This document shows positions 1 through 64,000 of a stretch of 64,000 nt of DNA, piece after piece. Source of the DNA: an uncultured Clostridia bacterium (GTDB lineage Bacteria > Bacillota > Clostridia > Christensenellales > UBA1242); contig CALVTJ010000001.1 in the NCBI GenBank assembly GCA_944362545.1, positions 64,500 to 128,499 on the forward strand, written 5' to 3'. Both the position numbers and the translations under genes were made by a program. The notes under the pieces were generated by a model. It saw only the letters and a list, made by a program, of their open reading frames with translations. It made no database searches and had not been told where the DNA came from. Numbering within the stretch: position 1 is the first letter of the stretch; the number at the start of each line of letters is the position of its first letter.

Positions 1-3000
1 CGATTTTTAATATAATCGTATCCAATATATTTGTCTTCTTCCACTGTGTTTGAATTGGAATCATAACTATTTCTAACATTTGTATTTTCCTCATCTACCA
101 AATCACTTGATATCAAAGACTGTAAAGTGGAAAATGCTCCTGTTGTGAAGTCTAAGACTGAAACGCTTGTCCAATCGGAAATTTTTGGTGAAAGTCCGGT
201 GTAAAGATTATAGCCAACAATAAGATCATTGTGTGCTTGCAGTCTTTGAATAGTGTATGTGCTAGAATAATCTTCGCACAAATTTTTGTAATTTACCGCC
301 TTTTGATTTGTATACATTACAAAGTTGTAATAAACAGGGTCGAGATTGTAATCCACGTGGCTAATCTCCCCAAAATTAGTGTCAATACGAGCGTTATATT
401 CAATATCACTGTCCTTTGGTGCTGTTGATGAAAAGATATAACCATCTTTCAGTTTAATTTGAACTCTAATAAAATTTTCTTCTTTATCGCTATAAAGAGT
501 GTCAAAATTAAAGCGCAAAACTCCATTATTCAAATTTTCAGCCCCAAATGTTAAAGTTTGAACAATGTCGGATTCATCATCTCCATTTTGGAATGTGACA
601 ACAATACTGTCAATAGCTTCATTTATGTTTTCTATTTTTCCAGCAATGATATTGTCACTTGGCACAAAGTTGATGCTTGCGGTATATTTGTCATCTCCCA
701 AATCCTTACCTTTCCACTCTGCATAGAGAGTCTGAGAAAGTGTACTGTCAACAAAAATACTGGATATGTCCTGGTTGTTTGCTAAAATATTCAGCTTATC
801 GTCAAAATCAGTACCGGAAAAATCTGTATAAAGATTTACAATGTCAAACACTCCATCACGCAGAAGTTCACTTCCACCATTGATTGTTGGAACATCAAAA
901 ATTTCTGGATAGTCTGCCAAAAATGAATTGTACTCCATGTAAAAATATTTGTAAACAAAACCATTTTCATCCACTTGCACATCTGAATTTGATGTATACA
1001 AGTCATTGTCTACAACATTGAAATTTTTCTTTTCATACGCGTTGTAAATCACCTTGACACGATAGGCAGTATCTTCATCCACCTCACCAGGATTGTCTGG
1101 ATCATAACCCGCATAGTTCCATCTAACATTGATCCCCGACATTGGCAACTTGTCAAAATCTACAGAAAAATCTGTCACGGTGGTTTCTTGTTCATCACTC
1201 AAAGCGTAAAGAGTTGTTCCATCTAAATAAATATATTCCTGTGCCTTAAAACCTTTCTTTATCAAAACATCGGTTATGCCATAAAGGTGTGAAAGTTGAG
1301 CAAGCGATGTCCCGTAAGTGGCATCAATACTGGAAAGTTCGGTGTGAATTGTCATTTCAATCTGTCCATAATAAATGTCGTTTTGTGTTTGCAAACTTTC
1401 AGTTTTTGGCAAAATCGGAAGATGGTACCTTCCCTTATAAATATCTCCACTTGGACTGTAAACACTTCCTCCATCCGTGTTAATTTCAAGGTCAAAGCCA
1501 TAACGGACATCAGGGGCATCGTTTCCAGTGCTTGTTGTACCTGACAGATTTATATTCCCGTAAAAGTCCGAATTTGGAATAAGTTCACCATTGACATTGA
1601 TTGATTTTTCACCATAGAAAACATAAACTCTTGCGCTAGAATCAACTTTTCCAACCGCATAAACAGGATCATCTCCTATCATCGCGCCTTCAACACCATA
1701 TTGATTGTCGGTGCAATTTATAAGATAGGTGTCACCTTTAGCATAAGCAACAATTGTGCCGACATTCAAACCTTCACTTTCTGTACCCTCATTGATATAT
1801 TGAATATCTCTCACAGTAAGGTTTTTGATAACGGCATTTTCTGTCACTCCGAAAAGTGCATGATAACCAAATCTTTCTTGCAAAGAACAAGTAAGACCTG
1901 ATATAGTAAATCCGTTTCCATCAAAAACTCCTGAAAAAGGATTTCTGCTTGAACCGATAGGTTGCCATGTTTTTCCAGATAAATCAATGTCATTTTGCAT
2001 TGAATAATAAGCATCTCTTTCAAGATTGAAAGAAACATACCCTAGGTCACCCGCTGTGCGAATTAAATATGGATTGTCAGCAGTTCCTTTGCCTTCAAGT
2101 CCCTGTCCATTGCTGTAATCATCATCGTTGTTTGCAGAAAAACTTTGAGAGTTTGTAAGATAAGGATAGCCACCATTTATGCCAGCACTCATTTCCCATA
2201 TTGAAGGAATTTCATCAAAGTTCCAAGAAGAGCCATCCGTCCAATATCTTTCATTGCTATAAAAATCACGTGTCTTTGCCAAGTCATCAAGATTTATCAT
2301 CTGACTGTTATAATCACTTGCTCCAGGCACTCTGTTTTCCACATTATAATAAAGTCCTGCTGTCTGTGGGCGTTGAAGAAGATTGTTTGCCAAAGAATAG
2401 AGCCCATTTGATGTAAAATTCGTGCCAGAGATTGTGCCAACATAGAAGGAGTCTTCAAGCGTGGTGTAGGTTGAACTTGGTGACTGCAAATAACCAACAA
2501 GTCCGCTCACATAATTCATGTCCCCTTGCGTGTTTGCGCTGATATCTCCGACAAAATATGTGTTTTTCAAAGCAAAATATGCGTTATTCACTCTGCCGAC
2601 AAGTCCGCCGATGTAAATGTTTGTGCCGGAGTTTGAAACGGAAAAGCCTCCATCACCAAGCAAGACATAATCATTTAGCAGTTCTGTTTGATTAGATGAA
2701 CTGCTACCTGTAGCAAAGCCGACAAGTCCGCCAACATATCCATATGTCACTTGCGAAGAGATATCCAAACTGCCATCAAAATATGTTTCATTTGCACGAA
2801 GATAGTTTGCCGTTCCAACAAGTCCGCCGACACGCATATCAGTCACTGCAACATTTTCAAGATTGATTTCCATGTTGGATCTTGAGCGATTTATCTGTGC
2901 CGATGACAAATTTCCGACAAGGCCTCCTACATGAACTGTGGCATTTGTCATGCCATTTCCACTCACTGTCAACAAACCTGATGCTGAAACGCTTGAAAGG

Positions 3001-3581
3001 AAGGATTCGTTCAAGCTCAAATCTGCCGTTCCAGTGTTTAAAAAACTTCCAGCAACTGCGCCGATGTTGTATGTTCCTGTTGAAGAGATTTCGACATTGA
3101 TTGTCACATTTTCAAAATGCAAATCGCTAATTCTGGAGAAATCTGAAAGAGAACCAAAGAACCCAGCATAATTTCCATCTGTGTCGATGTTCATATTGTA
3201 AATTGTGTGTCCCTTTCCCTCAAATTGTCCTTGAAAGGCCGTTGTTCCTTCGCCCACAGGAGTCCAATTAAAACCATTCAAATCAATGTCTGTTTCAAGA
3301 ACAATTGTCCTGTTTCTAAAACTGTTGTTTTCTTCATTTGCTTGGTATGCAAAATATGAAAGACCTTTTGCACTTCTGATGTAATATGTAGAGCCTGTTG
3401 AGTCAAACCAATCACTGCTTGTCAGGTCATCTTCATTTGTCACATACTCTCCATCCCACACACTGACATTTTGACTTACCGCAGATGAAAAGTCTATGGA
3501 AGAAAAGTTAAAATAACCCAGCGTTCCACAAACGCCAAAGACCAAAACAAATAATGTGAAAAAAAATGATTTTCTCTTCAT
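1..3581 (-). CDS. Large secreted GLUG-repeat surface protein. The N-terminal >1190 codons are in the window; the C-terminus runs off the left edge.
   Basis: This ORF is absent from the ORF track because it has no stop inside the window. Hand translation of the reverse strand from the ATG (complement of 3579-3581) gives MKRKSFFFTLFVLVFGVCGTLGYFNFSS..., a signal peptide. Spot checks at 1-60, 600-660 and 2880-2940 stay open in the same frame. Repeated VGGLVG / IGGLVG / VSGLVG units match the GLUG motif. A 'GKGTADNPYLIRTAGDLGYV' lead-in resembles the other GLUG proteins in this window. No competing long ORF lies in 1-3581. Confidence 0.75.
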   Translation of the reverse strand, partial: MKRKSFFFTLFVLVFGVCGTLGYFNFSSIDFSSAVSQNVSVWDGEYVTNEDDLTSSDWFDSTGSTYYIRSAKGLSYFAYQANEENNSFRNRTIVLETDIDLNGFNWTPVGEGTTAFQGQFEGKGHTIYNMNIDTDGNYAGFFGSLSDFSRISDLHFENVTINVEISSTGTYNIGAVAGSFLNTGTADLSLNESFLSSVSASGLLTVSGNGMTNATVHVGGLVGNLSSAQINRSRSNMEINLENVAVTDMRVGGLVGTANYLRANETYFDGSLDISSQVTYGYVGGLVGFATGSSSSNQTELLNDYVLLGDGGFSVSNSGTNIYIGGLVGRVNNAYFALKNTYFVGDISANTQGDMNYVSGLVGYLQSPSSTYTTLEDSFYVGTISGTNFTSNGLYSLANNLLQRPQTAGLYYNVENRVPGASDYNSQMINLDDLAKTRDFYSNERYWTDGSSWNFDEIPSIWEMSAGINGGYPYLTNSQSFSANNDDDYSNGQGLEGKGTADNPYLIRTAGDLGYVSFNLERDAYYSMQNDIDLSGKTWQPIGSSRNPFSGVFDGNGFTISGLTCSLQERFGYHALFGVTENAVIKNLTVRDIQYINEGTESEGLNVGTIVAYAKGDTYLINCTDNQYGVEGAMIGDDPVYAVGKVDSSARVYVFYGEKSINVNGELIPNSDFYGNINLSGTTSTGNDAPDVRYGFDLEINTDGGSVYSPSGDIYKGRYHLPILPKTESLQTQNDIYYGQIEMTIHTELSSIDATYGTSLAQLSHLYGITDVLIKKGFKAQEYIYLDGTTLYALSDEQETTVTDFSVDFDKLPMSGINVRWNYAGYDPDNPGEVDEDTAYRVKVIYNAYEKKNFNVVDNDLYTSNSDVQVDENGFVYKYFYMEYNSFLADYPEIFDVPTINGGSELLRDGVFDIVNLYTDFSGTDFDDKLNILANNQDISSIFVDSTLSQTLYAEWKGKDLGDDKYTASINFVPSDNIIAGKIENINEAIDSIVVTFQNGDDESDIVQTLTFGAENLNNGVLRFNFDTLYSDKEENFIRVQIKLKDGYIFSSTAPKDSDIEYNARIDTNFGEISHVDYNLDPVYYNFVMYTNQKAVNYKNLCEDYSSTYTIQRLQAHNDLIVGYNLYTGLSPKISDWTSVSVLDFTTGAFSTLQSLISSDLVDEENTNVRNSYDSNSNTVEEDKYIGYDYIKN

Positions 3582-3861
3582 AATCTTTCTCCTAAATCAA
3601 ACACACACCGGCCACAATAAATCTACAATTATTATACAAAACCGCTGACCAAATAAGCAAATTATTTTTGAAGATTATATAAATTTAATATATATATTAA
3701 AGCAATTTTTAAACGACATTTTTGAAAGATAAAAAATTTCTCTGCAAAATTATTTTTTCTTATCAGCACAAACGACTAATATTTTCTTTGCCACAATTGG
3801 TGAAAAATAAATTCGAAAAACAAAAAAATATTTCTAAAAGATAGAAAAATAACAAAAAAAT

Positions 3862-3899
3862 AAGAAAAAATACGCTTTTTTCTTGAATTTTCAGCGTAT
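3862..3899 (-). terminator. Rho-independent terminator downstream of trpS
   Basis: The hairpin arms are ATACGCT (3870-3876) and AGCGTAT (3893-3899). The adjacent A-run on the + strand gives a U-tract on the minus transcript, just past the trpS stop at 3912. Confidence 0.5.
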
Positions 3900-3911
3900 T
3901 TTTTTTGTTTT

Positions 3912-4967
3912 TTATTTTTTCAAAAATTTTGCGTAGTCAATTCCCATTGCTTCTTTCATCTTTTGCAATGTGTTTTGAGCCACCTTTCTAGCCTTTTTGC
4001 CATTTTCAAAAAGCATCTCATAAATAGCATCGATGTTCTTTTCCAGTTCCTTTCGTTTTTCTCTTATTGGTGTCAGAATTTCTTGCAAAACGTTGTTTAA
4101 GAAAAGTTTGATTTTGACATCGCCAAGTCCACCTTTTCGATAATGAGCCTTCAATTCATCCAAATTTTTGTATTCCGGAAGGTGTTTTTTAAAGGATTCA
4201 TCTGTTGCAAATGCATCAAGATAGGAAAATACAACATTTCCTTCCACTTTGCCCGGGTCAGTCACTCTTATGTGATTTGGGTCAGTATAAGCACTCATAA
4301 TTTTTTCTTTGACAGTTTTCTCATCATCTTTGAGATAAATGCAATTCCCTGCCGACTTACTCATTTTCAATCCACCATCAAGGCCACAAAGACGACGGCA
4401 GATGTTATTTTCTGGCAAAAGCGGTTCTGGCATAGCGAAAATTTCTTTCCCATAAGTGTTATTGAAACTTCTGGCAATTTCTCGTGTCTGCTCAATCATC
4501 GGCAATTGGTCCTCGCCGACAGGCACAAGGTTTGTGCCGAAAGCCAAAATATCAGATGCCTGACTGATTGGATAGCAAAAAAATCCAACGGGAATGGAAT
4601 TTGAAAAACTTCTCTGCTTGATTTCATCTTTAACAGTTGGATTTCTTCCAAGTCTTGCCACAGTCACCAAATTCATAAAATACATAGTCATTTCTGCAAG
4701 TTCCGGCACTTGTGATTGAATGAAAATGTTAACTTTTTCTGGATTTATGCCGGCAGAAAGATAATCGATTGCTACTTGAATAATGTTGTTTTTAACTTTA
4801 TCAACATTGCCGGCATTGTCGGTCAGCGCCTGTGTGTCTGCAATCATGATGTAAAATTTATCAAACTCCGTGTTTTGCAATTTCAAACGGTTGACAATTG
4901 AACCAACATAATGTCCAATGTGCAAATTTCCTGTCGGTCTGTCTCCTGTTAAAATAATCTTTTTCAT
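3912..4967 (-). CDS. trpS: Tryptophan--tRNA ligase
   Basis: The class I aaRS signatures are present: GDRPTGNLHIGHYVGS (HIGH) and KMSKS. The length of about 350 aa is typical of TrpRS. I moved the start to MKKIILTG (ATG at 4967), which follows a GAGGTG RBS; the track ORF begins 9 codons upstream. Confidence 0.9.
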   Translation of the reverse strand: MKKIILTGDRPTGNLHIGHYVGSIVNRLKLQNTEFDKFYIMIADTQALTDNAGNVDKVKNNIIQVAIDYLSAGINPEKVNIFIQSQVPELAEMTMYFMNLVTVARLGRNPTVKDEIKQRSFSNSIPVGFFCYPISQASDILAFGTNLVPVGEDQLPMIEQTREIARSFNNTYGKEIFAMPEPLLPENNICRRLCGLDGGLKMSKSAGNCIYLKDDEKTVKEKIMSAYTDPNHIRVTDPGKVEGNVVFSYLDAFATDESFKKHLPEYKNLDELKAHYRKGGLGDVKIKLFLNNVLQEILTPIREKRKELEKNIDAIYEMLFENGKKARKVAQNTLQKMKEAMGIDYAKFLKK

Positions 4968-5253
4968 AGTCACCTCTTTTTGTGCTTCGTTCAAAAGTAG
5001 TTTAAACTATCCTTAAAAATTCACAAAAAATTAAAGAAAATATTTTAAAAATCACAAAATAATCAAATATTTTATTATTTTTTAATTAATTTACTTATTT
5101 TATAGATTTTTTCTATTTATTTTAATCAAAAATGTCTCACATTGCTGTTTTAGCGACAAATAAATATATAAAAATATTCTATAAATTGAAAAATACCACT
5201 GTAAAATGTAATTTTTATTGATTTTTTGGATAATTTTTTGAATTTGCCGATTT

Positions 5254-6885
5254 TTATGCAAATTCAGCCATACGCGAAAGCACCTCTTTTTCGCCAAGCA
5301 ATGTCATGATTTCATACAAATCTGGAGAATTTTTTCTGCCCGTGATTGCCACTCTTATATATTCACAAACCGTGGCAACATTGCCCTTGAATTTCTCCGG
5401 ATTTGCTTTGTATTCCTTATTGTCGGTCGCATAGCCTAGTTTTTCCGCCATCTCTTTTATTTTTGCAAACCATGCATCCTTTGATGACAGGTCAATATAC
5501 TTTTTGTATTCTCTCAAGACCTGTTCAAAATCTTTGCGATGAGTCTCATCAATTTCATATTTCTTTGGGTCGCCAAACATATAATCATATAAATCAAAAA
5601 ACATACTCCATTTGTAGATGTCTTTTCTTGGCTTTGGTTTTTCTCTGTCTATGTTGAGTATTTTGGTCACATATTCTTTGTCTTTTACCAAATAGTCAAC
5701 ATTTTCAAGAGAATATTCTCTTGCCCAAGCGAGAAGTTCGTTGTAGCACCTTTCTGCACTATAGTGAGAAATTATTTCTTTTGAAACATCATTCAGTTTG
5801 ACAAAGTCAAAAATTGGAGTGTTTGCTGTGATTTTAAATCCATCAAATGGAAATTCTTGAATGTCGGCATCTTTGTGAGTCTCTCTCCAGGATTCAAAAT
5901 TTGAATTTATAAGATTCATAAGATATTCAATAATGGCTTCCTTGTCATAACCTTCTTTGTCAAAATATCTCATATCCGCTTCTGGATGTTTACGCTTTGA
6001 AATCTTGATTTTGTTTCCTTTTTCGTTAAATTTGTAGATGAGTGGCGTGTGAATATATTTAGGTTGTTTAAACCCAAGTGCTTCAAAAATCTCTTTATGG
6101 AGTGGATATGATGGCAACCACTCTTCTCCGCGCACTACCACAGTTGTGCCCATCAAAGTGTCATCGATAGCATGTGCAAAGTGATATGTTGGCATAAGGT
6201 CGTTTTTCAGCAAAATGGCATCCATGCTGTTTTCAATGATTTCAACATCACCTTTTGCTCCATCGTGAAACTTCACTTTTTTCGTGCCATCGCCATTGGT
6301 TTTCAAACGAATGGCAAACTTTTTCCCATCTTTGAGATATTCTTCTATCTGCTCAACTGTCAAATTTCTGCATGGGTCTTTGTCTTCATTTATTCCAACA
6401 GCAAATTTCTTTTCACGCAATTTTTGAACATCTCCAAGTCCTTCTGTCTTTTTGCAAAAACATGGAAAAGCCTTGCCTTCGCTGACAAGTTTTTTGGCAT
6501 ATGCCTTATAAATTTCCTTTCTTTCGCTTTGATAATATGGGCCATAATTGCCGACTGTCACACCGCCTTTGAGTTGGTATTCATCCGGTGTCAATTCATA
6601 TTCATTCAAAATACCCATGATAACCGAACTTGCTCCAGAGATTTCACGCTTGTTGTCGGTATCTTCTATTCTCAAATAGAAAACACCACCACTGCGTTTT
6701 GCGATGTTGTAATCAATCAATGCTTGAAAAAATCCTCCAAGATGCATATAACCTGTTGGACTTGGTGCAAATCTTGTCACATATGCCGTGCTTGGCAAAT
6801 TTCTCTTTGGATACCTCTTTTCAATTTCTTCCACGGTCAATTTGTTGTCAGGAAACAACATTTCCGCCAATTTTTTGTAATCCAT
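5254..6885 (-). CDS. gltX: Glutamate--tRNA ligase
   Basis: RFAPSPTGYMHLGG (HIGH-type) and KISKRK (KMSKS-type) are present, and overall similarity is GluRS-like. An AAGGAG RBS lies 6 nt upstream of the ATG. Confidence 0.9.
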   Translation of the reverse strand: MDYKKLAEMLFPDNKLTVEEIEKRYPKRNLPSTAYVTRFAPSPTGYMHLGGFFQALIDYNIAKRSGGVFYLRIEDTDNKREISGASSVIMGILNEYELTPDEYQLKGGVTVGNYGPYYQSERKEIYKAYAKKLVSEGKAFPCFCKKTEGLGDVQKLREKKFAVGINEDKDPCRNLTVEQIEEYLKDGKKFAIRLKTNGDGTKKVKFHDGAKGDVEIIENSMDAILLKNDLMPTYHFAHAIDDTLMGTTVVVRGEEWLPSYPLHKEIFEALGFKQPKYIHTPLIYKFNEKGNKIKISKRKHPEADMRYFDKEGYDKEAIIEYLMNLINSNFESWRETHKDADIQEFPFDGFKITANTPIFDFVKLNDVSKEIISHYSAERCYNELLAWAREYSLENVDYLVKDKEYVTKILNIDREKPKPRKDIYKWSMFFDLYDYMFGDPKKYEIDETHRKDFEQVLREYKKYIDLSSKDAWFAKIKEMAEKLGYATDNKEYKANPEKFKGNVATVCEYIRVAITGRKNSPDLYEIMTLLGEKEVLSRMAEFA

Positions 6886-6964
6886 TTTTTCTCCTTGTTT
6901 TAATAATAATAAAATGTTTCAAATTTCGCTATCGCGATTGAATTTTTTGTGCATTTTTTAAATT

Positions 6965-8068
6965 TTAATAAATCATTTCAACAACTTGATTTTCAAAATT
7001 TGGCAATATTTTTGTCACAAATTGTTCCAACTTTTCCAAATAAATTTCTGCCATGTTATTGCTGTTTAAATACCTTTCCATGTCACAGTCAAAACTTACA
7101 GCCAATCTTTCAATGTTCAGCCCGATCAGTGCATCCATGTAATCTTCGGTGTCAAGTATGAACTTGCTTGTCATGTTAAACACTTCTGTTATCTGCTGAT
7201 TTGTCAAAACTTGCAATGATGCGGTGGATGTCACAAAGTCTTTTTTATAACTTTCAAATGCAGTTTGCAAATTTTGTAGCAATGTGTCAATTCTGGTTTT
7301 GGTCGCCGTTTGTGTTTGTCCTGCCCAATTCATTTTGTTTTCAATCTCTGTTATTTGGAATTCACTGAAAATTGGGAGCATCTTTGCTCTAATATATTCT
7401 TTGACAACCTCGGTGTCTGCAACAGTTGTAGGTGAAGTTGTTTCAAGCAAATTCAAGATTTCTGTCGATTCAATCACTTCTGCCATGTCGGAGCAAAGTT
7501 GAACGCTATTGGCGACCATTGCACCATAACTGCGTTTGAATCTGCGAAGGTATGCATCCCTTACTATGCTTGGTTTGCTTTCTCCCGGCAAGATAGGAGT
7601 TTCAAAATTATCAAAATATGTTATAAAATTTGTTCTTTCAACCAAAAAATCTTCTATTGAATCTCTGTATGTTGTTATTGAAGAGTTGAGAATGTTGAGT
7701 TGTCTTCTTGTACCAGATGACAAATCACTCTCATGCAAATTGGTCACATAATGTTTATTGCTGTCCACATAATCACTTGCAATGACAAGTGTGGCATTGT
7801 AAATTTCTTCAAGTTCGCCAAAACCTTCAACATCCGCATCAACAAAACTGTCAATCTTTGTGCCATAACTTATCACATAGTCGCTTTCCATTCCATCAAT
7901 TGTTCCATGAGAGAAAACACTTGGATTGTCTTGAAAAACCGTTTCAAGTTCCGCAAAATTTTGAGTTATTGTCGAAAGTGAAACATCTCCGCATCCGCCA
8001 AGCCCCACAAGAGCAAGTACCGAAAAACAACCTATTCCAAGCCCTGCCATTATCTTTTTTAATTTCAT
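6965..8068 (-). CDS. Hypothetical lipoprotein
   Basis: The N-terminus has a signal peptide with a lipobox, ...LVGLGGC GD. The ATG at 8068 follows an AAAGGAG RBS; the track start is a GTG 2 codons upstream. I recognise no family. Confidence 0.6.
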   Translation of the reverse strand: MKLKKIMAGLGIGCFSVLALVGLGGCGDVSLSTITQNFAELETVFQDNPSVFSHGTIDGMESDYVISYGTKIDSFVDADVEGFGELEEIYNATLVIASDYVDSNKHYVTNLHESDLSSGTRRQLNILNSSITTYRDSIEDFLVERTNFITYFDNFETPILPGESKPSIVRDAYLRRFKRSYGAMVANSVQLCSDMAEVIESTEILNLLETTSPTTVADTEVVKEYIRAKMLPIFSEFQITEIENKMNWAGQTQTATKTRIDTLLQNLQTAFESYKKDFVTSTASLQVLTNQQITEVFNMTSKFILDTEDYMDALIGLNIERLAVSFDCDMERYLNSNNMAEIYLEKLEQFVTKILPNFENQVVEMIY

Positions 8069-8093
8069 AAGCACTCCTTTTTATCAAACAATT

Positions 8094-8903
8094 TTATGCA
8101 ATTGCCCCTGCAAGAAACCTGTTGTAAATTTCTTCCCAGCCTTCTGTCTGTTCGGTGATGATTTTAACATTCCCCTGTGCAGTTGTGTTGTAAATATATT
8201 CCAAAATCACATCTTCCTGCTCAGGTGTGAGATAGTTGTTGACAAAATTCAAAAGACTTGCTCCATGTCCTGCTGTTGTCACATTCTGCACAGTGTCATC
8301 TGCAAGCGCTTTGGCAGTTTCAAAAACAAGTGCGGTCAAATCATTGTTCATAGTTGGCGAAGTCACGCAGGATGTGTAAATATCTCCCAAATTGTCGAAA
8401 GCATTTACTGTGTAGGTAAACAAATCTTGCATATACTGCTTGCAGTTTGCCCAACTGTTTGCTGTCCAAAAATCGCTTCCTGATGTCACATCTCTGTTTT
8501 CTTCAATATAATTTTCCAAACTATTTGCCGAATTTTGCGCTCTTGAAAAATTTCTTGAAACATTTCTACTCTTTTCTCTATAAACATTAGTGTAAGTTGA
8601 AAAGACAAATTGTTTATTTACAAATTCCCCATAAACAACATACGCCTTGTATGTGTTTTGCATATTTTGTATCTCTGCCCTTTCTTCTTGTGATCCAATG
8701 AGAGGATAAATGGTATCAAGATATTCATTTATCGTTCTATACTCATCACTTTCATCATTCAAATAACCTTCGACAACAACTGAATTGATATTGTTTGCCA
8801 AACTTCTTGTGTCCCGTTCCCTAAACAAATTGATAAACACAATTGTCAAAACAACCGCAACAATTGCTAAAATCAAAATCACGATAAACCACTTTCTTTT
8901 CAT
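8094..8903 (-). CDS. Hypothetical membrane-anchored protein
   Basis: There is one N-terminal TM helix (WFIVILILAIVAVVLTIVFINLF). An AAAGGAG RBS is present. The gene is tightly linked downstream of dnaB. Confidence 0.55.
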   Translation of the reverse strand: MKRKWFIVILILAIVAVVLTIVFINLFRERDTRSLANNINSVVVEGYLNDESDEYRTINEYLDTIYPLIGSQEERAEIQNMQNTYKAYVVYGEFVNKQFVFSTYTNVYREKSRNVSRNFSRAQNSANSLENYIEENRDVTSGSDFWTANSWANCKQYMQDLFTYTVNAFDNLGDIYTSCVTSPTMNNDLTALVFETAKALADDTVQNVTTAGHGASLLNFVNNYLTPEQEDVILEYIYNTTAQGNVKIITEQTEGWEEIYNRFLAGAIA

Positions 8904-8914
8904 GCAAACTCCTT

Positions 8915-10270
8915 TTATGCTTCTTCAATTTTGATTTTTTCATCATAATTGAGATATGTCGTGTATTCTCCAACCCATCTCAACTTGACATCGCCAATAC
9001 TTCCATTTCGATGCTTGGCGATCATAAGATAAACGGTTCCCGGTTCATCTTCGGTGGTGACATCGTTGTATCTTTCCGGATTATACAAGAAAAGCACAAT
9101 ATCAGCATCCTGTTCAATGGAACCAGATTCACGTAGGTCGGAAAGCACAGGTCTGTGGTCATCACGCACTTCCACCGCACGCGAAAGTTGTGAAAGCACC
9201 AAAATTGGGACATTCAATTCCTTTGCTGCAATTTTCAATGTTCTGGTCAAATCGCTGACTTCCTGCGTTCTTGACTCTCTATTGCTTCTGCCCATGGTCA
9301 TGAGTTGAAGATAGTCAATCACAATCAAATCAAGCCCTTCTGTCATCTTCAATTTTCGGCATTTTGATATAATTTCAAACGGAGTTATCATGGATGAATC
9401 ATCAACGTAAATTCCGCTTTGTGCAAGTTTTTTCTCTGCCGTCCACATTCTCTTCCACTCTTCCGAATCCATTGTCCCGCGCAAAACATGTGACAAGTCC
9501 ACTCTGGCAAGTGAAGAAAGAGCCCTTTGCATAAGTTGTTCTCTCGACATTTCAAGGTCAAAGATTGCCACCTTTTTTCCTTCATTGACCGCAGCATTGA
9601 CCGCAATGTTCATAGCAAAAGAAGTTTTTCCGACACCAGGGCGTGCTGCTAGCAAAATCAAATCACTCTTTTGAAGTCCATTTGTTATAGCATCAAATTC
9701 TTTGTAGCCGGTCGGTATACCACGCATCTTGCCTTTGTTTTCTGCAAGTTCCGAAATCTGTTGCAAAACCTGTGTAAGCGTTCCGCCCGGTTTGCCGACA
9801 AGTTCCAAATCTGAAGATGTCTCCTTTTGCGAAAGGTCAAAAATCTTCTTTTCCGCAACCTGCATTGCTTGATTTCCATCTTCACTGTCAAATGCGGTTT
9901 TGATAATGTCCTGTGCTTCTGACACCAAATGGCGCCTGAGCGATGTGCTTTTGACTATGTTGAGATAATGTTCAAAATTTGCCGAAGATGGCACAACGTT
10001 TGTAAGATAAGTTATATAATCAATTCCGCCGATTGTTTCAAGTTTCTTTTCCACTTCAAGTTGGTTTGTCAGAGTGACAAAATCAACAGGAATGCTCTTG
10101 TTGTAGATTTTTATCATGCTGTCATAAATGTTTCTGTGTGCTTCCGAATAAAAATCTTCCACATTCACTTTGGCAAAAATATCCATTTGTGCATCATTAT
10201 CCAACAATATACAGCCGAGCAATGCTTGCTCCGCTTCCAAACTGTTTGGTAAAATCTTGTAATCTGCCAT
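8915..10270 (-). CDS. dnaB: Replicative DNA helicase DnaB
   Basis: The N-terminal LPNSLEAEQALLGCILLDN is DnaB-like. Walker A is ARPGVGKTSFAMN, and the C-terminal RecA-like domain shows IVIDYLQLM. I set the start at MADYKILP (ATG at 10270), 6 nt after AAGGAG; the track ORF starts 7 codons upstream. Confidence 0.9.
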   Translation of the reverse strand: MADYKILPNSLEAEQALLGCILLDNDAQMDIFAKVNVEDFYSEAHRNIYDSMIKIYNKSIPVDFVTLTNQLEVEKKLETIGGIDYITYLTNVVPSSANFEHYLNIVKSTSLRRHLVSEAQDIIKTAFDSEDGNQAMQVAEKKIFDLSQKETSSDLELVGKPGGTLTQVLQQISELAENKGKMRGIPTGYKEFDAITNGLQKSDLILLAARPGVGKTSFAMNIAVNAAVNEGKKVAIFDLEMSREQLMQRALSSLARVDLSHVLRGTMDSEEWKRMWTAEKKLAQSGIYVDDSSMITPFEIISKCRKLKMTEGLDLIVIDYLQLMTMGRSNRESRTQEVSDLTRTLKIAAKELNVPILVLSQLSRAVEVRDDHRPVLSDLRESGSIEQDADIVLFLYNPERYNDVTTEDEPGTVYLMIAKHRNGSIGDVKLRWVGEYTTYLNYDEKIKIEEA

Positions 10271-10310
10271 ATCTTTCTCCTTTGCCATCAAAATATCCGC
10301 TGTTTACAAA

Positions 10311-10565
10311 TCAATTATCAGAAAATGGGTCTTTCTTTTTGCTCATGCGCTCCTGTTTTTTTTCATCCAATTTTTGGCAAGCCCATATGAAGAGCGCAAA
10401 CAACAAAAAGAGCATGACAACCAAAACAAAAACATTCAGCCACATATCCACTTTTGCCCATGCCAAAAGCACGGCAACCACACATGTTGGCACAAAGACA
10501 ATGAGAAGAAAGAGTCCCAATCTTTTTATCTTTTTTTTCAGTTCTTGTTTTTCCGAGTTTTTCAT
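10311..10565 (-). CDS. Small hypothetical membrane protein (2 TM)
   Basis: Two hydrophobic helices are present. The ATG at 10565 follows an AGGAAG RBS; the track ORF is longer but that start has no RBS. Confidence 0.45.
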   Translation of the reverse strand: MKNSEKQELKKKIKRLGLFLLIVFVPTCVVAVLLAWAKVDMWLNVFVLVVMLFLLFALFIWACQKLDEKKQERMSKKKDPFSDN

Positions 10566-10660
10566 GCCACTTCCTAATAATTTAAGTATAACAACATTTG
10601 CAATCTTTGTCAATTTTTCTCTAAAACAACCAAAAAGAATAATTTTATTTTAAAATTAAA

Positions 10661-10694
10661 AATAAAAGAACAGCATCGATCTGATGTTGCTCTT
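10661..10694 (-). terminator. Terminator downstream of typA
   Basis: The hairpin arms are 10668-10678 and 10684-10694 (11 bp, with one mismatch and one G:U). An A-run on + gives the U-tract on the minus strand. Confidence 0.5.
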
Positions 10695-10724
10695 TTTTGT
10701 TTTTATATCTTTGCTAGTTTGACC

Positions 10725-12557
10725 TTAAATTTCTCCGCGAAGCATTTTCCCTTTTGCTCTAAGGCGCATTGTGTGGTCAAGGATGATTTTTCTTATTCTA
10801 ATTGACTTTGGTGTCACTTCCAAATATTCATCATCACCCAAAAATTCAATGCAATCTTCAAGGGTCATAACTTTTGGAGGCGTCAATCTCAAAGCATCAT
10901 CTGAACCGGAAGCACGGCAGTTTGAAAGATGTTTGGTTTTGCAAACATTCACTTCAATATCTCCGCCCTTTGGGTTTTCTCCAATGACCATTCCGGCATA
11001 GACAGGCACACCGGCACCAATAAACAAATCGCCACGTTCCTGCGCATTGTAAAGCCCATAAACAACTGATTTACCTTCTTCTGATGCAATCAGTGAGCCA
11101 TAATCACGGCGGTTAATCGCACCCTTGTAAGGTTCATAATCATAGAAAATTGAGTTGATAATACCTTCTCCACGAGTGTCGGTCAAAAATTCTGACTTAA
11201 AACCAAAAAGTCCGCGAGATGGGATCAAAAATTCCATTCTCATACGCTTTCCGTGTGGTGTCATGTTTTGCAAATCGCCCTTTCTGACACCCATTTTGTT
11301 CATGACAGTGCCGACACAGTCTTCTGGGACATCAAGATAAAGTCTGTCAACAGGTTCGCACTTTACGCCATTGATTTCTTTAATCAAAACCTTTGGCTGA
11401 CTTACCTGAAATTCATAACCATCACGACGCATATTTTCAATCAAAATTGAAAGATGCATTTCTCCTCTGCCACGAACCTTAAACTTTTCAGCAGTGTCAC
11501 CATCTTCCACTCGGAGAGACAAATCTTTGACTGCTTCTTTATAAAGTCTGTCACGAAGATGCCTTGATGTCACATACTTGCCTTCCTGTCCGGCAAATGG
11601 ACTGTCGTTGACCATAAATGTCATCTCCACGCTAGGCTCTGCAATCTTTACAAATTCAATAGGCTCAATAGCATTGTCGGCACAAATTGTGTCACCAATT
11701 GTCACATCTTCAAGTCCGGCAACACAGACAATTTCTCCAAAACCGGCTTTTTCAACAGGGACGCGCTTCAATCCTTCGTAAACATAAAGACTGACAATCT
11801 TTGATTTAACTTTCTTGTTTGGGTCGTGATAATTGCATACCACAACATTTTGTCCAACTCTGATCTCTCCACGGTCAATCTTTCCAACAGCAAGTTTTCC
11901 GACATAATCATTGTGTTCGGCGGAAGAAACAAGCACTCTCATTGGAGCATCCAAATCGCCCTGTGGTGCAGGAATATAGTTGATGATTGTCTCAAAAAGT
12001 GGATTCATGTTTGTGCCTTGAACATTTGCATCTGTGGAAGCAATTCCAAGTCTTGCAGAAGCAAAAACAAACGGAGAGTTCAATTGCTCTTCATTTGCAT
12101 CGAGTTCAAGGAACAATTCCAAAACTTCATCAATAACTTCTTTGATTCTAGCATCCGGTCTGTCAATCTTGTTGATGACAACAACAACCTTCAATTTGAG
12201 AGCAAGAGCCTTTTCAAGCACAAATCTTGTCTGTGGCATTGGACCTTCAAAGGCATCAACCACCAAAAGCACGCCATCGACCATTTTGAGAACTCTTTCA
12301 ACTTCTCCACCAAAATCGGCGTGCCCCGGAGTGTCAACAACATTGATTTTTACACCATTATAAAAACAAGAGGTGTTTTTTGACAAAATTGTGATACCTC
12401 TCTCTCTTTCAAGTGCATTGCTGTCCATAACTCTGTCTTCAATGACTTGATTTTCTCTAAAAACATTCCCCTGTTTGAGCATTTCATTGACCAAAGATGT
12501 TTTTCCGTGGTCAACGTGAGCAATAATAGCGACATTTCTAATTCCTGTGTTTTCCAT
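10725..12557 (-). CDS. typA: Translational GTPase TypA/BipA
   Basis: IRNVAIIAHVDHGKTSLVNEMLKQ, DTPGHADFGGEVER and NKIDR are present, and the length of about 610 aa is BipA-like. The start is set at MENTGIRN (ATG at 12557), 8 nt after AAGGA. Confidence 0.9.
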   Translation of the reverse strand: MENTGIRNVAIIAHVDHGKTSLVNEMLKQGNVFRENQVIEDRVMDSNALERERGITILSKNTSCFYNGVKINVVDTPGHADFGGEVERVLKMVDGVLLVVDAFEGPMPQTRFVLEKALALKLKVVVVINKIDRPDARIKEVIDEVLELFLELDANEEQLNSPFVFASARLGIASTDANVQGTNMNPLFETIINYIPAPQGDLDAPMRVLVSSAEHNDYVGKLAVGKIDRGEIRVGQNVVVCNYHDPNKKVKSKIVSLYVYEGLKRVPVEKAGFGEIVCVAGLEDVTIGDTICADNAIEPIEFVKIAEPSVEMTFMVNDSPFAGQEGKYVTSRHLRDRLYKEAVKDLSLRVEDGDTAEKFKVRGRGEMHLSILIENMRRDGYEFQVSQPKVLIKEINGVKCEPVDRLYLDVPEDCVGTVMNKMGVRKGDLQNMTPHGKRMRMEFLIPSRGLFGFKSEFLTDTRGEGIINSIFYDYEPYKGAINRRDYGSLIASEEGKSVVYGLYNAQERGDLFIGAGVPVYAGMVIGENPKGGDIEVNVCKTKHLSNCRASGSDDALRLTPPKVMTLEDCIEFLGDDEYLEVTPKSIRIRKIILDHTMRLRAKGKMLRGEI

Positions 12558-12598
12558 AATCATTTCCTTCTTTTCGCTTAAATAATCACAACTGAAAT

Positions 12599-12627
12599 AG
12601 TATAACACATTTTCGCCTAAAACTCAA
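12599..12627 (-). promoter_or_regulatory. Candidate sigma-A promoter of typA (TTGAGT-17-TATACT)
   Basis: Read on the reverse strand, TTGAGT is at 12627-12622, the spacer is 17 nt, and TATACT is at 12604-12599. The spacer contains TTTAGGCGAAAAT (12621-12609). Confidence 0.45.
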
Positions 12628-12671
12628 TATTTATGCGGAATATTTTGTTTTCCACACCTTTACCTTCACAC

Positions 12672-12780
12672 AAAAGAAAAACGACAAGTCCAAAAACTTG
12701 TCTGACATCGGCGAACAATCGCTACACAATTTCTTGTGCTGTCTGCGTTTATTATACATCTTTCCATGATGCTTTGTCAA
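12672..12780 (-). ncRNA. Orphan promoter plus terminator unit; candidate ~75-80 nt sRNA or attenuator upstream of typA
   Basis: On the reverse strand, TTGACA (12780-12775) is followed by an 18-nt spacer and TATAAT (12756-12751). About 50 nt further on is a GACAAGT/ACTTGTC hairpin (12702-12683) followed by GTTTTTCTTTT. No RBS-preceded ORF lies inside the unit. Confidence 0.4.
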
Positions 12781-12987
12781 CACTTTTGACTTGACATAGT
12801 GCACTCCCCTTTTTAAAGCACACATTTTTTTGTTAGAGCACACTACTTTTTCAAAAAAACACTTAAAAATTCAAAACCCAACTTTAGATTGTAAAAAATT
12901 GACAACAAAAACAGCAAAATGTTCAAAAAATCAACTTCCATTTTCAATTTTCGAAACATTTTTCTTCTCTAAATCAACAACAAAAAA

Positions 12988-13842
12988 TTACTTTTGTTTT
13001 CTTTTTCTTAGCACCAAAAACGCCACCAACATTCCAATACCAACAAAACCAAGAGCAAAACCATACCAGACAGGTCTGTTTGCAAAACTTACCCAAAAAG
13101 TAATTTGGTTATTCTCTTCAAGGTCATTCAAGGTCTTGACAAAAACATTATGTGAAAAAGTTTCATCTTGATGCATCAAATCGCTCTTCAAAACATTGGA
13201 CTGTGAAGCAAAATCATAGATAAAAACACTCTCATCCAAAATTGATAAAATTGCTTGCCTGTCATCTTCGCCAAACTGTTCTGCTTCACACCAGGAAGAC
13301 ACCGCCATGGAAAAAATTGCTTGAAAACTCTGTGCAGATTGCACACTTGACATCGGAAAAGTGGTGGAAAGTGACACTTTTTTGATAAAAAATCCACTTT
13401 CTTTGCGTGCCGAAGAGTTTTCTGTTTCTTCATCTTCCACACCAAAAAACTTCTTTTGTGCATCCAAATTGTCAAATTGAATGGAAAAACCAATGCCATC
13501 CACATCAACAAAATAGTCACAACCTCCAACCTGCGAACCTTCGGTTTGTTTCTGTCTGTTTGCCTGTGCCAAGGCATTTACATAAGTGGTTAAACAAAAC
13601 TTGAAAACACTGATTTCGTTTTCATTATATCCCAAATTTTCCAATCTTTGCGAGTTGACAGGAAAGACATAGGTCAAAACAATTCTGCCAGAGTTTTCTG
13701 CTTGTCTTATCACTCTAAAAGCATTTGGTTGTGTCACAATTTGTGCAACCGGCGTTTCATTTTTTGAGCAACCACCCGAAAAAATTGCCCCCACACAGAA
13801 ACACAAACACAACAAAAAAAGAGTATAAATTTTGTTTTTCAC
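12988..13842 (-). CDS. Hypothetical lipoprotein with C-terminal TM anchor
   Basis: The signal peptide carries the lipobox IFSGGC SKN, and a C-terminal hydrophobic helix is followed by RKRKQK. The gene sits 43 nt downstream of the giant surface protein gene, so co-transcription is likely. Confidence 0.6.
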   Translation of the reverse strand: MKNKIYTLFLLCLCFCVGAIFSGGCSKNETPVAQIVTQPNAFRVIRQAENSGRIVLTYVFPVNSQRLENLGYNENEISVFKFCLTTYVNALAQANRQKQTEGSQVGGCDYFVDVDGIGFSIQFDNLDAQKKFFGVEDEETENSSARKESGFFIKKVSLSTTFPMSSVQSAQSFQAIFSMAVSSWCEAEQFGEDDRQAILSILDESVFIYDFASQSNVLKSDLMHQDETFSHNVFVKTLNDLEENNQITFWVSFANRPVWYGFALGFVGIGMLVAFLVLRKRKQK

Positions 13843-13884
13843 ACTATATTTATACTCTTTTCGTTTTTAATTTATTCAATCAAA

Positions 13885-16800
13885 TCAAATCGATACATCG
13901 CCCTGATGCAAGTTGTTCTCACTGATGTTGCGTGTGTTTAATGTTCCATAGTTTGCCACGCTCTCAAGAGTTCCTCTGCCATAGTCTGCCACGCCGGCAA
14001 TGTAAACTGCCATGCTATTTCCTGCTTGTGTACATTCAACACTTATGTTGAAATAATTTGCACAATTTCGTATTGTTCCCGCTGTGGTGTTTGTGTTGAC
14101 AATGCCCGCAACCTGTGCCGTGCCTGTTCTTTCTTGGAAAGTGACATACATTATGTTATGAGTTTCACTGTCGCCACCAACCGAGCAATCTTCAATTGTA
14201 GCATAGTTGATAAAAGCAATTCCACTTACAAAAATGAGTTGTGCTTGATTTCCATCATTGATTGTCATGTCAGTGCTTACGGTGGAATTTGATATTCTTG
14301 CCACACTGCCAGTGTTGCGCGATACTATGCCACTGTAAATCATAATGACACGCGTGCCTGGTGTTGAACGTCCAATAAAGTTGCTTGAAAATCCAACAAG
14401 ATTGATGTTGTCAAGCCTACCACCGTTTGTTATAGCAAGAGAAGCAATGAGTGAGTGATGTGGTATATAACTGTTGTTTGAAGACAAGAAGGAAGCATTG
14501 ATTTGCAGGTTGCTGATTGCAGAGCCTGATGCCAAGGTCTCAAACAGGGATGAGCCATATCTGTAAGTTGTCGAAGTTTCTGTGCTTGGTCCAAGAACAT
14601 GACCTTCTGCAACCAAAACATCCTGTGAAAGTGGAGCAACTCCGCTTGAAATGTAGGTTATTGTAGAACCATTGCCTTCAATGATGCCCTCAAATTCACC
14701 AGCAAACAAAATGCCATTGATATATGTTTCGGTGTTTCCATTTTCACTCAAAACAAGGTCACTCTCTATTAAGAAGTAATATTGCTCTTCTTCATTGACT
14801 TCTCTGCCATTTTCCACATAATTTACAAGCACATTATCTTTTTTCATACGCTTTGCAATGTTTTTGAACTGCTCTTCATTGACAATTCTATATGGATTTT
14901 CACTTGTTCCATCCCCGCTTTCAAACAGGTTAAATGCCACAAAATCCGTGCCTTCATCACTTGTATAAACAAGTTCTTGTGATTGAATGTTTGTGTCTCC
15001 AAGTTTGACGCTGACCGAAATCCTTATCTGGTCGGTGATGATTGATGGAGCAAACTGTGTTTCAGTCGTGGTGTAAGTGCGAACAATTTGATTTGGTTCT
15101 GCACCATAAGTCACCTCAATAATGTAAACAGGTTGGATGATTGCCGATGTCGCAACAAGATATCTATCTCCGCCGACTTCTATCAAAGTGTTTTCGCCCT
15201 CGTTTGCCACCACGGTAAACATAGTGCTGGAGTCGAGAGTTTCTGTTTCCACAACAAATCTCTGCCATTCATAAGAACTTTCGCTGATGTAATATATCAT
15301 GCTTTCATACATGATTGTCGCAACACCATCTTGCACATCTTCAACCGACACAACCGTGCCAGCCTCCAAGATGATATCGGCAGATTCTTGCATTTGTGAA
15401 TCGGTGTAAAGTGTGACTTGTTCTGTCAAAACATTGCCTTCGCTCACTTTGTCCGCTTCAGGTGAACTGTTGAAGGAATAATATCCACCATAATTCCATG
15501 TAAAGACTTGATTTTCTTCATCCCAAACAATCTTGCTGTCTGCTCCCCAATTTGAGCGTTGCAAAGTGAACTGTTCACTCACATCGCTGTAAATTGTGTT
15601 TGCTATCATGAGGTTTTCAACTTCAAAGGTTATCTGAGCAATTTGGTCTTCTGATATCACAATGTATTGTGTCACATAGAATTCTGGATAAGAACTTATA
15701 AGTTTCACATCATCTTCGCTTCGCAAAATGTAGAGTTTATATTGACTTATGTTAAACTCAATCTCTCTTTCTTCAACAGGTTCGCCATGTGAGACAATGT
15801 TGATGTTGATTCTTACTGTGTTTGAGTTGTTGTCAGTAAAGTATGCTGACATATCTAGAGTTTCAAGTCCACCTTGAGAAGTGATTGTATAATCATCTGA
15901 TGTTATTGTGCGAAGTTTTGTCACTTCAATTGTTCTGCCAAATGATTTGATAATCACATCATCATTTTGTCTGCCCTGTGTGGTGTAAACTGTCAAAACT
16001 TGAGTTCCATCCTGCATTGCACCAGCATCTTCAACAAAGCGTATGCTAAACACATTTGTGGAAGTTTCTTGTTGCTGATAAATTGCGTCCACAACAAGTT
16101 GTCCGGAAACTTCATTTCCATCTTCATCCATGACAATAAAGTCATATTGCTGGAAGAACATGTCTTCGTCAGTTATAGAATTGGTCGTGGTGTATGTCCA
16201 ATACAATGAACCATCTCTTACCTGCAATGAGCCTTCATCCACAGGTGCCAATCTGTCAATTTGTCTCAAAATCGCACCGTTGCCCATCAAGATGTAAATG
16301 TCGCTATCCGCATATTGCAAATTGCCATATGCATAGCCACCTTCAACAAGTGAAACATATGCGCCTGTCGGCAAGGTGTCTGTCACATTTAAAGCCAAAG
16401 CCTGAACAGTTGCTTTGAGATAAGATGTGTCATCGGTCACAACAATTTGGTCTTCATTTATGATTGTAAAATCAAAGAAGTTTTCTGTGGTGTAATAATA
16501 ATATTCTTGTCCGACATTTGTTTCTGTTTCGCCCCCTTCTGTGCTTGAAGGAACATATTGCACAACGGTCACTTTGTAAATGATATCCGCTCTGTCTGTG
16601 CTTGGGATTGTCATTGGTTCATCTCCAGCTTTTCCAGTGACATCATCCCAATGCAAAATTCCGTTTTCTATCCAAACGTTTGAAAGTGTGTCGAGCATTG
16701 ATGCATGAATTGTTGCCACTTCACTTCGCACAGCCACGCTCTTGTCTGACTTTTCTCCTGTTTCTATGTCAAGACAATAGATATGCTTTAAATAATATGC

Positions 16801-19800
16801 GCTTTCATCATCTTCAATCTCAAAACCTGCAGTTGTGCCAAGGCTGACAACATGGAATTCTCTTGCAACTTCTTCGGTGCTCTTATATTCATAATCTGGA
16901 TGTGTCACATCCATGCCTGTCGTACCTGCTTCGTAATAGACAATTTCGCTTGCACTGTTTTGGTCAGAGAAGTAAATTGTCTCATTTTCATCGCTGTTGT
17001 AAAGCACATAGTTATATAAACTTCCATCCGAATAGCATATACTTGCCGAATGGTCAGGACTGTCAATACCGAGCATGCTGATGTTTGCCGAGTCATCGAT
17101 GCCAATGTAGCCATAGTTGTTGTTCAAAGTTGGACTTGCGAGTTTGTAAACATTTTCAACAATATAAATTTCGCTGTCCACAAAGATAGATTGAGCACGA
17201 ACTTCACCGAAAAGAACAAACTTGATATAATCATAAAGCCCATTTCCAAGACCATTGAGCGAAAATGTGGAAGTAGCCATTGTGCCATCAATTTCTGTCA
17301 CTTCTTCTTGCGAACTTGTGTTTTTCTTGTATATCACACTTGTTTTTCTGTTGTTGACCGATCCCCAAACAAACTGTCCATTATTAATGGCAAAGGTATC
17401 GTTGAAACCCAAAAGTGTCAAACTGAAAAATTCTGACTTGCTGGATGTTGAAAAGTTTGTTCCAACCGCATAAATTTGCATCTTATAAGTATGCCCAGAT
17501 TGTACAACAGAATTGTATCTTCCCATAATAGAATTTCCGTTGTTCTGGTTGAGATAAAACATCAAATATGGACCATTTTCTGTGGTTGTTCCAGAAGCAT
17601 CTGTCTCATAAACAGACACAGAGCCTTCCACATCTTCATCAAGCAAAGTTAAACTCCAATTTGTAATGCCTTTTGTGATGGCAAAAACAAATCTGTTGCC
17701 GGCATCATCATAGACAACCATGTTATAACCTTGCGCATCCATCAAAGAATAAGAACCGCCAACATAATCATAAATTTGACTTTTTCTGACAAGCACTTGG
17801 TAGGAATTTATTGATATATCTGTTGGATTTTCCACTTTTCTGGCACTGACAGATGGCTCACCGTTTACATATATAACATTTTCGCCATTGTTATTTTTAA
17901 ATTCGTACCATGAAGAGCTTAAAGTCACGTTGCTTCCAATCAAGCAATACTCCATCCTATAACTTCCAGTCTGCAAAGCTTCAAAAATATCATCAAAAAG
18001 CACTTGTGCGTTTGCCACCCCAAAACTGCCCCTGTTTACGATGTTCTCTCTAAATTCTCCAATCAAATTTCTGGTAGAAGAGTCAGAGGCGTTTGTATAG
18101 ATTTCGTTTAATCTACCCTCTATGTCATAGTCATTTTCTGTGCCAAAATCTAGCAAGCTTGCAAGCAAATATTTTGCGTTTACATCAAAAATTTTTCGCA
18201 TCCCTTCGTTTCCACTTGTAAGTGGGGTGAAGCGAAGACGCATTGTAATGTTGTCATCCACAAGTTGTTGAAGTGAAAATGTAAATGGACTTGAAAACAT
18301 TTCGCTTGTAATTGTTTTTGCAATATCTTCAAATGATCCATCTCCAGTCAGCTCTCTATAGAAATCTCCATCCTCACTCCAATCAATATACAATTTGCCA
18401 TCCTGCAACTTGATTGGTGATGTCACCTGATTTTTTCTAACCAAAACAGGTTCATTACTTCCTTCTGCAACATCCACAATAAACACTCTGTTTGAAGGCA
18501 ACAAGAATGGATTTTCTGAAATACTTTGAACAGCAATGTAATATTGATTTTCTGTCCCAACAAAATCGGAGGCATTGAAAGATGAGCTAGCTGTGGCAAA
18601 ATAGTTGTATCTCTCTCCTAAAATATTGCCATTAAGGTCAATGATGAAGTAAACATAATATTTGTCAGTTTTTTCTCCGCTGATATCCCAATATAGTGAG
18701 CCGGCTGAAAGTCTAAGATTTTGAACTTCCGGTAATTTTTCAAAAGTAAATGAGTTTTCATCACCACCTTCAAACCAGTCTGTCAAAATAATTTTGTCAT
18801 CAGAACTTTGCACTTGCAACCTAGAAAATGCCACTTCAAATGTTCCAGACATGGTAAATAAGTCTTCTTCCTCAAACATACTTGTCAAATTGATTACATA
18901 GACATTTTGTCCTTCAAAATAAGCATGTCCTGTCATCTGCTGTGATGAACGGAATTTAATGGATGTGAAATCGCCTGCATTGTCATCGGCAATGTGTGTT
19001 ATGCGAACAAAAATTCCGATTGTCTGCAAGTCTGCACTGTCATTGTTGTTAAACACAGCAAATGTGTTTGCATAGTCTTCTGGATAAACAGAATCTTCGC
19101 CCAAGTCGCCGACTTTCATGATTTCTTTAAATGAGTTTTCACTTGTAAGCGCGAATGTAAATTCATATGCTTTTGAAATTACATAACTTCCTGTGATGCT
19201 GGCTGATGTTCGATATGACCAAAAATAAAGTTTGAAATTGTCATTCAAATTTATGTCGCAACCTTGTTCAATCAAACCATTTATGATTTCTCCCAAAGAA
19301 TAAGAATGTATAGATTGCATGTCAGTATCAGCATCAGAAAAGTATGCCGGAACAAACCCAAACACATCTCCCGACATGATTGCATTTTCTTCAAGACCAA
19401 CATAGAGTTTTGTGAAACTGTTTGAAATCATTGTAAATGCCAAAAGTGAAGGTATGTTCTCATTATAGCCGACATCAACAATGCTTTCATTGACAATAAA
19501 GGTCAAATCGTTTCCAACTGTTGTCAGTGGCATTGAATCTAAAACAAAGTCAAAATCTGCAGATGTTGCTGGGCTTTCAATTGCACTTCCGACAACTATT
19601 ATTTCAACATTAAACAAAACACCTGTTGCAATTTCACTTGAAACATTCAAAGTTGTGGAAGCCGATGTTGCTTCAATCACCTGCCAACCTTGAAGTTCAG
19701 TGTCCCCTGTGGAATCGACTAACCTATACATATAAGATGTGCCGGCAACACTTGTAAATGCAATTCTGCCAAATTCATCAACAATGATATCCGTTGTTTG

Positions 19801-22800
19801 AACAGGATTTCCCTTGACTGTAGCATTAAAAGTGAGCGCAAATGAATTATTGTATCCGCTTCCGCCTATTGTGACAAGGTCAAACACCACCTCAATGTCG
19901 CTCATAAGGTCAAATGCAGTCAGCTTGTCATAAGCAATCAGATCTTCAAAATTTCGACCAAAAATCTGTTCAAGAGTATAAACTACTTTTCCATCAGATG
20001 CACCTTGTGTGCCATGCTCAGCATCATAATCCGCTGAGTTGAAAACATAGAGTGGCGCTGAATGTTCTGTATCTGTTTTTGCAAACATCTTCAAAATATA
20101 ACCATCCGAATTTGCAATTTCATCCCAAGACAATGTGACTGTTGCCATGTTGTCGACATCTCTTTCCATTGTCACAACATCGACACTCGCAATACGGTTT
20201 AACTGAAAACTTACTACGTTTATAACGGAGTTTATATAATCATTTTCGGATGCAAATATCTCAAGTTCATAACTGCCATTTGCCCAACTGTTTGGAAATT
20301 CAAAGTAAAATTCGCCATTTCTATCTGCAGGAACTTCAAACCTTGAGGCACCATATTGCACCACATAAACTGTGTTAGCATTGTTGAGAGAAGAATCAAT
20401 TACAAATCCACCATCGCTATGTGTGACCTGTTCCACCTGTTTCAAAACATTGTATGTCTGACTGGTCACAAGAGTTGGCGCAGGAAGATAATAAATTTTG
20501 TTTTCATCATCGGCAAAACTTGCAATATAAGCAGAAATTTGGATTGTTCCGCCATCTGCAAGATATTCTTCAAAAAACTCACTCATATCATAAGTTAAAC
20601 TTTCACTAACAGAATTTACATCTACATGACGATATTCTGTCTGCTGTTCTCCGCTTGCCGGCTGATATGATATCTGCAAATTTACCCCACCTTGTGAAAA
20701 ATCAAGATTATCAGGATTGAATGTCAAAACAAGATTTTGTGTAAACTTATCTTCATTTTCTTTAAATGCCACACTCTGCAAATCTACCACTCTTGTAATT
20801 TCAACTATCCCGGAAGAAGATGGAATCGCTGTGTCACTCAACGCCATGATTTTCACTGTCAAGGTTTGCCCTGGTTGAATGGTGTTGTTGTAATATTCCC
20901 TTGTCAACGTGAAAGTGTATGTTCCATCGCTTTGAGCAATGTTTGTGGTCATAATTGGAAAGTCACTGTCGTTTAGATAAATGGAAAATCTTCCGCTGTT
21001 GCCATAATTCCCAACAAACGAAACTTGAATATCTGGGAATTGAGCATTTTCAAGTCCGCTGTAAACAAACTCCACCTTTGTCACATTTGGTGTGGCCAAT
21101 TTTGTCACTGTCTGGTCGGAAGTGTAAAGATAATGATGATTTTCAGTGTTCCCATTCAAAAGTTCGACATCAAGAGAATAATAAACTGTTCCACCCGCAA
21201 CGACTGTGTAAGTTCCGTTTCCAAGAAGATATGCGGATACCCCAATTTCTATATCTCCTGCTGCGAGGGCTGAAATAGATTGATAAAGTTCGGTGTTATC
21301 TTGCAGATTTAAAGTCGTATCTGTAGTGTTGTATGTGACAGTCTTTCCTGTCGTATCTCTGAATATTACAAGATAACTCAAACTGCCAATTCCGGCATTT
21401 GCGCCAAAAGCATTCCAAGAAAGAAGATTGTTTGAAAATGTCACATTGTTATCACTTGGAGCAAGCGTGTCCATCTCTGTCAATGTCCAAGTTGAAGGCG
21501 CACTATCAAGATAATGGGTTGCAGAATTTTCATTTTCAATTGTCCTACCAATCACTGTAAAGGTGTAATTTCCACTGCCTGTGATTTCGACAAGTCCGCT
21601 GGTGTTAGATGAGGTAGATAACAAAGCATCCACTTTGACATTTTCCACGAAATCTCTTTCGGCCGTTGCAATTTCATAACTCAAATTGCCATCAGCAGTC
21701 AAAGTCACACGAGGAATCCTGGAAAGCCTATAAATTGTTATAGTATTTGAATTTGCTGACTCAAGATAATATGGGTTTTCTGCTTTGATATAAAATGTGT
21801 AATAAGTTGACAAATTAAATGAGGTATTTGCAAAGTTATAACTCAAACCACTGACAATTGATGAGCCAAATGGTTCATCATCCAAAAAGACCTGATAAGA
21901 AGTTTCACTTGCTACAGTTTCTTCTGTTTCAACGGCCTGCCAAGAAAGAGTATAGTCAGTGTCTGAATAAGCAAACTCAATCTGCGGCGTTATCATTTTT
22001 TCGACCTTCAAACTTGTACTTGCAGAATTTCCATAAACAGAAGCATATGGCGAAGAAAGGTATATGACAGAAGAATCATTTTCAATCACATAAGCATAAA
22101 CTGAAAAATCAATTTCTGTTGATTGGTTGTAAACTCCAGAAATTTGTTCATTTGCCTTCAACTGTTCTACCAAAGTGTCAAGATTGATTGTAATTGCCGT
22201 GCCAGAATATGACACAACATCACTTCCGACCGCAAGTTGAATTTCCTGTCCTTCATATTGCACAATGACAGTGTCATCCAGCCTTATTGTCAAAAGATTG
22301 TCACCATTTGGTGTTATGCAGTTAAGGTCCAAAACATAATAATCCGCAATTGAAATAGCATCATGGTCAAAAGTAAGTTTCCCATCATAATATCTAAAAT
22401 TTGTCGGTGCTTGCAAGCGTGCAAATTGCAAAGTTGATTCCATACTATCAAGATAAATTTTATCATCCGTTGCTTGATAAATACCTTCTTCATTCAGCTT
22501 TGTTCCATAAAGCGTAAATAGCAGTGAAAAGTCATTGAGCGATGAAATGTTTAAAGAAGGATATGCATCATCTCTGTCTGAAACATTGCCATCATTATAC
22601 CAAATTCTTCCACCAGTGACACCATCTTTTTGTTTTAATGTCACTCTTGATGTAAGTTGGTCAATATCAAGGTCTTCAAATGTCACTTGACCCAATCTTT
22701 CCACAGTCAAAACTGTCGGGTCAGTTGCCACATATATCATTTCATCATCAGCATGTCCAACAACAGTTATGGAGATTTCAGTGTTTCCTTGTGCAAAGTT

Positions 22801-25086
22801 TTCTGAAAGCAAATAAATGTTTGTGTCGCCTTCACTGATGGCAAAAATGTCATCGTTTGCGCTGCCGACTGTGAGTTGATAACTTGTTATATTAGGCACG
22901 TTTTCCACACGAACAAAATAGCCCGAACTTGCCGTAAATCCACTATGGTTGACATACTGTTGATCAAAACCAAACTCCACTGCGCCATTGACAAGTTTTT
23001 CGGCAATATAGAAGACATCCTGCATATATTCAGTCGATGAAATAAATTGATTTACATCACCAGAAGTAGCAAAAATTCTTACATAAAAATATCCCACATT
23101 TTCAAAGGTATAACTTGCGCTTTGTGCTTCCCTTTCAACAGGCGAAAGCGAAGAGATATCAACATTGATTTCGCTTTGGTTTGCTTGATATGTACCTTTA
23201 TCAATTTGGTAGATTTGCAACTGATAACCCGAAGCATTCTCCACTTCGTTCCAAACATATGTTTTGTCAGTGCTGTCTCCACTGTCTGCAGAAATAGGTG
23301 CTGAAAGCAAGGTCAAATCTTTGAGTTTTGATGAGCCTATTGCGGTCAAGTCATCCGCTGTTTTTGCAACAACTCTAAGCCTAAATACCATGTCATCTTC
23401 AACCAAAACAGGTTCAAACAGATTTTCAATCTTGTTTGTCAATGTGATTGTCACGGTTTGTCCTTGCACAGAAGCATCGTATTCCCCTTGTGAAACTTCT
23501 TCAAAATCTGTGCCATTCCAAATTTCAAGAGTGTAAGTATCCGCATTATTCACAACATCAAATGTCAAAACTGAAGAATTATCGCCATAAGAGTGCGTTA
23601 TCTCGCTTGCAAAAGCCTCGGCCTTTGTAATATGCAAAACTTGACTTACATCAGAGTTTATCACCAAGACATCCTGACCAGAAAGTTGGTTAAATTCACT
23701 TCTTGCCATTGCATAAACCGACAAATCAAAACTGCCCGACTGATTTATTGCAATTTCAATGTCCTTTGAAAGTTCGTCCGCATCAAGTCCATCAAGCACA
23801 ACATTGTCACCAAGACCTGTGACAAGAATGTCTCCATTTAAAAGACTGCTTGTGGTGGATACTTGCGCCTTGAAAGTTGCGCCATCAAGTTCGTTTTCTC
23901 CACGACCAACAAAATTCAAACTTGGCATTTTGAAGATTCTTCCAACAACTGTTTCATTACTTTGATAAAACAATCCGCTTTCATTTTTTGCCACAACGCT
24001 TGCCTGATAAACGCCACTTGCAAGTCCGTTTAAATTGGTGTAACTTTCACCAGAAAATTCCTCAAAAGAAATAGTGTAGTCTTCTTGATTTTCTTCATCG
24101 CGCAAGATAATATCATATTTTTCCACACCTTCTGCGGTTTCAATCTGCACAAGTCCGCCTGCGGTTTGAGAATAAACATATTGTGCAGTCGGAGCAGCAA
24201 GTTTTTCAATCTCAATAACATCGCTCTCACGCGCTATCTTCTCACCGGCATTGTCAAAGACAAGAACAGACACTTCATGAGTTCCCGCTTGTGCAACACT
24301 GAAGAAAGATGACAAATCTTTGCTTAAAGTGCTCTGCCTGTCATCCAACAGCACCCCATCCATTCTAACTTGATATTCTGCTCCTGCAATCGCACTCCAA
24401 GAAAGAGTCCCTCTTTCTGCATCCCAGATCAAATCATCCGCTGACAGCCTGTCCATATATCCAAAGTAGAGCGTTGGAACTTGTGAAGGTTCACTGTTAT
24501 CAAAATAGCCATTTCCTTGTGCTGTGACAGTCAAAGCATAGGTGCCATAATTTGAAAGAGTAATACTGTTTGTGTTTGTCACTTCATTTATGTTCAAAAC
24601 TTCCACTTCCTGATCTGGAGAGTCCGGCTGGAAAGTGGTGCAAGTGCCTTCAACCACATAACTTTGTGCCAAGGTTGGGTTTTGCTCATTTTCGAAAAAA
24701 CCAGAAACGACATCCCAAGTCAAAACGCCACTTTCATCCAATGAAAAGTTTTTAGGAGAATCAAATTGTTTTTTTACAACAACCTGCATGGAAGCAAGAC
24801 TGTTGTTTTGATATGTAGCATATATGTTTGTTCTGCCAGAAGAGATTGCAAGTGCACTGTCACCTTGAACCTGCAAAATTGAAGTGTTTGAAGGTTGGAA
24901 AGAAATGTCAGTTTTTTCAACTCCTGAAACTGACAGATAATCCTGCAAATTTATTGACTCATTCACAGAAAGGAGAACTTCGCTTTGTGAAAAGGAAGCC
25001 TGCGGACTTTTGAAAGAACAGGAAGCAAGCACACTCCCCATTGCAATAGTCAAAACTGACATCAAAATCAAACTCAACTTTTTCAT
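13885..25086 (-). CDS. Giant (3733 aa) surface lipoprotein with many FN3/Ig-like modules and a C-terminal GLUG-like beta-helix region
   Basis: This is an uninterrupted 11.2 kb ORF. The signal peptide and lipobox read MKKLSLILMSVLTIAMGSVLASC. There are at least 12 recurring modules of the type 'L(S/T/Y)W..V..A..Y.V', for example LSWSAIAGAEYQVRMDG, YVWNEVENASGYQLQIY and LSWDEIANSDGYILKMF. The C-terminus has 'GDGTSENPYRIVNEEQFKNIAK' followed by repeats such as QVAGIVNTN and YIAGVADYG. Confidence 0.85.
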   Translation of the reverse strand: MKKLSLILMSVLTIAMGSVLASCSFKSPQASFSQSEVLLSVNESINLQDYLSVSGVEKTDISFQPSNTSILQVQGDSALAISSGRTNIYATYQNNSLASMQVVVKKQFDSPKNFSLDESGVLTWDVVSGFFENEQNPTLAQSYVVEGTCTTFQPDSPDQEVEVLNINEVTNTNSITLSNYGTYALTVTAQGNGYFDNSEPSQVPTLYFGYMDRLSADDLIWDAERGTLSWSAIAGAEYQVRMDGVLLDDRQSTLSKDLSSFFSVAQAGTHEVSVLVFDNAGEKIARESDVIEIEKLAAPTAQYVYSQTAGGLVQIETAEGVEKYDIILRDEENQEDYTISFEEFSGESYTNLNGLASGVYQASVVAKNESGLFYQSNETVVGRIFKMPSLNFVGRGENELDGATFKAQVSTTSSLLNGDILVTGLGDNVVLDGLDADELSKDIEIAINQSGSFDLSVYAMARSEFNQLSGQDVLVINSDVSQVLHITKAEAFASEITHSYGDNSSVLTFDVVNNADTYTLEIWNGTDFEEVSQGEYDASVQGQTVTITLTNKIENLFEPVLVEDDMVFRLRVVAKTADDLTAIGSSKLKDLTLLSAPISADSGDSTDKTYVWNEVENASGYQLQIYQIDKGTYQANQSEINVDISSLSPVEREAQSASYTFENVGYFYVRIFATSGDVNQFISSTEYMQDVFYIAEKLVNGAVEFGFDQQYVNHSGFTASSGYFVRVENVPNITSYQLTVGSANDDIFAISEGDTNIYLLSENFAQGNTEISITVVGHADDEMIYVATDPTVLTVERLGQVTFEDLDIDQLTSRVTLKQKDGVTGGRIWYNDGNVSDRDDAYPSLNISSLNDFSLLFTLYGTKLNEEGIYQATDDKIYLDSMESTLQFARLQAPTNFRYYDGKLTFDHDAISIADYYVLDLNCITPNGDNLLTIRLDDTVIVQYEGQEIQLAVGSDVVSYSGTAITINLDTLVEQLKANEQISGVYNQSTEIDFSVYAYVIENDSSVIYLSSPYASVYGNSASTSLKVEKMITPQIEFAYSDTDYTLSWQAVETEETVASETSYQVFLDDEPFGSSIVSGLSYNFANTSFNLSTYYTFYIKAENPYYLESANSNTITIYRLSRIPRVTLTADGNLSYEIATAERDFVENVKVDALLSTSSNTSGLVEITGSGNYTFTVIGRTIENENSATHYLDSAPSTWTLTEMDTLAPSDNNVTFSNNLLSWNAFGANAGIGSLSYLVIFRDTTGKTVTYNTTDTTLNLQDNTELYQSISALAAGDIEIGVSAYLLGNGTYTVVAGGTVYYSLDVELLNGNTENHHYLYTSDQTVTKLATPNVTKVEFVYSGLENAQFPDIQVSFVGNYGNSGRFSIYLNDSDFPIMTTNIAQSDGTYTFTLTREYYNNTIQPGQTLTVKIMALSDTAIPSSSGIVEITRVVDLQSVAFKENEDKFTQNLVLTFNPDNLDFSQGGVNLQISYQPASGEQQTEYRHVDVNSVSESLTYDMSEFFEEYLADGGTIQISAYIASFADDENKIYYLPAPTLVTSQTYNVLKQVEQVTHSDGGFVIDSSLNNANTVYVVQYGASRFEVPADRNGEFYFEFPNSWANGSYELEIFASENDYINSVINVVSFQLNRIASVDVVTMERDVDNMATVTLSWDEIANSDGYILKMFAKTDTEHSAPLYVFNSADYDAEHGTQGASDGKVVYTLEQIFGRNFEDLIAYDKLTAFDLMSDIEVVFDLVTIGGSGYNNSFALTFNATVKGNPVQTTDIIVDEFGRIAFTSVAGTSYMYRLVDSTGDTELQGWQVIEATSASTTLNVSSEIATGVLFNVEIIVVGSAIESPATSADFDFVLDSMPLTTVGNDLTFIVNESIVDVGYNENIPSLLAFTMISNSFTKLYVGLEENAIMSGDVFGFVPAYFSDADTDMQSIHSYSLGEIINGLIEQGCDINLNDNFKLYFWSYRTSASITGSYVISKAYEFTFALTSENSFKEIMKVGDLGEDSVYPEDYANTFAVFNNNDSADLQTIGIFVRITHIADDNAGDFTSIKFRSSQQMTGHAYFEGQNVYVINLTSMFEEEDLFTMSGTFEVAFSRLQVQSSDDKIILTDWFEGGDENSFTFEKLPEVQNLRLSAGSLYWDISGEKTDKYYVYFIIDLNGNILGERYNYFATASSSFNASDFVGTENQYYIAVQSISENPFLLPSNRVFIVDVAEGSNEPVLVRKNQVTSPIKLQDGKLYIDWSEDGDFYRELTGDGSFEDIAKTITSEMFSSPFTFSLQQLVDDNITMRLRFTPLTSGNEGMRKIFDVNAKYLLASLLDFGTENDYDIEGRLNEIYTNASDSSTRNLIGEFRENIVNRGSFGVANAQVLFDDIFEALQTGSYRMEYCLIGSNVTLSSSWYEFKNNNGENVIYVNGEPSVSARKVENPTDISINSYQVLVRKSQIYDYVGGSYSLMDAQGYNMVVYDDAGNRFVFAITKGITNWSLTLLDEDVEGSVSVYETDASGTTTENGPYLMFYLNQNNGNSIMGRYNSVVQSGHTYKMQIYAVGTNFSTSSKSEFFSLTLLGFNDTFAINNGQFVWGSVNNRKTSVIYKKNTSSQEEVTEIDGTMATSTFSLNGLGNGLYDYIKFVLFGEVRAQSIFVDSEIYIVENVYKLASPTLNNNYGYIGIDDSANISMLGIDSPDHSASICYSDGSLYNYVLYNSDENETIYFSDQNSASEIVYYEAGTTGMDVTHPDYEYKSTEEVAREFHVVSLGTTAGFEIEDDESAYYLKHIYCLDIETGEKSDKSVAVRSEVATIHASMLDTLSNVWIENGILHWDDVTGKAGDEPMTIPSTDRADIIYKVTVVQYVPSSTEGGETETNVGQEYYYYTTENFFDFTIINEDQIVVTDDTSYLKATVQALALNVTDTLPTGAYVSLVEGGYAYGNLQYADSDIYILMGNGAILRQIDRLAPVDEGSLQVRDGSLYWTYTTTNSITDEDMFFQQYDFIVMDEDGNEVSGQLVVDAIYQQQETSTNVFSIRFVEDAGAMQDGTQVLTVYTTQGRQNDDVIIKSFGRTIEVTKLRTITSDDYTITSQGGLETLDMSAYFTDNNSNTVRININIVSHGEPVEEREIEFNISQYKLYILRSEDDVKLISSYPEFYVTQYIVISEDQIAQITFEVENLMIANTIYSDVSEQFTLQRSNWGADSKIVWDEENQVFTWNYGGYYSFNSSPEADKVSEGNVLTEQVTLYTDSQMQESADIILEAGTVVSVEDVQDGVATIMYESMIYYISESSYEWQRFVVETETLDSSTMFTVVANEGENTLIEVGGDRYLVATSAIIQPVYIIEVTYGAEPNQIVRTYTTTETQFAPSIITDQIRISVSVKLGDTNIQSQELVYTSDEGTDFVAFNLFESGDGTSENPYRIVNEEQFKNIAKRMKKDNVLVNYVENGREVNEEEQYYFLIESDLVLSENGNTETYINGILFAGEFEGIIEGNGSTITYISSGVAPLSQDVLVAEGHVLGPSTETSTTYRYGSSLFETLASGSAISNLQINASFLSSNNSYIPHHSLIASLAITNGGRLDNINLVGFSSNFIGRSTPGTRVIMIYSGIVSRNTGSVARISNSTVSTDMTINDGNQAQLIFVSGIAFINYATIEDCSVGGDSETHNIMYVTFQERTGTAQVAGIVNTNTTAGTIRNCANYFNISVECTQAGNSMAVYIAGVADYGRGTLESVANYGTLNTRNISENNLHQGDVSI

Positions 25087-25399
25087 ACAGAAAACCTCTC
25101 AAAAAAATTCTTCTGTGGTTAAGCAAATGCTTTTCTATAATTTCAAAATTATTTTACCACTTACGGACAAAATTTATCAAATAAAAAACAAAGAAAAATA
25201 ATAAATAATATTATTTATTTAAAATAACAAATATTTTTCAGCGGATTTTCAGAGAAATTTTTATATGATTTTTACGATAAAATAGAAAAAACATTATCAA
25301 AAAATGACATTTGAACCATACTTACGCGCAAATAAAATATATAAAAAATATTAAAAATAAAAGAAAAAACACAAAAAAAGTGATTTTTTTATTATTTTT

Positions 25400-25876
25400 T
25401 TAATTTTTTATAATTAAATTATTTTTAAAATAATTTTCCTTCAAAAATCTTAATTCCATTTTTTTGTTGTCTAAAACCTTTTTCAAGACATCTCTGATTT
25501 TCTTGTCTTCCACCTTCAAAATCACACTTTTGATTTCGATGATATTAACTTCCAACATTTCAATGTCACTCAAAAACATCTTGGACAAATTCTTGACATA
25601 GTCAACATTATAGCCAGACAAAAACTTTCTTGCACTTGAATAATATTTGTTGTCTCCACCCATTTTTATAAGCACCTGACTCAAAATTTCACAATTTTCA
25701 AGTTCGGTTTTATATAATTTTGAAAAACATTCAACAAAATCATGAAAATATACAGAGCACTGGTTATATTGATAAAAAAAATGCATGAAGGCAGAAAAAC
25801 AGCCCTTTGTACCAGCGAACAAATTTTGTATCAGTCCTTCATAATAAGAGTTTACTTTCAAAATGTCATTTTTCAT
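25400..25876 (-). CDS. Hypothetical protein, possibly a degenerate ferritin-like four-helix-bundle domain
   Basis: The 158-aa ORF has a helical pattern ...YQYNQ...F..L.K.ELENCEILSQVLIKMGGD... that resembles ferritin-like/rubrerythrin-type domains. The usual E..H ligand pair reads E..C here. The assignment is weak. Confidence 0.4.
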   Translation of the reverse strand: MKNDILKVNSYYEGLIQNLFAGTKGCFSAFMHFFYQYNQCSVYFHDFVECFSKLYKTELENCEILSQVLIKMGGDNKYYSSARKFLSGYNVDYVKNLSKMFLSDIEMLEVNIIEIKSVILKVEDKKIRDVLKKVLDNKKMELRFLKENYFKNNLIIKN

Positions 25877-25927
25877 ATTTTTATCTATGCAGAAAATAAC
25901 ATTTTGGACACATAAGTTTGCAAAATC

Positions 25928-26746
25928 TTAAAAAATATACCACTTCGGTTTTTTCACAAACTCGGCAAAATTTAATCCATTAACATCAACAAAATCAAAT
26001 TTCAACCTAAAACAAGCCAATTTTTGATGATTTTGTTGAAATTTTTTGTTAATCTCATTCTTTCCATACTTTCCATCTCCAATAATTGGATGTCCCAAAT
26101 ATGCCAAATGCGCTCTTATTTGATGAGTTTTTCCCGTAACAAGTTCCACTTCCACCAAACTCGACTGCACTCCCGCCTTGATAGTGTTGACCTTTGTCTC
26201 AATTTCCACACTTCCCTTGACTTTTTGCGGGGAAATTTTGACCAAAGCATTTTCACTGTCTTTTGTTAAAAAACCTTTGTATGTTTTGTTTTTGACATCA
26301 AAATTCCCAACAATCTCTGCTATATAAAATTTGTGAATTGCATGATTTTTGAATGCCGTGATTAACTTTTTTGCACATTCTGTGTTTTTTGCAAACACCA
26401 TCACTCCTTCTGTGTTTCTGTCAAGTCTATGCACAGCAATGGCATTTGGCAAAATTTTTTCCAAACCTTTTTCTCCCTCGACTTCAATTCCGACACGCTT
26501 GTAAATGATGTAAGCATCTTCATTTTCAAACAAAATATCATATTTCTTTTGAAGCATATCGGGCGTGTAAAAAAATGTGACCTTTGTGCCGGCAGTGACC
26601 ATCACATTTTCTTTTGTCGGTTTACCATCAACTTTCACATCCTTTTTGCGAAGCATTTTGCTGACATCAGCAAAAGAAAACCCAAAATCTTGCAAAATAT
26701 TGACAATTTTTCTATCTTTTTCTACTATTATCTCTTTTTTAATCAT
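25928..26746 (-). CDS. RluA-family 23S rRNA/tRNA pseudouridine synthase (with S4-like N-terminus)
   Basis: HRLDRNTEGVMVFAKN contains the catalytic Asp motif, and GKTHQIRAHLAYLGHPIIGDGKYG is the RluA-family signature. Confidence 0.85.
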   Translation of the reverse strand: MIKKEIIVEKDRKIVNILQDFGFSFADVSKMLRKKDVKVDGKPTKENVMVTAGTKVTFFYTPDMLQKKYDILFENEDAYIIYKRVGIEVEGEKGLEKILPNAIAVHRLDRNTEGVMVFAKNTECAKKLITAFKNHAIHKFYIAEIVGNFDVKNKTYKGFLTKDSENALVKISPQKVKGSVEIETKVNTIKAGVQSSLVEVELVTGKTHQIRAHLAYLGHPIIGDGKYGKNEINKKFQQNHQKLACFRLKFDFVDVNGLNFAEFVKKPKWYIF

Positions 26747-26796
26747 ATCTTATTATACAAAAACAAAATAATAATACCAAACAAAAAGGAGAATTT

Positions 26797-27045
26797 ATGG
26801 AAAATATCTGCATTGAAGAGCGTAAACAGATCACAATAATCGGCGCGACAAAGGTGCTATCTGCCACCAACACACAATCAGTAGTGGAGGTTGGAGGAAC
26901 AAATCTTGTCATCACTGGAACAAATCTTGAAGTGACAAAACTTGACCTCGACAACAAACAAGTGGTCTTTTCCGGCGAAATAAATGGTGTCAGATATGTC
27001 ACCAAAAAAGAAAAAGTTGGGCTTTTTAAAAGGTTGTTTAAGTAA
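26797..27045 (+). CDS. yabP: Sporulation protein YabP
   Basis: The 82-aa ORF shows the pattern ...ITIIGATKVLSATNTQSVVEVGGTNLVITGTNLEVTKLDLDNKQVVFSGEINGVRY.... The C-terminal GLFKRLFK matches the B. subtilis YabP tail (GFFSKLFK, from memory). An AAGGAG RBS is present. Confidence 0.8.
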   Translation: MENICIEERKQITIIGATKVLSATNTQSVVEVGGTNLVITGTNLEVTKLDLDNKQVVFSGEINGVRYVTKKEKVGLFKRLFK

Positions 27046-27408
27046 ATGCTCTACGAAACACTTTCACAACCACTCATTTTTTTGATTATGACAATAAGCG
27101 GATTTATGTCCGGATTTTTGTTTGATATTAAAGATATTTTTCTGCATTTTATTAAGCAGAAAAATATTATTTCACAAATTTTATTGTTTTTTGCAGTTTT
27201 TTTCACTTTTTTTGAGTATTTTTTAACAAATTTATGGACAAATTTTGGAGAATTGAGATTTTTCACAATCTTTGCATTCTCAATAGCGTTTTTCATTCAA
27301 AGATTTTTAAGCAAGAATTTCCTTGCCAAGCCGTTTTTGATGTGCTACAATAAACTAAAGGAAAAATACCATGGAAGAAAAAAAAGAAAAATGGTGGAAA
27401 AAGTTTAG
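27046..27408 (+). CDS. YabQ-like spore cortex biosynthesis membrane protein (tentative)
   Basis: The polytopic membrane ORF starts immediately after the yabP stop (TAAATG). This position matches the conserved yabP-yabQ gene order. Confidence 0.45.
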   Translation: MLYETLSQPLIFLIMTISGFMSGFLFDIKDIFLHFIKQKNIISQILLFFAVFFTFFEYFLTNLWTNFGELRFFTIFAFSIAFFIQRFLSKNFLAKPFLMCYNKLKEKYHGRKKRKMVEKV

Positions 27409-27640
27409 CACATTCCAACTTGTTTGCATGGCTATCATTGTCATTTTGCTCATTGCCATAATTGTGGAAGTTTGTGTTATTGTCAATCTAAAGAACAAAA
27501 TTCAAGACACACAGGATAAAAATGAGGAAATCGAATCACAACTTCCGCCTGATGAAGAAGATGCTCCAACTGACAGCGAAAATATTTACCGAGAAAAACT
27601 CTTATATGCTATAAATTCTTTTGAATACACAAAAAACTAG
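27371..27640 (+). CDS. Small bitopic membrane protein (possible DivIC/FtsB-like, by position only)
   Basis: The 89-aa ORF has one TM helix followed by a short charged helical region. It occupies the slot after yabQ that divIC holds in Bacillus. It overlaps yabQ by 38 nt, and an AAGGA RBS is present. Confidence 0.35.
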   Translation: MEEKKEKWWKKFSTFQLVCMAIIVILLIAIIVEVCVIVNLKNKIQDTQDKNEEIESQLPPDEEDAPTDSENIYREKLLYAINSFEYTKN

Positions 27641-27645
27641 TCAGC

Positions 27646-28311
27646 CTAATAAAATAGGTTGACTATTTTTGATGTCAAATTTTCATACAAAAAATTGCAC
27701 ACTATTCCACTTTGCACAAAGGATTGAAGTGAGACATTAAGTGTAAAATTTGCGATTGAAACCATAACCATATATATTACCCCAAAAACAAGAATCCCTT
27801 TTATTGTCCCAAACAGCCCACCCAAAATTTTGTTTCCATGTTGAAACCCAAAAATCTTGATGAGTTTGTTTAACAAAAAACTCAAAAATTTGAGCACGCA
27901 TATCAAAAAAATGAACAAAACCAAAAAGGTCACAACCTTCAAAATCAGCTCACAAAGAGTTGGTGCAAGAATCTGTCCGGCGGTCATTGTTCCATCAAAT
28001 GTAATATTTTCAAAAAAACTTGACAGGAAAAGTCCAAAGATTTTTCCGATATTTGTCTGCAAAAGAGCCATTTGAAATTCGCTCGCTGAAGAAAATTCGC
28101 CAGAAATCATGTTGTCAAAAGTCTTTTGCAAAGTAGAAAAGAGATTGTCTCCAAACCAATTTTGCACATAACCAACAAAATTTGGTGTCAATTTCCACGC
28201 AATATAAATGACAGCAAATGTTCCTATCAAAGAGAAAACCATGGATATCAAACCTTTGAAATATCCCTTAACAAAATAAAAGATGCAGATTGCTAGCAAA
28301 ATCCAATCCAT
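27646..28311 (-). CDS. cvpA: CvpA-family membrane protein
   Basis: MDWILLAICIFYFVKGYFKGLISMVFSLIGTFAVIYIAWKL is a typical CvpA N-terminus. The start is set at that ATG (28311); the track ORF begins at a TTG 12 codons upstream. Neither start has a clear RBS. Confidence 0.7.
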   Translation of the reverse strand: MDWILLAICIFYFVKGYFKGLISMVFSLIGTFAVIYIAWKLTPNFVGYVQNWFGDNLFSTLQKTFDNMISGEFSSASEFQMALLQTNIGKIFGLFLSSFFENITFDGTMTAGQILAPTLCELILKVVTFLVLFIFLICVLKFLSFLLNKLIKIFGFQHGNKILGGLFGTIKGILVFGVIYMVMVSIANFTLNVSLQSFVQSGIVCNFLYENLTSKIVNLFY

Positions 28312-28485
28312 GCAATAATTTTTGGCAAAATAACAAAAATCAAACAAATTTTCAAAAATTACACTTGTGCATTCTTATTTTTTACAATCAAAAAAACAAT
28401 TCTATCAATCTGCATTTTCAAAAGAATTTTTGATTTGTTTTTACGCCAATAAAAAACCTGTGCAAAAATTTGCACAGGCATTTTG

Positions 28486-29229
28486 TTATTTGAGCAATTT
28501 TTCCAAATCTTTACAACGTTTTTTGTCCATTTGTGGAACACCCTCAAGTCGATATTTTATGCCGAGTTTTTTATATTTTTCGGTCGCCATTGTGTGATAA
28601 GGCAAAAGTTCTACCTTTTCCACATTATGCAGATTTTTGACAAATTCTTTGAGTTTCAAAACGCTTTCTTCAGTGTCATTATAATCCGGAATAATCACCT
28701 GTCTAATCCACAATTTTTTGTCCTTCTCTTGGCAGATGTCCAAAAATTTTTCAAACTTGTCAATTGCCCTTCCTGTCAATTTTTTGTAATTTTCCGGAAC
28801 AATTGCCTTGACATCAAGTAAAATCAAATCGGTGTAATCCAAAAGGTCGGCATAGTCTCTTTCATCACCACAGCCGGATGTGTCAAGGCAGGTGTGAATG
28901 TTGTTCTGTTTGCATAATTTAAAAAATTCTGTCACAAACTTGGCTTGCAAGAGCGGTTCTCCACCAGAAACCGTGACACCGCCACCATTTTTAAAGTATA
29001 CCATATATCTTTTGACTTTGTTTAAAAGTTCCTGTACTGTCATCTGTGTTTTCTTTTCATTGATATTCCACGTTTCAGGATTATGACAATATGCACATCG
29101 AAGTGGACAACCTTGCAAAAATATCACATATCTCACACCCGGCCCATCAACAAGCCCCATGCTTTCAAAACTTGAGATATTCCCAATGACCATTTCGGCG
29201 TTTGTTTGCGAGTTTTTCAAGTCTGACAT
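28486..29229 (-). CDS. pflA: Pyruvate formate-lyase activating enzyme (radical SAM)
   Basis: GPGVRYVIFLQGCPLRCAYCHNPETW contains the CxxxCxxC radical-SAM cluster motif. The start overlaps the pflB stop (TAATG). Confidence 0.9.
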   Translation of the reverse strand: MSDLKNSQTNAEMVIGNISSFESMGLVDGPGVRYVIFLQGCPLRCAYCHNPETWNINEKKTQMTVQELLNKVKRYMVYFKNGGGVTVSGGEPLLQAKFVTEFFKLCKQNNIHTCLDTSGCGDERDYADLLDYTDLILLDVKAIVPENYKKLTGRAIDKFEKFLDICQEKDKKLWIRQVIIPDYNDTEESVLKLKEFVKNLHNVEKVELLPYHTMATEKYKKLGIKYRLEGVPQMDKKRCKDLEKLLK

Positions 29230-31466
29230 TATCGTGCCTCATGGAATGTGCGAGATATCACTTCTTGTTGATGTGCTTTTGAAAGTCGATTGAAGTTTAC
29301 AGCATAGCCCGAAACACGAATTGTCAGGTTTGGATATTTCCATGGATTGTTCATGGCGTCAATCAAAAGTTCGCGATTGAGAACATTGACATTGAGATGT
29401 TGCGCCTTCTGCACAAAATAACCATCCAAAATATCAACCAAATTGTTTATTCTTGATTTTTCATCATGCCCCAACGCATCAGGCACTATGGAGAAGGTGT
29501 TTGAAATTCCATCTTGACAGCATCCGCAATAAGGGATTTTTGCCACTGAATTGAGTGATGCAAGCGCTCCCGAGCAATCTCTCTCGTGCATTGGATTTGC
29601 TCCCGGAGCAAAAGGCTCTCCTGCCTTTCTGCCATCTGGAGTTGTGCCGGTCTTTTTGCCATACATAACATTTGATGTGATTGTCAAAAGTGACAATGTG
29701 TGCTTTGCATTTCTGTAAAGTTTGTGTTTTTTCAAGCATCCAAAGAAAAACTCCACAAGTTTTACGCCAATTTCATCAACTCTGTCATCATCGTTTCCAA
29801 ATTTTGGAAAATCTCCTTCAACTTCAAAATCGGTGATAATCCCATTTTCGTTTCTCACCGGTTTGACTTTTGCGAATTTAATTGCAGAAAGAGAGTCCAC
29901 AACGACAGAAAATCCGGCAGCACCAAATGCCATAAGTCTTTCCACCCAAGTGTCGTGAAGCGCCATTTGTCCGCGTTCATATGCATATTTGTCGTGCATA
30001 TAGTGGATGATATTCATGGCATCAACATAGGTCTTTGCCACCTTTTCCAATGTCTTTTGGTAGTTTTTGACTACCTTGTCATATGTCAAAACTTTTTCAT
30101 TGTTCTTCGACAAACCTTCAACAACCAAAGCTTCTGATTTTTCATCCACTCCGCCATTTAAAGAATAGAGCAGTGCTTTTGCCAAATTGCATCTTGCACC
30201 AAAAAACTGCATTTGTTTGCCGATTTTCATGGCAGAAACACAACAAGCAATTGCATAATCATTGCCATATATTCCACGCATTACATCATCGCCTTCATAT
30301 TGAATAGCATCGGTCAAAATGGAAATTTTTGCACAGAATTTTTTGAAGTTGTGTGGCAATTTTTCCGACCAAAGAACAGTCAAGTTTGGCTCTGGTGATG
30401 GTTTGAGATTGATAAGCGTGTGCAAATATCTAAATGAATTTTTGGTCACCAAACTCTTCTTGTCATCAGCCATGCCACCAACGCTCTCTGTCACCCAAGT
30501 TGGGTCTCCCGCAAAGATTTCATCGTATTCTGGAGTTCTTAAATGACGCACAAGTCGAAGTTTGATAATAAATTGGTCAACAAGTTCCTGTGCTTGTTCT
30601 TCTGTCAAAAGTCCATTTTTCATGTCTCTTTCAATATAAATATCAAGAAAGGTTGAAGTTCTGCCAAGACTCATTGCTGCTCCATTGTTTTCTTTAACCG
30701 CTGCAAGATAGCCAAAATAGAGCCACTGAACCGCCTCGCGCGCGTTTGTTGCTGGCTTTGCAATGTCGAAACCATATGAAAGTGCCATTTTTTTCATCTC
30801 TTCAAGCGCCTTTACTTGCTCTGCAACTTCTTCTTTGAGGCGAATGTTTTCTTCGCTTGAAATGTCGATTTTGTTCCAATCTTTCTTTTTCTCTTCAATC
30901 AAGAAATCTATGCCATAAAGTGCCACACGGCGATAATCACCAATAATTCTTCCTCTGCCATAAGCATCAGGAAGCCCTGTGATAAGTCCTGCTTTGCGTG
31001 CCTTTCTTATCTCTGGCGTGTAAGCATCAAACACTCCATCATTATGTGTCTTGCGATATTCCCAGAAATGTTTTTTGATAGTTGGTTCAAGTTCTCTGTG
31101 ATAAGCCGCAAGTGCCTTTTCTGCCATTCTTGTTCCACCATAAAGGTTGACAATGCGTTTGAGAGGCTTGTCAGTCTGAAGTCCAACAATAACCTCGTTT
31201 TTCTTGTCAATATAGCCTGGTTTGAATGAATTTATGCCGGAAATTGCCTTTGTTTCAACATCCAACATCCCAACTTTTGCCTCTTTGGCAAGCAGTTTTT
31301 CACACTTTTCCCAAACTTTTTTGGTTTTTGGAGAAATTCCACACAAAAAACTGTCATCGCCTTTGTATTCTTTGTAATTTTCCAGAATGAAATCTGCAAC
31401 ATCAATCTCGTTTTTCCACTTTTCCCCCTTAAAACCTTTCCATGCTTCAATGCTTTTTGTGTCCAT
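29229..31466 (-). CDS. pflB: Formate C-acetyltransferase (pyruvate formate-lyase)
   Basis: The glycyl-radical C-terminus RVSGYAVNF is present, and IACCVS carries the active-site Cys pair. The length is about 745 aa. The start is set at [12 protein letters not shown] (ATG at 31466) after AAAGGAGAGAG. Confidence 0.92.
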
Positions 31467-31579
31467 ACTCTCTCCTTTGTCTATATATTGTAAAAATCTA
31501 CACTCAACCACAACATATTGTGCCGTTTAGTGAGTTGCTTACCTAAATATTGTATTATAAAAACTATTTACTTGTCAAA

Positions 31580-31618
31580 CAAAAAAAGAAAAAGATTTCA
31601 AGTTGTATTTTTGAAATC
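31580..31618 (-). terminator. Terminator downstream of the 31690-32292 gene
   Basis: The 9-bp hairpin arms are AGATTTCAA and TTGAAATCT (31592-31600 / 31610-31618). The A-run at 31580-31591 gives the U-tract on the minus strand. Confidence 0.55.
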
Positions 31619-31689
31619 TCTTTCGCGTTTGTTCAAAGAAGATATTTATGTTTTTATAAGTTATTGTGCATATTACACCATTTTAAACA

Positions 31690-32292
31690 TCAAACATTAA
31701 CATCTTCATTGTTGGCTGTTTCATCTTGTTCGACTTCTTCTGTTTGAGAGCCGTCGCTTTCTAGAACGCCATCATCATTTTCAAGTTGTTCGCTGTTTTC
31801 CGTTGAGTCTGGAAGTTGCGGACTTTGCAAGATTTCTTTCACGCTTTCAAGTCCTTCAACAAAATCATACAATTCTTCCATTGTGCGTTCCTGCAAATCA
31901 ATGTATATGCACCTGCCTTGAAAAATCCCGTGATTTCCACGCATGAGATTGAAGCCATGAAAATCTCTTCCTATCTTGAAAACCAACTCCTCAAATGGCA
32001 ATTCATTGATTTTTATAGGTGTTTGAAACTTCATGGACACAAAATAGCCATTTTGCACATCTTCATGAAAAATCTCATCTGTCACCACTCCAAATGCCGG
32101 CATGGTGTGTGAATTTTCAAAGAGTTTTTCTACCTGTTGCTGAAGTTGCTCGGTTTCTTCTTGCGAAAGTTCCACAACATTGCCATTTACCAACAGGTTG
32201 TATTGCGAAACATATGGCAAAACATCCACCGCCTCAAAAAAAGACATAATTATCATTGGCACCCCCATAAAAAAGAAAAGAAATCTCATCAT
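31690..32292 (-). CDS. Hypothetical secreted/membrane-anchored protein with acidic C-terminal tail
   Basis: The 200-aa ORF has a hydrophobic N-terminus (FLFFFMGVPMIIMSFF) and an Asp/Glu-rich tail. I recognise no family. Confidence 0.5.
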   Translation of the reverse strand: MMRFLFFFMGVPMIIMSFFEAVDVLPYVSQYNLLVNGNVVELSQEETEQLQQQVEKLFENSHTMPAFGVVTDEIFHEDVQNGYFVSMKFQTPIKINELPFEELVFKIGRDFHGFNLMRGNHGIFQGRCIYIDLQERTMEELYDFVEGLESVKEILQSPQLPDSTENSEQLENDDGVLESDGSQTEEVEQDETANNEDVNV

Positions 32293-32388
32293 ATTCCGCC
32301 TCCAAAATTTTTTGTATTGTGTGAAAATCTTTTCTTTTTATTCTTTTAAATGATTTTTTTTGAAAATTGTTTGATATAATTTTTATTT

Positions 32389-34197
32389 TTAAATTTCTTC
32401 AAATTGGCTGTTGTAAAGGTCGGCATAAAATCCACCTTTTGCCAAAAGTTGTTCGTGATTTCCTTTCTCAATGATGTCGCCATCTTTAAGCACCAAAATC
32501 ATGTCGGCATTTTTGATTGTCGAAAGTCTGTGCGCAATAATGAAAGATGTGCGCCCTTCCATTGCTTTGTCCATTGCCTGTTGAAGCAAAATTTCCGTTC
32601 TGGTGTCGACCGAACTTGTCGCTTCATCCAAAATTATCATAGGTCTGTTTGCGATCATTGTTCTGGCAATGGTGAGAAGTTGTTTCTGTCCTGCTGAAAG
32701 GTTTACCGCATCATCAATCACGGTATCATATCCTTTTGACAATGTTTGAATAAAGTGGTCAACTCCAACATGTTTGCATGCTTCAACAATCTGTTTGTCG
32801 GTGACATTTTTGTTGTTATAACGCAAGTTCTCTTTGATTGTGCCTTCAAAAAGCCACGTGTCCTGAAGCACCATGCCAAAGAGTTCGTGAACATTTTCAC
32901 GAGTTATATCCTGTGTCGAAACACCATCTATCTTGATGTCTCCAGCATTGAGTTCGTAAAATCTCATAAGCAAATTGACTAGAGTGGTCTTTCCGGCACC
33001 TGTCGGTCCAACAATAGCAATCTTCTGCCCTGCCTTGATATTTGCTGAAAAGTCTTTGATGATGATTCTGTTTGGATTGTATCCAAATTTTACATGGTTA
33101 AATTCAACATCGCCCTTGACATTTGTCAAAACTTTGGTCTTGTTGCTCTCATCTGCAAGCTCTTTTTCTTCCAAAAACTCAAACACACGACCACAAGCAG
33201 CGGATGCTGACTGCAAACTTGTCAAACTCTGTGCAATCTGTGAAAGTGGATTTGTAAACAGTCTAACATAAATCATAAACTGCACAATCGTTCCATAATA
33301 AGAAACTCCCCTTTGTGCTGCCAAAACTGCCCCGACAATGCAAACCGCAACATAACCAAAATTGCCGACAAAGTTCATAATTGGCATCATAACACCAGAG
33401 ATAAACTGTGACTTCCAGCCGGTGTTGTAAAGTTTTTTGTTGATTCTCTTAAATTCTTTGCCTGTGCTTTCTTCGGCGTTGAAGAGTTGAACAACATTGT
33501 GACCTGCATAGGTTTCTTCAATGTGTGCGTTTAAATCTCCAAGGTTCTTTTGGTTTTGATTGAAGTATTTTTGTGACTTAATCATGAAAATAAGCGAAAA
33601 ACTGAATCCGATGATTGTTGTGCCAATAACAGTGAGCGCCATTATCCAATCAATAACAAACATCATTATTAAAACTCCAACAAACATGATGGTGTTTGAG
33701 ATAAGCCCTCCAATACTTTGGTTAAGACTCTGACCAATGGTGTCCACATCGTTTGTCACACGGCTCAAGATGTCTCCATGAAGATGTGTGTCAAAATAGT
33801 TGAGTGGAAGTTTGTTGATTTTTCTTGAAATGCCTTGGCGCAATCTCTGCACTGTCTTTTGTGTGACTGTGGCGGTGATATAATGTTGAAAGTATGACAA
33901 AATCGCCCCGGCAACATATATACAAACCAAAAAGATGGCAATTTCTGTGACAGCACCAATATCAATCACTCCTGATCCACCTGGCATAAAGGCACCACTG
34001 ATGATATTTGCGATATCACCAATTTTGTTTGGCCCAATGATTTGAAAAACTACAGCCACCGCCCCAAAAATCATAGAAAGGATTATCCATCCCCAATATC
34101 TTTTGCAGAAAACTAGAAGTTTTCCAAGTGATTTCAAAAATGTTCCCTTTTTAGCCTTCTCCGAAGGTCTGTTTTTCATATTCATCATTCCTGGCAT
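32389..34197 (-). CDS. ABC transporter permease/ATP-binding protein (type I exporter half-transporter)
   Basis: A six-TM domain is followed by Walker A GPTGAGKTT, signature LSAGQKQ and Walker B IILDEATS. The start ATG at 34197 lies 9 nt after GGAGG and abuts the upstream stop. Confidence 0.85.
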   Translation of the reverse strand: MPGMMNMKNRPSEKAKKGTFLKSLGKLLVFCKRYWGWIILSMIFGAVAVVFQIIGPNKIGDIANIISGAFMPGGSGVIDIGAVTEIAIFLVCIYVAGAILSYFQHYITATVTQKTVQRLRQGISRKINKLPLNYFDTHLHGDILSRVTNDVDTIGQSLNQSIGGLISNTIMFVGVLIMMFVIDWIMALTVIGTTIIGFSFSLIFMIKSQKYFNQNQKNLGDLNAHIEETYAGHNVVQLFNAEESTGKEFKRINKKLYNTGWKSQFISGVMMPIMNFVGNFGYVAVCIVGAVLAAQRGVSYYGTIVQFMIYVRLFTNPLSQIAQSLTSLQSASAACGRVFEFLEEKELADESNKTKVLTNVKGDVEFNHVKFGYNPNRIIIKDFSANIKAGQKIAIVGPTGAGKTTLVNLLMRFYELNAGDIKIDGVSTQDITRENVHELFGMVLQDTWLFEGTIKENLRYNNKNVTDKQIVEACKHVGVDHFIQTLSKGYDTVIDDAVNLSAGQKQLLTIARTMIANRPMIILDEATSSVDTRTEILLQQAMDKAMEGRTSFIIAHRLSTIKNADMILVLKDGDIIEKGNHEQLLAKGGFYADLYNSQFEEI

Positions 34198-34198
34198 T

Positions 34199-35932
34199 TT
34201 ACAGTTCCTCCTTTGAAAGTTGTGAAAGAGCAATCTCTTTGTAAACCGGACATTTTTTCAACAACTCTTCATGTGTGCCCATTCCGACCATGTTGCCACT
34301 GTCCAAAACAATGATTTTGTCCGCATCCTTGATTGTTCCAATTCTCTGTGCAACAATAAATTTTGTCACCTTCCCGGTATGTTTTTTCAGTGCTGCACGC
34401 AGTTTGGCATCTGTCTTGTAGTCAAGTGCTGAAAAACTGTCATCAAAAATGAATATCTCTGGTTTTCTTGCCACTGCCCTTGCAATAGACAATCTCTGTT
34501 TCTGTCCACCAGAAACATTTGTTCCTCCCTGCGCGATAGGGCTGTCAATGCCCTTTGGCATCTTGGAAACAAAGTTTGATGCTTGTGCAATGCTTATGGA
34601 GTGTTTGATTGTTTCATCATCGGCGTTGTTGTCGCCAAAATTGATGTTGCTCTTGACCGTTCCACTGAAAAGCACTCCGCGTTGTGGAACATATCCAATC
34701 TTTTTGTAAAGACTGTTCAAGTCATAGTCTCTGACATCCACTCCATCAATCAACACCTTTCCTTCTGTGACATCATAAAGTCTTGGAATAAGATTGATAA
34801 GGGTGCTCTTTCCGCTTCCTGTCGAGCCGATAAAAGCAATAGTTTCGCCTTCTTTTGCTTCAAAACTGATGTCTTTGAGCACATATTCATCGGCATCTGG
34901 ATACTTAAACGAAACATGGTCAAACACCACTGAAGCAGAACGCTTTGAATTTATATCCTCAAACTTGCCAGAAACAATGGAGTCTTTTGTATCCAAAACT
35001 TCATTTATTCTACGAGCAGAAACGAGTGCTCTTGGCATCAAGATAAAGATGATGATAAGAAGCATAAATGCAGCAATCACTTGAATGCCATATTGCATGA
35101 ATGTGGTCATGCTTGCAACTGTTTGTGGGTCTCTAACAATATATGCACCTATCCAATAAATTGCAAGTGACAGTCCGCTCATCAAAAGGTTCATACCTGG
35201 GTTCATAATGCCCATAACTCTGTTGACAAAAAGGTTGGTCTTTGTCAATTTTGTGTTTTTATCTTCAAACTTGGCGTTTTGATAATCTTCTGCGTTTGAA
35301 GCTCTGACAACACGAATACCTGTCAAATTTTCATCAGTCACACGGTTAATATCATCAGTCATGGTCTGAATTTTCTTGAATTTTGGCACGGCGACCAACA
35401 CGATGATTGCAACCATCACAATCAAAAATCCAATTGCAACCGCAAGTGCCACCGACCACTGCCAATCCTTACCCAAAATTTTAATAATGGACCAAACAGC
35501 AAGCACTGGCGCTTTGATGATTGCCTGCATGCCCATGGCAAGAAAGATTTGCACTTGTGTGACATCGTTTGTTGTTCTGGTAATCAAACTTGCGGTGGAA
35601 AATCTGTTTATTTCAGCAAGCGAGAAACCTTGAATTTTGTCATAGACCTTGTTTCTCAAATTGTAGGCAAGTCGCGATGAAATGTTTGCAGTAAAGAACC
35701 CCACCAAAATAGCACTTGCAAGACTTCCAAATGCACATGCAAGCATATAGCCACCGTTGATTAGGATGTTTGTCGTGCTTATCTCTTCCTGCCCGAGTTC
35801 TGTCATCAAATTTTCGGTGTATTCTGGCAATCTCAAATCAAGCCACACCTGCAAAACAATAAACCCACAGACAACAGCAATGAAGAGCCAATCTATCCAC
35901 TTCAAATGTTTAAACAATTTTAAAATGTTCAT
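34199..35932 (-). CDS. ABC transporter permease/ATP-binding protein (partner half-transporter)
   Basis: A TM domain is followed by GSTGSGKST, VSGGQKQR and FIFDDSFS. It is adjacent to a second half-transporter, the usual heterodimeric exporter layout. Confidence 0.85.
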   Translation of the reverse strand: MNILKLFKHLKWIDWLFIAVVCGFIVLQVWLDLRLPEYTENLMTELGQEEISTTNILINGGYMLACAFGSLASAILVGFFTANISSRLAYNLRNKVYDKIQGFSLAEINRFSTASLITRTTNDVTQVQIFLAMGMQAIIKAPVLAVWSIIKILGKDWQWSVALAVAIGFLIVMVAIIVLVAVPKFKKIQTMTDDINRVTDENLTGIRVVRASNAEDYQNAKFEDKNTKLTKTNLFVNRVMGIMNPGMNLLMSGLSLAIYWIGAYIVRDPQTVASMTTFMQYGIQVIAAFMLLIIIFILMPRALVSARRINEVLDTKDSIVSGKFEDINSKRSASVVFDHVSFKYPDADEYVLKDISFEAKEGETIAFIGSTGSGKSTLINLIPRLYDVTEGKVLIDGVDVRDYDLNSLYKKIGYVPQRGVLFSGTVKSNINFGDNNADDETIKHSISIAQASNFVSKMPKGIDSPIAQGGTNVSGGQKQRLSIARAVARKPEIFIFDDSFSALDYKTDAKLRAALKKHTGKVTKFIVAQRIGTIKDADKIIVLDSGNMVGMGTHEELLKKCPVYKEIALSQLSKEEL

Positions 35933-35946
35933 AACTTCCTCTCAAA

Positions 35947-36366
35947 TTAGTTTTCTAAATTTTGTTTAATTTTTCTTACAATCAAAGAAAAGTTTTTCTT
36001 TTCCTCTTCTGTGAGATTTTTTTCGACTTTTTCTTCTGCCTCCATCATCTTTCTCTCAAAGTCTTTGACAAGTCTGTCTGCATTTTTGCTGAGCACTATC
36101 TTTTTCAATCTGCCATCACTCGAGACCGGCACGCGTGAAATGTATCCCTTTTGTGTTAAATTTTGCAAAATCACTGTGGCAGTCGAACGGCGAATATTCA
36201 AAAGTTTTTCGATGTCCTTTTGAAAGATGTCTTCTTCTTTGTGTTCTGTCAAAAATTTCAGAACAAAAAATTGAACTCCAGAAACATTCAAATCTTTGGA
36301 GTCCCGCTCTATTTTTCTGTGTATCGCGTTGTATAACGACTTCATGCTTAAGATGATAGAAAACAT
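35947..36366 (-). CDS. MarR-family transcriptional regulator
   Basis: The 139-aa ORF has a winged-helix pattern ...LKFLTEHKEEDIFQKDIEKLLNIRRSTATVILQNLTQKGYISR.... It is the first gene of the ABC exporter operon. Confidence 0.8.
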   Translation of the reverse strand: MFSIILSMKSLYNAIHRKIERDSKDLNVSGVQFFVLKFLTEHKEEDIFQKDIEKLLNIRRSTATVILQNLTQKGYISRVPVSSDGRLKKIVLSKNADRLVKDFERKMMEAEEKVEKNLTEEEKKNFSLIVRKIKQNLEN

Positions 36367-36380
36367 ATCTTCTCCATTTT

Positions 36381-36425
36381 GTTAGGATACTAACTATTTA
36401 TATTCTTTTCATGCAAAAAAGTCAA
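36381..36425 (-). promoter_or_regulatory. Candidate marR-operon promoter (TTGACT-17-TATAAA) with palindromic operator GTTAGGATACTAAC
   Basis: On the reverse strand, TTGACT is at 36425-36420 and TATAAA at 36402-36397. The inverted repeat GTTAG-N4-CTAAC at 36381-36394 lies between the -10 and the RBS, a typical position for MarR autoregulation. Confidence 0.45.
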
Positions 36426-36445
36426 CTGATTTACAAAAGTTTTTA

Positions 36446-36483
36446 ACAAAAAAAGGAAGAACAAAAATCGAATTGTTCTTCTT
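36446..36483 (-). terminator. Terminator ending the ESCRT-III/Vps4-like operon
   Basis: The 11-bp hairpin has arms at 36454-36464 and 36473-36483 with one mismatch. On the minus strand it is followed by a T7 run, about 30 nt after the stop at 36511. Confidence 0.6.
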
Positions 36484-36510
36484 TTAAAAATATTCTATTT
36501 TTGACAATTT

Positions 36511-39500
36511 TTATCTCAATTTAGGATAATCCTCTTCCAAAATTTGCCAAATGTTTTCATCAAAGTTCAATCTTGAATCATAAAACTGTCCAAAAGCCAA
36601 GTTGATGCACGAGTCATCACGAGCATAACTTGTTTTTTGAGCGCTTATTTGCAATGTTGAATTTGTAAAGCATCTCTCTGCCCTTCCATCAAGATAGCCA
36701 AACAGACTTCCAACATTGACCGTTTGCTTTTCTTCATCTGTGACAAATGTGATGAGAGAATAACTTGTTGTGACAGTGTCGGTGTAGTTTGTGTTTTGAT
36801 AACTTCCGTAAAGTCCGCCAGCATAAACACTTCCAACAAAACCTGAAAGGTCAACTGTGCCGGTTGTGAGATTGTTTTGACTGCTTGCTCTGCCATATCC
36901 AACAAGTCCGCCGACATAAGCGTTTTCTGCGCTGCCAGAGAGTGTGATGTCGGCATGACTTTCATTTTGTTCAAATGATAAATCATTTCTATCAATGTGC
37001 AAAACTTCGCCGACAAGTCCGCCGATATTCATGTTTTGTGCATTGTTTGCATTTATCGCAAGATTGCCCGTGGCATTGTTATTTTCAACAATCACTCTGT
37101 CATTTCCACCACTTACTCTGCCGGCAATTTCGCCTACGGATAAATTTCCGTTTTCAATGGTGATTGTGATGTTAAGTCCAACAAGACAATTTTCAATATC
37201 GCCGTTTTGAACAGCCCCGGCAATTCCGCCAACCACTGCCGTTGTCTGAAAGTTTAATGTGATGTTGCCACTAACCGTGCAATTTTCAATAAGTCCATGA
37301 TTGGAAATAGCAAAAGAGCCAAAGTTTGTCGCATTTTGATAGGTCATATCCGCCAAGACAAGATTGAGATTTTTTATCTGTCCATTGTTGCGGTCAAAAA
37401 GTCCCAAATTTTTGCCATCTCTGAATGTGACCTTTTCAATGGTGTGTCCATCGCCATCAAGCACTCCACTAAATGCCCCACCGCTCCATGTTGCACCATC
37501 CAAATCTATGTTTTCTGTCAACTTGAAGTTTGCCGAAGGTGCATTTGCAAGAAGCACTTTCAACTCGTGTACATTGGAGATTTCCATTGTGGTTGGGAAA
37601 AGATAAAGTCCGCATATTGTCAAAATTAAATTGAGTCCCGCAAAGCAAAAAAGTGCACAATTTGCCACATTCCAACCTTTTGAAACGCGGTATCTTGTCT
37701 TGATAAAAACCACCAAATTAACCATGCCCACAAGTGTAGACAAAATCACCAAAACAATCAAAAATGTTTGATTGAAATACAAAAACACTTCTTTTGGCAA
37801 AGCAATAGTAATCACCAACAAAAGCGTTGTGAAAAGGATTGGAAAAAGTTCCAAGAAGCCATATAAAAACTTCTTCAAAAACTTGTCGTTCTTGATATCC
37901 TTAATGCGTTTTTTGTGTCGTGCTTCGCTCTGCTTTTCTGTTTCATAGACATTTTTTAGACCCTCATCTCTACCAAGCAAGTCCACCACATTGATAGATG
38001 TCTCAAGAGTCAAATTCAGGGCATCAAGACGGGTGTTTATCTTGGAGATAATATCACTATAAGCTGAAAATTCTTTGACATCTTTTATCTCTTCCGCGTA
38101 TTTTTCAAAAGGTTGAAGTTGAAGTTTGTAATAATTCACTCCACGCAAAACCTTGTCTCCTTCCTGCTTTTGCATATCCAACAAAACGGTGTTGTTTCGT
38201 GCGACAAAGTCCTGAAGTTTTTCTATCAAATGCACCTTGTCAAGCAAGTCAGCTTTTATTTTCACTTTTTCGCCAGAATACAAACTTATCTTGCTGGCGA
38301 TTTCGGCATATTTTTCGGTCTGTTTTTCATCCGCAACCGAAAGCATTGTCTCCCATTCAGGCATCTGTGTCACTTTGATGCCTGACATGATAAGTTCGTT
38401 GTCATTTTTGCAATGTGCTTTGATTTTTACCAGCATCCAATAAAATTCGGCGTTGTTTTTGTCTTTGGAGATGGCAATGGCAAGATATTTTTCTGCCTGC
38501 TTAAAAAAACCCGAATTTTGAAAATATTCAGCAATTTTGACAAGCAATTTGCACAAACTTTCATCATCGTTGACATATGAAAGATAAAAATCAATCTGTT
38601 TCTCTGCCTTTTCAATATCAAAAAAGGCAATCGGCAAAATCATGTCCACGACCGCTGATACAAATTGCGTGCGCGTGGCAGGAGACAAAAACTTGAAGAC
38701 ATCTTCCACCGTTTCTCTGTCACGAAAATTCAATTTGTCCTCATCGGTTTTGAAATGTTGAAGAAGAAGAGTGATGTTGCTTTGTTCATGTCCGGCATCG
38801 AGTTCCAAAATTTTTTGATAATATTTTTTGTCATCACTCTTTTGTGCCAGCATGAAATAAAATTGCACAAACCTGTCCACTTCATCATTCTTGAAACATT
38901 TGATAACCTTTTCAATAAGTTCTTCATTCAAAGTCTCAACCGCTCTTTGTTCGGCATGATTGATAAAGTTTTCGCGATTTGGCGAGTTGAAGCTTGCAAG
39001 ATAAAGCAAAAAAGCGTTGTAATATTCTTCACTGTCAAGTTTGATAATCAAATTTTCCCAACTGTCGACAAATGATTCGGCAAATTCTTTTGAAGCATAC
39101 TTCAAAATTTTGTCAATTTTTTCTTTGTCGCGAAAGTTTCCAATGCTAGAGAAAAATTCTTCCTGCGATCTTATATTATTTTCAATCAAAAGGTCGGCAA
39201 AGAGAAGTTCAGCATTATTTTCATCCTTTTCAAGACCTTGGTCAACAAGTTCCTTGGCTGAAGCAAAATCACCATTTTTGATGGTTAAAAAAAGCCATTT
39301 TATTTTGTTCTCATCCGAAAGTGGAACATTTTCCACTTGATAATGTCCCAGGTCTGTCGGTGTGACAGTTTGAACATCAACATATTCTTTCTTTTGTGGC
39401 TTGATGGTGTCAAGGTTCACCGTGTCAATTTTGGCAAGTTCAATGTCCGCATTGTCCACTTCCTTTTTGACCTTAACTTGAATGTCTTGCAAGAAAGAAA

Positions 39501-40326
39501 TTGCATTCATGTCAACAACACTCTTGCAAGGCAACAATTCCTTCGGAAAATCTTCTTCTTTGATTTTTTGCCTGTCGCAAGCAATTACAAAACTGCTTTT
39601 TGTCTTTTTCTTCTGTGATACAAAAAACAGATAACGGTCAAAAAGATTTTTTATCTCGCCATAGCCAAATCCTTCTTTTTCGTTGGCAAACAAAACAAAA
39701 GCCTTTGCTGTCTGCAAAGCACGAAAGGTCTCTTCTTCTCTCTCTTTGTGTGCAAGGTCTTGCACAAAGTAAACTTCAAGTCCCTGATGTCTCAGACTTT
39801 CCACCGCTTTGGAAATCAAAGTGTCCTTTTCTTTGTTAAATGAGAGAGCAACCGCAACAACATCAAAGTGAAGTTTGCTCGCCTGCTCTGTGTAGAGATT
39901 TTTGATTTTTTCAATGCGTTTTGCTTGGTCATTGTAAGTTTTTGCCACTTCCGGTGGAGCATTTTTTACGGCATTTAAAAAATCTTCATCCTGCAAAATT
40001 GAAGGGATTTCGTCACCAAAAAACCTTGGTCTTTTCCCACCACCCTTGTGATTGGTGTAAAAAATTATCCTGTTTTTTGCAAGGCATTTTCCATAAAAAC
40101 CTTCAAACGATTTTGGATAAATGGTCAAAATCTTGTCAAACTCTTCTTTTGCACCATCAAAATCGCAATCACGCAATTTTTCATATGCACCAACGATCAA
40201 AAATTCTTCTTCTTTAGAGGCGCGTTCATCGACATACAAAGTGCCACAAAACATGCATTTGACCATGTTTTGCCCAACTACTTTATATAATCTTCCTCCA
40301 CAATTTTTGCATACACGCTCTCTCAA
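36511..40326 (-). CDS. 1271-aa multidomain membrane protein: N-terminal zinc ribbon, helical/TPR-like repeats, 3 TM helices, extracellular GLUG-repeat domain
   Basis: CKNCGGRL...CMFCGTLY forms a zinc ribbon, followed by long helical repeat regions. Three hydrophobic helices lie at about aa 838-925 (ELFPILFTTLLLVITIAL, FLIVLVILSTLVGMVNLVVFI, ALFCFAGLNLILTICGLYLF). The C-terminal region has NIGGLVGEV, YVGGLVGYG and YAGGLYGSY (GLUG). The start is a TTG 7 nt after GGAG. Confidence 0.8.
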   Translation of the reverse strand: MRERVCKNCGGRLYKVVGQNMVKCMFCGTLYVDERASKEEEFLIVGAYEKLRDCDFDGAKEEFDKILTIYPKSFEGFYGKCLAKNRIIFYTNHKGGGKRPRFFGDEIPSILQDEDFLNAVKNAPPEVAKTYNDQAKRIEKIKNLYTEQASKLHFDVVAVALSFNKEKDTLISKAVESLRHQGLEVYFVQDLAHKEREEETFRALQTAKAFVLFANEKEGFGYGEIKNLFDRYLFFVSQKKKTKSSFVIACDRQKIKEEDFPKELLPCKSVVDMNAISFLQDIQVKVKKEVDNADIELAKIDTVNLDTIKPQKKEYVDVQTVTPTDLGHYQVENVPLSDENKIKWLFLTIKNGDFASAKELVDQGLEKDENNAELLFADLLIENNIRSQEEFFSSIGNFRDKEKIDKILKYASKEFAESFVDSWENLIIKLDSEEYYNAFLLYLASFNSPNRENFINHAEQRAVETLNEELIEKVIKCFKNDEVDRFVQFYFMLAQKSDDKKYYQKILELDAGHEQSNITLLLQHFKTDEDKLNFRDRETVEDVFKFLSPATRTQFVSAVVDMILPIAFFDIEKAEKQIDFYLSYVNDDESLCKLLVKIAEYFQNSGFFKQAEKYLAIAISKDKNNAEFYWMLVKIKAHCKNDNELIMSGIKVTQMPEWETMLSVADEKQTEKYAEIASKISLYSGEKVKIKADLLDKVHLIEKLQDFVARNNTVLLDMQKQEGDKVLRGVNYYKLQLQPFEKYAEEIKDVKEFSAYSDIISKINTRLDALNLTLETSINVVDLLGRDEGLKNVYETEKQSEARHKKRIKDIKNDKFLKKFLYGFLELFPILFTTLLLVITIALPKEVFLYFNQTFLIVLVILSTLVGMVNLVVFIKTRYRVSKGWNVANCALFCFAGLNLILTICGLYLFPTTMEISNVHELKVLLANAPSANFKLTENIDLDGATWSGGAFSGVLDGDGHTIEKVTFRDGKNLGLFDRNNGQIKNLNLVLADMTYQNATNFGSFAISNHGLIENCTVSGNITLNFQTTAVVGGIAGAVQNGDIENCLVGLNITITIENGNLSVGEIAGRVSGGNDRVIVENNNATGNLAINANNAQNMNIGGLVGEVLHIDRNDLSFEQNESHADITLSGSAENAYVGGLVGYGRASSQNNLTTGTVDLSGFVGSVYAGGLYGSYQNTNYTDTVTTSYSLITFVTDEEKQTVNVGSLFGYLDGRAERCFTNSTLQISAQKTSYARDDSCINLAFGQFYDSRLNFDENIWQILEEDYPKLR

Positions 40327-40338
40327 ACTTTTTCTCCG

Positions 40339-41490
40339 TTAATTCTTTGTCGTTTTTGTTGATTTCTTGTCTCTGATAAGACTTCCCATTTCTTTGTTGT
40401 ATTCTTCAAATTGTTTTAGTTCTTTTTCAGTCACACTTGGTGGCATCTTTGACAAAACACCATCAAAATCTTTGTTGGTCACCAAAATTATGCTGTCGGT
40501 GGCAATCGCTTTCAAAAGAGGTTCATCCTTTGCTCTATCACAAAGTTCATCAATGTCTGCACCGCTATACATCTCGGTCTGTGCAACAATTCTATCCACA
40601 TCAAAATCTTCTGCCACCGGCACGCCCTTCATGTTTTTTTCAATCATAAACTTTCTTGCCGGAGCATCCGGAAGTGGTATGTAAATTTTCTGCGAAAATC
40701 TGCCCGAACGCAATGCCGCGCTGTCAATGTCCCATGGCCTGTTTGTTGCACCAAGCAAAAGCAGGTTTGGATTTCTCCCCGCAAATCCATCAATCTGTTG
40801 CAAAAACTCGTTGACACGCTTGTCATTGTGTGTGTCTACTCCGCGTTTGCCAATCAAACTGTCCATCTCATCAATAAAGATGATGGACCTGTCCTGTTTG
40901 TTTGCTTCTTGAAAGAGAGAATTGATGTTTTTCTCACTGTCTCCGACCCACTTGCTGACAATGTCAGAACCCTTGACAGCATAAAACTTTGCGCCAACTT
41001 CGTTGGCAATCGCCTTGGCAATCATGGTCTTTCCCGTGCCCGGCGGACCATATAAAAGCACTCCACCACCTGTTTTTTTGCCGTAGAGTTTGTATTTGTC
41101 TGGATATTTGATTGGATTTATCATCCTAATTGTTATTGCCTTTTTAACATCATCAAGCCCAGCAACATCGGCAAACTTGACATTTGGAATTTGTGCCGTT
41201 TGCCACTTTTTGATGTCTTCATCTTCTTCAGTGTTTTCATCATCTTTTTTGTTTATTTTTTCCGGTTTTTTATGCAAATTTTCGGCAATGTCTACAAGTC
41301 GACGCGCTCTGTCCATGCGCACTTCTTTCAACTTGCCCGCACTCTGTTTTGCCATTTGCATCATCGTTTCACTTGCCAGCAAAAAGTTTCGCTTTGCAAG
41401 TGTAAGATTGCCTCTGTCCTTTGCTTCTTTTCCTTTTTTCATGTAAAGATTGAAGGTGTCAGAAAGCACATTCATGTTTGTTTCTTTCAC
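40339..41490 (-). CDS. Vps4/CdvC-like AAA ATPase with N-terminal MIT-like domain
   Basis: The N-terminal ~75 aa are helical: YMKKGKEAKDRGNLTLAKRNFLLASETMMQMAKQ...RMDRARRLVDIAENL, which is MIT-like. The AAA elements are Walker A GPPGTGKT, SKWVGDSEK, Walker B IIFIDEMDS, and second region of homology LLLGATNRPWDIDSAALRSGRFSQKIYIPLPD. The C-terminal VTNKDFDGVLSKMPPSVTEKELKQFEEYNKEMG resembles the Vps4 C-terminus. There is no TM segment and no protease domain. Confidence 0.8.
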   Translation of the reverse strand: MKETNMNVLSDTFNLYMKKGKEAKDRGNLTLAKRNFLLASETMMQMAKQSAGKLKEVRMDRARRLVDIAENLHKKPEKINKKDDENTEEDEDIKKWQTAQIPNVKFADVAGLDDVKKAITIRMINPIKYPDKYKLYGKKTGGGVLLYGPPGTGKTMIAKAIANEVGAKFYAVKGSDIVSKWVGDSEKNINSLFQEANKQDRSIIFIDEMDSLIGKRGVDTHNDKRVNEFLQQIDGFAGRNPNLLLLGATNRPWDIDSAALRSGRFSQKIYIPLPDAPARKFMIEKNMKGVPVAEDFDVDRIVAQTEMYSGADIDELCDRAKDEPLLKAIATDSIILVTNKDFDGVLSKMPPSVTEKELKQFEEYNKEMGSLIRDKKSTKTTKN

Positions 41491-41519
41491 AACAAAAACC
41501 TCTAATTAAAATTTTTAAC

Positions 41520-42128
41520 CTATTCATCCTTGTTTGATGTTTCAGCATCAATCTTTTTGCGCACCTCTTCCATTTCTTTGTCGATGTTTTCGCTTGAGAG
41601 TTCATCCTGTGAAGCCTGTTCCATGATAAACTTTTCAAGTTCTTCATCTGACATCTGCTTTCCACTCTTGTCGACACCTTGATTGTAAAAGGTCTCCTGA
41701 CTCATCTCCATAAAGTTGTCCATTTGGTCGGTTTGAATTTCCACCGCTGCCATAGCCTCTTCAAATTGCGCCTGAATCTTTGCAAATTCTTTCGCATCAG
41801 CAAGTTTTGTCATCTCTTTGCTGATTTCACTCATTCCACGCAAAAATTCGGATGTCATCATGGTCACATCCTTCATCTGTGCGGTAATTTCAAAGTTCAA
41901 AAGCATCTCTTGTGCGCGCTTTTGTTGTTGGAGTGTCATTTTGTAGCCACTGAGTGCCAACTTAAACTGTGCGTCAAGCCCTTTAAGTTTTGCTCTCTTT
42001 GCCGCATCAATAAACACCTGCTTTTGGTCTTCAAGTCTGTTGATTTGCTTGTTCATTGAATTGATTGTGCGCTTGATAAGCATCTTCTTTTCAATTTCTT
42101 TTTGTTGTTTTGATTTAAAAAGTCCCAT
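41520..42128 (-). CDS. ESCRT-III (Snf7/CHMP)-like protein, CHMP2/3-like paralog
   Basis: The 202-aa all-helical ORF starts MGLFKSKQQKE..., like CHMP3 MGLFGK (from memory). It has a basic N-terminal half and an acidic C-terminal half. ...DAAKRAKLKG...FEITAQMKDVTMMTSEFLRGMSEISKEMTKLADAKEFAKIQAQFEEAMAAVEIQTDQMDNFME... aligns by eye with CHMP2/3 core helices. The tail SENIDKEMEEVRK is MIM1-like. A GGAGG RBS is present. Confidence 0.65.
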   Translation of the reverse strand: MGLFKSKQQKEIEKKMLIKRTINSMNKQINRLEDQKQVFIDAAKRAKLKGLDAQFKLALSGYKMTLQQQKRAQEMLLNFEITAQMKDVTMMTSEFLRGMSEISKEMTKLADAKEFAKIQAQFEEAMAAVEIQTDQMDNFMEMSQETFYNQGVDKSGKQMSDEELEKFIMEQASQDELSSENIDKEMEEVRKKIDAETSNKDE

Positions 42129-42131
42129 TTT

Positions 42132-42746
42132 TTATTCCTCCATTTTTGCTTTTTTCTTTTTTTGTGGTTCTTCTTTTTCTATTTCTTGTGAGAGTTCTTG
42201 TTCTTCATCAAGTTGATTTTCTTTTTCAAACATACTCAAAATTTCTTCTTCACTCTTTCCAACTCCATAGATTGGTTGATTTGTCTCATATGCCGATTGC
42301 ACTTCGTTGAAAAGTTCATCCGCACTTGTCAAAACATCTTCGCTGGAGATTCTCGTTTCAAGTGCTTTGTTTAAAAATTTGGCAAGTTGTTTCTGGTCAT
42401 GCAAAAGTTCGCTGAGAGGAACTTTGGTCTGCGTCTTGAAAAAAGTGTTGCTGTCATAGGCATCTTTGAGTTTGTTCATCAACCTTATGTTGTACAGCAA
42501 ATACATCCCCCTTTCCATGCAAGTTTGCTTTTCTTCGTTTAAGTGAGCAATCTTTTTGGCAATGAAAAGTTGCAAATCGCGGTTCTTTTCATGCTTCCCC
42601 TTTTCCACTAAAGCATCAATCTCTTTGATTTTTTGATAAACTTCCGCCTCCGCTGTGCGTTCTTGGCGTTCAAGTTCCAAAATTGAATTGACAAGGTCCT
42701 CGCGCTTTATGTTCTTAAATTTGTTTCGTCTAAATGGCCACCACAT
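42132..42746 (-). CDS. ESCRT-III (Snf7/CHMP4)-like protein, second paralog
   Basis: The 204-aa helical ORF has the N-terminus MWWPFRRNKF (compare yeast Snf7 MWSSLFGW, from memory). ...LELERQERTAEAEVYQKIKEIDALVEKGKHEKNRDLQLFIAKKIAHLNEEKQ... follows the Snf7 helix-1/2 pattern, and the tail is acidic. An AAGGAG RBS is present. Confidence 0.55.
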   Translation of the reverse strand: MWWPFRRNKFKNIKREDLVNSILELERQERTAEAEVYQKIKEIDALVEKGKHEKNRDLQLFIAKKIAHLNEEKQTCMERGMYLLYNIRLMNKLKDAYDSNTFFKTQTKVPLSELLHDQKQLAKFLNKALETRISSEDVLTSADELFNEVQSAYETNQPIYGVGKSEEEILSMFEKENQLDEEQELSQEIEKEEPQKKKKAKMEE

Positions 42747-42760
42747 TTGCCTTTCTCCTT

Positions 42761-43120
42761 TTAATAATTATCGCCTATATTTATCGTTCGAATCCTTTCA
42801 AGCAGTCCTTCGTATATCTTCTTTTGATTTTCATCCGCAACTTCCAACGCTTTTTCACATTCCGGCAAGTAAATCGCCATTTTGTAAGTCATTGGATTGG
42901 AGTAGAGTTCATCCTCATTTCTGAGTTGAAATTTGACAAGCATAAGTCCCCACCAAGCATCCGCACATTTGTCATCATATTGCAATGCAAGGTCAAAATT
43001 GATTTTTGCCTGTTCAAACATTCCATCGGCAAGGTTTAAATAACCAAGTTTAAGTTCGTTCAACACTTTGATTTTTTCACTTTCCGGCAAGTTTGAAGAT
43101 GTTTGATAAGTCCTTTTCAT
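42761..43120 (-). CDS. Small TPR-repeat protein
   Basis: The 119-aa ORF has a TPR-like segment, GMFEQAKINFDLALQYDDKCADAWWGLMLVKFQ. Its start overlaps the upstream stop (ATGA). Confidence 0.55.
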   Translation of the reverse strand: MKRTYQTSSNLPESEKIKVLNELKLGYLNLADGMFEQAKINFDLALQYDDKCADAWWGLMLVKFQLRNEDELYSNPMTYKMAIYLPECEKALEVADENQKKIYEGLLERIRTINIGDNY

Positions 43121-43521
43121 TCAGCCTGTTCTTCCTTTTTTCTTTGCACTATATATGCTTCAATCTCTTCAAGCACACGAAAACAAGTCTCTTGCGTGTT
43201 GTCTTTTGCCACCATGATTTTCAGGTCATCAAGTTTGTTTGCAATTTTGTTGTCAATCAAAAGCACCTTTGAATTTGTGGTTGGATTGAAAAAACGAATA
43301 TTGTCTTTCACTTCAACAAGCCTGTTGCAAAGAGTGTCATTTCCGTTTGCATAAACCAAAATGCTCTCCACATTTGCCACCATGTTTTCGATATTCTTTT
43401 TGTTTCTAACAATCCCCCGACTGCCTTCTTCTTTTTCATTTTTCTTGCCATATTCTCGCCAAATATAGAAAATTGCCAAGCCGACCACCGCCAACAGAAT
43501 GATTATATAAAACGCTATCAT
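43117..43521 (-). CDS. Single-pass membrane protein with cytoplasmic helical domain
   Basis: The 134-aa ORF has an N-terminal TM helix, IAFYIIILLAVVGLAIFYIW. It is joined to both neighbours by ATGA overlaps. Confidence 0.5.
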   Translation of the reverse strand: MIAFYIIILLAVVGLAIFYIWREYGKKNEKEEGSRGIVRNKKNIENMVANVESILVYANGNDTLCNRLVEVKDNIRFFNPTTNSKVLLIDNKIANKLDDLKIMVAKDNTQETCFRVLEEIEAYIVQRKKEEQAE

Positions 43522-44360
43522 ACATCCTCCTTTGAAAGTTTTTCACCACAAGATGAACAAAACTTGGCATCATCTGGATTTTCCGCAAAACACTTTGGAC
43601 ATTTTTTGCCGATTTCCACACGATTTCCACAAACCGAACAGAATTTGTCGTTCTCTTTCAAAACCGCTCCACATTTTCGGCAGACAAAGTTGTCTGTCTT
43701 TTTGATTTGTTTGTAAGCCCTGTCAAGTTTGTCACAGTCCTCTTTTTCAATGATAATGTTTGCAATATTGAAAGAAAAAACCGTGATGCCATACTCGCTC
43801 AAAAGGTTTTGCCCAAGAATGCGCAAAACCTTGTTTGCAATTTCTTTTTTGCAGAGAGTCAGTTGGTTGAAAAGCACCTTGTTTTGTTCGACATAGTTTG
43901 TCACAACATCTTCCAAAATCGACACAACATTTGACATAAGTCGCTCTTGCAAGACATCACTTGTCAGATCGTTTGCCACACCAACAAGATAGAGATAACA
44001 CTTTCTCGGGTCTCCAATCTGCACTTCAAAATCTCCACTCATGCCCACATGATAATTTTCTTGCAAAAGGCCATCGAACATCAAAAACTTGTTTGCCGTG
44101 CCCCACAAAAGTTTGAGTTTCGCGGTTTTCGACATGAACAGAATTTCGATTTTGCAGTCGCTTTCGGTTTTGATATCAACAAACTGTGTGATGAGATATT
44201 TTCCAGATGAGAGTGTTTGAAGCATCTGCCCATCCTTAACCAAAATGGCATTATGTGTTTCTGGCACAATAAGTGTCACCTTTGGGTTTAGATTGTTTAC
44301 AACAATTCTCGAAAACAACTGCTGATTGTTTCCTGTGAAGGTAATAAGATTTTGTTCCAT
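43518..44360 (-). CDS. YdjI/COG4260-like SPFH-type protein with two C-terminal zinc ribbons
   Basis: The N-terminal region (...LIVPETHNAILVKDGQMLQTLSSGKYLI...) resembles the 'virion core protein-like'/SPFH family that includes B. subtilis YdjI. The C-terminus has CRKCGAVL..CSVCGN and CPKCFAEN..CSSCGE. The ATG at 44360 lies 8 nt after AAGGA. Confidence 0.6.
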   Translation of the reverse strand: MEQNLITFTGNNQQLFSRIVVNNLNPKVTLIVPETHNAILVKDGQMLQTLSSGKYLITQFVDIKTESDCKIEILFMSKTAKLKLLWGTANKFLMFDGLLQENYHVGMSGDFEVQIGDPRKCYLYLVGVANDLTSDVLQERLMSNVVSILEDVVTNYVEQNKVLFNQLTLCKKEIANKVLRILGQNLLSEYGITVFSFNIANIIIEKEDCDKLDRAYKQIKKTDNFVCRKCGAVLKENDKFCSVCGNRVEIGKKCPKCFAENPDDAKFCSSCGEKLSKEDV

Positions 44361-44377
44361 CAAAAAATCCTTTTTGC

Positions 44378-44432
44378 AAGAAGATATACTTCTTCACTTA
44401 AAATTATAGCAAAAAGATTTTTCAAAAGTCAA
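44378..44432 (-). promoter_or_regulatory. Candidate promoter of the 7-gene operon (TTGACT-18-TGcTATAAT) with a 5'-UTR inverted repeat
   Basis: On the reverse strand, TTGACT is at 44432-44427, the spacer is 18 nt with a TG extension, and TATAAT is at 44408-44403. A perfect inverted repeat AAGAAG-ATATA-CTTCTT at 44378-44394 lies between the predicted TSS and the RBS. Confidence 0.45.
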
Positions 44433-44553
44433 AGGAAGTGCGAAATTAACCGAATTTTATGCGTTTTTCTTTGCTAAAATTGAAAAGAAAGTGATAAAAT
44501 AAGCATGTAAAAATCAAAGACAGACAATTGTCTTGTGTTTTTGGAGGAAAATA

Positions 44554-45345
44554 ATGAAAAGAATCGCACTTATCACCGGAGCATCTTCCGGCATGGGAAA
44601 AAGATTTTGTTTTGAAATTGACAAACTCGGTCTTGATGAAATTTGGGGAGTTGCTCTCAAAACCGATGAGGTTGAAAAGATGGCAACAGACCTGAAAACT
44701 CCCTTCAAATTTTTTGACCTTGATTTAACAAAGGAAGAGAGTTTCTCCAGCCTTGAGGAAGAACTTAAAAAAGAAAATATTGTCATTGATTGGCTTGTCA
44801 ACGCCAGCGGTTATGGCAAATTTGGCAGATATGATGAAATTAACATTCCTGCTCAACTTGGCATGATTGACTTAAACTGCAAGGCACTCACTCACTTGAC
44901 TTTGATTGCTCTTCCATTTATGCAAACAGGTGGAAGAATTGTGGAAATCGCATCAATCGCCGCCTTCCAGCCGATTCCTTATCTTGCCGTTTATGGTGCA
45001 AGCAAGGCATATGTGCTTTCTTATTCAAGAGCGCTGAATCACGAACTAAAATCACGCAAAATCAGCGTAAGTTGCCTTTGCCCATATTGGACTAAAACAC
45101 CATTTTTTGACAGAGCAACCAAAACTAACAGCAAACAACAAGTTGTCACCAAATATGTGGCAATGTATGACCCAGACAAAGTTGTAAAAGCCGGCATGAA
45201 AGGCGCAAAGAAGAGAAAGGAAGTGATTTTGTATGGTTTTATCTCCAAAATTCAAACCTTCTTTGTCAAACTAATGCCACACAGATTTGTTATGTGGGTT
45301 TGGGAAAGACAACAAAAATTTAAGAAAAAGTATAAAGACAGATAA
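44554..45345 (+). CDS. SDR-family short-chain dehydrogenase/reductase
   Basis: MKRIALITGASSGMGKRF carries the TGxxxGxG motif, YGASKAY carries the catalytic YxxxK, and NASG is present. The start at 44554 lies 7 nt after GGAGG. Confidence 0.85.
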   Translation: MKRIALITGASSGMGKRFCFEIDKLGLDEIWGVALKTDEVEKMATDLKTPFKFFDLDLTKEESFSSLEEELKKENIVIDWLVNASGYGKFGRYDEINIPAQLGMIDLNCKALTHLTLIALPFMQTGGRIVEIASIAAFQPIPYLAVYGASKAYVLSYSRALNHELKSRKISVSCLCPYWTKTPFFDRATKTNSKQQVVTKYVAMYDPDKVVKAGMKGAKKRKEVILYGFISKIQTFFVKLMPHRFVMWVWERQQKFKKKYKDR

Positions 45346-45426
45346 ACTTCTCATAAGTCGAACAAAAAAAGAACACTCTCTCAGTGTTCTTTTTTTACGA
45401 GCGAATTTCTGTGCTTATAATTTGCT

Positions 45427-46677
45427 TTACACATCTACAAAAGTGGAAAAATTTGGAAAGATAATGCCTTCCACTGTGGAGCGATACCACTCTTCAACCC
45501 CATCGGTTATTGCAGAATATTCCACCAACTCTCCATATGCAAAGGCATAAGAATGTGTAGAAACGCTGACTTGACTAGGTGTGTTGATGTTTATCGTAAT
45601 TGAGTAAGTCGTCACATCTTCTTCAATAGAATAATCATAAATTATGTCGATTCCTTCTTGGCTTTCTGCGGAATCCAAGAAATTTAATTCATTCAAAATA
45701 TAATTTCCAAAATCGTATCCGCCTTCATTTGTGGTGTCAAAAATTGCACCATTAACAGCATTATATACCGGTCTGAAGAGTTCATCATCTGAACTTACAT
45801 CAGCAAAATTCCTTTTAATTTGTTGTGCGCCATCATCCATATAAAGCACACCATTCAAAAGCCAAGCATGAACGCCGTTTTCATTTTCAACATCAACCGC
45901 GTCCTGTCCATCTATTCTCTCAACTCTGCCACTTATACGCCCATTTGAATTTCGACTGAAATCATATTGTGTCCATGTGCAATTTGAATTTGAAACAACA
46001 TATGCAATGTAGTCCGCATCGACAGTGTATGGATTGTATTGTGTCAAGTCCGGAAAGTTTATCTCTCCATCAAAACTTTCAAGATTGACTTGTGATTCAA
46101 CTTCTCCGCCGGATGTTGAAGCATATGACATTCTGTCAAGAACATCGTTTTCATATGTCAAAACCGTTGATTGTATCCACTCATTTTCTCCACTGCCAGA
46201 TGTGCCAACAATGGTGATGGTTGTGGTAGTTCCTTGCTGTGCAAATTGCACTTCAACATCCATGCCTTGTGACTCTATTATGCCATTTATTTCATCTGAC
46301 AAATCGCCCTGATAGTTGTAAATATGTGAAACATTGCCAATAAGCAAATTAAATTCACTTTCGCTCAAATAATACTTTTCTTCGGCAAGTTGGAAATAGA
46401 CAACACCCTCTGTGATATAGACTTGCCCTGTTGAGCCATTATACAAGTCAGTTGTGGTGACCGCATCCACATTGTCACCTTTGACAACAACTGTCGTTTC
46501 AACTGTCTCGCCGTTTGTGGTCTCGGTGACCTTATAGCCAGAAAATTCGGATACAACATTTTCTCTCATCACATAATCACGAGCCTTGTCTCCAGCCGAT
46601 TGCCCGCACGCTGTCAAAGCAATTCCACCGACCAACACCATGACACTGCAAGCAAGCATTGACAAAATCTTTTTCAT
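45427..46677 (-). CDS. Hypothetical lipoprotein
   Basis: The signal peptide and lipobox read MKKILSMLACSVMVLVGGIALTAC GQS. The ATG at 46677 lies 6 nt after GGAGG. Confidence 0.6.
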   Translation of the reverse strand: MKKILSMLACSVMVLVGGIALTACGQSAGDKARDYVMRENVVSEFSGYKVTETTNGETVETTVVVKGDNVDAVTTTDLYNGSTGQVYITEGVVYFQLAEEKYYLSESEFNLLIGNVSHIYNYQGDLSDEINGIIESQGMDVEVQFAQQGTTTTITIVGTSGSGENEWIQSTVLTYENDVLDRMSYASTSGGEVESQVNLESFDGEINFPDLTQYNPYTVDADYIAYVVSNSNCTWTQYDFSRNSNGRISGRVERIDGQDAVDVENENGVHAWLLNGVLYMDDGAQQIKRNFADVSSDDELFRPVYNAVNGAIFDTTNEGGYDFGNYILNELNFLDSAESQEGIDIIYDYSIEEDVTTYSITININTPSQVSVSTHSYAFAYGELVEYSAITDGVEEWYRSTVEGIIFPNFSTFVDV

Positions 46678-46775
46678 CACTAACCTCCCATCCTTACGAT
46701 TATCTTAACATTTTAATCTTGTTTTTGGCAACAAAAAAAACACATCAAAATTGATGTGCTTTTTGCGTTTGATTT

Positions 46776-47339
46776 TTATTCAAAAAGTGCTGAAAAGTCG
46801 ATTGTGTAAACAACTGTTGTTGAGGTTTCGCCTTCTTCAACAGGGTTTGTCACTTCACATCTCCAAACTCTGTCTTCTGTATGGAGTGGAGTTTCTCCAT
46901 TTGTAAGTCCCAAAACAAATTCCTTTTTCCCTTCTGTTCCATCATAATCTTTGTGACTTCCTTCGCCTTCGCCAAATTCTTCATCAGCGGAAGTTCTCCA
47001 GCCAGTCAAAAGAGTTGCACCTGTTTCCATTTTGATGCTGATAATCACATATTTGGAACCTTCAGCAACGCTTCCCCATTTTTTACCTTGTTCTGCTGTC
47101 ATAATGGCAGCACTGCCTTCTGCTTTATAGTTGTTGTCTCCAAGGTATGTAAGTTTGAAGTCATCTGCATTCTTCCAATCTGTCAATCCTTGAAATTCCA
47201 CTGTTTCATCAGTTGGTGTTGCAACCACATTATCGTTTGTTTTTGTTCCACCGCAAGAAGCCAAAAGCACACCACCGACAAGCACCATAACAACGCAAGC
47301 AAAAATTGATAAAAATCTTTTCATTGTTAAACTTTTCAT
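46776..47339 (-). CDS. Hypothetical lipoprotein
   Basis: The signal peptide and lipobox read ...FLSIFACVVMVLVGGVLLASC GG. A strong AGGAGG RBS precedes the start. The promoter contains a C9 tract (see findings). Confidence 0.6.
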   Translation of the reverse strand: MKSLTMKRFLSIFACVVMVLVGGVLLASCGGTKTNDNVVATPTDETVEFQGLTDWKNADDFKLTYLGDNNYKAEGSAAIMTAEQGKKWGSVAEGSKYVIISIKMETGATLLTGWRTSADEEFGEGEGSHKDYDGTEGKKEFVLGLTNGETPLHTEDRVWRCEVTNPVEEGETSTTVVYTIDFSALFE

Positions 47340-47361
47340 ATTTCCCTCCTAAAACGTTCTC

Positions 47362-47390
47362 AGTCTAGCATGGGGGGGGGAATTTGTCAA
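47362..47390 (-). promoter_or_regulatory. Candidate promoter TTGACA-17-TAGACT whose spacer contains a C9 (G9 on +) homopolymer
   Basis: The reverse strand reads TTGACA AATT CCCCCCCCC ATGC TAGACT. The -35 is at 47390-47385, the homopolymer at 47380-47372, and the -10 at 47367-47362. The unit lies 22 nt upstream of the lipoprotein ATG at 47339. Confidence 0.5.
47372..47380. repeat. G9:C9 homopolymeric tract
   Basis: The tract is read directly as t-ggggggggg-a. It is the only G/C run of this length that I saw in the window. Confidence 0.95.
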
Positions 47391-47579
47391 ATGATTTTCA
47401 AAGGTTGCAAATTTTTCTTTTCCCCCACCACCCTTCAATATTATTTTCGACAAAAAATCTCTTTTTATGCAAAAAATCTTTTTTGTGTGACATTTTTGAA
47501 TGGTTTTTAATACATTGTTAATGTGCAGGTGTTTTGCACAACAAAAGTCGTACATAAAGAAAAATTTTAGGAGGCACAA

Positions 47580-47783
47580 ATGAACTTTTTCGGAGGCTCA
47601 AACTGTGGCGATGTTGGCAGAGATTGCAACAGCATGGACTGCTGCTCTCTCATCTTCTTGCTTTTGCTCTTGCAAAATTGCGGTTGCGGTTTTGGCGGAA
47701 TGAAGGGCGGAGAAATTTGCATTGACTGCGGAACACTCTTGTTTTTGATTTTGCTTTCAAACTGTGGCGGTTGCAACAAATAA
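47580..47783 (+). CDS. 67-aa Cys/Gly-rich small hydrophobic protein with internal tandem repeat
   Basis: An AGGAGG RBS lies 6 nt upstream of the ATG, and a strong terminator follows directly. The sequence is MNFFGGSNCGDVGRDCNSMDCCSLIFLLLLLQNCGCGFGGMKGGEICIDCGTLLFLILLSNCGGCNK. It contains 12 Cys residues and two C..L(I/L)FL(L/I)LL.NCG(C/G)(G/C) units. Confidence 0.6.
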   Translation: MNFFGGSNCGDVGRDCNSMDCCSLIFLLLLLQNCGCGFGGMKGGEICIDCGTLLFLILLSNCGGCNK

Positions 47784-47799
47784 GTTCACCACATAAAAA

Positions 47800-47846
47800 G
47801 AAAACTCTCAACAGACAAAATTTGAGGGTTTTCTTTTGTTTTTTCT
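47800..47846 (+). terminator. Rho-independent terminator of the Cys-rich peptide gene
   Basis: The 12-bp stem is GAAAACTCTCAA / TTGAGGGTTTTC (47800-47811 / 47822-47833, one G:U), followed by TTTTGTTTTTT. Confidence 0.7.
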
Positions 47847-47970
47847 CATCTTTTTCATGTTTAGGCGAACATTTAGGCGAAAATAAAGAAAAGATTTTCA
47901 TCTTTTTGTTTACTTTTTTCTTTTTTTATAGTAAAATGTTTCATAATAAGTAGCAAAAGGAGAAAACATC

Positions 47971-48357
47971 ATGAATGTAGAAAAAAAATTTGGCGAAGGA
48001 ACAGAACTTATTTGGCATGACAGAAAAAGATGGTGCGGAATGCCATTGTCATTCACAAGATATTATCTCGTGAGAAAACCGGGTTCGTGGGTTAAAGTCT
48101 TTTCTGATATCGGACTTTTATATTCTGCCATTGATGAAGTCAATTTGTATAGAATTTATGATATTTCTTTCCACCAATCTCTCTCCGGAAAGATTTTCAA
48201 CACTGGAAACATCGTGCTTTTGAGCAATGATGAAAAAAATCCAAGATTTGTCATGAAAAATGTTAAAAATCCTTTGCAAATTCGTGATATGTTCTCAACC
48301 ATGATTGAAGAGCAAAGAAAACTCAACAATGTTCGCGTGACAGAATTTCAAGCGTAA
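47971..48357 (+). CDS. Hypothetical protein, possibly a bacterial PH (bPH_2/YdbT-like) domain
   Basis: The 128-aa ORF has a good RBS (AAAGGAG). The pattern ...LYRIYDISFHQSLSGKIFNTGNIVLLSNDEKNPRFVMKNVKNPLQIRDMF... resembles bPH_2 domains. The assignment is tentative. Confidence 0.5.
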   Translation: MNVEKKFGEGTELIWHDRKRWCGMPLSFTRYYLVRKPGSWVKVFSDIGLLYSAIDEVNLYRIYDISFHQSLSGKIFNTGNIVLLSNDEKNPRFVMKNVKNPLQIRDMFSTMIEEQRKLNNVRVTEFQA

Positions 48358-48442
48358 ATTTGTTTTGCACCTTTCAAAACGCTCAAATCAAATGTCTGTC
48401 ATTTGAATTTTTATGTTTGGAACAAAAAATTTTCAAATTTTG

Positions 48443-48471
48443 TTGACAACCGCCCCAAAATGTGTTAATAT
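48443..48471 (+). promoter_or_regulatory. Candidate promoter of tRNA-Ala (TTGACA-17-TAATAT)
   Basis: TTGACA is at 48443-48448, the spacer is 17 nt, and TAATAT is at 48466-48471. The -10 ends 12 nt before the tRNA 5' end. Confidence 0.5.
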
Positions 48472-48483
48472 TTTAGGGCATAT

Positions 48484-48559
48484 GGGGGTATGGCTCAGTT
48501 GGTAGAGCACCTGCCTTGCAAGCAGGGGGTCATCGGTTCGAATCCGATTATCTCCACCA
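48484..48559 (+). tRNA. tRNA-Ala (anticodon UGC), CCA encoded
   Basis: The sequence is GGGGGTATGGCTCAGTTGGTAGAGCACCTGCCTTGCAAGCAGGGGGTCATCGGTTCGAATCCGATTATCTCCACCA. It folds as a cloverleaf by hand, with the G3:U70 Ala identity pair, the anticodon loop CUUGCAA, and the T-loop GGTTCGAATCC. Confidence 0.93.
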
Positions 48560-48594
48560 AATTGATTGAACTGTCAAATTTTAAGTTCGCCAAA

Positions 48595-48617
48595 AGCACA
48601 CAAATGTGTGCTTTTTT
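48595..48617 (+). terminator. Terminator after tRNA-Ala
   Basis: The hairpin AGCACACA-aa-TGTGTGCT is followed by TTTTTT. Confidence 0.65.
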
Positions 48618-48807
48618 CATTTTTTAAAAATCAAAATGAAAATATGTGGTATTTTTTGTTAGGTAAAAGGAACTTGGTCAGCAAATTTTTGCAGACTCTT
48701 TCAATTTTTCTTATCATAAGATTTAATTATCTAAACAATCTATACTTCTCAAACTAACAACATAACAAAAAACTCTATCATAATTTGATAGAGTCTCTTT
48801 CAAGTGT

Positions 48808-49485
48808 TTAATCTTCTTTCTTTTCTGATTTTTTGTTTTTTGTGTTTCTTATGGTTTTTGATTTGTCCTGTGATGCGCTTGTCTCTTCAACAACAGGCAC
48901 CAATTTTTCTGCAACTGACATTTCTTTTTCTGCGTTCTGTTTTTTAAGTTCTGTCAATATTTCGGTCAGAAGTTGTTCCTGTGTTGGTTTTGGTGGAACA
49001 GGTGCTGGAGCATTTTTTGCACGAAGTTCTGCTGTTGCCTTGATGACAGCCTTACGATCCTTCATGTTTATACCCTGTGCTTTAAGTACCTTCTTTTCTT
49101 CTTTTGTTGGATATTCTTTTACACTCTTTTTCCAAAACCCCTGTGCGTTCATCATAAGTCTCAAAACCAAAAACAAAACAAATGCCACCAAGAAAAAGTT
49201 GATAATCGCCGTGATAAATGCACCCCAATCTATGTAAATGCTGTTTGCAAGGTCAATTGTTCCATCTTCAAGTGTCACCTTCTTCAAAAATGTAAACGCT
49301 GAGTCAAGTCCTGTGCCCCCTAGCGACAACAACCAGTTTATACACGGAGTGATAATCTTGTTTGTCAATGCTGTCACAATCGCCGTAAATGCACTCGCTA
49401 CAATGACACCAATTGCCATGTCAACCACATTTCCTCGGCTGATGAATTTCTTAAAATCCGCAAAAAATTGTTTAATCTTTTTCAT
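48808..49485 (-). CDS. mscL: Large-conductance mechanosensitive channel MscL with a long C-terminal extension
   Basis: FADFKKFISRGNVVDMAIGVIVASAFTAIVTALTNKIITP is the canonical MscL N-terminus and TM1. The total of 225 aa compares with about 130-150 aa for typical MscL. Confidence 0.85.
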   Translation of the reverse strand: MKKIKQFFADFKKFISRGNVVDMAIGVIVASAFTAIVTALTNKIITPCINWLLSLGGTGLDSAFTFLKKVTLEDGTIDLANSIYIDWGAFITAIINFFLVAFVLFLVLRLMMNAQGFWKKSVKEYPTKEEKKVLKAQGINMKDRKAVIKATAELRAKNAPAPVPPKPTQEQLLTEILTELKKQNAEKEMSVAEKLVPVVEETSASQDKSKTIRNTKNKKSEKKED

Positions 49486-49583
49486 TTGTTTTCTCCTTGT
49501 CTATATGATAGCCTACTCTTGCCAAAAAAGCAAATGGTTTGTTTCCATAAGTGTAAATATTTTTTGTTTTTGTTCATAATTGC

Positions 49584-49614
49584 TTGACTTAGAGTTTGCT
49601 CCAAGTTGTAAAAT
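49584..49614 (+). promoter_or_regulatory. MerR-type promoter with 19-nt spacer and dyad operator
   Basis: TTGACT is at 49584-49589, the spacer is 19 nt, and TAAAAT is at 49609-49614. The spacer carries the near-palindrome ACTTAGAG-TTTG-CTCCAAGT. It lies directly upstream of the merR-family gene. Confidence 0.6.
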
Positions 49615-49631
49615 AAACATGGAGAATGTAA

Positions 49632-50027
49632 ATGACAATAAAAGAAATTAGTGAAAAATTCAACATCTCTGCCGACACTTTGAGATATTATGAAAAGGAA
49701 GGTCTAATTCAAGATGTCCCTAGAGTGAGCGGAAGAAGAGATTATGGGCAAAAAGAAATTGACTTAATTTCTTTTGTTATTTGCATGAGAAGTGCTGGAC
49801 TTCCAATTGAGGTTTTGAAAGAATATCTTTCTCTAGTTCGACAGGGTGACAAAACAATCAAAAAACGCTTCGACATGCTGGTCAATCAACGTGAGATTTT
49901 GAAAACAAAAATTGATGAAATGAATGCCGCCTTCGACAAACTTAATTACAAAATCAATTCTTACAATTCCATGATGTTGAAAGCCGAAAAGAAACTTCAA
50001 AAAGCAAACACAACTAACAGTTTTTAA
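49632..50027 (+). CDS. MerR-family transcriptional regulator
   Basis: MTIKEISEKFNISADTLRYYEKEGLI is the MerR helix-turn-helix, followed by a C-terminal coiled-coil dimerisation helix. Confidence 0.85.
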   Translation: MTIKEISEKFNISADTLRYYEKEGLIQDVPRVSGRRDYGQKEIDLISFVICMRSAGLPIEVLKEYLSLVRQGDKTIKKRFDMLVNQREILKTKIDEMNAAFDKLNYKINSYNSMMLKAEKKLQKANTTNSF

Positions 50028-50047
50028 TATTTTTAAAGGAGAAAATT

Positions 50048-50932
50048 ATGAAAAAATCAATAGTTTACTTCACAAAAGATATCTCTCCAAAAGGCTTGAT
50101 AAAAATTTATGAAGCACTATGCAGAGAATTGAAAGGAAAGGTCGCTGTCAAAATTTCCACCGGCGAACCTGGCGGACACCACTTTTTAAATCCAAATCTC
50201 ATAAAGCTACTCGTTGACAAATTGCATGGCACAATCGTTGAATGTTGCACCGCCTATGGTGGAAAAAGACAGGATCCAAAGGACCACTGGAAAGCAATTG
50301 AAGATCATGGATTTAAGGCTATTGCACCATGCGACATCATGGATGAATTTGGAGAGAAAACTATACCTATTAAAAAGGGTTATCATCTAAAAGAAGATAT
50401 TGTCGGAAAGCATATTGACAATTATGATTCTTTCTTGTTGCTTTCACATTTCAAGGGTCATATGATGGGCGGATTCGGTGGAGCCCTTAAAAATATGTCC
50501 ATCGGTATGGCATCCACAAAAGGAAAATTGAATATCCATTCGGCGGGAACATCACTTGACCAGGAATATATTTGGTCACATTTACCAAAGCAAGATGATT
50601 TTCTTGAATCTATGGCAGATGCCTGCAAAGGCGTAATTGATTATGTAGGCAAAGACAACCTTTTATATATAAATGTGGCAAACAATCTTTCTGTGGACTG
50701 CGACTGCGATTCTAATCCATCAGCACCAAAAATGGCAGATATTGGAATTTTTGGTTCTACAGATCCTGTTGCTATTGACCAAGCGTGCTATGATGCGGTT
50801 ATTAACTCAAGTGACCCTGGAAAAGCCGATTTAATTGAAAGAATGAACTCTAGACATGGTATTCACACTGTAGAAACGGCTTGTTCACATGGACTTGGTT
50901 CAAGAGAATATGAAATCATTGATATTGACTAA
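50048..50932 (+). CDS. DUF362/COG2768-like protein (uncharacterised Fe-S-related family)
   Basis: VAVKISTGEPGG and LLLSHFKGHMMGGFGGALKNMSIGMASTKGKLNIH match the DUF362 pattern HfKgH...GfGGAiKN...G. The gene is co-oriented 20 nt after merR. Confidence 0.7.
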   Translation: MKKSIVYFTKDISPKGLIKIYEALCRELKGKVAVKISTGEPGGHHFLNPNLIKLLVDKLHGTIVECCTAYGGKRQDPKDHWKAIEDHGFKAIAPCDIMDEFGEKTIPIKKGYHLKEDIVGKHIDNYDSFLLLSHFKGHMMGGFGGALKNMSIGMASTKGKLNIHSAGTSLDQEYIWSHLPKQDDFLESMADACKGVIDYVGKDNLLYINVANNLSVDCDCDSNPSAPKMADIGIFGSTDPVAIDQACYDAVINSSDPGKADLIERMNSRHGIHTVETACSHGLGSREYEIIDID

Positions 50933-51057
50933 TCTACAAAATCATCAAAATGAAAAAGTCACTCATCCAAGAGACTTTTTTAACCGTTTTCTTCTATATG
51001 AAATATTATATAAAAAGACATGAACTCCTCTGTTTTTTCGACAGGCATATGTTTTTG

Positions 51058-51086
51058 TTGACAAGAAAGGAAAATCGTGTTATTAT
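51058..51086 (+). promoter_or_regulatory. Candidate promoter of the metK leader (TTGACA-17-TATTAT)
   Basis: TTGACA is at 51058-51063, the spacer is 17 nt, and TATTAT is at 51081-51086. Confidence 0.55.
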
Positions 51087-51089
51087 CAA

Positions 51090-51192
51090 AACACCATAAA
51101 GAGTGTGCGAGGGACAGCCCCTTTGACCACACAGCAACCTGCCTTGTGCAAGGTGCTAAAGGCTGACCGATGGAAACTTTGTTGTGACAGAA
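51090..51192 (+). promoter_or_regulatory. SAM-I (S-box) riboswitch
   Basis: AUAAAGAG-UGUGC-GAGGGAC-AGCCCC-UUUGA-CCACACA-GCAACC-...-GGUGCUAAAGGC...-ACUUUGU contains the conserved GAGGGA, GCAACC and GGUGCUAA blocks. P1 is AUAAAG/CUUUGU. The element lies upstream of metK and is followed by a terminator. Confidence 0.8.
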
Positions 51193-51224
51193 GTCCATCG
51201 AAGTCGATGGGCTTTTCTTTTATT
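51193..51224 (+). terminator. Riboswitch expression-platform terminator
   Basis: The hairpin CCATCG-AAGT-CGATGG (51195-51210) is followed by GCTTTTCTTTTATT. Confidence 0.7.
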
Positions 51225-51247
51225 CTTTGTGGCAAAAGGAGAACAAA

Positions 51248-52336
51248 ATGAGAAAAATTATTACAAGCGAAAGCGTAAACATAGGGCATCCTGACAAAAC
51301 CTGCGACACCATTGCGGATGCCTTTTTGGATGAAGCATTAAAACAGGACAGAAACGCACAAATGGCGGTGGAGTGTGCTATCAAAAACAATAAATTGTTC
51401 ATCTATGGCGAAGCGACAACCTCTGCACAAATTGATTATCAAGACATCGCTTCGCGAGTGCTCAAAGATGTAGGCTATGACATGCCTTTTGAATTTGTGG
51501 TGGAAGTTTCAAAGCAGAGTCCTGACATCAACCAAGCGGTCACAAAAAAACATCTTTGCGCAAATGACCAAGGCATTGTGTTTGGCTACGCCACAAACGA
51601 GACAAAAGAGTGCATGCCCCTGCCAATCATGGTGGCACACAAACTTATGAGAAGATTTGAAGAATATCGCAAAACCACAAACGAATTTTTTGCCGATGCC
51701 AAATCACAGGTTTCGGTGGTTTATGAAAATGACAAACCAATGTGTTTCGACACCATTCTTGTCAGTGTCAGTCACAGTCCGGATTGTCACAACATTCAAG
51801 AGAAAATCATGCAAAACGTCATTCTTCCCATTTTGAAAGAATATTCAAACTTGACAAATAATAATACAAAATTTATCATCAACCCTAGCGGAAAATTCAC
51901 CATTTGGGGAAGTTTTGGCGACAGCGGATGTGTCGGCAGGAAGATTGTTGTGGACACATATGGCGGTGTGGCTCATGTTGGTGGTGGATGTTTTTCTAGC
52001 AAAAATGCCACTAAAGTTGACCGCTCAGGCGCATATTATGCAAGATATGTCGCCAAAAGCCTTGTAAAAAACAGTCTCTGTGACAGGTGCGAAGTTGCTC
52101 TTTCCTTTGGCATTGGGCTTGAAAGACCACTATCAATAAACATTGACACCTTTGGCACAGAAAAAATTCCACTTGAAAAAATCTATCAAATTGTCAATAA
52201 AAATTTTGATTTTTCACTTTCAAACATCATTGCCGAACTTGACCTTTTGAAACCTATCTACAAACAAACTGCTTGTTATGGACATTTTGGCAATAAAAAT
52301 TACAGTTGGGAAAAGATAAAAAAACTTGCACGCTAA
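51248..52336 (+). CDS. metK: S-adenosylmethionine synthetase (divergent, 362 aa)
   Basis: MRKIITSESVNIGHPDKTCDTIADAFLDEAL, SKQSPDINQAV, DQGIVFGYATNET, GRKIVVDTYGG, KVDRSGAYYARYVAK and ACYGHFG are present. The RBS is AAAGGAG. It is shorter than typical bacterial MetK and several motifs are altered (CANDQG instead of GAGDQG). Confidence 0.88.
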   Translation: MRKIITSESVNIGHPDKTCDTIADAFLDEALKQDRNAQMAVECAIKNNKLFIYGEATTSAQIDYQDIASRVLKDVGYDMPFEFVVEVSKQSPDINQAVTKKHLCANDQGIVFGYATNETKECMPLPIMVAHKLMRRFEEYRKTTNEFFADAKSQVSVVYENDKPMCFDTILVSVSHSPDCHNIQEKIMQNVILPILKEYSNLTNNNTKFIINPSGKFTIWGSFGDSGCVGRKIVVDTYGGVAHVGGGCFSSKNATKVDRSGAYYARYVAKSLVKNSLCDRCEVALSFGIGLERPLSINIDTFGTEKIPLEKIYQIVNKNFDFSLSNIIAELDLLKPIYKQTACYGHFGNKNYSWEKIKKLAR

Positions 52337-52373
52337 TATTGTGCATGAGTTCTGTTTTCAAGTTCCATGCCTA

Positions 52374-52402
52374 TTGACTTTTGCTCCTTCCTGTGCTAAA
52401 AT
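52374..52402 (+). promoter_or_regulatory. Candidate promoter (TTGACT-17-TAAAAT)
   Basis: TTGACT is at 52374-52379, the spacer is 17 nt, and TAAAAT is at 52397-52402. It lies upstream of the 52435 gene. Confidence 0.5.
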
Positions 52403-52434
52403 TTTGGCAAACAAAGGAGGAAAACAAAACAACT

Positions 52435-52848
52435 ATGAAGTTAAAAAAATCACAGGTTTTTATTGGAGATATCTACATGCAGACAGAACTTGAACCAATG
52501 GTTAAACATGGGCAACAAGAAGCGTTCTTGATGAAAAAGGATGTCTTTTTGGTAAAATTTGGTTTGATTAGTTATGTCCCACTGCAAGATATAAAAAACA
52601 GTCTACATTTTTTAACATTACAGCACAAGGTCAAATCAAATGGCATTGCAAAGTATGCTCGTGAATTTCTTGCTGAAGGACCAACTTACAGACAATGTTT
52701 GTGGCTTTCAATAAAAAATATTCATCCGGCATTTAATCCTGAAAAGGCAAATGAAAAAGTGGATGTTATGAAACTCAAAAAATTTGAGAGATATGCCAAC
52801 AAAAAAGAAAATTGTTTGACACAATCCAAAGAAAATCTTGAGAAGTGA
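52435..52848 (+). CDS. Hypothetical protein, paralog A of a tandem pair
   Basis: The ATG at 52435 lies 14 nt after the GGAGG in AAAGGAGG (the track ORF starts at an upstream TTG). It shares ...FLVKFG..SYVP...IKN.LHF..L..K...NG..KYA.EFL... with the 53027 gene. Confidence 0.55.
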   Translation: MKLKKSQVFIGDIYMQTELEPMVKHGQQEAFLMKKDVFLVKFGLISYVPLQDIKNSLHFLTLQHKVKSNGIAKYAREFLAEGPTYRQCLWLSIKNIHPAFNPEKANEKVDVMKLKKFERYANKKENCLTQSKENLEK

Positions 52849-52850
52849 AA

Positions 52851-52882
52851 AAGAAGTCACATTTTTGTGGCTTCTTTTGTTA
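52851..52882 (+). terminator. Terminator after paralog A
   Basis: The 10-bp stem is AAGAAGTCAC / GTGGCTTCTT (one G:U), followed by TTGTT. Confidence 0.65.
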
Positions 52883-52968
52883 ATTGTATGTCAATGCGAC
52901 CAAATCCACAACCTATTGTATATCTCTAGACTTCCCTTAAATAAAGGCAAAAAGTCCTTTCTTTCCCC

Positions 52969-52997
52969 TTGACAAGCATTTTCGCACATGCTATAAT
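52969..52997 (+). promoter_or_regulatory. Consensus sigma-A promoter (TTGACA-17-TATAAT)
   Basis: TTGACA at 52969-52974, an exact 17-nt spacer and TATAAT at 52992-52997 all match the consensus perfectly. Confidence 0.65.
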
Positions 52998-53026
52998 CGT
53001 GTCGCAAAAGGAGATATAAAAATATC

Positions 53027-53428
53027 ATGAAAATATTAAAATCAAGAATTTATATAGGAACAATTTACAAAAGTTTTAATAGATTGACCAAAAATTCAGT
53101 AGATGATGATGCAAACAATTTTGGCAGAGACACAGTTCAAGAAAAAGCTTTTCTTGTCAAGTTTGGTCAGGACAGTTATGTCCCTGTCAATGCAATCAAA
53201 AACAATCTTCATTTCTTTGTTCTTGAGCAAAAAATTCAAATGAATGGGACAACCAAGTATGCTCCAGAATTTCTGCACACTGCAACTGACATTGAGACTA
53301 AGAAATTTGTTGGCAACATCAAACCAGCATTTTCAAATGAAACATCTCATAAAAATATTGGATTTTCCACTCTCAAAAAATTTGTCAGAATTATGGAATC
53401 ATCAGAAAAAACAATGGAAAACATTTAA
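53027..53428 (+). CDS. Hypothetical protein, paralog B of a tandem pair
   Basis: The 133-aa ORF is clearly homologous to the 52435-52848 product (KAFLVKFGQDSYVPVNAIKNNLHFFVLEQKIQMNGTTKYAPEFL against DVFLVKFGLISYVPLQDIKNSLHFLTLQHKVKSNGIAKYAREFL). Confidence 0.55.
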   Translation: MKILKSRIYIGTIYKSFNRLTKNSVDDDANNFGRDTVQEKAFLVKFGQDSYVPVNAIKNNLHFFVLEQKIQMNGTTKYAPEFLHTATDIETKKFVGNIKPAFSNETSHKNIGFSTLKKFVRIMESSEKTMENI

Positions 53429-53451
53429 TCCCGTTATTCGCGACATTTGAA

Positions 53452-53487
53452 AATAAAAAATAGTGGTTTGTGCCACTATTTTTTACT
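53452..53487. terminator. Bidirectional terminator between convergent genes
   Basis: AAAAAATAGTGG-tttgtg-CCACTATTTTTT has A and T runs on both sides of the hairpin. It lies between the 53027-53428 (+) and 53511-53864 (-) genes. Confidence 0.6.
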
Positions 53488-53510
53488 TAGAAAATTGTCG
53501 TTTTTGTTGA

Positions 53511-53864
53511 TTATTTATCCAAATTCTCAAAAACAATGCCAATGTCATCAAGTTCACCAGTCCATTGGTATTTTTTCATGTCAATTGTTCCATCTTTCTC
53601 AAAAATTATACCCTCGTTTTCTAATCTGCGCCTTTGCTCATCCCTTCCTCCAAAGGCAAAACTTCCGCTCAACTGCCCAAACCTATTGACCACTCTGTGA
53701 CAAGGAATTTCTTTTGGATTTGGATTGGAATGAAGGGCGTAGCCGACAATCTGTGAAAACTTTGGTGCTCCCAAAATTTTTGCTATCTGTCCGTAAGTTG
53801 CCACCTTCCCCTTTGGAATCTCTTTCACAACATCATATACTTGTTTGAAAAAACCATCCCTCAT
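53511..53864 (-). CDS. MGMT-family protein (methylated-DNA--protein-cysteine methyltransferase DNA-binding/active-site domain only)
   Basis: VPKGKVATYGQIAKILG and IPCHRVV (PCHR active-site motif) are present. At 117 aa it corresponds to the C-terminal domain only. Confidence 0.8.
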   Translation of the reverse strand: MRDGFFKQVYDVVKEIPKGKVATYGQIAKILGAPKFSQIVGYALHSNPNPKEIPCHRVVNRFGQLSGSFAFGGRDEQRRRLENEGIIFEKDGTIDMKKYQWTGELDDIGIVFENLDK

Positions 53865-55879
53865 GCATTTTCTCCAGATGATGCACTGCTCGGATTTTGC
53901 AGAGATGAAATCAGTTTAAAATCCATGTCTCCTTCATATTGAATGTTTGACACAATATATCGACATATTGAAAAATTGTTTTCTCCAGCACTTTGGAAAA
54001 TGCTGTCCATCCAAGAATTGCAAATCGTGGTGTCTGCAATTTTAAACTCATTTGTTGCTATGTGTTCTCTGTTGCTTGTGGTAAACCTAAATGCCACCAC
54101 ACTTCCACCTGTCACAGCCATTGTTCTTGGGACACCATTTGAAAGCGGTTGCCAATCGGCATCATCTATATTGCCATCCTGTCCCAAAATAGCAAATTCC
54201 ACATTTTCAATTCTTGAATCATTAAAAGCGTAAGAAATGTTGATATTTTTGTTGAACATTTGGAAATTTCTAAATTCAAAAATCATATCTTCTGTGCAAG
54301 TAAAATCAAGTTGGAAATAATCAAAAGTTTCAGTTTCTTCATTGTAATATGCTCTGAAGGTGTAATCTCCAATCTCTTTCACCACATCTCCTGTCTCGCC
54401 AGCAAGTTGTTCCTTGACATTCAAAATCTTGTCATCATCAGTTGGCTCTTCGCCGACATTCAAATAGATGTCATAGTCGCAAAGGTCATATGGGTTGACA
54501 TATGCCTCAACAGAACTGTCATAAGAAAATCCCCAAGCAATTGCGTTTCTCTGCCCAGCAAGTCCAAGAACCTGTCCATTTGAGCCCATGCCAGTTATGC
54601 CCAACGCTGTTCCATCTTCATCAACCGCATAAATAGTTGGAATCAAAACTTGTTGGTTGGCGATTGGCTCCACAGAATTTGCGTAGAGAGAATATTGCTC
54701 TGCATTGTATGTGATGCCTGAAATCTTGACTTCATAAAGTGAATAGCCCCCAGTTGAAATTGGTGTGATGTGTTCCGGAATTTGATACTGAACAGTTGTG
54801 TTTCCATTTTCATCTTCACTTTCACTGCCTTCAATTTGGTCAAGTTCAAAATTGTTTATACAAACCACCATGTTGCTATAATCTGCATAAAACTCTTCAT
54901 TTGTGTCTGTCAAAAGTTTGGTAATTGTCAAAACTGCGCTTGTGGAATAATCAATAATTGCATTATCCACACTTGCACTGAATGTCAAATTTGCCCTTGG
55001 CAGTGCAATGTTGAAAGACCGAAAGTCAATATCTGTGAAATCAATGATGATTGTGTAGTGGTTTGACCTTCCTATCTGTCCCATGTCAACCAAATAAAAG
55101 CCATCATCTTCATCATCAATGTAAGTCATTGAATCAATATTCTGTTCTTGCTCGCCATCCGGCAAAATTCTGAAAGGATACGCATTTGTAAAATCAAATG
55201 GTGCACCGGCATTGAATTTTACTCTAAATGTTGTGTATGGATTGTAAATATCTTCTGTGTAAGAAAAAGGTCTTGTAAAACTTGTTTCTTCCTTTTGAAG
55301 GTATTCATAAAGACTTTCAAAAACCGGCGCCGGTTGTTCTCCTTCTTCCTCAGTGATTTCGCCATATGTCAAACATATGCTTGTCATCTGCAATTTTTCA
55401 ATCAACTCTTCATCTTCAATTTCGCTTACATCATCATAGCCCGCCACCTGAAAATCAAAGGTTGATTCAACAGTTGATACCCCCGAAAATTCAATATTGA
55501 TATTTGATGTCACATTTGGCAGAATAAAATAACCATAATTCAAACTTTCCCCATTTACAAGTGGACTGTAATTTTCATTGACAACAACATCTTTTTCAAC
55601 TCCATCAACCAAAACTTGCAAATCTGACATCTCAATGCCAAAATCAGTGGCATCCAAAACCACTCTTATACTCTTTCCGCGTTCCACCTGATAATTTTCA
55701 TTTGCATCCGATTCTATTCTGTTTTGACCATCATAAAGCGAAACAGCAAGCAGGCTTGCGGTGCCATCACTTTTTGATACAGAAATGTTATAAAAATCCG
55801 GCTCATCACAAGCGGTCAACATAATTCCCGCAATCAATGAAAAACAACATATCATCAAAACCGAAAAGATTTTTTTCAT
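53861..55879 (-). CDS. Hypothetical large lipoprotein (672 aa)
   Basis: The signal peptide and lipobox read MKKIFSVLMICCFSLIAGIMLTAC DEP. An AAAGGAG RBS is present. Its stop overlaps the MGMT gene start by 4 nt. Confidence 0.65.
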   Translation of the reverse strand: MKKIFSVLMICCFSLIAGIMLTACDEPDFYNISVSKSDGTASLLAVSLYDGQNRIESDANENYQVERGKSIRVVLDATDFGIEMSDLQVLVDGVEKDVVVNENYSPLVNGESLNYGYFILPNVTSNINIEFSGVSTVESTFDFQVAGYDDVSEIEDEELIEKLQMTSICLTYGEITEEEGEQPAPVFESLYEYLQKEETSFTRPFSYTEDIYNPYTTFRVKFNAGAPFDFTNAYPFRILPDGEQEQNIDSMTYIDDEDDGFYLVDMGQIGRSNHYTIIIDFTDIDFRSFNIALPRANLTFSASVDNAIIDYSTSAVLTITKLLTDTNEEFYADYSNMVVCINNFELDQIEGSESEDENGNTTVQYQIPEHITPISTGGYSLYEVKISGITYNAEQYSLYANSVEPIANQQVLIPTIYAVDEDGTALGITGMGSNGQVLGLAGQRNAIAWGFSYDSSVEAYVNPYDLCDYDIYLNVGEEPTDDDKILNVKEQLAGETGDVVKEIGDYTFRAYYNEETETFDYFQLDFTCTEDMIFEFRNFQMFNKNINISYAFNDSRIENVEFAILGQDGNIDDADWQPLSNGVPRTMAVTGGSVVAFRFTTSNREHIATNEFKIADTTICNSWMDSIFQSAGENNFSICRYIVSNIQYEGDMDFKLISSLQNPSSASSGENA

Positions 55880-56175
55880 AAGTTTTCTCCTTTGGTTTTA
55901 GTATAACACAAAACCAATTTTTCACAAATTATTTTTCAATTAAATTTGAATTAAAGTATATTTTTAATATAACACTATTTTCTCTCGTTAATTTTCAGCA
56001 GAAAAAACAAACATAAAAATATATTAAAAAGAGATAAAAATGTTCAAAAAATTCAACAGGAATATCACTTTTTGAATCATTACTTATCAAATTCAATTAA
56101 AATTTAAAAAAACAAGCATCAAATAAAATTTTGACACTTGTCGGCAAAACTGAACATAAAGCACAATTTTTCTCT

Positions 56176-56221
56176 TGGTGCACCCAGAAGGACTCGAACC
56201 CTCCATAATGGTTCCGAAGAC
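56176..56221 (-). repeat. 46-nt direct repeat identical to the 3' part of tRNA-Arg (att-site remnant)
   Basis: TGGTGCACCCAGAAGGACTCGAACCCTCCATAATGGTTCCGAAGAC is identical to 57875-57920. It covers the tRNA from the anticodon loop to the CCA end. Confidence 0.9.
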
Positions 56222-56563
56222 ATTGTTTCAAACTTCTATAATTCAAACCACCCAATCGGTAAAATGATGTACACTACTTTAAATAAAATAAAAGGTTTTT
56301 CAAATCACATTATCAATTTCAATGACAACTTTGATAACAGTGAAAATTTATATAAGCAACTTCTTTTTCTTCCTTTATCAAAAAACATTAACGAAAAAAC
56401 CGCAAAAAACATCGCACTGTTTTTAAACAGCGTAATTGACCAAAAACCAAAACAAATAAATGACAAAAATGAAATTAAAAACTTTGATGGACTTTTCTTA
56501 TGGTAATGCTTGCATGAAATTTATAAATCATATATAATAAAATCGATTATTAGGAGGGAAAAT

Positions 56564-57118
56564 ATGGATATAACTTACGTTACTGGAAACAGCTATAAAG
56601 TTGAATTGGCAAAAAGAATCCTTGAGCCACATGGGGTAAATGTATTGCAAAAGAAAATTTACTGCCCTGAAATACAAGATGATGATATAACAAACGTATC
56701 AAAATACTCTGCAAAATACGCCGCAAACGAGTTAAACATGCCTGTAATTAAGAATGATAGCGGACTTATTGTTGAGGCTTTAAAAGGTTTTCCAGGACCT
56801 TATACTTCATATATTGAAGACACAATAACAGAAGTTGGCTTGTTGAAATTGATGCAATCTGAAACAAATAGAAAAGCTTGCTTTATTGAAGTAATTTCTT
56901 ACTGCGAGCCCGGCAAAGAACCAGTATCTTTCGTTTCATATACCAACGGAACAATCGCCACAGAACTTAGGGGCAAATATGGTTGGAGTTTTGATAAACT
57001 CTTTATCCCAGAAGGCAAAACAAAAACTCTTGCAGAGTTTGAAGATGATGAAAGATGGAAGTTCTGGTCAGATGATGCATACCTTCAATTAGAAAAATAT
57101 TTAAAAAATCTTAAATAA
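56564..57118 (+). CDS. Non-canonical purine NTP pyrophosphatase (Ham1/RdgB family)
   Basis: MDITYVTGNSYKVELAKRIL, DSGLIVEALKGFPGPYTSY and FDKLFIPEG follow the Ham1 family pattern. The ATG at 56564 lies 6 nt after AGGAGGG. Confidence 0.75.
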   Translation: MDITYVTGNSYKVELAKRILEPHGVNVLQKKIYCPEIQDDDITNVSKYSAKYAANELNMPVIKNDSGLIVEALKGFPGPYTSYIEDTITEVGLLKLMQSETNRKACFIEVISYCEPGKEPVSFVSYTNGTIATELRGKYGWSFDKLFIPEGKTKTLAEFEDDERWKFWSDDAYLQLEKYLKNLK

Positions 57119-57122
57119 CCAA

Positions 57123-57572
57123 AACTTAATAATTGATGATGTTGGGGATTTAATAAACCCCGATATCATTTCTAATAGATTTAGAACACTATTAAGAAAA
57201 AATCATCTTAAACATATTCGTTTTCACGATTTAAGACATAGTTGTGCCAGTTTGTTAGTTGCAAGCAAAGTCCCTATGAAAAACATTCAAGAATGGCTAG
57301 GTCATTCCAATTTTAATACCACTGCCGATGTCTATTCACATTTAGATTATTCTTCTAAATACGAATCTGCAAACGCCATTAACCAAGCATTAACACAAAC
57401 TAAAAAAGAAAAACAAGTTGATGATAAAAACAAACAAAAAACAAGACAAGAACTAGAAGATGAAATTTTACATCTTCAACAACTTATTAAAGAGCAAGAA
57501 GAACAAGAACGCATAGAAAAAGAACGAGAAGAAAAGCGTAAACAGAAAAAGCGACAACAAGCAGAAATGTAA
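57123..57572 (+). pseudogene. Tyrosine recombinase (phage integrase family), C-terminal fragment only
   Basis: The frame reads ...IIDDVGDLINPDIISNRFRTLLRKNHLKHIRFHDLRHSCASLLVASKVPMKNIQEWLGHSNFNTTADVYSHLDY..., which includes HxLRH, GH and the catalytic Tyr. The N-terminal ~230 aa (core-binding domain and first catalytic Arg) are missing. The frame has no plausible start/RBS and abuts the Ham1 stop. It ends with a ~55-aa Lys/Glu-rich tail. Confidence 0.8.
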
Positions 57573-57731
57573 AAATCTTGCAAAAAAACACTTTATAATA
57601 AGATATAATATTACACGATAATAAACGGCATTTTGCAAAAATTTGGAACAAATTCGTGACAAATTCGTAGACATTGGCAATTTGTAAATGTTTTTAATAA
57701 AAAAATAAACAATTTTAGTTGAAAAAATTTG

Positions 57732-57777
57732 AACCCACAAGTTGAGATTTAAGTCTTGATTTGTGGGTTATTTTTTT
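57732..57777 (+). terminator. Rho-independent terminator
   Basis: The stem AACCCACAA / TTGTGGGTT (57732-57740 / 57761-57769) is followed by ATTTTTTT. Confidence 0.55.
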
Positions 57778-57874
57778 GTCGTAAATAAGAACCTGCGTTG
57801 CAGAACCTTGCGTAAACTAAAAAAAATCTAGCGAAACCTAAAATCGCCAGATATCCCTAAAATAAAGGAATTTA

Positions 57875-57949
57875 TGGTGCACCCAGAAGGACTCGAACCC
57901 TCCATAATGGTTCCGAAGACCATTGTGATATCCACTTCACTATGGGTGC
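57875..57949 (-). tRNA. tRNA-Arg (anticodon UCG), CCA encoded
   Basis: The reverse complement is GCACCCATAGTGAAGTGGATATCACAATGGTCTTCGGAACCATTATGGAGGGTTCGAGTCCTTCTGGGTGCACCA. It has a 7-bp acceptor stem, a D arm, the anticodon stem ATGGT/ACCAT with loop CUUCGGA, and the T-loop TTCGAGT. Confidence 0.9.
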
Positions 57950-58078
57950 AATGACTTGACAATTTCACCTATCTTTTTTATTTTATCACTAAAATTGACA
58001 GTTGTCAAATTTAAATTTTTATATTGTTCTTTCAAGTCTGCTGACCAATCGTGTATACAATTTTTCTATTGGCTATAT

Positions 58079-58474
58079 TCAAATTTTTTTCTGCAAATAT
58101 ATCATATCAACAAGTTGAACTCCACATTCATAAATTGGATGATCATAGTTATCGATAAAAAAATTTTTTATGATGTGAGAGCGAACAAATCCACATTTTT
58201 CATAAAAAGGAATAGTCAACAAGCTGTTTCCTGTGCCTACCTGCAAAATTGAATAATTCTTTTTATATTTCAAAGCAAGAAAATCAATCATGGCTTTTCC
58301 ATATCCTCTGCCCTGATATTCTGGTTTTGTGGCAATATTTTTGATTTCAAGGACACCATTTCCTTCATCAGTCACCACACATTCACATTTAACACCATTA
58401 TCATCCAACACAAACATTGTCACTATATCAATATATCTATCTATCATACTCTCTTTTTCGTCTGCTAACAACAA
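58079..58474 (-). CDS. GNAT-family N-acetyltransferase (short; N-terminus possibly truncated)
   Basis: LEIKNIATKPEYQGRGYGKAMIDFL is acetyl-CoA binding motif A. Only about 55 aa precede motif A, and the ORF begins at a TTG. Confidence 0.75.
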   Translation of the reverse strand: MLLADEKESMIDRYIDIVTMFVLDDNGVKCECVVTDEGNGVLEIKNIATKPEYQGRGYGKAMIDFLALKYKKNYSILQVGTGNSLLTIPFYEKCGFVRSHIIKNFFIDNYDHPIYECGVQLVDMIYLQKKI

Positions 58475-58738
58475 TAAAGATAAAAATGTTTTTTATTCTT
58501 TTTAATTTCTTTAATTTTCATATATATTCTCTCAAATTTATATATAATTTATCACAATATATAACAGTGTGTAAAGTTTTTATTGATGTTTTCTTTCTTG
58601 TGAAATTCAATAAATATATCACCTATAAAACTTGTCAAAATAAAATAATAAATTTTGATTTTCTTTCTACTTAAATCAAAGCAATAAAAAAAAGAGATTC
58701 GGCATTTCTCTTTTTTTTGTTTGTTTTTCACAAACCCG

Positions 58739-59434
58739 CTAACCATATCTATCAATCGGACACAATTTGAAAGCACTGCATAGTTTTGGTATGGTTTCAT
58801 GATTATCACTAGTTTCGACCGGTTTGGAAAAGGACTGAAAGTCATTGACCCCTTTAATTTCTCCAAACTGTCTTGAAATTTTTGTAAGTGTTGCATAATT
58901 GCTTTCGGAATTTGTTGGTTTTCTTGATTTTGAAAAATCAAGAACAATCACAACAATCAAACAGATTGTTTCCAATCCATCTTCAACAGCATTGGCGTAT
59001 GCCATAACCATGATATCATACACAACCAAAAGTGCGTTTGCCAAAAGATACATAAATCTGATTTTTTTAACTTCCTCTTTGTAAAGTGCTATCGTGTACC
59101 ATGCATAAGTGACAATTGGTATCAAGTCCCAAGCGTTGGAAAAGTCCAAAGCGCCCGCACCCACAAAGGAAAGCACAAACAAAAGCGCTATGCTCTTTGG
59201 CATCTTCTTTCCTTTCTTTTCAAAGGCATAGAAGACCAAAAACTGAACACAAGACAAGAGTGTTATCAAACCCGCGCCCAAAGAATCGACAAATATGAAT
59301 GTCAAGCCATAAACAACATCTCCCAAAAAACCGATAAGCAAAAATTTCTTTTTATCTTTAACTAGATAGGAAATGCACAAAATTGCTGCCGAAGTTAAGC
59401 CCAAAAGTTGAGCAATAATAAAACTGACAGACAT
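58739..59434 (-). CDS. YgjV-like inner membrane protein
   Basis: IIAQLLGLTSAAILCISYLVKDKKKFLLIGFLGDVVYGLTFIF resembles the Imp-YgjV family pattern. The protein is polytopic and has a ~60-aa soluble C-terminal extension. Confidence 0.5.
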   Translation of the reverse strand: MSVSFIIAQLLGLTSAAILCISYLVKDKKKFLLIGFLGDVVYGLTFIFVDSLGAGLITLLSCVQFLVFYAFEKKGKKMPKSIALLFVLSFVGAGALDFSNAWDLIPIVTYAWYTIALYKEEVKKIRFMYLLANALLVVYDIMVMAYANAVEDGLETICLIVVIVLDFSKSRKPTNSESNYATLTKISRQFGEIKGVNDFQSFSKPVETSDNHETIPKLCSAFKLCPIDRYG

Positions 59435-59460
59435 AAAAAATATTTATCAAATCCCTTTTT

Positions 59461-59720
59461 CCGTCAAAAGTTTGTCGCCTTGCCACCATAGACTGAAGTT
59501 TTGTGACATTTGCCTGCATGCCTTTGCCTTTTATTGCCACCCTTCTCACATTTAAGCAAGAACTTTTGCCAGAGATTTCTTGCGGTATTCCACAAGATGT
59601 TCAAGACCTGCGCCGTTATGCCGACCAACCGGACAGACACTTCATCTTTTCGGAACTAGAAACCGAACCCGAATAAAATGCAACACTTATGCCCGTTGGT
59701 GCCTAAGTTAACAGTCCAAA
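59461..59720. other. GC-enriched (~46% by hand count) non-annotated patch: structured RNA or gene remnant
   Basis: Hand counts per 60-nt line give 28, 24, 33 and 25 G+C, against about 20% GC in neighbouring intergenic DNA. The patch contains mutually exclusive hairpins and a 52-codon ORF (59518-59676, +) that has no RBS. Confidence 0.5.
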
Positions 59721-59910
59721 GCATAACAGTATCTATGCTTGAAACTTGGTTATTATATCACAACTCAAATATTTTTGCAAATGACATAAATTTTATTATT
59801 TTTTATATTAAATAATATGATACAACATAAAATTTGCATTTTTCTTGCTTTTTTGTTTGTTTATGGTTAAAATAGATTATGAAAAACATGATTTTTGAGA
59901 AGGAGCAATT

Positions 59911-61911
59911 ATGTCAAAAAAATTAAAAACCTTTCTTATATCTGTGCTTGTGCTTGCTGTCATTGGTTATATCGCTGGTGTGTGCTTGCACTACTTTACA
60001 CAAAATCCGGACAGTTTCACCGACTCATTAGGCACGGACTATGCCTTTGTTGGTGCTGGCGTTGGTGCCGTGGCTGGACTTTTGTATACCTTTGCTTCAA
60101 AACCTAAAAAACAGGAAGACAAGAAAGAATCCAAAGGAAAAACCGCAAGTGGCGTAGAAATGGATTTGAGTTATGATGCAAAATGGCTCAAGGCGGAAGA
60201 CATTTCAAAAAAGTTTGGACTTATCTCAACAAACTGGCAGTCCCTTCCATCCCTTAAAAAAACTGGCATTGTGTTTAGAAACAGCATTGAAGGACACAGT
60301 TATCAAATTGCCATGAAGGATGAATATCACTGCTTGGTTATCGGAACAACCGCATCCGGAAAAACCTCTTTGATTTTGATTCCTTCTATAAGAATTTATG
60401 CTCACTCTGGCGAAAAACCGTGCATGGTCATCTCCGACCCGAAAGGTGAACTTTATCAAAAAACCGGAAAGATCGTGGAAGATGAAGGCTATCGCGTTAT
60501 CACACTAGACTTGCGTGACCCATTTTCATCCACTCGCTGGAACCCTATGGAACACGCCTATGACCTTTATCACCAAGCGTTAAATTGCAAAAGCAATATT
60601 AAAAAATGCACCAACGGCACAAGACCCAAAAATGCAGGATATCAAGAAATCCCTGGTGAAAACTACGGCAAAGAATGGTTTGGTTTTGAAGGAGTGGCAT
60701 ATCCAAATGAAGAATCTTTGCGACAAGCAGTGAGAAGTGCCGAGCAGATTTATCGCGATATGGCACAAACCGAACTTCGTGAAATCTGCAACACAATTGC
60801 TCCAAAATCAAAAGCACAGGACCCAACTTGGGAAGAAGGCGCACAAGACTTTTTGTATGGATGTGCACTTGCTATGCTTGAGGACAGCGAAAATCCAGAA
60901 CTTGGCATGACCAAAGAAAAATTCAATTTTTACAATCTTTACAAAATTGCGACTTTCCGTGACCCTGATGCAGATGCTCCATTTGAAACCTTGAAAAAAT
61001 ATCTTTTGCAAGGTAGAGATGCCGAAAAATCAAATGTTCCAAACATGACATCAAATGTGGTCAACAATGCACCAAACACCACAAAGGGTTATCTTGGAGT
61101 TTTGAATGGCAAAATCTCCTTCATGAACGACATGGGTATTGCTTATTTGACTTCGCAAAGCGACATCAATTTTGATGACTTCACAAGCAAGCCAACTGCC
61201 TTCTATCTTATAATCCCAGATGACAGAGAAGAGCGTCACAACCTTGCAATTTTGTGTATATCACAACTCTACAAGAGACTTGTTGACAAGGCAAACTCCT
61301 ATCCAGACAAAAGACTGCCACACCATGTTTACTTCATTTTGGAAGAGTTTGGAAACTTGCCACCAATTCCAAAATTTGACAGCATGATCACTGTCTCGCG
61401 TGGAAGAAACATCTTGTATGAAATGGCAGTTCAATCTTACACCCAACTTGAAACCAAATATGGCAAAGATGCTTCCAGCACAATTCTTGGAAACTGCAAC
61501 GCCAAAATCTTTATCGGAACGGATGACCAGCCAACTCGCGACAGTTTTTCAAAAGACTGCGGAGAAGTACAACTTATGCACGAAGAAAAGAGCACAAGCA
61601 CATCCAAAACCGACAAGGACAAAGATGGAAAGAGCACAAGCACATCGGTGCAAACTCAAAGAACAACCCGCCCACTTATCACATCTTACGAACTTGGGCA
61701 ACTTCCGTTTGGAACGGTTATTGTCAAGTTATTTAGATATGACCCGATGAAATTGACTCCAACAAGATATGACAAAGTGCCGTTCTTCTATCCAAAAGAA
61801 GCCGAAAAACCGGTTGGCATCATGAGAAGTTTGGACACACAAAAAGTTTATTATGATATCAAAATGAGAAACAAGAAAATTTTGAAAAACACAAATCCTT
61901 TTGATTTTTAA
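59911..61911 (+). CDS. Type IV secretion/conjugation coupling protein (VirD4/TraG/TraD family)
   Basis: Two N-terminal TM helices are followed by Walker A GTTASGKTS and a Walker B-like VYFILEEFGNLP. The length of 666 aa and overall pattern are typical of Firmicutes T4CPs. Confidence 0.8.
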   Translation: MSKKLKTFLISVLVLAVIGYIAGVCLHYFTQNPDSFTDSLGTDYAFVGAGVGAVAGLLYTFASKPKKQEDKKESKGKTASGVEMDLSYDAKWLKAEDISKKFGLISTNWQSLPSLKKTGIVFRNSIEGHSYQIAMKDEYHCLVIGTTASGKTSLILIPSIRIYAHSGEKPCMVISDPKGELYQKTGKIVEDEGYRVITLDLRDPFSSTRWNPMEHAYDLYHQALNCKSNIKKCTNGTRPKNAGYQEIPGENYGKEWFGFEGVAYPNEESLRQAVRSAEQIYRDMAQTELREICNTIAPKSKAQDPTWEEGAQDFLYGCALAMLEDSENPELGMTKEKFNFYNLYKIATFRDPDADAPFETLKKYLLQGRDAEKSNVPNMTSNVVNNAPNTTKGYLGVLNGKISFMNDMGIAYLTSQSDINFDDFTSKPTAFYLIIPDDREERHNLAILCISQLYKRLVDKANSYPDKRLPHHVYFILEEFGNLPPIPKFDSMITVSRGRNILYEMAVQSYTQLETKYGKDASSTILGNCNAKIFIGTDDQPTRDSFSKDCGEVQLMHEEKSTSTSKTDKDKDGKSTSTSVQTQRTTRPLITSYELGQLPFGTVIVKLFRYDPMKLTPTRYDKVPFFYPKEAEKPVGIMRSLDTQKVYYDIKMRNKKILKNTNPFDF

Positions 61912-61933
61912 TAATCTTAAACAAATTCAAAAA

Positions 61934-61967
61934 AAGATATATGCCAAACACATATATCTTTTTTTTG
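61934..61967 (+). terminator. Terminator after the T4CP gene
   Basis: The perfect 10-bp stem AAGATATATG / CATATATCTT (61934-61943 / 61951-61960) is followed by TTTTTT. Confidence 0.75.
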
Positions 61968-61999
61968 TCACAATTTTTTGTGGTTGCATAAAAAATGGT

Positions 62000-62464
62000 A
62001 TGGAAAAGTTTTATGATGACAGCCTTATGCCAGACAACTTTGAAGAGATTGCCAAGGCATATTCAAAATCGCTGAAAAACAAGGGTTTTGTGTTTGTTAG
62101 ACTTGAAGAGGAAGAATTTAATCTTCTTTTAAACGAAGTTTTTGTTTTGATTGAAAAAATGCTTGCCTCTCTTGAAAAGTTAAGACAACATCTTGACGCG
62201 CGTGTTTTGCAGGAAAGACTCTGTGAAGCGGAAACATTGTTATGTGAAAAATTTGGAAACAAAAAACCACACAAATTTTCTTGTGTGGAAGATGAAAACA
62301 ATGCTTTTTTGAGTTTGGTGTCCATTGAAAACTTGCTTATCATCAAACTCATGCTTTTGTCTGTCAAGAGTGGGGAAATTGAACTTTGTCACAACATCAT
62401 CACAAACATTGCCGGCATTTTTGCCGAAAGTTTTTCCTGTGAAGGTTTTATTCTAAAACCCTAA
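62000..62464 (+). CDS. Hypothetical protein (154 aa)
   Basis: The start is moved to MEKFYDD (ATG at 62000) because the first 33 codons of the track ORF run through the upstream terminator. The RBS is weak and I recognise no family. Confidence 0.4.
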   Translation: MEKFYDDSLMPDNFEEIAKAYSKSLKNKGFVFVRLEEEEFNLLLNEVFVLIEKMLASLEKLRQHLDARVLQERLCEAETLLCEKFGNKKPHKFSCVEDENNAFLSLVSIENLLIIKLMLLSVKSGEIELCHNIITNIAGIFAESFSCEGFILKP

Positions 62465-63012
62465 CTCATCAAAAAGTCAACCACTTTCTGTTGGCTTTTT
62501 TGCATGGCATCCAAAAATGGTCTGTTCTTTTCTGGAGAATATCTCGATGGCTTGTCATTTTGCACTTTGATAAGTTTTTTGGGGTCAAGTTTAAGTTCAT
62601 CTGCCATGCCTTCGCAAATCAAATTGCTGATGACATAGAGTGCGTTGTCTTTTGTGATGTTTCTGTGTCGAAGTGCCGTGGCAATTATTTCTTCATTCCC
62701 AACAATTTGGTCAAGCACTGGATTGATAAAAAACTCAAGTTTGTCGATTGCAAACTCGTTTCCATTTGCTCCTGCCAAAATCTCCCAGGACATATAAAGT
62801 TCATAGTTTGGCTGAAGATGACCTGGCACCCCGCGGTTATAAAAATAGGCAACCAAATCCTGTGCCACAGGATTGTTTGTCATGGCACGCGTGCAGACTT
62901 CAGTGAAGTCATCATCAAATGTTCCGTTGTCAATGCTGTTTAAAAGATCTTTGCGGATGTCAACAAACATCTTGTATGCAACATCTCTGTTGACAAAATT
63001 TTGATAATCCAA
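62461..63012 (-). CDS. Hypothetical protein, possibly Sel1/TPR-like repeats
   Basis: The 183-aa ORF contains AQDLVAYFYNRGVPGHLQPNYELYMSWEILAGANGNEFAIDKLEFF, which loosely resembles a Sel1 repeat. The assignment is weak. Confidence 0.4.
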   Translation of the reverse strand: MDYQNFVNRDVAYKMFVDIRKDLLNSIDNGTFDDDFTEVCTRAMTNNPVAQDLVAYFYNRGVPGHLQPNYELYMSWEILAGANGNEFAIDKLEFFINPVLDQIVGNEEIIATALRHRNITKDNALYVISNLICEGMADELKLDPKKLIKVQNDKPSRYSPEKNRPFLDAMQKSQQKVVDFLMS

Positions 63013-63079
63013 ATGTGTTCTCCTTAATTTCTACAAGAAAATTATAAACAAAATCACAAGAAAAGACAAACAAAAATGA

Positions 63080-63868
63080 CTATTGTGGCAAATTTTGTCT
63101 TTCAATTTTTTGATTTTTTGCCAAAATATAAATGTCAGCAAGCACAAACTCCATCATTGGTATGGCAAGAACAAACAAACTTGCAAACCCGGCTGTCAGG
63201 ACAAGCACCAAATAAATCACACTTGAAACATTCAAAAATGTGTCAAAAATCAGAATAATCAAAAAAACAAGAGACATCATCACGCACACCAATGCCAAGG
63301 ACAACAACGCCCAAAAGAAAATTTCCAACCTGTGTCCTTTGGCAAGTTCTTTGCTGAGCATCAATGTTCCTTTGACATCAAGAGAGTCACTCTCAAACAA
63401 AATAAATGGCGTGAAAGAATAATTCAGCAAGTAGATTATTCCTGGGACTATCAACAGAACCGACCAAAACAACACCAAAAACATTTTTATCACCGCGGTG
63501 CAGAAAATTTTGAGATATTTTTTCAGGGGTACGAAAATGTTTTCATATTTTGTTTGTCTTCCATATTCTTTTTGCAAAACATAACCAAACACGCCCACTT
63601 CAAAATATATGACAAACAAAACAGGTAGTCCAAAACTCAAAAATGGCACAAGAGCCGAAAGAAAGATGGCAAACAAGGCAATAAGATTGACAAAAATGGT
63701 GTCACTGACTTGTCTTGGTTTGTTTAAAGTGACACTTGCCACTGTTGTTGAATTTTTGATTGCTTCTTTTTGCACATTTTGAGCATCCGCCTTTTCAATT
63801 TTCTTGCCTTTTTGCGCACTGCTCTTTGTTTTTGTGCTTTGCAGATTTATTTTTTTGTTCTTTTCCAT
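63080..63868 (-). CDS. DUF975-like polytopic membrane protein
   Basis: ...LFWSVLLIVPGIIYLLNYSFTPFILFESDSLDVKGTLMLSKELAKGHRLEIFFWALLSLAL... matches the DUF975 pattern as I remember it. The start is set at the ATG at 63868, since the track start is a TTG. No clear RBS is present. Confidence 0.5.
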   Translation of the reverse strand: MEKNKKINLQSTKTKSSAQKGKKIEKADAQNVQKEAIKNSTTVASVTLNKPRQVSDTIFVNLIALFAIFLSALVPFLSFGLPVLFVIYFEVGVFGYVLQKEYGRQTKYENIFVPLKKYLKIFCTAVIKMFLVLFWSVLLIVPGIIYLLNYSFTPFILFESDSLDVKGTLMLSKELAKGHRLEIFFWALLSLALVCVMMSLVFLIILIFDTFLNVSSVIYLVLVLTAGFASLFVLAIPMMEFVLADIYILAKNQKIERQNLPQ

Positions 63869-64000
63869 GCAAAAATTATTGCACAAAAAAAGCGTTTTAT
63901 TCAAAAAACGCTCTTTCTTTTCCTGTCACAAAATCGGTGAAAACAGTCGGAAAATTGCTTGTGCAAATTTTGTCAAAAACAATTTCTTTTTAAAATACAA

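Follow-up and report, generated by a model that had tools for sequence, protein, structure and literature searches.

A conserved clostridial operon combines a Snf7-family protein with an ATPase of Vps4-like architecture

Results

Organisation and conservation of the operon

We analysed a window of 64,000 nucleotides from an uncultured gut Clostridia bacterium (contig CALVTJ010000001.1), in which seven minus-strand ORFs lie in succession between 36511 and 44363 (Table 1). From gene 1 to gene 7 the successive gaps are -4, -4, +14, +3, +29 and +12 nt, and the two 4-nt overlaps fall at gene 1/gene 2 and gene 2/gene 3, which confirms the compact layout that an earlier note had read from this DNA. 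The promoter and the hairpin terminator described in that note were both located at the operon ends. The promoter-like site is the best match in the region (11/12 positions, with an upstream TG). When a strict pattern is applied, 26 of 74 related loci show a similar site 5' of gene 1, and 36 of 54 related loci carry a hairpin followed by a T-run downstream of gene 7.

A relative of gene 5 is encoded by 161 species-representative genomes, and conservation of the block was scored in the best 80 of these, from Caccovivens-, Coproplasma- and Christensenella-like Clostridia. Within these 80, the close group keeps the seven-gene order, and the distant group keeps the core gene1-gene2-gene4-gene5-gene6 in nearly all loci long enough for judging. 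The seven ORFs are real genes and not chance ORFs, their order being kept in dozens of related genomes. The downstream flank of the operon also has a DNA-level match in most close relatives, and the G+C content of the operon resembles that of the surroundings. Independent subfamilies show the core grouping again: Snf7-like genes adjoin a MIT-AAA gene in L086 and L088, and in L088 an SPFH (Band_7_1) gene is adjacent as well.

Table 1 Features of the operon and their positions in the window
Feature	Position	Strand	Description
Promoter-like site	44403..44432	-	Sigma-70-type TTGACT-18-(TG)TATAAT, 5' of gene 1; consensus match only
Gene 1	43518-44363	-	281 aa; YdjI-like SPFH protein, Band_7_1 at residues 26-215, double zinc ribbon at 228-276
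Gene 2	43117-43521	-	134 aa; one N-terminal transmembrane helix (1-25), cytoplasmic helical tail
Gene 3	42761-43120	-	119 aa; soluble, weakly TPR-like
Gene 4	42132-42746	-	204 aa; probable divergent ESCRT-III-like subunit, always next to gene 5
Gene 5	41520-42128	-	202 aa; Snf7-family ESCRT-III; conserved MGLFKSK N-terminus, helical-hairpin core, acidic linker, C-terminal amphipathic helix
MIM1-like C-terminal helix of gene 5	41550..41594	-	Residues 179-193; consensus D-x-x-[IL]-x-x-(K/R)-[LI]-x-x-[LI]-(K/R)
Gene 6	40339-41490	-	383 aa; MIT-like N-domain, acidic linker, one AAA domain, Vps4_C helix
MIT-like N-domain of gene 6	41266..41472	-	Residues ~7-75, three-helix
Vps4_C-type C-terminal helix of gene 6	40384..40482	-	Residues 337-369; PF09336
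Gene 7	36511-40326	-	1271 aa; zinc ribbon 6-27, possible TIR-like alpha/beta region ~153-285, TPR-rich helical region, three TM helices 820-912, GLUG repeats 913-1271
Intrinsic-terminator-like hairpin	36456..36481	-	9-bp hairpin then T7 run, 30 nt past the gene 7 stop codon

Gene 5 is a Snf7-family protein and gene 4 is probably ESCRT-III-like

Genes 4 and 5 had both been likened to Snf7 and CHMP proteins, and for gene 5 this reading is upheld. A family profile of 85 diverse relatives, each at most 54% identical to the window protein, was searched against the PDB and matched human CHMP2A at E=2.8e-6 over 145 collinear positions. Weaker matches were obtained to CHMP1B, CHMP3, Vps24 and CdvB, and designed helical repeat proteins were also among the matches. 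The window's own gene 5 sequence falls below Snf7 detection in a Pfam scan; 16 of the 85 family members match Pfam Snf7 individually (best 1.4e-9), and PspA_IM30 is absent from the Pfam families listed for the 85. The AlphaFold (AF2) model of gene 5 (pLDDT 86) was compared by Foldseek with 350,542 chains, and ESCRT-III structures came first, with the ESCRT-III superfamily making up 11 of the 13 top matches. The Foldseek E-values for the models of genes 4 and 5 are all weak (at least 0.04) and the TM-scores low; such scores would be expected for flexible helical proteins but are not decisive. Gene 5 is a member of the Snf7/ESCRT-III family, not of PspA.

The C-terminal helix of gene 5 is hydrophobic at positions 182, 186, 189 and 193 in 82-94% of the 85 family sequences, and residues 179-193 have an acidic N-flank and a basic C-flank. 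Judged by sequence, this helix appears to resemble the MIM1 consensus, (D/E)xxLxxRLxxL(K/R). The basic N-half and acidic tail noted earlier for both helical proteins are confirmed by the net charges of the two halves (+9/-15 in gene 5, +4/-10 in gene 4).

For gene 4 the likeness holds at the level of predicted fold, but a sequence match, to Snf7, PspA or any other entry, was found neither in Pfam nor in the PDB. Its AF2 model is of moderate confidence (pLDDT 70), and the top Foldseek matches were CdvB2 (probability 0.99, TM 0.49-0.53), CdvB and CHMP3. In hhalign, gene 4 matched the gene 5 family at E=2.4e-4, collinear over 1-178, with a score of 23.0 against a best of 21.6 among 60 shuffles, marginally above the null. 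From this model and this profile-profile match, gene 4 is probably ESCRT-III-like. Two of its segments are conserved: an aromatic-basic N-terminus, MW(W)PF+xK(F/Y), and an 'IYGV..DDELLAMFE' motif that precedes a variable acidic tail.

Gene 6 has a Vps4-like domain architecture

The AAA domain of gene 6 is recognised by Pfam at 5e-43. Its Walker A (GPPGTGKT), Walker B (IIFIDEMD), pore loop 1 (KWVG) and arginine-finger region (RSGRF) hardly vary among 11 diverse orthologs, the pore-loop Trp being replaced by Tyr in one. From these motifs together with the N-domain, the C-terminal helix and the CdvC alignment described below, gene 6 looks like an active Vps4-type enzyme. The earlier note had described an MIT-like N-domain and a Vps4-like C-terminus, and both are supported. 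Vps4_C (PF09336) scored 25.6 and 29.1 bits, above its gathering threshold of 21.3, with the match confined to profile positions 29-61 of 61. The single gene 6 sequence gave no match to Pfam MIT; in a search against the PDB, the N-domain profile matched 2w2u, which we take to be the MIT domain of Sulfolobus CdvC, at E=0.011, the VPS4A MIT domain at 0.07-0.1 and 2mpk at E=2e-4. The last is the MIT domain of chitin synthase (PMC8851075). In a further N-domain profile search, MIT domains make up 7 of the 14 PDB matches, all aligned over one common span, and the best PDB match of a wider N-domain profile was 2jpu.

Gene 6 aligns end to end with the CdvC model (10-366 to 8-366 of 370) at 210 bits, far under the equivalog cut-off of 650 bits. 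Its AAA core scores highest against CDC48 (222 bits), followed by CdvC (203), FtsH (196) and PAN (190), and the lid scores best against p97 D2. The description of gene 6 as Vps4-like thus stands for its domain architecture but not for its AAA core and lid, which lie nearer Cdc48/p97-D2 than CdvC or Vps4, and it therefore denotes architecture and not demonstrated orthology. On family placement, ATPase affinity and conservation, the three points on which the earlier note held that its proposal could fail, none of the results goes fully against it.

Accessory proteins

Gene 1 was confirmed as a YdjI/SPFH-type protein with two zinc ribbons: Pfam recognises PF13421 (Band_7_1, 1.1e-12) and DZR (1.4e-14), there are four CxxC motifs, and hydropathy gives no transmembrane segment. 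Related loci keep it at the 5' end of their block. The single transmembrane segment expected in gene 2 is evident (hydropathy 2.88); the protein has no family match in Pfam or NCBIfam, and an ortholog occupies the matching position in 76 loci. The TPR assignment of gene 3 agrees with its sole match, the NCBIfam PilW TPR model (E=0.002), but finds no counterpart in Pfam. Gene 3 is present in Caccovivens-type loci and was not detected in more divergent ones.

Gene 7 has the zinc-ribbon, TPR, three-TM and GLUG parts attributed to it, with CxxC motifs at residues 6 and 24; in sub-sequence scans TPR_14 (24.0 vs 23.5) and Glug (21.1 vs 20.5) are barely above their Pfam cut-offs. Three of 10 orthologs gave a weak match to TIR_2. 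The C-terminal part varies, the protein having 906-908 aa in L001/L020, and the GLUG domain would be extracellular.

Discussion

The results above show to which family gene 5 belongs, how genes 1, 6 and 7 are built from domains, and that the genes stay linked across relatives. On these grounds we propose that the operon probably encodes a bacterial ESCRT-III/Vps4-type machine for ATP-driven membrane remodelling. Gene 1, with its SPFH domain and zinc ribbons, and the single-pass protein of gene 2 would form a scaffold on the cytoplasmic membrane face, to which we infer that the ESCRT-III-like subunits are recruited, much as PspA is by YdjI in Bacillus subtilis. Genes 4 and 5 would co-polymerise on the membrane via their helical-hairpin cores and basic/aromatic N-termini. 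The ATPase would then dock with its MIT-like domain onto the MIM1-like helix of gene 5, an MIT-MIM contact, and extract subunits by threading them through the KWVG pore loop, with ATP-consuming turnover or constriction of the polymer as the predicted outcome. The TPR proteins (genes 3 and 7) may be adaptors, and the GLUG domain may tie the machine to an envelope site.

Archaeal Cdv and other archaeal ESCRT-III and Vps4 (CdvB/CdvC) systems, including the 'Meth_adaptin' type of Methanobacteriales (Makarova et al. 2024, PMC10936438), share with this operon one or more Snf7-family genes adjoining a MIT-AAA-Vps4_C ATPase, and a MIT-interaction-like motif in the ESCRT-III tail is common to CdvB/CdvC systems and ours. 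In contrast, the host here is bacterial (Clostridia), the AAA core scores slightly nearer Cdc48 than CdvC, and the accessory proteins differ (single-TM, TPR and ZnR-TPR-3TM-GLUG). In the operon we detected neither CdvA nor a winged-helix (ESCRT-II-like) or adaptin-appendage protein. The two-subunit ESCRT-III of eukaryotes and Asgard archaea (B-type Snf7/Vps20-like and A-type Vps2/24-like, with Vps4) also has two differing subunits. Gene 5, with CHMP2A (A-type) as its best match, bears the MIM1-like tail, the predicted docking point of the ATPase; gene 4 is too divergent for placing as A- or B-type, and the operon is without ESCRT-I, ESCRT-II or ubiquitin components.

Like the PspA-YdjG-YdjH-YdjI system of B. 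subtilis, the operon brings Band_7_1 with C-terminal zinc ribbons, a small membrane protein and ESCRT-III-superfamily proteins together in one Firmicute operon. The SPFH and zinc-ribbon architecture of gene 1 has been described for the B. subtilis PspA partner (PMC11237479), and membrane localisation of PspA reportedly requires YdjI, as cited in PMC10936438. The polymer-forming proteins here are Snf7-type and not PspA_IM30, however, there is no TPM-domain YdjH or NTF2-like YdjG by Pfam scan, and a dedicated MIT-AAA ATPase is present that the B. subtilis system does not have. A bacterial gene pair 'MIT+Vps4-AAA -> TPR+TM' is also known, for example Opitutus ACB74714.1, from bacteria in which the snf7 gene is displaced (Ravi et al. 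2024, PMC11237479). By architecture, genes 6 and 7 are in like order, but the present operon keeps one or two Snf7-like genes together with the SPFH gene, and its TPR protein spans the membrane with 3 TM helices instead of 6 and adds GLUG repeats.

The same parts could form a machine dedicated to septal or forespore membrane fission, a bacterial counterpart of Cdv/ESCRT abscission and not a general repair system, which we regard as possible but rather unlikely. In L088, from another subfamily, an FtsK/SpoIIIE DNA translocase has a Snf7-like domain where its membrane anchor would be, and the fusion adjoins two further Snf7-like genes, a Band_7_1 gene and a MIT-AAA gene; it belongs, however, to a different lineage. 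The host does have yabP and yabQ (26797-27387), as had been stated, but they lie 9 kb off with unrelated genes between, the operon is without division or sporulation neighbours, and its promoter is vegetative sigma-70-like and not of sporulation-sigma type (by pattern match only).

It is less probable still that gene 6 is a Cdc48-like unfoldase that extracts or remodels membrane proteins for quality control, acting for example on gene 7 or on SPFH-bound clients, with genes 4 and 5 as adaptors or regulators and no force-generating polymer. SPFH proteins often partner AAA proteases, as in HflK/C-FtsH, the AAA core and lid score best against CDC48 and p97 D2, and the TPR proteins of the operon could serve as substrate adaptors. 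Against this, gene 6 has a single AAA domain without the Cdc48 N-domain, a Pfam scan found no protease encoded within the operon, and ESCRT-III servicing has as its joint signature a MIT-like N-domain, a Vps4_C helix and a partner bearing a MIM1-like tail, all present here.

Very unlikely is an anti-phage or conflict role, in which membrane action would kill or seal infected cells. The match of gene 6 to PADLOC IetA models (1e-38, 132 bits) is below its generic CDC48 and FtsH matches, and PADLOC recognises none of the remaining six proteins. Gene 7 has a weak TIR-like region and a variable C-terminus, and relatives of gene 5 are fused to a RuvB-like AAA domain and a NERD nuclease; yet the genes occur in 161 species representatives, a search of viral contigs found no relative, and both the conserved downstream flank and the G+C content speak against such a system. 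That the ESCRT-III likeness is a coiled-coil artefact, with genes 4 and 5 unrelated helical proteins and gene 6 a generic AAA chaperone, is hardly credible: the missing direct Pfam Snf7 match of the window proteins, the weak Foldseek E-values and the designed repeat proteins would fit it, but for gene 5 it is already disfavoured by the collinear CHMP2A match followed by several independent ESCRT-III entries, by the Pfam Snf7 matches of single relatives and by the structural matches.

The ESCRT-III/Vps4-type machine that we favour is likely to act in maintaining or repairing membranes, or in membrane-neck scission in division, sporulation or vesicle release; the specific sporulation or envelope-repair role raised earlier is conjectural. 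We found no description of this operon in the searchable literature, and the pairing that it would represent in Clostridia, a Snf7-type protein with a Vps4-style ATPase, is stated by recent reviews to be absent from bacteria.

Layout of the operon and its accessory genes

All seven open reading frames were recovered on the minus strand, spaced from gene 1 to gene 7 by -4, -4, +14, +3, +29 and +12 nt. The layout, coordinates, promoter and terminator put forward in the earlier note were likewise all re-found in the window.

Features of the operon, of the surrounding window and of related loci. Positions are those of the window unless a related locus from another genome (L number) is named; P numbers are proteins from the gene 5 family search.
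Feature	Position	Strand	Length (aa)	Description
Promoter	44432..44403	minus		TTGACT-18-TATAAT with upstream TG; best sigma-70-type match in the region
Gene 1	43518-44363	minus	281	YdjI-like SPFH protein
Gene 2	43117-43521	minus	134	Single-TM protein
Gene 3	42761-43120	minus	119	Weakly TPR-like protein
Gene 4	42132-42746	minus	204	Probable divergent ESCRT-III-like paralog
Gene 5	41520-42128	minus	202	Snf7-family ESCRT-III protein
Gene 6	40339-41490	minus	383	AAA ATPase of Vps4/CdvC-like predicted architecture
Gene 7	36511-40326	minus	1271	Zinc-ribbon/TPR/3-TM/GLUG protein
Gene 7, residues ~153-285	39472-39870	minus		Possible TIR-like alpha/beta domain between zinc ribbon and TPR region
Terminator	36481..36456	minus		9-bp hairpin and T7 tail, 3' of gene 7
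Three ORFs	32389-36366	minus	139, 577, 614	Directly beyond the operon terminator; the 577-aa ORF has an ABC-type ATP-binding signature by eye, and this flank DNA is matched in many relatives
yabP, yabQ homologs	26797-27387	plus		66% and 49% identical to Pfam-annotated genes of L001
Large ORF	13885-25086	minus	3733	Single ORF, ~11 kb downstream of the operon
tRNA gene	48484-48556	plus
SAM riboswitch	51091-51185	plus		51.6 bits; upstream of ORF 51227-52336
tRNA gene	57878-57949	minus
Ppx/GppA-family gene	L006:9629-10525		298	ASKHA fold; between gene 5 and the ATPase gene (also L005, L007)
Doubled ATPase	L075:2364-4553		729	Two tandem AAA domains
Snf7-FtsK fusion (P0302)	L088:8001-9863			N-terminal Snf7-like domain on a DNA-translocase motor

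The gene 1 product matched Pfam Band_7_1 (PF13421, 1.1e-12) and the double zinc ribbon (DZR, 1.4e-14), and it has four CxxC motifs and no TM segment. It thus combines Band_7_1 with C-terminal zinc ribbons and is encoded with an ESCRT-III-superfamily gene, as is typical of YdjI-type SPFH proteins; that gene 1 is YdjI-like, as claimed from the sequence, is firmly established. The same band-7/ZnR architecture has been described for a B. subtilis protein encoded with pspA (PMC11237479), and YdjI is reported to be required for PspA membrane localisation (PMC10936438). Gene 2 encodes a protein with one N-terminal TM helix, as had been read. Gene 3, taken earlier for a TPR protein, is TPR-like, but the likeness is weak. 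The gene 7 product carries an N-terminal zinc ribbon and three TM helices (residues 820-912), and in sub-sequence scans TPR_14 and Glug barely exceeded the Pfam cut-offs, in keeping with the domain composition proposed for it. Pfam TIR_2 gave sub-threshold matches (E = 0.004-0.06) in 3 of 10 gene 7 orthologs.

Gene 5 belongs to the Snf7 family

Genes 4 and 5 had been claimed to be Snf7/CHMP-like. Direct Pfam and NCBIfam scans of the two window proteins gave no match to Snf7 or to PspA (PspA_IM30, PF04012) at E<=1; gene 5 had no Pfam match at all at that threshold and no NCBIfam match, and single-sequence PDB searches returned nothing useful for either protein. For both proteins the informative evidence came from family profiles and models only. 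Homologs of gene 5 at >82% identity are abundant in Clostridia MAGs. When 1.84 billion cluster representatives were searched exhaustively with a profile, a family of 358 clusters (defined at 50% identity) was recovered at E<=1e-3, mostly of 190-220 aa. We aligned a diverse set of 85 members, whose identity to the window protein is 23-54%. Pfam Snf7 (PF03357) was matched individually by 16 of the 85 (best 1.4e-9), and the profile of all 85 matched human CHMP2A in the PDB at E=2.8e-6, collinearly over profile positions 6-150 (145 positions), followed by weaker matches to CHMP1B, CHMP3, Vps24 and CdvB. PspA_IM30 is absent among the families listed (25 of 28) for these relatives; PspA and Vipp1 surfaced solely as structural neighbours of the gene 5 model in Foldseek. 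The sequence match to Snf7 stands at the level of the gene 5 family; it was seen neither for the window proteins singly nor for the gene 4 family.

The AlphaFold2 model of gene 5 (pLDDT 86) has helices at residues 7-48, 52-107, 112-146 and 161-200, and it shows the long alpha1-alpha2 hairpin, then shorter helices and a flexible acidic tail, by which we defined the ESCRT-III fold. When compared by Foldseek with 350,542 PDB chains, the top 13 matches (CHMP1B, CdvB, Vipp1, PspA, CdvB2, Asgard ESCRT-IIIB and CHMP2A) all belonged to the ESCRT-III superfamily, including Vipp1 and PspA at ranks 8 and 10. Probabilities reached 0.98, but E-values were weak (0.04-0.5) and TM-scores were 0.27-0.47, as expected because this fold is conformationally flexible.

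The family also retains the MGLFKSK N-terminus and a C-terminal amphipathic helix, with hydrophobic positions 182, 186, 189 and 193, an acidic N-flank and a basic C-flank. The MIM1 consensus, found in Vps2 and CHMP1-type subunits, is (D/E)xxLxxRLxxL(K/R). The gene 5 helix fits this spacing, with Glu in the window protein at the consensus Arg/Lys position, and we infer a MIM1-like tail, that is, a predicted MIT-interacting motif. Given the Snf7 matches, the CHMP2A profile match and the confident model, gene 5 is firmly established as a Snf7-family ESCRT-III protein, and the likeness first seen by eye is borne out.

Gene 4 is probably a divergent ESCRT-III-like paralog

No Pfam match, to Snf7, PspA or any other family, was found in any of 37 members of the gene 4 family, and its profile gave no ESCRT-III match in the PDB; by sequence or profile, then, gene 4 does not join Snf7, PspA or the solved ESCRT-III proteins. 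Its similarity to gene 5 was E=0.1 by BLASTP. Comparison of the two family profiles was collinear over 1-178 (E=2.4e-4, probability 43%; E=0.0018 with a smaller alignment), and the local score of 23.0 over 164 columns narrowly exceeded the best of 60 block shuffles (21.6, <=119 columns). Orthologs retain an aromatic-basic N-terminus, MW(W)PF+xK, and the motif 'IYGV..DDELLAMFE'. A structure model built with diverse homologs from the protein search was less sure than that of gene 5 (pLDDT 70). Foldseek placed CdvB2 filaments (probability up to 0.99, TM about 0.5), CdvB and CHMP3 (TM by target 0.55-0.62) at the top, with designed helical bundles and a BAR domain interspersed and every E-value >=0.13.

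The moderate-confidence predicted fold and the weak profile match to gene 5 point to an ESCRT-III-like gene 4, direct matches to Snf7, PspA or ESCRT-III entries of the PDB do not, and we consider it probably, although not demonstrably, a divergent ESCRT-III-like paralog. The alternative that the ESCRT-III likeness is a coiled-coil artefact is given lower weight, and for gene 5 it is disfavoured.

Gene 6 has the architecture of a Vps4/CdvC ATPase

The gene 6 product matched Pfam AAA (PF00004) at 5e-43 and Vps4_C (PF09336) at 25.6-29.1 bits against a cut-off of 21.3, the latter over the C-terminal helix part only. Across 11 diverse orthologs, hardly any variation was seen in the Walker A/B motifs, in the KWVG pore loop or in the arginine-finger region. 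As a single sequence, the N-domain alone matched neither Pfam MIT nor the NCBIfam CdvC model. A profile of the ortholog N-domains matched the Saprolegnia chitin synthase MIT domain (2mpk) in the PDB at 2e-4, 2w2u, which we take to be the Sulfolobus CdvC MIT domain, at 0.011, and the VPS4A/B MIT domains at 0.07-0.9 (VPS4A at 0.07-0.1). MIT domains made up 7 of its 14 matches, collinear over the same ~57-residue span, and we assign gene 6 an N-terminal MIT-like domain with moderate rather than strong confidence. The identity of 2mpk as a MIT domain has been confirmed (PMC8851075).

The NCBIfam CdvC model NF041006 aligned with gene 6 end to end (10-366 to 8-366 of 370) at 210 bits, against a cut-off of 650. 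The AAA part alone scored highest with CDC48 (222 bits), followed by CdvC (203), FtsH (196) and PAN (190); by these scores gene 6 falls short of the CdvC equivalog level and lies nearer to Cdc48 than to CdvC. For the lid region, p97 D2 ranked best in the PDB, then katanin and fidgetin-like proteins, with Vps4 outside the top 60. More than 60 entries for p97/Cdc48, in which the scores of two domains add up, crowd this ranking, so that Vps4 is not directly comparable there. An alternative in which gene 6 is a Cdc48-like quality-control unfoldase is given lower weight. Makarova et al. 2024 recognise Vps4/CdvC operationally by a MIT domain or by ESCRT genes as neighbours; gene 6 has both, since it follows gene 5 immediately in this operon and in the majority of the related loci analysed. 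The MIT-AAA-Vps4_C architecture predicted for gene 6 is thus firmly established as that of Vps4/CdvC, as a likeness of architecture and not as orthology. The Vps4-like reading of the earlier note holds for the MIT-like N-domain, the AAA domain and Vps4_C, but not for the scores of the AAA core or for Pfam MIT in the single sequence.

The gene block is conserved among gut Clostridia

When one genome per species was scanned with a 20-sequence alignment, relatives of gene 5 were found to be encoded in 161 genomes. The best 80 of these are all Clostridia MAGs under names such as Caccovivens, Coproplasma, Christensenella/Christensenellaceae and Catabacter, recovered from the gut of humans, rabbits, chickens, deer and buffalo. 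In loci with 72% identity or more in gene 5, the full set of seven genes stands in the same order, which answers the earlier call for a search of related genomes in favour of a conserved block. At 56-66% identity, nearly every locus of sufficient length for the comparison keeps the core of genes 1, 2, 4, 5 and 6. Gene 3 was not detected in these loci, and TPR proteins related to gene 7 are either placed between genes 5 and 6 or missing. Similarly, TPR genes intervene between genes 5 and 6 in Coproplasma-type loci. In divergent loci (L060, L062, L064, L067, L071, L082) the ATPase is often longer at its C-terminus by ~110 aa, a conserved stretch to which no domain is assigned. The association is also seen in other subfamilies of the gene 5 family: a Snf7-like gene is followed by an AAA gene with Vps4_C in L086 and by an AAA gene in L087, and L088 has an AAA gene and a Band_7_1 gene alongside three Snf7-like genes (one FtsK-fused). 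The ATPase N-domains of L086 and L088 match the MIT-like profile at ~1e-17 to 1e-18. The strong conservation of this linkage is firmly established, and its recurrence is the strongest argument for these proteins working together.

The Ppx/GppA-family insert found in three close relatives of the window locus scored 50 bits with Pfam PF02541 (cut-off 27). L032 and L037 show a gap of ~500 nt at the gene 5/ATPase junction.

Fusions of the Snf7-like domain and neighbouring genes

P0302, P0298, P0299, P0306 and P0313 have an N-terminal Snf7-like domain (~185 aa) joined to the motor of an FtsK/SpoIIIE DNA translocase, in which it replaces the usual membrane anchor; some of these proteins carry FtsK_alpha. 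The P0302 fusion gene is accompanied by two more Snf7-like genes, the Band_7_1 gene, a MIT-AAA gene and a gene for a 1257-aa protein. In P0294, P0304, P0311 and P0367 the N-terminal Snf7-like domain is joined instead to a RuvB-like AAA+ module (RuvB_N and RuvB_C), and two of the four have a C-terminal NERD nuclease domain.

The yabP and yabQ homologs claimed for this genome were found in the window, so that some genes associated with sporulation, at the least, are present in the host. The L001 pair lies ~4 kb from its operon, on the opposite side compared with the window.

Proposed mechanism and role

On the model of the ESCRT-III/Vps4 systems of archaea and eukaryotes and of YdjI-PspA in B. 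subtilis, the products of genes 1 and 2 would build a scaffold at the membrane and bring in the subunits that polymerise, and those of genes 4 and 5 would co-polymerise on the membrane. The MIT-like domain of gene 6 may then bind the MIM1-like tail of gene 5 and extract subunits, while the TPR proteins and the presumably extracellular GLUG domain of gene 7 might position the machine in the envelope. In its fullest form this reading is that an ESCRT-III sensu stricto and a Vps4-type disassembly ATPase are a working machine across an order-level group of gut Clostridia. The machine would drive reverse-topology membrane scission with ATP and so make the last cut when cells divide, forespores are engulfed or vesicles are released. 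We put it forward tentatively, with the balance of our judgement somewhat against it.

The vegetative-type promoter favours a constitutive role, for example in membrane maintenance or repair. A possible role in septal or forespore fission is suggested by the fusion to FtsK seen in a related lineage and by yabP/yabQ in the host. Lower weight is given to a defence system, which we rejected as the main explanation: PADLOC matched the AAA protein only, and generically (IetA, 132 bits, below the CDC48 and FtsH scores of gene 6), with no match for the other six operon proteins; NCBIfam IteA scored 110 against a cut-off of 510; and no relatives were found in viral contigs. A mobile island was also rejected, as the G+C content of the operon (0.37-0.40) is the same as that of the flanking DNA, and the downstream flank matches the window at the DNA level in many or most close relatives, which therefore points to a stable chromosomal locus.

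Relation to known systems and significance

A Vps4-like ATPase 'appears absent in bacteria', and bacterial PspA/Vipp1 must then be otherwise regulated (PMC7619361). Vps4-like ATPases have reportedly been transferred to several bacterial phyla, Firmicutes not included, with snf7 displaced by a TPR+6TM protein, and candidate phyla are reported to pair a divergent Snf7 that is anchored in the membrane with an AAA protein of two domains (PMC11237479). The operon has the core features of archaeal ESCRT-III and Vps4, the pairing of a MIT-AAA ATPase with a following TPR-TM protein known from bacteria, and, in gene 1, the SPFH-ZnR partner of Firmicute PspA. We found no description of it in the searchable literature; it joins features of three known systems. 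The earlier reading as a whole is upheld for gene 5 as Snf7, the architecture of gene 6, gene 1 and the linkage, but not for a sequence match of gene 4 or the CdvC equivalog score.

The operon and the wider gene 5 family behind it, with its 358 clusters, show that many gut Clostridia retain Snf7-type proteins beside a MIT-AAA ATPase and an SPFH protein of the YdjI type. If the scission reading is true, the ESCRT-III/Vps4 pairing is not limited to archaea and eukaryotes and could stem from an old transfer into bacteria or predate the archaeal-bacterial split, and the Snf7-FtsK fusions would link DNA clearance to membrane abscission. A machine working as proposed would offer a compact bacterial model for ATP-driven ESCRT-III remodelling, would bear on the time of origin of the ESCRT-III/Vps4 partnership, and would allow a test of whether polymers of the ESCRT-III kind complete the fission of membranes in some bacteria.

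Follow-up and report, generated by a model that had tools for sequence, protein, structure and literature searches.

Can a bacterium pair an ESCRT-III-type protein with an ATPase that would recognize its tail? Two adjacent genes of an uncultured Clostridia bacterium (Christensenellales; UBA1242) raise this question. They lie in a 64,000-nucleotide stretch of DNA (GenBank assembly GCA_944362545.1, contig CALVTJ010000001.1, positions 64,500 to 128,499), here called the window. A first-pass annotation, made from the letters of the window, had described the product of the first gene, a protein of 202 aa that we call E202, as CHMP-like and had read a partial MIM1-like motif in its C-terminal tail. 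The product of the second gene, an ATPase, was thought to begin with a MIT-like segment, and the two together, it was argued, would indicate a functional disassembly cycle. Here, we examine the homology and the predicted fold of both proteins, how well the tail and the gene pair are conserved, and the readings of the tail that compete with MIT binding.

A seven-gene cluster on a clostridial chromosome

The window has a GC content of 37% and carries ordinary bacterial chromosomal genes, such as those for BipA, GluRS, pyruvate formate-lyase, MetK, and ABC exporters; gut MAGs that are labelled Clostridia bacterium or Candidatus Caccovivens contain near-identical homologs. The gene pair belongs to a cluster of seven co-directional genes on the minus strand, which extends from about 44363 to 36511 and has promoter-like and terminator-like sites at either end:

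44403-44432, minus strand: promoter-like site 5' of the first cluster gene (TTGACT-18-TATAAT, TG-extended, 11/12; consensus match only)
43518-44363, minus strand: SPFH/Band-7 protein of 281 aa with a double zinc ribbon at the C-terminus (Pfam Band_7_1, E = 1.1e-12; DZR, E = 1.4e-14)
43117-43521, minus strand: small protein of 134 aa with an N-terminal hydrophobic segment (ORF; kept in close relatives)
42761-43120, minus strand: helical protein of 119 aa, family unassigned (ORF)
42132-42746, minus strand: E204, a second helical protein, 204 aa (family hhalign and conserved motifs)
41520-42128, minus strand: E202, Snf7/ESCRT-III-family protein, CHMP2-like, 202 aa (family profile, Pfam Snf7, AF2, Foldseek)
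41598-41648, minus strand: predicted helix alpha5 of E202, aa 161-177 (AF2 and conservation)
41529-41591, minus strand: predicted terminal helix alpha6 of E202, aa 180-200, the candidate MIT-interacting helix, which holds the MIM1-like motif (41556-41594)
40339-41490, minus strand: MIT-AAA ATPase of 383 aa with Vps4-like architecture (Pfam, NCBIfam, motifs in the translation)
41281-41475, minus strand: MIT-like three-helix bundle of the ATPase, aa 6-70 (AF2, Foldseek, Pfam matches of orthologs)
36511-40326, minus strand: last gene, 1271 aa, with zinc-ribbon-like N-terminal CxxC pairs, TPRs, and hydrophobic, probably transmembrane segments
36456-36481, minus strand: terminator-like hairpin and T-run right after the 1271-aa gene (pattern match only)

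Three of the products are hard to place. The 134-aa protein had no significant match in a Pfam family search. The 119-aa protein is confined to the Caccovivens-like clade and gave a weak, far sub-threshold match to the NCBIfam model PilW (17.7 bits against a cutoff of 154; E = 0.002). In the 1271-aa protein, the zinc ribbon and the transmembrane segments were read directly from the translation, and a weak GLUG match (E = 0.014) lies under the Pfam cutoff; close relatives have a full-length homolog 3' of the ATPase gene, and distant loci repeat its N-terminal part. No ESCRT-I or ESCRT-II genes were recognized in the cluster.

Conservation of the gene pair

The ATPase ORF starts 29 nt 3' of E202 and is preceded by an AGAGG ribosome-binding site. 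To put this arrangement in context, we surveyed 80 species-level genome loci spanning Christensenellales, Coproplasma, Haloplasmataceae, Izemoplasma, and Inordinaticella, with a closer alignment of 10 sequences (A2) as the seed. In 79 of the 80 loci, the E202 ortholog has downstream of it a gene for an ATPase that carries this N-domain, and in 58 of these 79 the gap is no longer than 60 nt. Furthermore, of four distant relatives, with 24 to 27% identity, three have directly behind them an AAA ATPase gene, and the N-termini of these ATPases are recognized by the MIT profile. The side-by-side position of an ESCRT-III-like gene and a MIT-ATPase gene, as first remarked in this single genome, is thus a conserved property of the family. 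The SPFH gene is found upstream in 73 of the 80 loci, and about one-quarter of the related loci have an ATPase with two AAA domains.

E204, encoded directly upstream of E202, is a less constant companion. It was found in 75 of the 80 loci and was detected neither in the Haloplasmataceae loci nor in some distant loci that keep E202 and the ATPase. Because the dyad persists where E204 was undetected, E202 is the constant partner of the ATPase, and the two form the core of the cluster. E204 has an MWWPF motif at the N-terminus and an invariant IYG...LL..FE motif at the C-terminus, in which Y160, G161, and L170 are invariant residues. Alignment of the E204 family (A5) with the E202 family (A1) by hhalign gave a collinear match of 164 columns (E = 3.7e-4; probability, 36%), and E204 is therefore probably a divergent ESCRT-III paralog. 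Its C-terminal motif is even more invariant than the tail of E202, and going by sequence, it could be the MIT ligand instead.

Assignment of E202 to the Snf7/ESCRT-III family

The sequence of E202 by itself gave no Pfam match at an E value of 0.1 or below and none among the PDB sequences. An exhaustive search recovered homologs in 326 cluster representatives, and the family profile built from 72 of them (A1) matched CHMP2A in the PDB with an E value of 3e-6, followed by CHMP3 (0.02), CHMP1B (0.09), and CdvB (1.3); PspA and Vipp1 were not matched in this search. Pfam Snf7 (PF03357) was hit by 32 of the 72 members, with a best E value of 9.6e-7, and PspA_IM30 was not among the Pfam families matched by most of these 72. 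Since the single protein has no Pfam match and the family profile does match, membership in Snf7/ESCRT-III holds at the family level, with E202 on a divergent branch. Apart from this, the NCBIfam model VapB15 scored 19.6 bits, its cutoff being 80, which we regard as noise.

The predicted structure points in the same direction. The AF2 model of E202 (pLDDT, 86.6) has helices at residues 6-47, 51-106, 111-148, 160-176, and 179-199 in model numbering, in which model residue i is residue i+1 of the protein, and these follow each other in the ESCRT-III helix order: a long alpha1-alpha2/3 hairpin, then alpha4 and, after a linker, alpha5 and optionally alpha6, which is the hallmark of the fold. In Foldseek, ranks 1 to 6 were taken by CdvB of S. 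islandicus (9s9k and 9s9j) and by CHMP1B, with probabilities of 0.51 to 0.98 (0.93 to 0.98 for the top ranks), E values of at least 0.065, and TM-scores of 0.26 to 0.42; low TM-scores are to be expected here, as ESCRT-III hairpins open and close. PspA and Vipp1 structures stood lower in the list. Taken together, the profile matches and the predicted fold place E202 in a divergent Snf7/ESCRT-III family, and its earlier description as CHMP-like can be retained.

The PspA/Vipp1 structures in the Foldseek list and the known association of PspA loci with SPFH/Band-7 proteins (PMC10936438, PMC11237479) would also fit stress-response proteins of the PspA/Vipp1 type with the ATPase as a regulator analogous to PspF, which is very improbable given the matches of the family to Snf7, CHMP2A, CHMP3, and CHMP1B rather than to PspA_IM30, PspA, or Vipp1 and given that the ATPase is a classical AAA protein in which Pfam revealed no significant sigma-54 activator or HTH features.

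The N-terminal domain and the AAA module of the ATPase

The second half of the proposed pair requires a MIT domain. AF2 predicted three helices at the N-terminus of the ATPase (residues 6-25, 29-49, and 52-70), with pLDDT values of 96 to 98 for aa 11-70, and a disordered acidic linker after the bundle. Nine of the 10 best Foldseek matches of the bundle were MIT domains, with probabilities of 0.94 to 1.0; the matches included 2w2u (the CdvC MIT domain of Sulfolobus with CdvB), 2cpt, 1yxr, 2jq9 (the complex of the VPS4A MIT domain with CHMP1A), 4u7i, 2k3w, and 4u7y. The VPS4A MIT domain 1yxr was matched with an rmsd of 1.4 Å, and superposition on the VPS4A MIT domain gave 1.4 to 2.0 Å. The Foldseek E values of 0.06 to 0.4 reflect the small size of the domain; those of E202 and of the bundle alike are all above 0.05.

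On the sequence level, the signal is fainter. The Pfam MIT model (PF04212) did not match the protein encoded in the window; it matched 7 of 41 orthologs, at best with an E value of 3.3e-6. The profile of the MIT family recovered six different MIT structures from the PDB, with weak E values of 0.011 to 1.2. When the MIT profile (A3) was used to search for further proteins, it yielded just 21 short N-terminal fragments and added hardly any diversity, so that the AF2 model of the bundle is built on a shallow alignment (65 to 85% identity). Alignment by hhalign of the MIT profile with what we take to be the VPS4A MIT sequence covered helices 1 and 2 only (E = 0.0012; probability, 19%), and this partial alignment served solely to set the register of helix 2; V66 of the ATPase presumably corresponds to L64 of VPS4A. 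Judging from the predicted structure and its neighbors in Foldseek, the N-terminus is a MIT-type three-helix bundle, in agreement with the first reading.

Behind the linker, the ATPase matches Pfam AAA (5.3e-43), AAA_lid_3, and Vps4_C (25.6 bits; cutoff, 21.3), and the protein thus has the architecture MIT, single AAA, lid, and C-terminal helix. Walker A (GPPGTGKT), Walker B (IIFIDE), and the pore loop (KWVG) are intact in the translation, and a regular-expression search found the same motifs in the orthologs. The NCBIfam model CdvC aligned over positions 8 to 366 of 370 and scored 210.3 bits, and its cutoff of 650 was not reached. When the AAA module was scored separately, CDC48 came first (223.2 bits), followed by CdvC (203.9), FtsH (196.7), and PAN (191.7), and the best matches among PDB sequences were p97 D2. 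Because CDC48 outscores CdvC, whose own score is far below its cutoff, the ATPase is, going by the scores alone, Vps4-like in architecture and not a demonstrable ortholog of Vps4 or CdvC.

The C-terminal helix of E202 and the MIM1 consensus

The consensus of MIM1 is (D/E)xxLxxRLxxL(K/R), with a conserved arginine at position 7. Translation confirmed the motif that had been noted in E202: residues 179-191 (SENIDKEMEEVRK) are encoded at 41556-41594 on the minus strand, and the C-terminus reads ...QDELSSENIDKEMEEVRKKIDAETSNKDE. I182, M186, and V189 have the spacing i, i+4, and i+7 and are followed by R190; position 7 is occupied by a glutamate, E185, as had also been pointed out.

How much does this resemblance mean? 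The strict pattern [DE]xxLxxRLxxL[KR] has no match among the ORFs of the window, the tail of E202 included. In its relaxed form, [ILMV]xxx[ILMV]xx[ILMV][KR], the pattern occurs 1.27 times per 1,000 aa in the window ORFs of at least 150 aa and lies within the final 30 aa of 2 of the 36 long ORFs; shuffling placed it among the 30 C-terminal residues in 1.0% of the cases when the tail was shuffled and in 4.2% when the whole protein was. The MIM1-like motif, taken for itself, thus exceeds chance only weakly, and the spacing i, i+4, i+7, and i+11 is generic for amphipathic helices. As the motif alone is a weak signal, the case stands on homology, structure, and conservation.

Conservation of the tail was counted over 94 family members with less than 70% identity. 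Hydrophobic residues occupy positions 182, 186, 189, and 193 in 94, 96, 99, and 83% of them, and relatives with as little as about 24% identity still share this hydrophobic face (I182, M186, V189, and I193). An acidic residue stands at position 183 in 80%. At position 185, the MIM1 position 7, 48% are acidic, and nearly all Christensenellales loci have a glutamate there; a basic residue is present at position 190 in 48% and at position 191 in 62%; and the first MIM1 position, S179 in the window, is acidic in 63%. MIM1 positions 1, 7, and 12 are, in other words, about 50 to 60% conserved in the wider family. The tail reads I-D/E-K-E-M/L/I-E-E-L/V/I-R/K-K-K-I in close relatives, with the consensus I-[DE]-[KR]-E-[LMI]-E-x-[LIV]-[KR]-K-[KR]-[IML] across loci. 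Since the hydrophobic positions are kept and MIM1 positions 1, 7, and 12 are conserved in little more than half of the sequences, the conserved feature is the face of an amphipathic helix and not the full MIM1 consensus. The proposed match therefore stands for the hydrophobic positions 4, 8, and 11; it does not stand for the arginine, which is a glutamate here, and the alignment of orthologs bears out the hydrophobic part of the proposed I/M/V/R spacing, whereas the basic residue at 190 is kept in only 48%. In the AF2 model, the motif lies inside the terminal helix (aa 180-200; pLDDT, about 88 to 91), which follows a linker of low pLDDT. Two outcomes that would have spoken against the first reading, a tail that varies freely among homologs and an ATPase N-terminus of another fold, were looked for, and neither was found.

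A second look at the charges is instructive. The tail of E202 is acidic around its hydrophobic face, and the linker that precedes the helix is acidic as well. Helices 2 and 3 of the MIT bundle have conserved basic residues, namely K33 (94%), R34 (97%), R58 (84%), and R61 (94%), next to the hydrophobic pairs M43/M44 and L65/V66. With an acidic tail and basic MIT helices 2 and 3, the polarity is apparently swapped, and the sequences suggest that the contact would be a charge-swapped relative of the type-1 binding between MIM1 and MIT. Covariation between tail and MIT domain was inspected in 76 distinct pairs; joint change was seen only in Haloplasmataceae and Izemoplasma, two lineages that are too few and phylogenetically confounded, and we therefore do not take it as evidence.

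Model of the module and alternative explanations

From all this, it is very probable that the cluster encodes a bacterial functional module of ESCRT-III and MIT-AAA proteins. Reading the tail and its neighbor as a MIM-MIT pair is plausible, and we lean, if slightly, toward the terminal helix of E202 as the MIT ligand. The explanation that we consider best, and hold with moderate confidence, is a membrane-remodelling module in which the tail of E202 would recruit the MIT-ATPase for disassembly of the polymer. In this model, E202, which is closest to the CHMP2/3/1 class, would polymerize on the cytoplasmic face of the membrane, probably joined by E204, at a site that the SPFH/zinc-ribbon protein may organize. 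The polymer would expose the flexible acidic linker and the terminal amphipathic helix (aa 180-200), and the MIT bundle of the ATPase encoded downstream would capture this helix, its hydrophobic face placed in a groove and its acidic residues turned toward the conserved basic positions on helices 2 and 3 of the bundle. A hexamer of the ATPase could then extract subunits by means of the KWVG pore loops and ATP hydrolysis and, thereby, turn over the polymer; the cellular role may be repair, vesiculation, or division.

The strongest competitor leaves the ESCRT-III/MIT-AAA system in place and gives the terminal helix a mainly intrinsic function, be it an autoinhibitory fold-back, the packing of subunits, or contact with the membrane; the ligand of the MIT domain would in that case be the IYG...DDELLAMFE region of E204, alpha5 of E202, or another product of the operon. 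We regard this as possible but rather unlikely. The terminal helix is retained in family members that are fused to RuvB-like(+NERD) or FtsK-like ATPases, and no MIT-ATPase was seen on the contigs of these fusion members, so the helix may serve packing or autoinhibition; these contigs are, however, only 3 to 5 kb long, and a MIT-ATPase could sit elsewhere in the genome. The high pLDDT of the helix in the AF2 monomer would fit packing on the core, and conservation is limited to the hydrophobic face. In eukaryotic ESCRT-III, though, the same tail can serve both autoinhibition and MIT binding, which are not mutually exclusive, and on this general ground an intrinsic function of the E202 helix would be compatible with its recognition by the ATPase. 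As for other ligands, alpha5 is indeed conserved (D-x-E-[IL]-x-x-[LF]-I, with E163 acidic in 90% and L164, F167, and I168 hydrophobic in 93 to 96%), and the motif of E204 has its invariant residues; against E204 speaks the fact that the Haloplasmataceae and some distant loci keep E202 and the ATPase without it. MIT domains are known to bind helical motifs in several modes, grooves, and orientations (PMC9477494), which gives this alternative further room.

Much less survives of the notion that the resemblance to MIM1 is a coincidence and that the ATPase is a Cdc48-like unfoldase or an anti-phage ATPase beside a coiled-coil protein. The shuffling results (1 to 4%) leave the motif by itself weakly above chance, CDC48 is the top score of the AAA module, and PADLOC reported IetA matches (E = 1.1e-38). 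However, 79 of 80 loci, and distant relatives as well, share the gene order with its short or overlapping junctions, the MIT fold is specific, and E202 is homologous to ESCRT-III; we therefore consider a coincidence improbable. The defence-system reading was dropped, as the IetA matches reflect AAA similarity of a generic kind and PADLOC recognized none of the other genes in the cluster.

Relation to known ESCRT-III systems

Capture of the tail by a MIT domain, which is favored here, has its closest counterpart in the type 1 MIT-MIM interaction of eukaryotes and Asgard archaea, in which the Vps4 MIT domain binds the MIM1 of Vps2-CHMP2 (Vps2/24/46 class). The E202 family is nearest to CHMP2A, CHMP3, and CHMP1B in sequence; an acidic linker is followed by a C-terminal amphipathic helix with hydrophobic residues at i, i+4, and i+7 and then a basic one; and the partner ATPase begins with a MIT bundle whose predicted model is 1.4 to 2.0 Å away from the MIT domain of VPS4A. 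Differences are the bacterial host, the glutamate in place of the MIM1 arginine, the apparently swapped polarity of an acidic tail and basic MIT helices 2/3, an AAA module that is not a Vps4 ortholog, and a cluster in which ESCRT-I and ESCRT-II genes were not recognized.

The Cdv system of Sulfolobales (CdvB and CdvC) is similar in that a pair of ESCRT-III paralogs, here E202 and probably E204, stands in an operon beside a MIT-AAA ATPase. It also provides the best structural matches, CdvB (9s9k and 9s9j) and the CdvC MIT domain (2w2u), and the CdvC model is collinear with our ATPase. On the other hand, the cluster described here has neither CdvA nor a winged-helix domain, its ATPase reaches a CdvC score of 210 against the cutoff of 650, and it includes, in their place, an SPFH/zinc-ribbon protein and a probable membrane protein of 1271 aa. 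CdvB carries a proline-rich MIM2 and no MIM1, and MIM1 has been treated as a feature of Asgard archaea and eukaryotes that is missing from crenarchaeal CdvB (PMC7240154). With the bacterial PspA/Vipp1 systems, the cluster shares the bacterial host, the ESCRT-III superfamily fold, and the SPFH neighbor (PMC10936438, PMC11237479), but its family matches Snf7/CHMP instead of PspA_IM30 and is paired with a MIT-AAA ATPase.

According to a 2025 review, a Vps4-like ATPase appears to be absent in bacteria (PMC7619361). Ravi et al. (2024) described bacterial genes for MIT plus Vps4-AAA proteins with a TPR+6TM protein in the place of snf7, as well as PspA or a signal-peptide/TM-anchored Snf7 beside a pair of inactive AAA and AAA, and noted no MIT domain for the two-AAA ATPases. 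Bacterial MIT-AAA ATPases and bacterial Snf7-clade proteins adjoining AAA ATPases are common to these associations and to ours. What differs here are soluble Snf7-like proteins with a conserved tail, encoded directly 5' of the MIT-AAA gene, in Bacillota. Our literature searches found no prior description of the cluster.

How far the picture may be generalized is a matter of degree. The claim that Bacillota (Christensenellales, Haloplasmataceae, and Izemoplasma) and other bacteria possess a complete, operon-encoded machine of Snf7-type ESCRT-III and MIT-AAA ATPase, with recruitment by a MIM1-like, charge-swapped tail, has in our estimate a little less than an even chance of being right. If it is right, the disassembly cycle of ESCRT-III tail and MIT-ATPase would not be limited to eukaryotes and archaea, and it could be either an archaeal/eukaryotic acquisition rebuilt on a Cdc48-like AAA module or an assembly that bacteria arrived at independently by the same logic. 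It would thus add a data point on the timing and the number of origins of the ESCRT-III/Vps4 partnership and offer a genetically simple test system for the recruitment of a disassembly ATPase by an ESCRT-III tail. In abundant, uncultured gut Clostridia, the module would be a candidate machine for membrane repair, vesicle formation, or division. The ESCRT-III domains that are fused to RuvB- or FtsK-type motors would then be variants of the same picture.

ESCRT-III-like domains and the ATPases encoded with them

Among the family members of E202, the 202-aa Snf7/ESCRT-III-family protein, are fusion proteins of 440 to 800 aa (loci L081 to L084), in which the N-terminal part is an E202-like ESCRT-III domain with its tail helix, followed by a long low-complexity linker and a RuvB-like or FtsK-like motor:

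RuvB type (RuvB_N and RuvB_C, with or without NERD): P0283, P0293, P0296, P0312, P0348
FtsK type (FtsK_alpha and FtsK_SpoIIIE): P0297, P0311, P0306, P0313, P0298

With both motor types represented, the ESCRT-III-like domain seems to combine with ring ATPases of several kinds. In L081, the FtsK fusion is followed by an SPFH-like gene.

The MIT-AAA ATPase, encoded directly downstream of E202, has larger forms in related loci. About one-quarter of these loci (L047 to L080, e.g., L047:7578-9671; also L088:6657-8810) encode an ATPase of 646 to 731 aa composed of MIT, a SpoVK/CbbX-like AAA domain (GNPGTGKT, VLFIDE), and a classical AAA domain; the second AAA was without the KW pore loop in all four proteins checked, and that of L047 has NQGVG. 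Forms of 437 to 535 aa are encoded in 11 further loci, and the only one of them that was read, from L038, carries a C-terminal extension.

Genes for Ser/Thr protein kinases (Pkinase) were found repeatedly near distant E202 family members:

L082/L083, 402-2111: kinase-neighbor region, also with DUF6273
L085, 6918-8207: kinase-neighbor region
L088, 10659-12654: kinase-neighbor region, also with a PP2C phosphatase

These neighbors hint at regulation by phosphorylation in the respective lineages.

Other genes of the cluster and the window

One motif is strikingly invariant among orthologs of E204, the probable divergent ESCRT-III paralog encoded upstream of E202: N-x-x-I-Y-G-x4-[DE][DE]-x-L-L-x-[MI]-F-E, in the C-terminal third (42132-42290, minus strand), with Y160, G161, and L170 as invariant residues. 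Either the MIT domain or another partner in the operon could bind this motif, which makes it an alternative candidate ligand. The E204 C terminus "MEE" is conserved in the Caccovivens-like clade, which may be due to overlap with a ribosome-binding site rather than to protein function: the GGAGG of E202 lies inside the final E204 codons, AAA ATG GAG GAA TAA (...KMEE; 42129-42146, minus strand).

The last gene of the cluster is as follows:

36511-40326, minus strand: 1271-aa protein with N-terminal zinc-ribbon-like CxxC pairs, TPRs, and several hydrophobic segments

Its product gave weak matches to TIR_2 (E = 0.032) and, in the C-terminal part, to GLUG, and its N-terminal 250 to 680 aa recur near the E202-ATPase gene pair in distant loci at 21 to 28% identity.

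Elsewhere, a single open reading frame encodes a giant protein of 3733 aa (13885-25086, minus strand). Toward the right end of the window, the presence of a conjugative element is suggested by a TraG/VirD4-type type IV coupling protein (59911-61911, plus strand; T4SS-DNA_transf, E = 3.5e-47).
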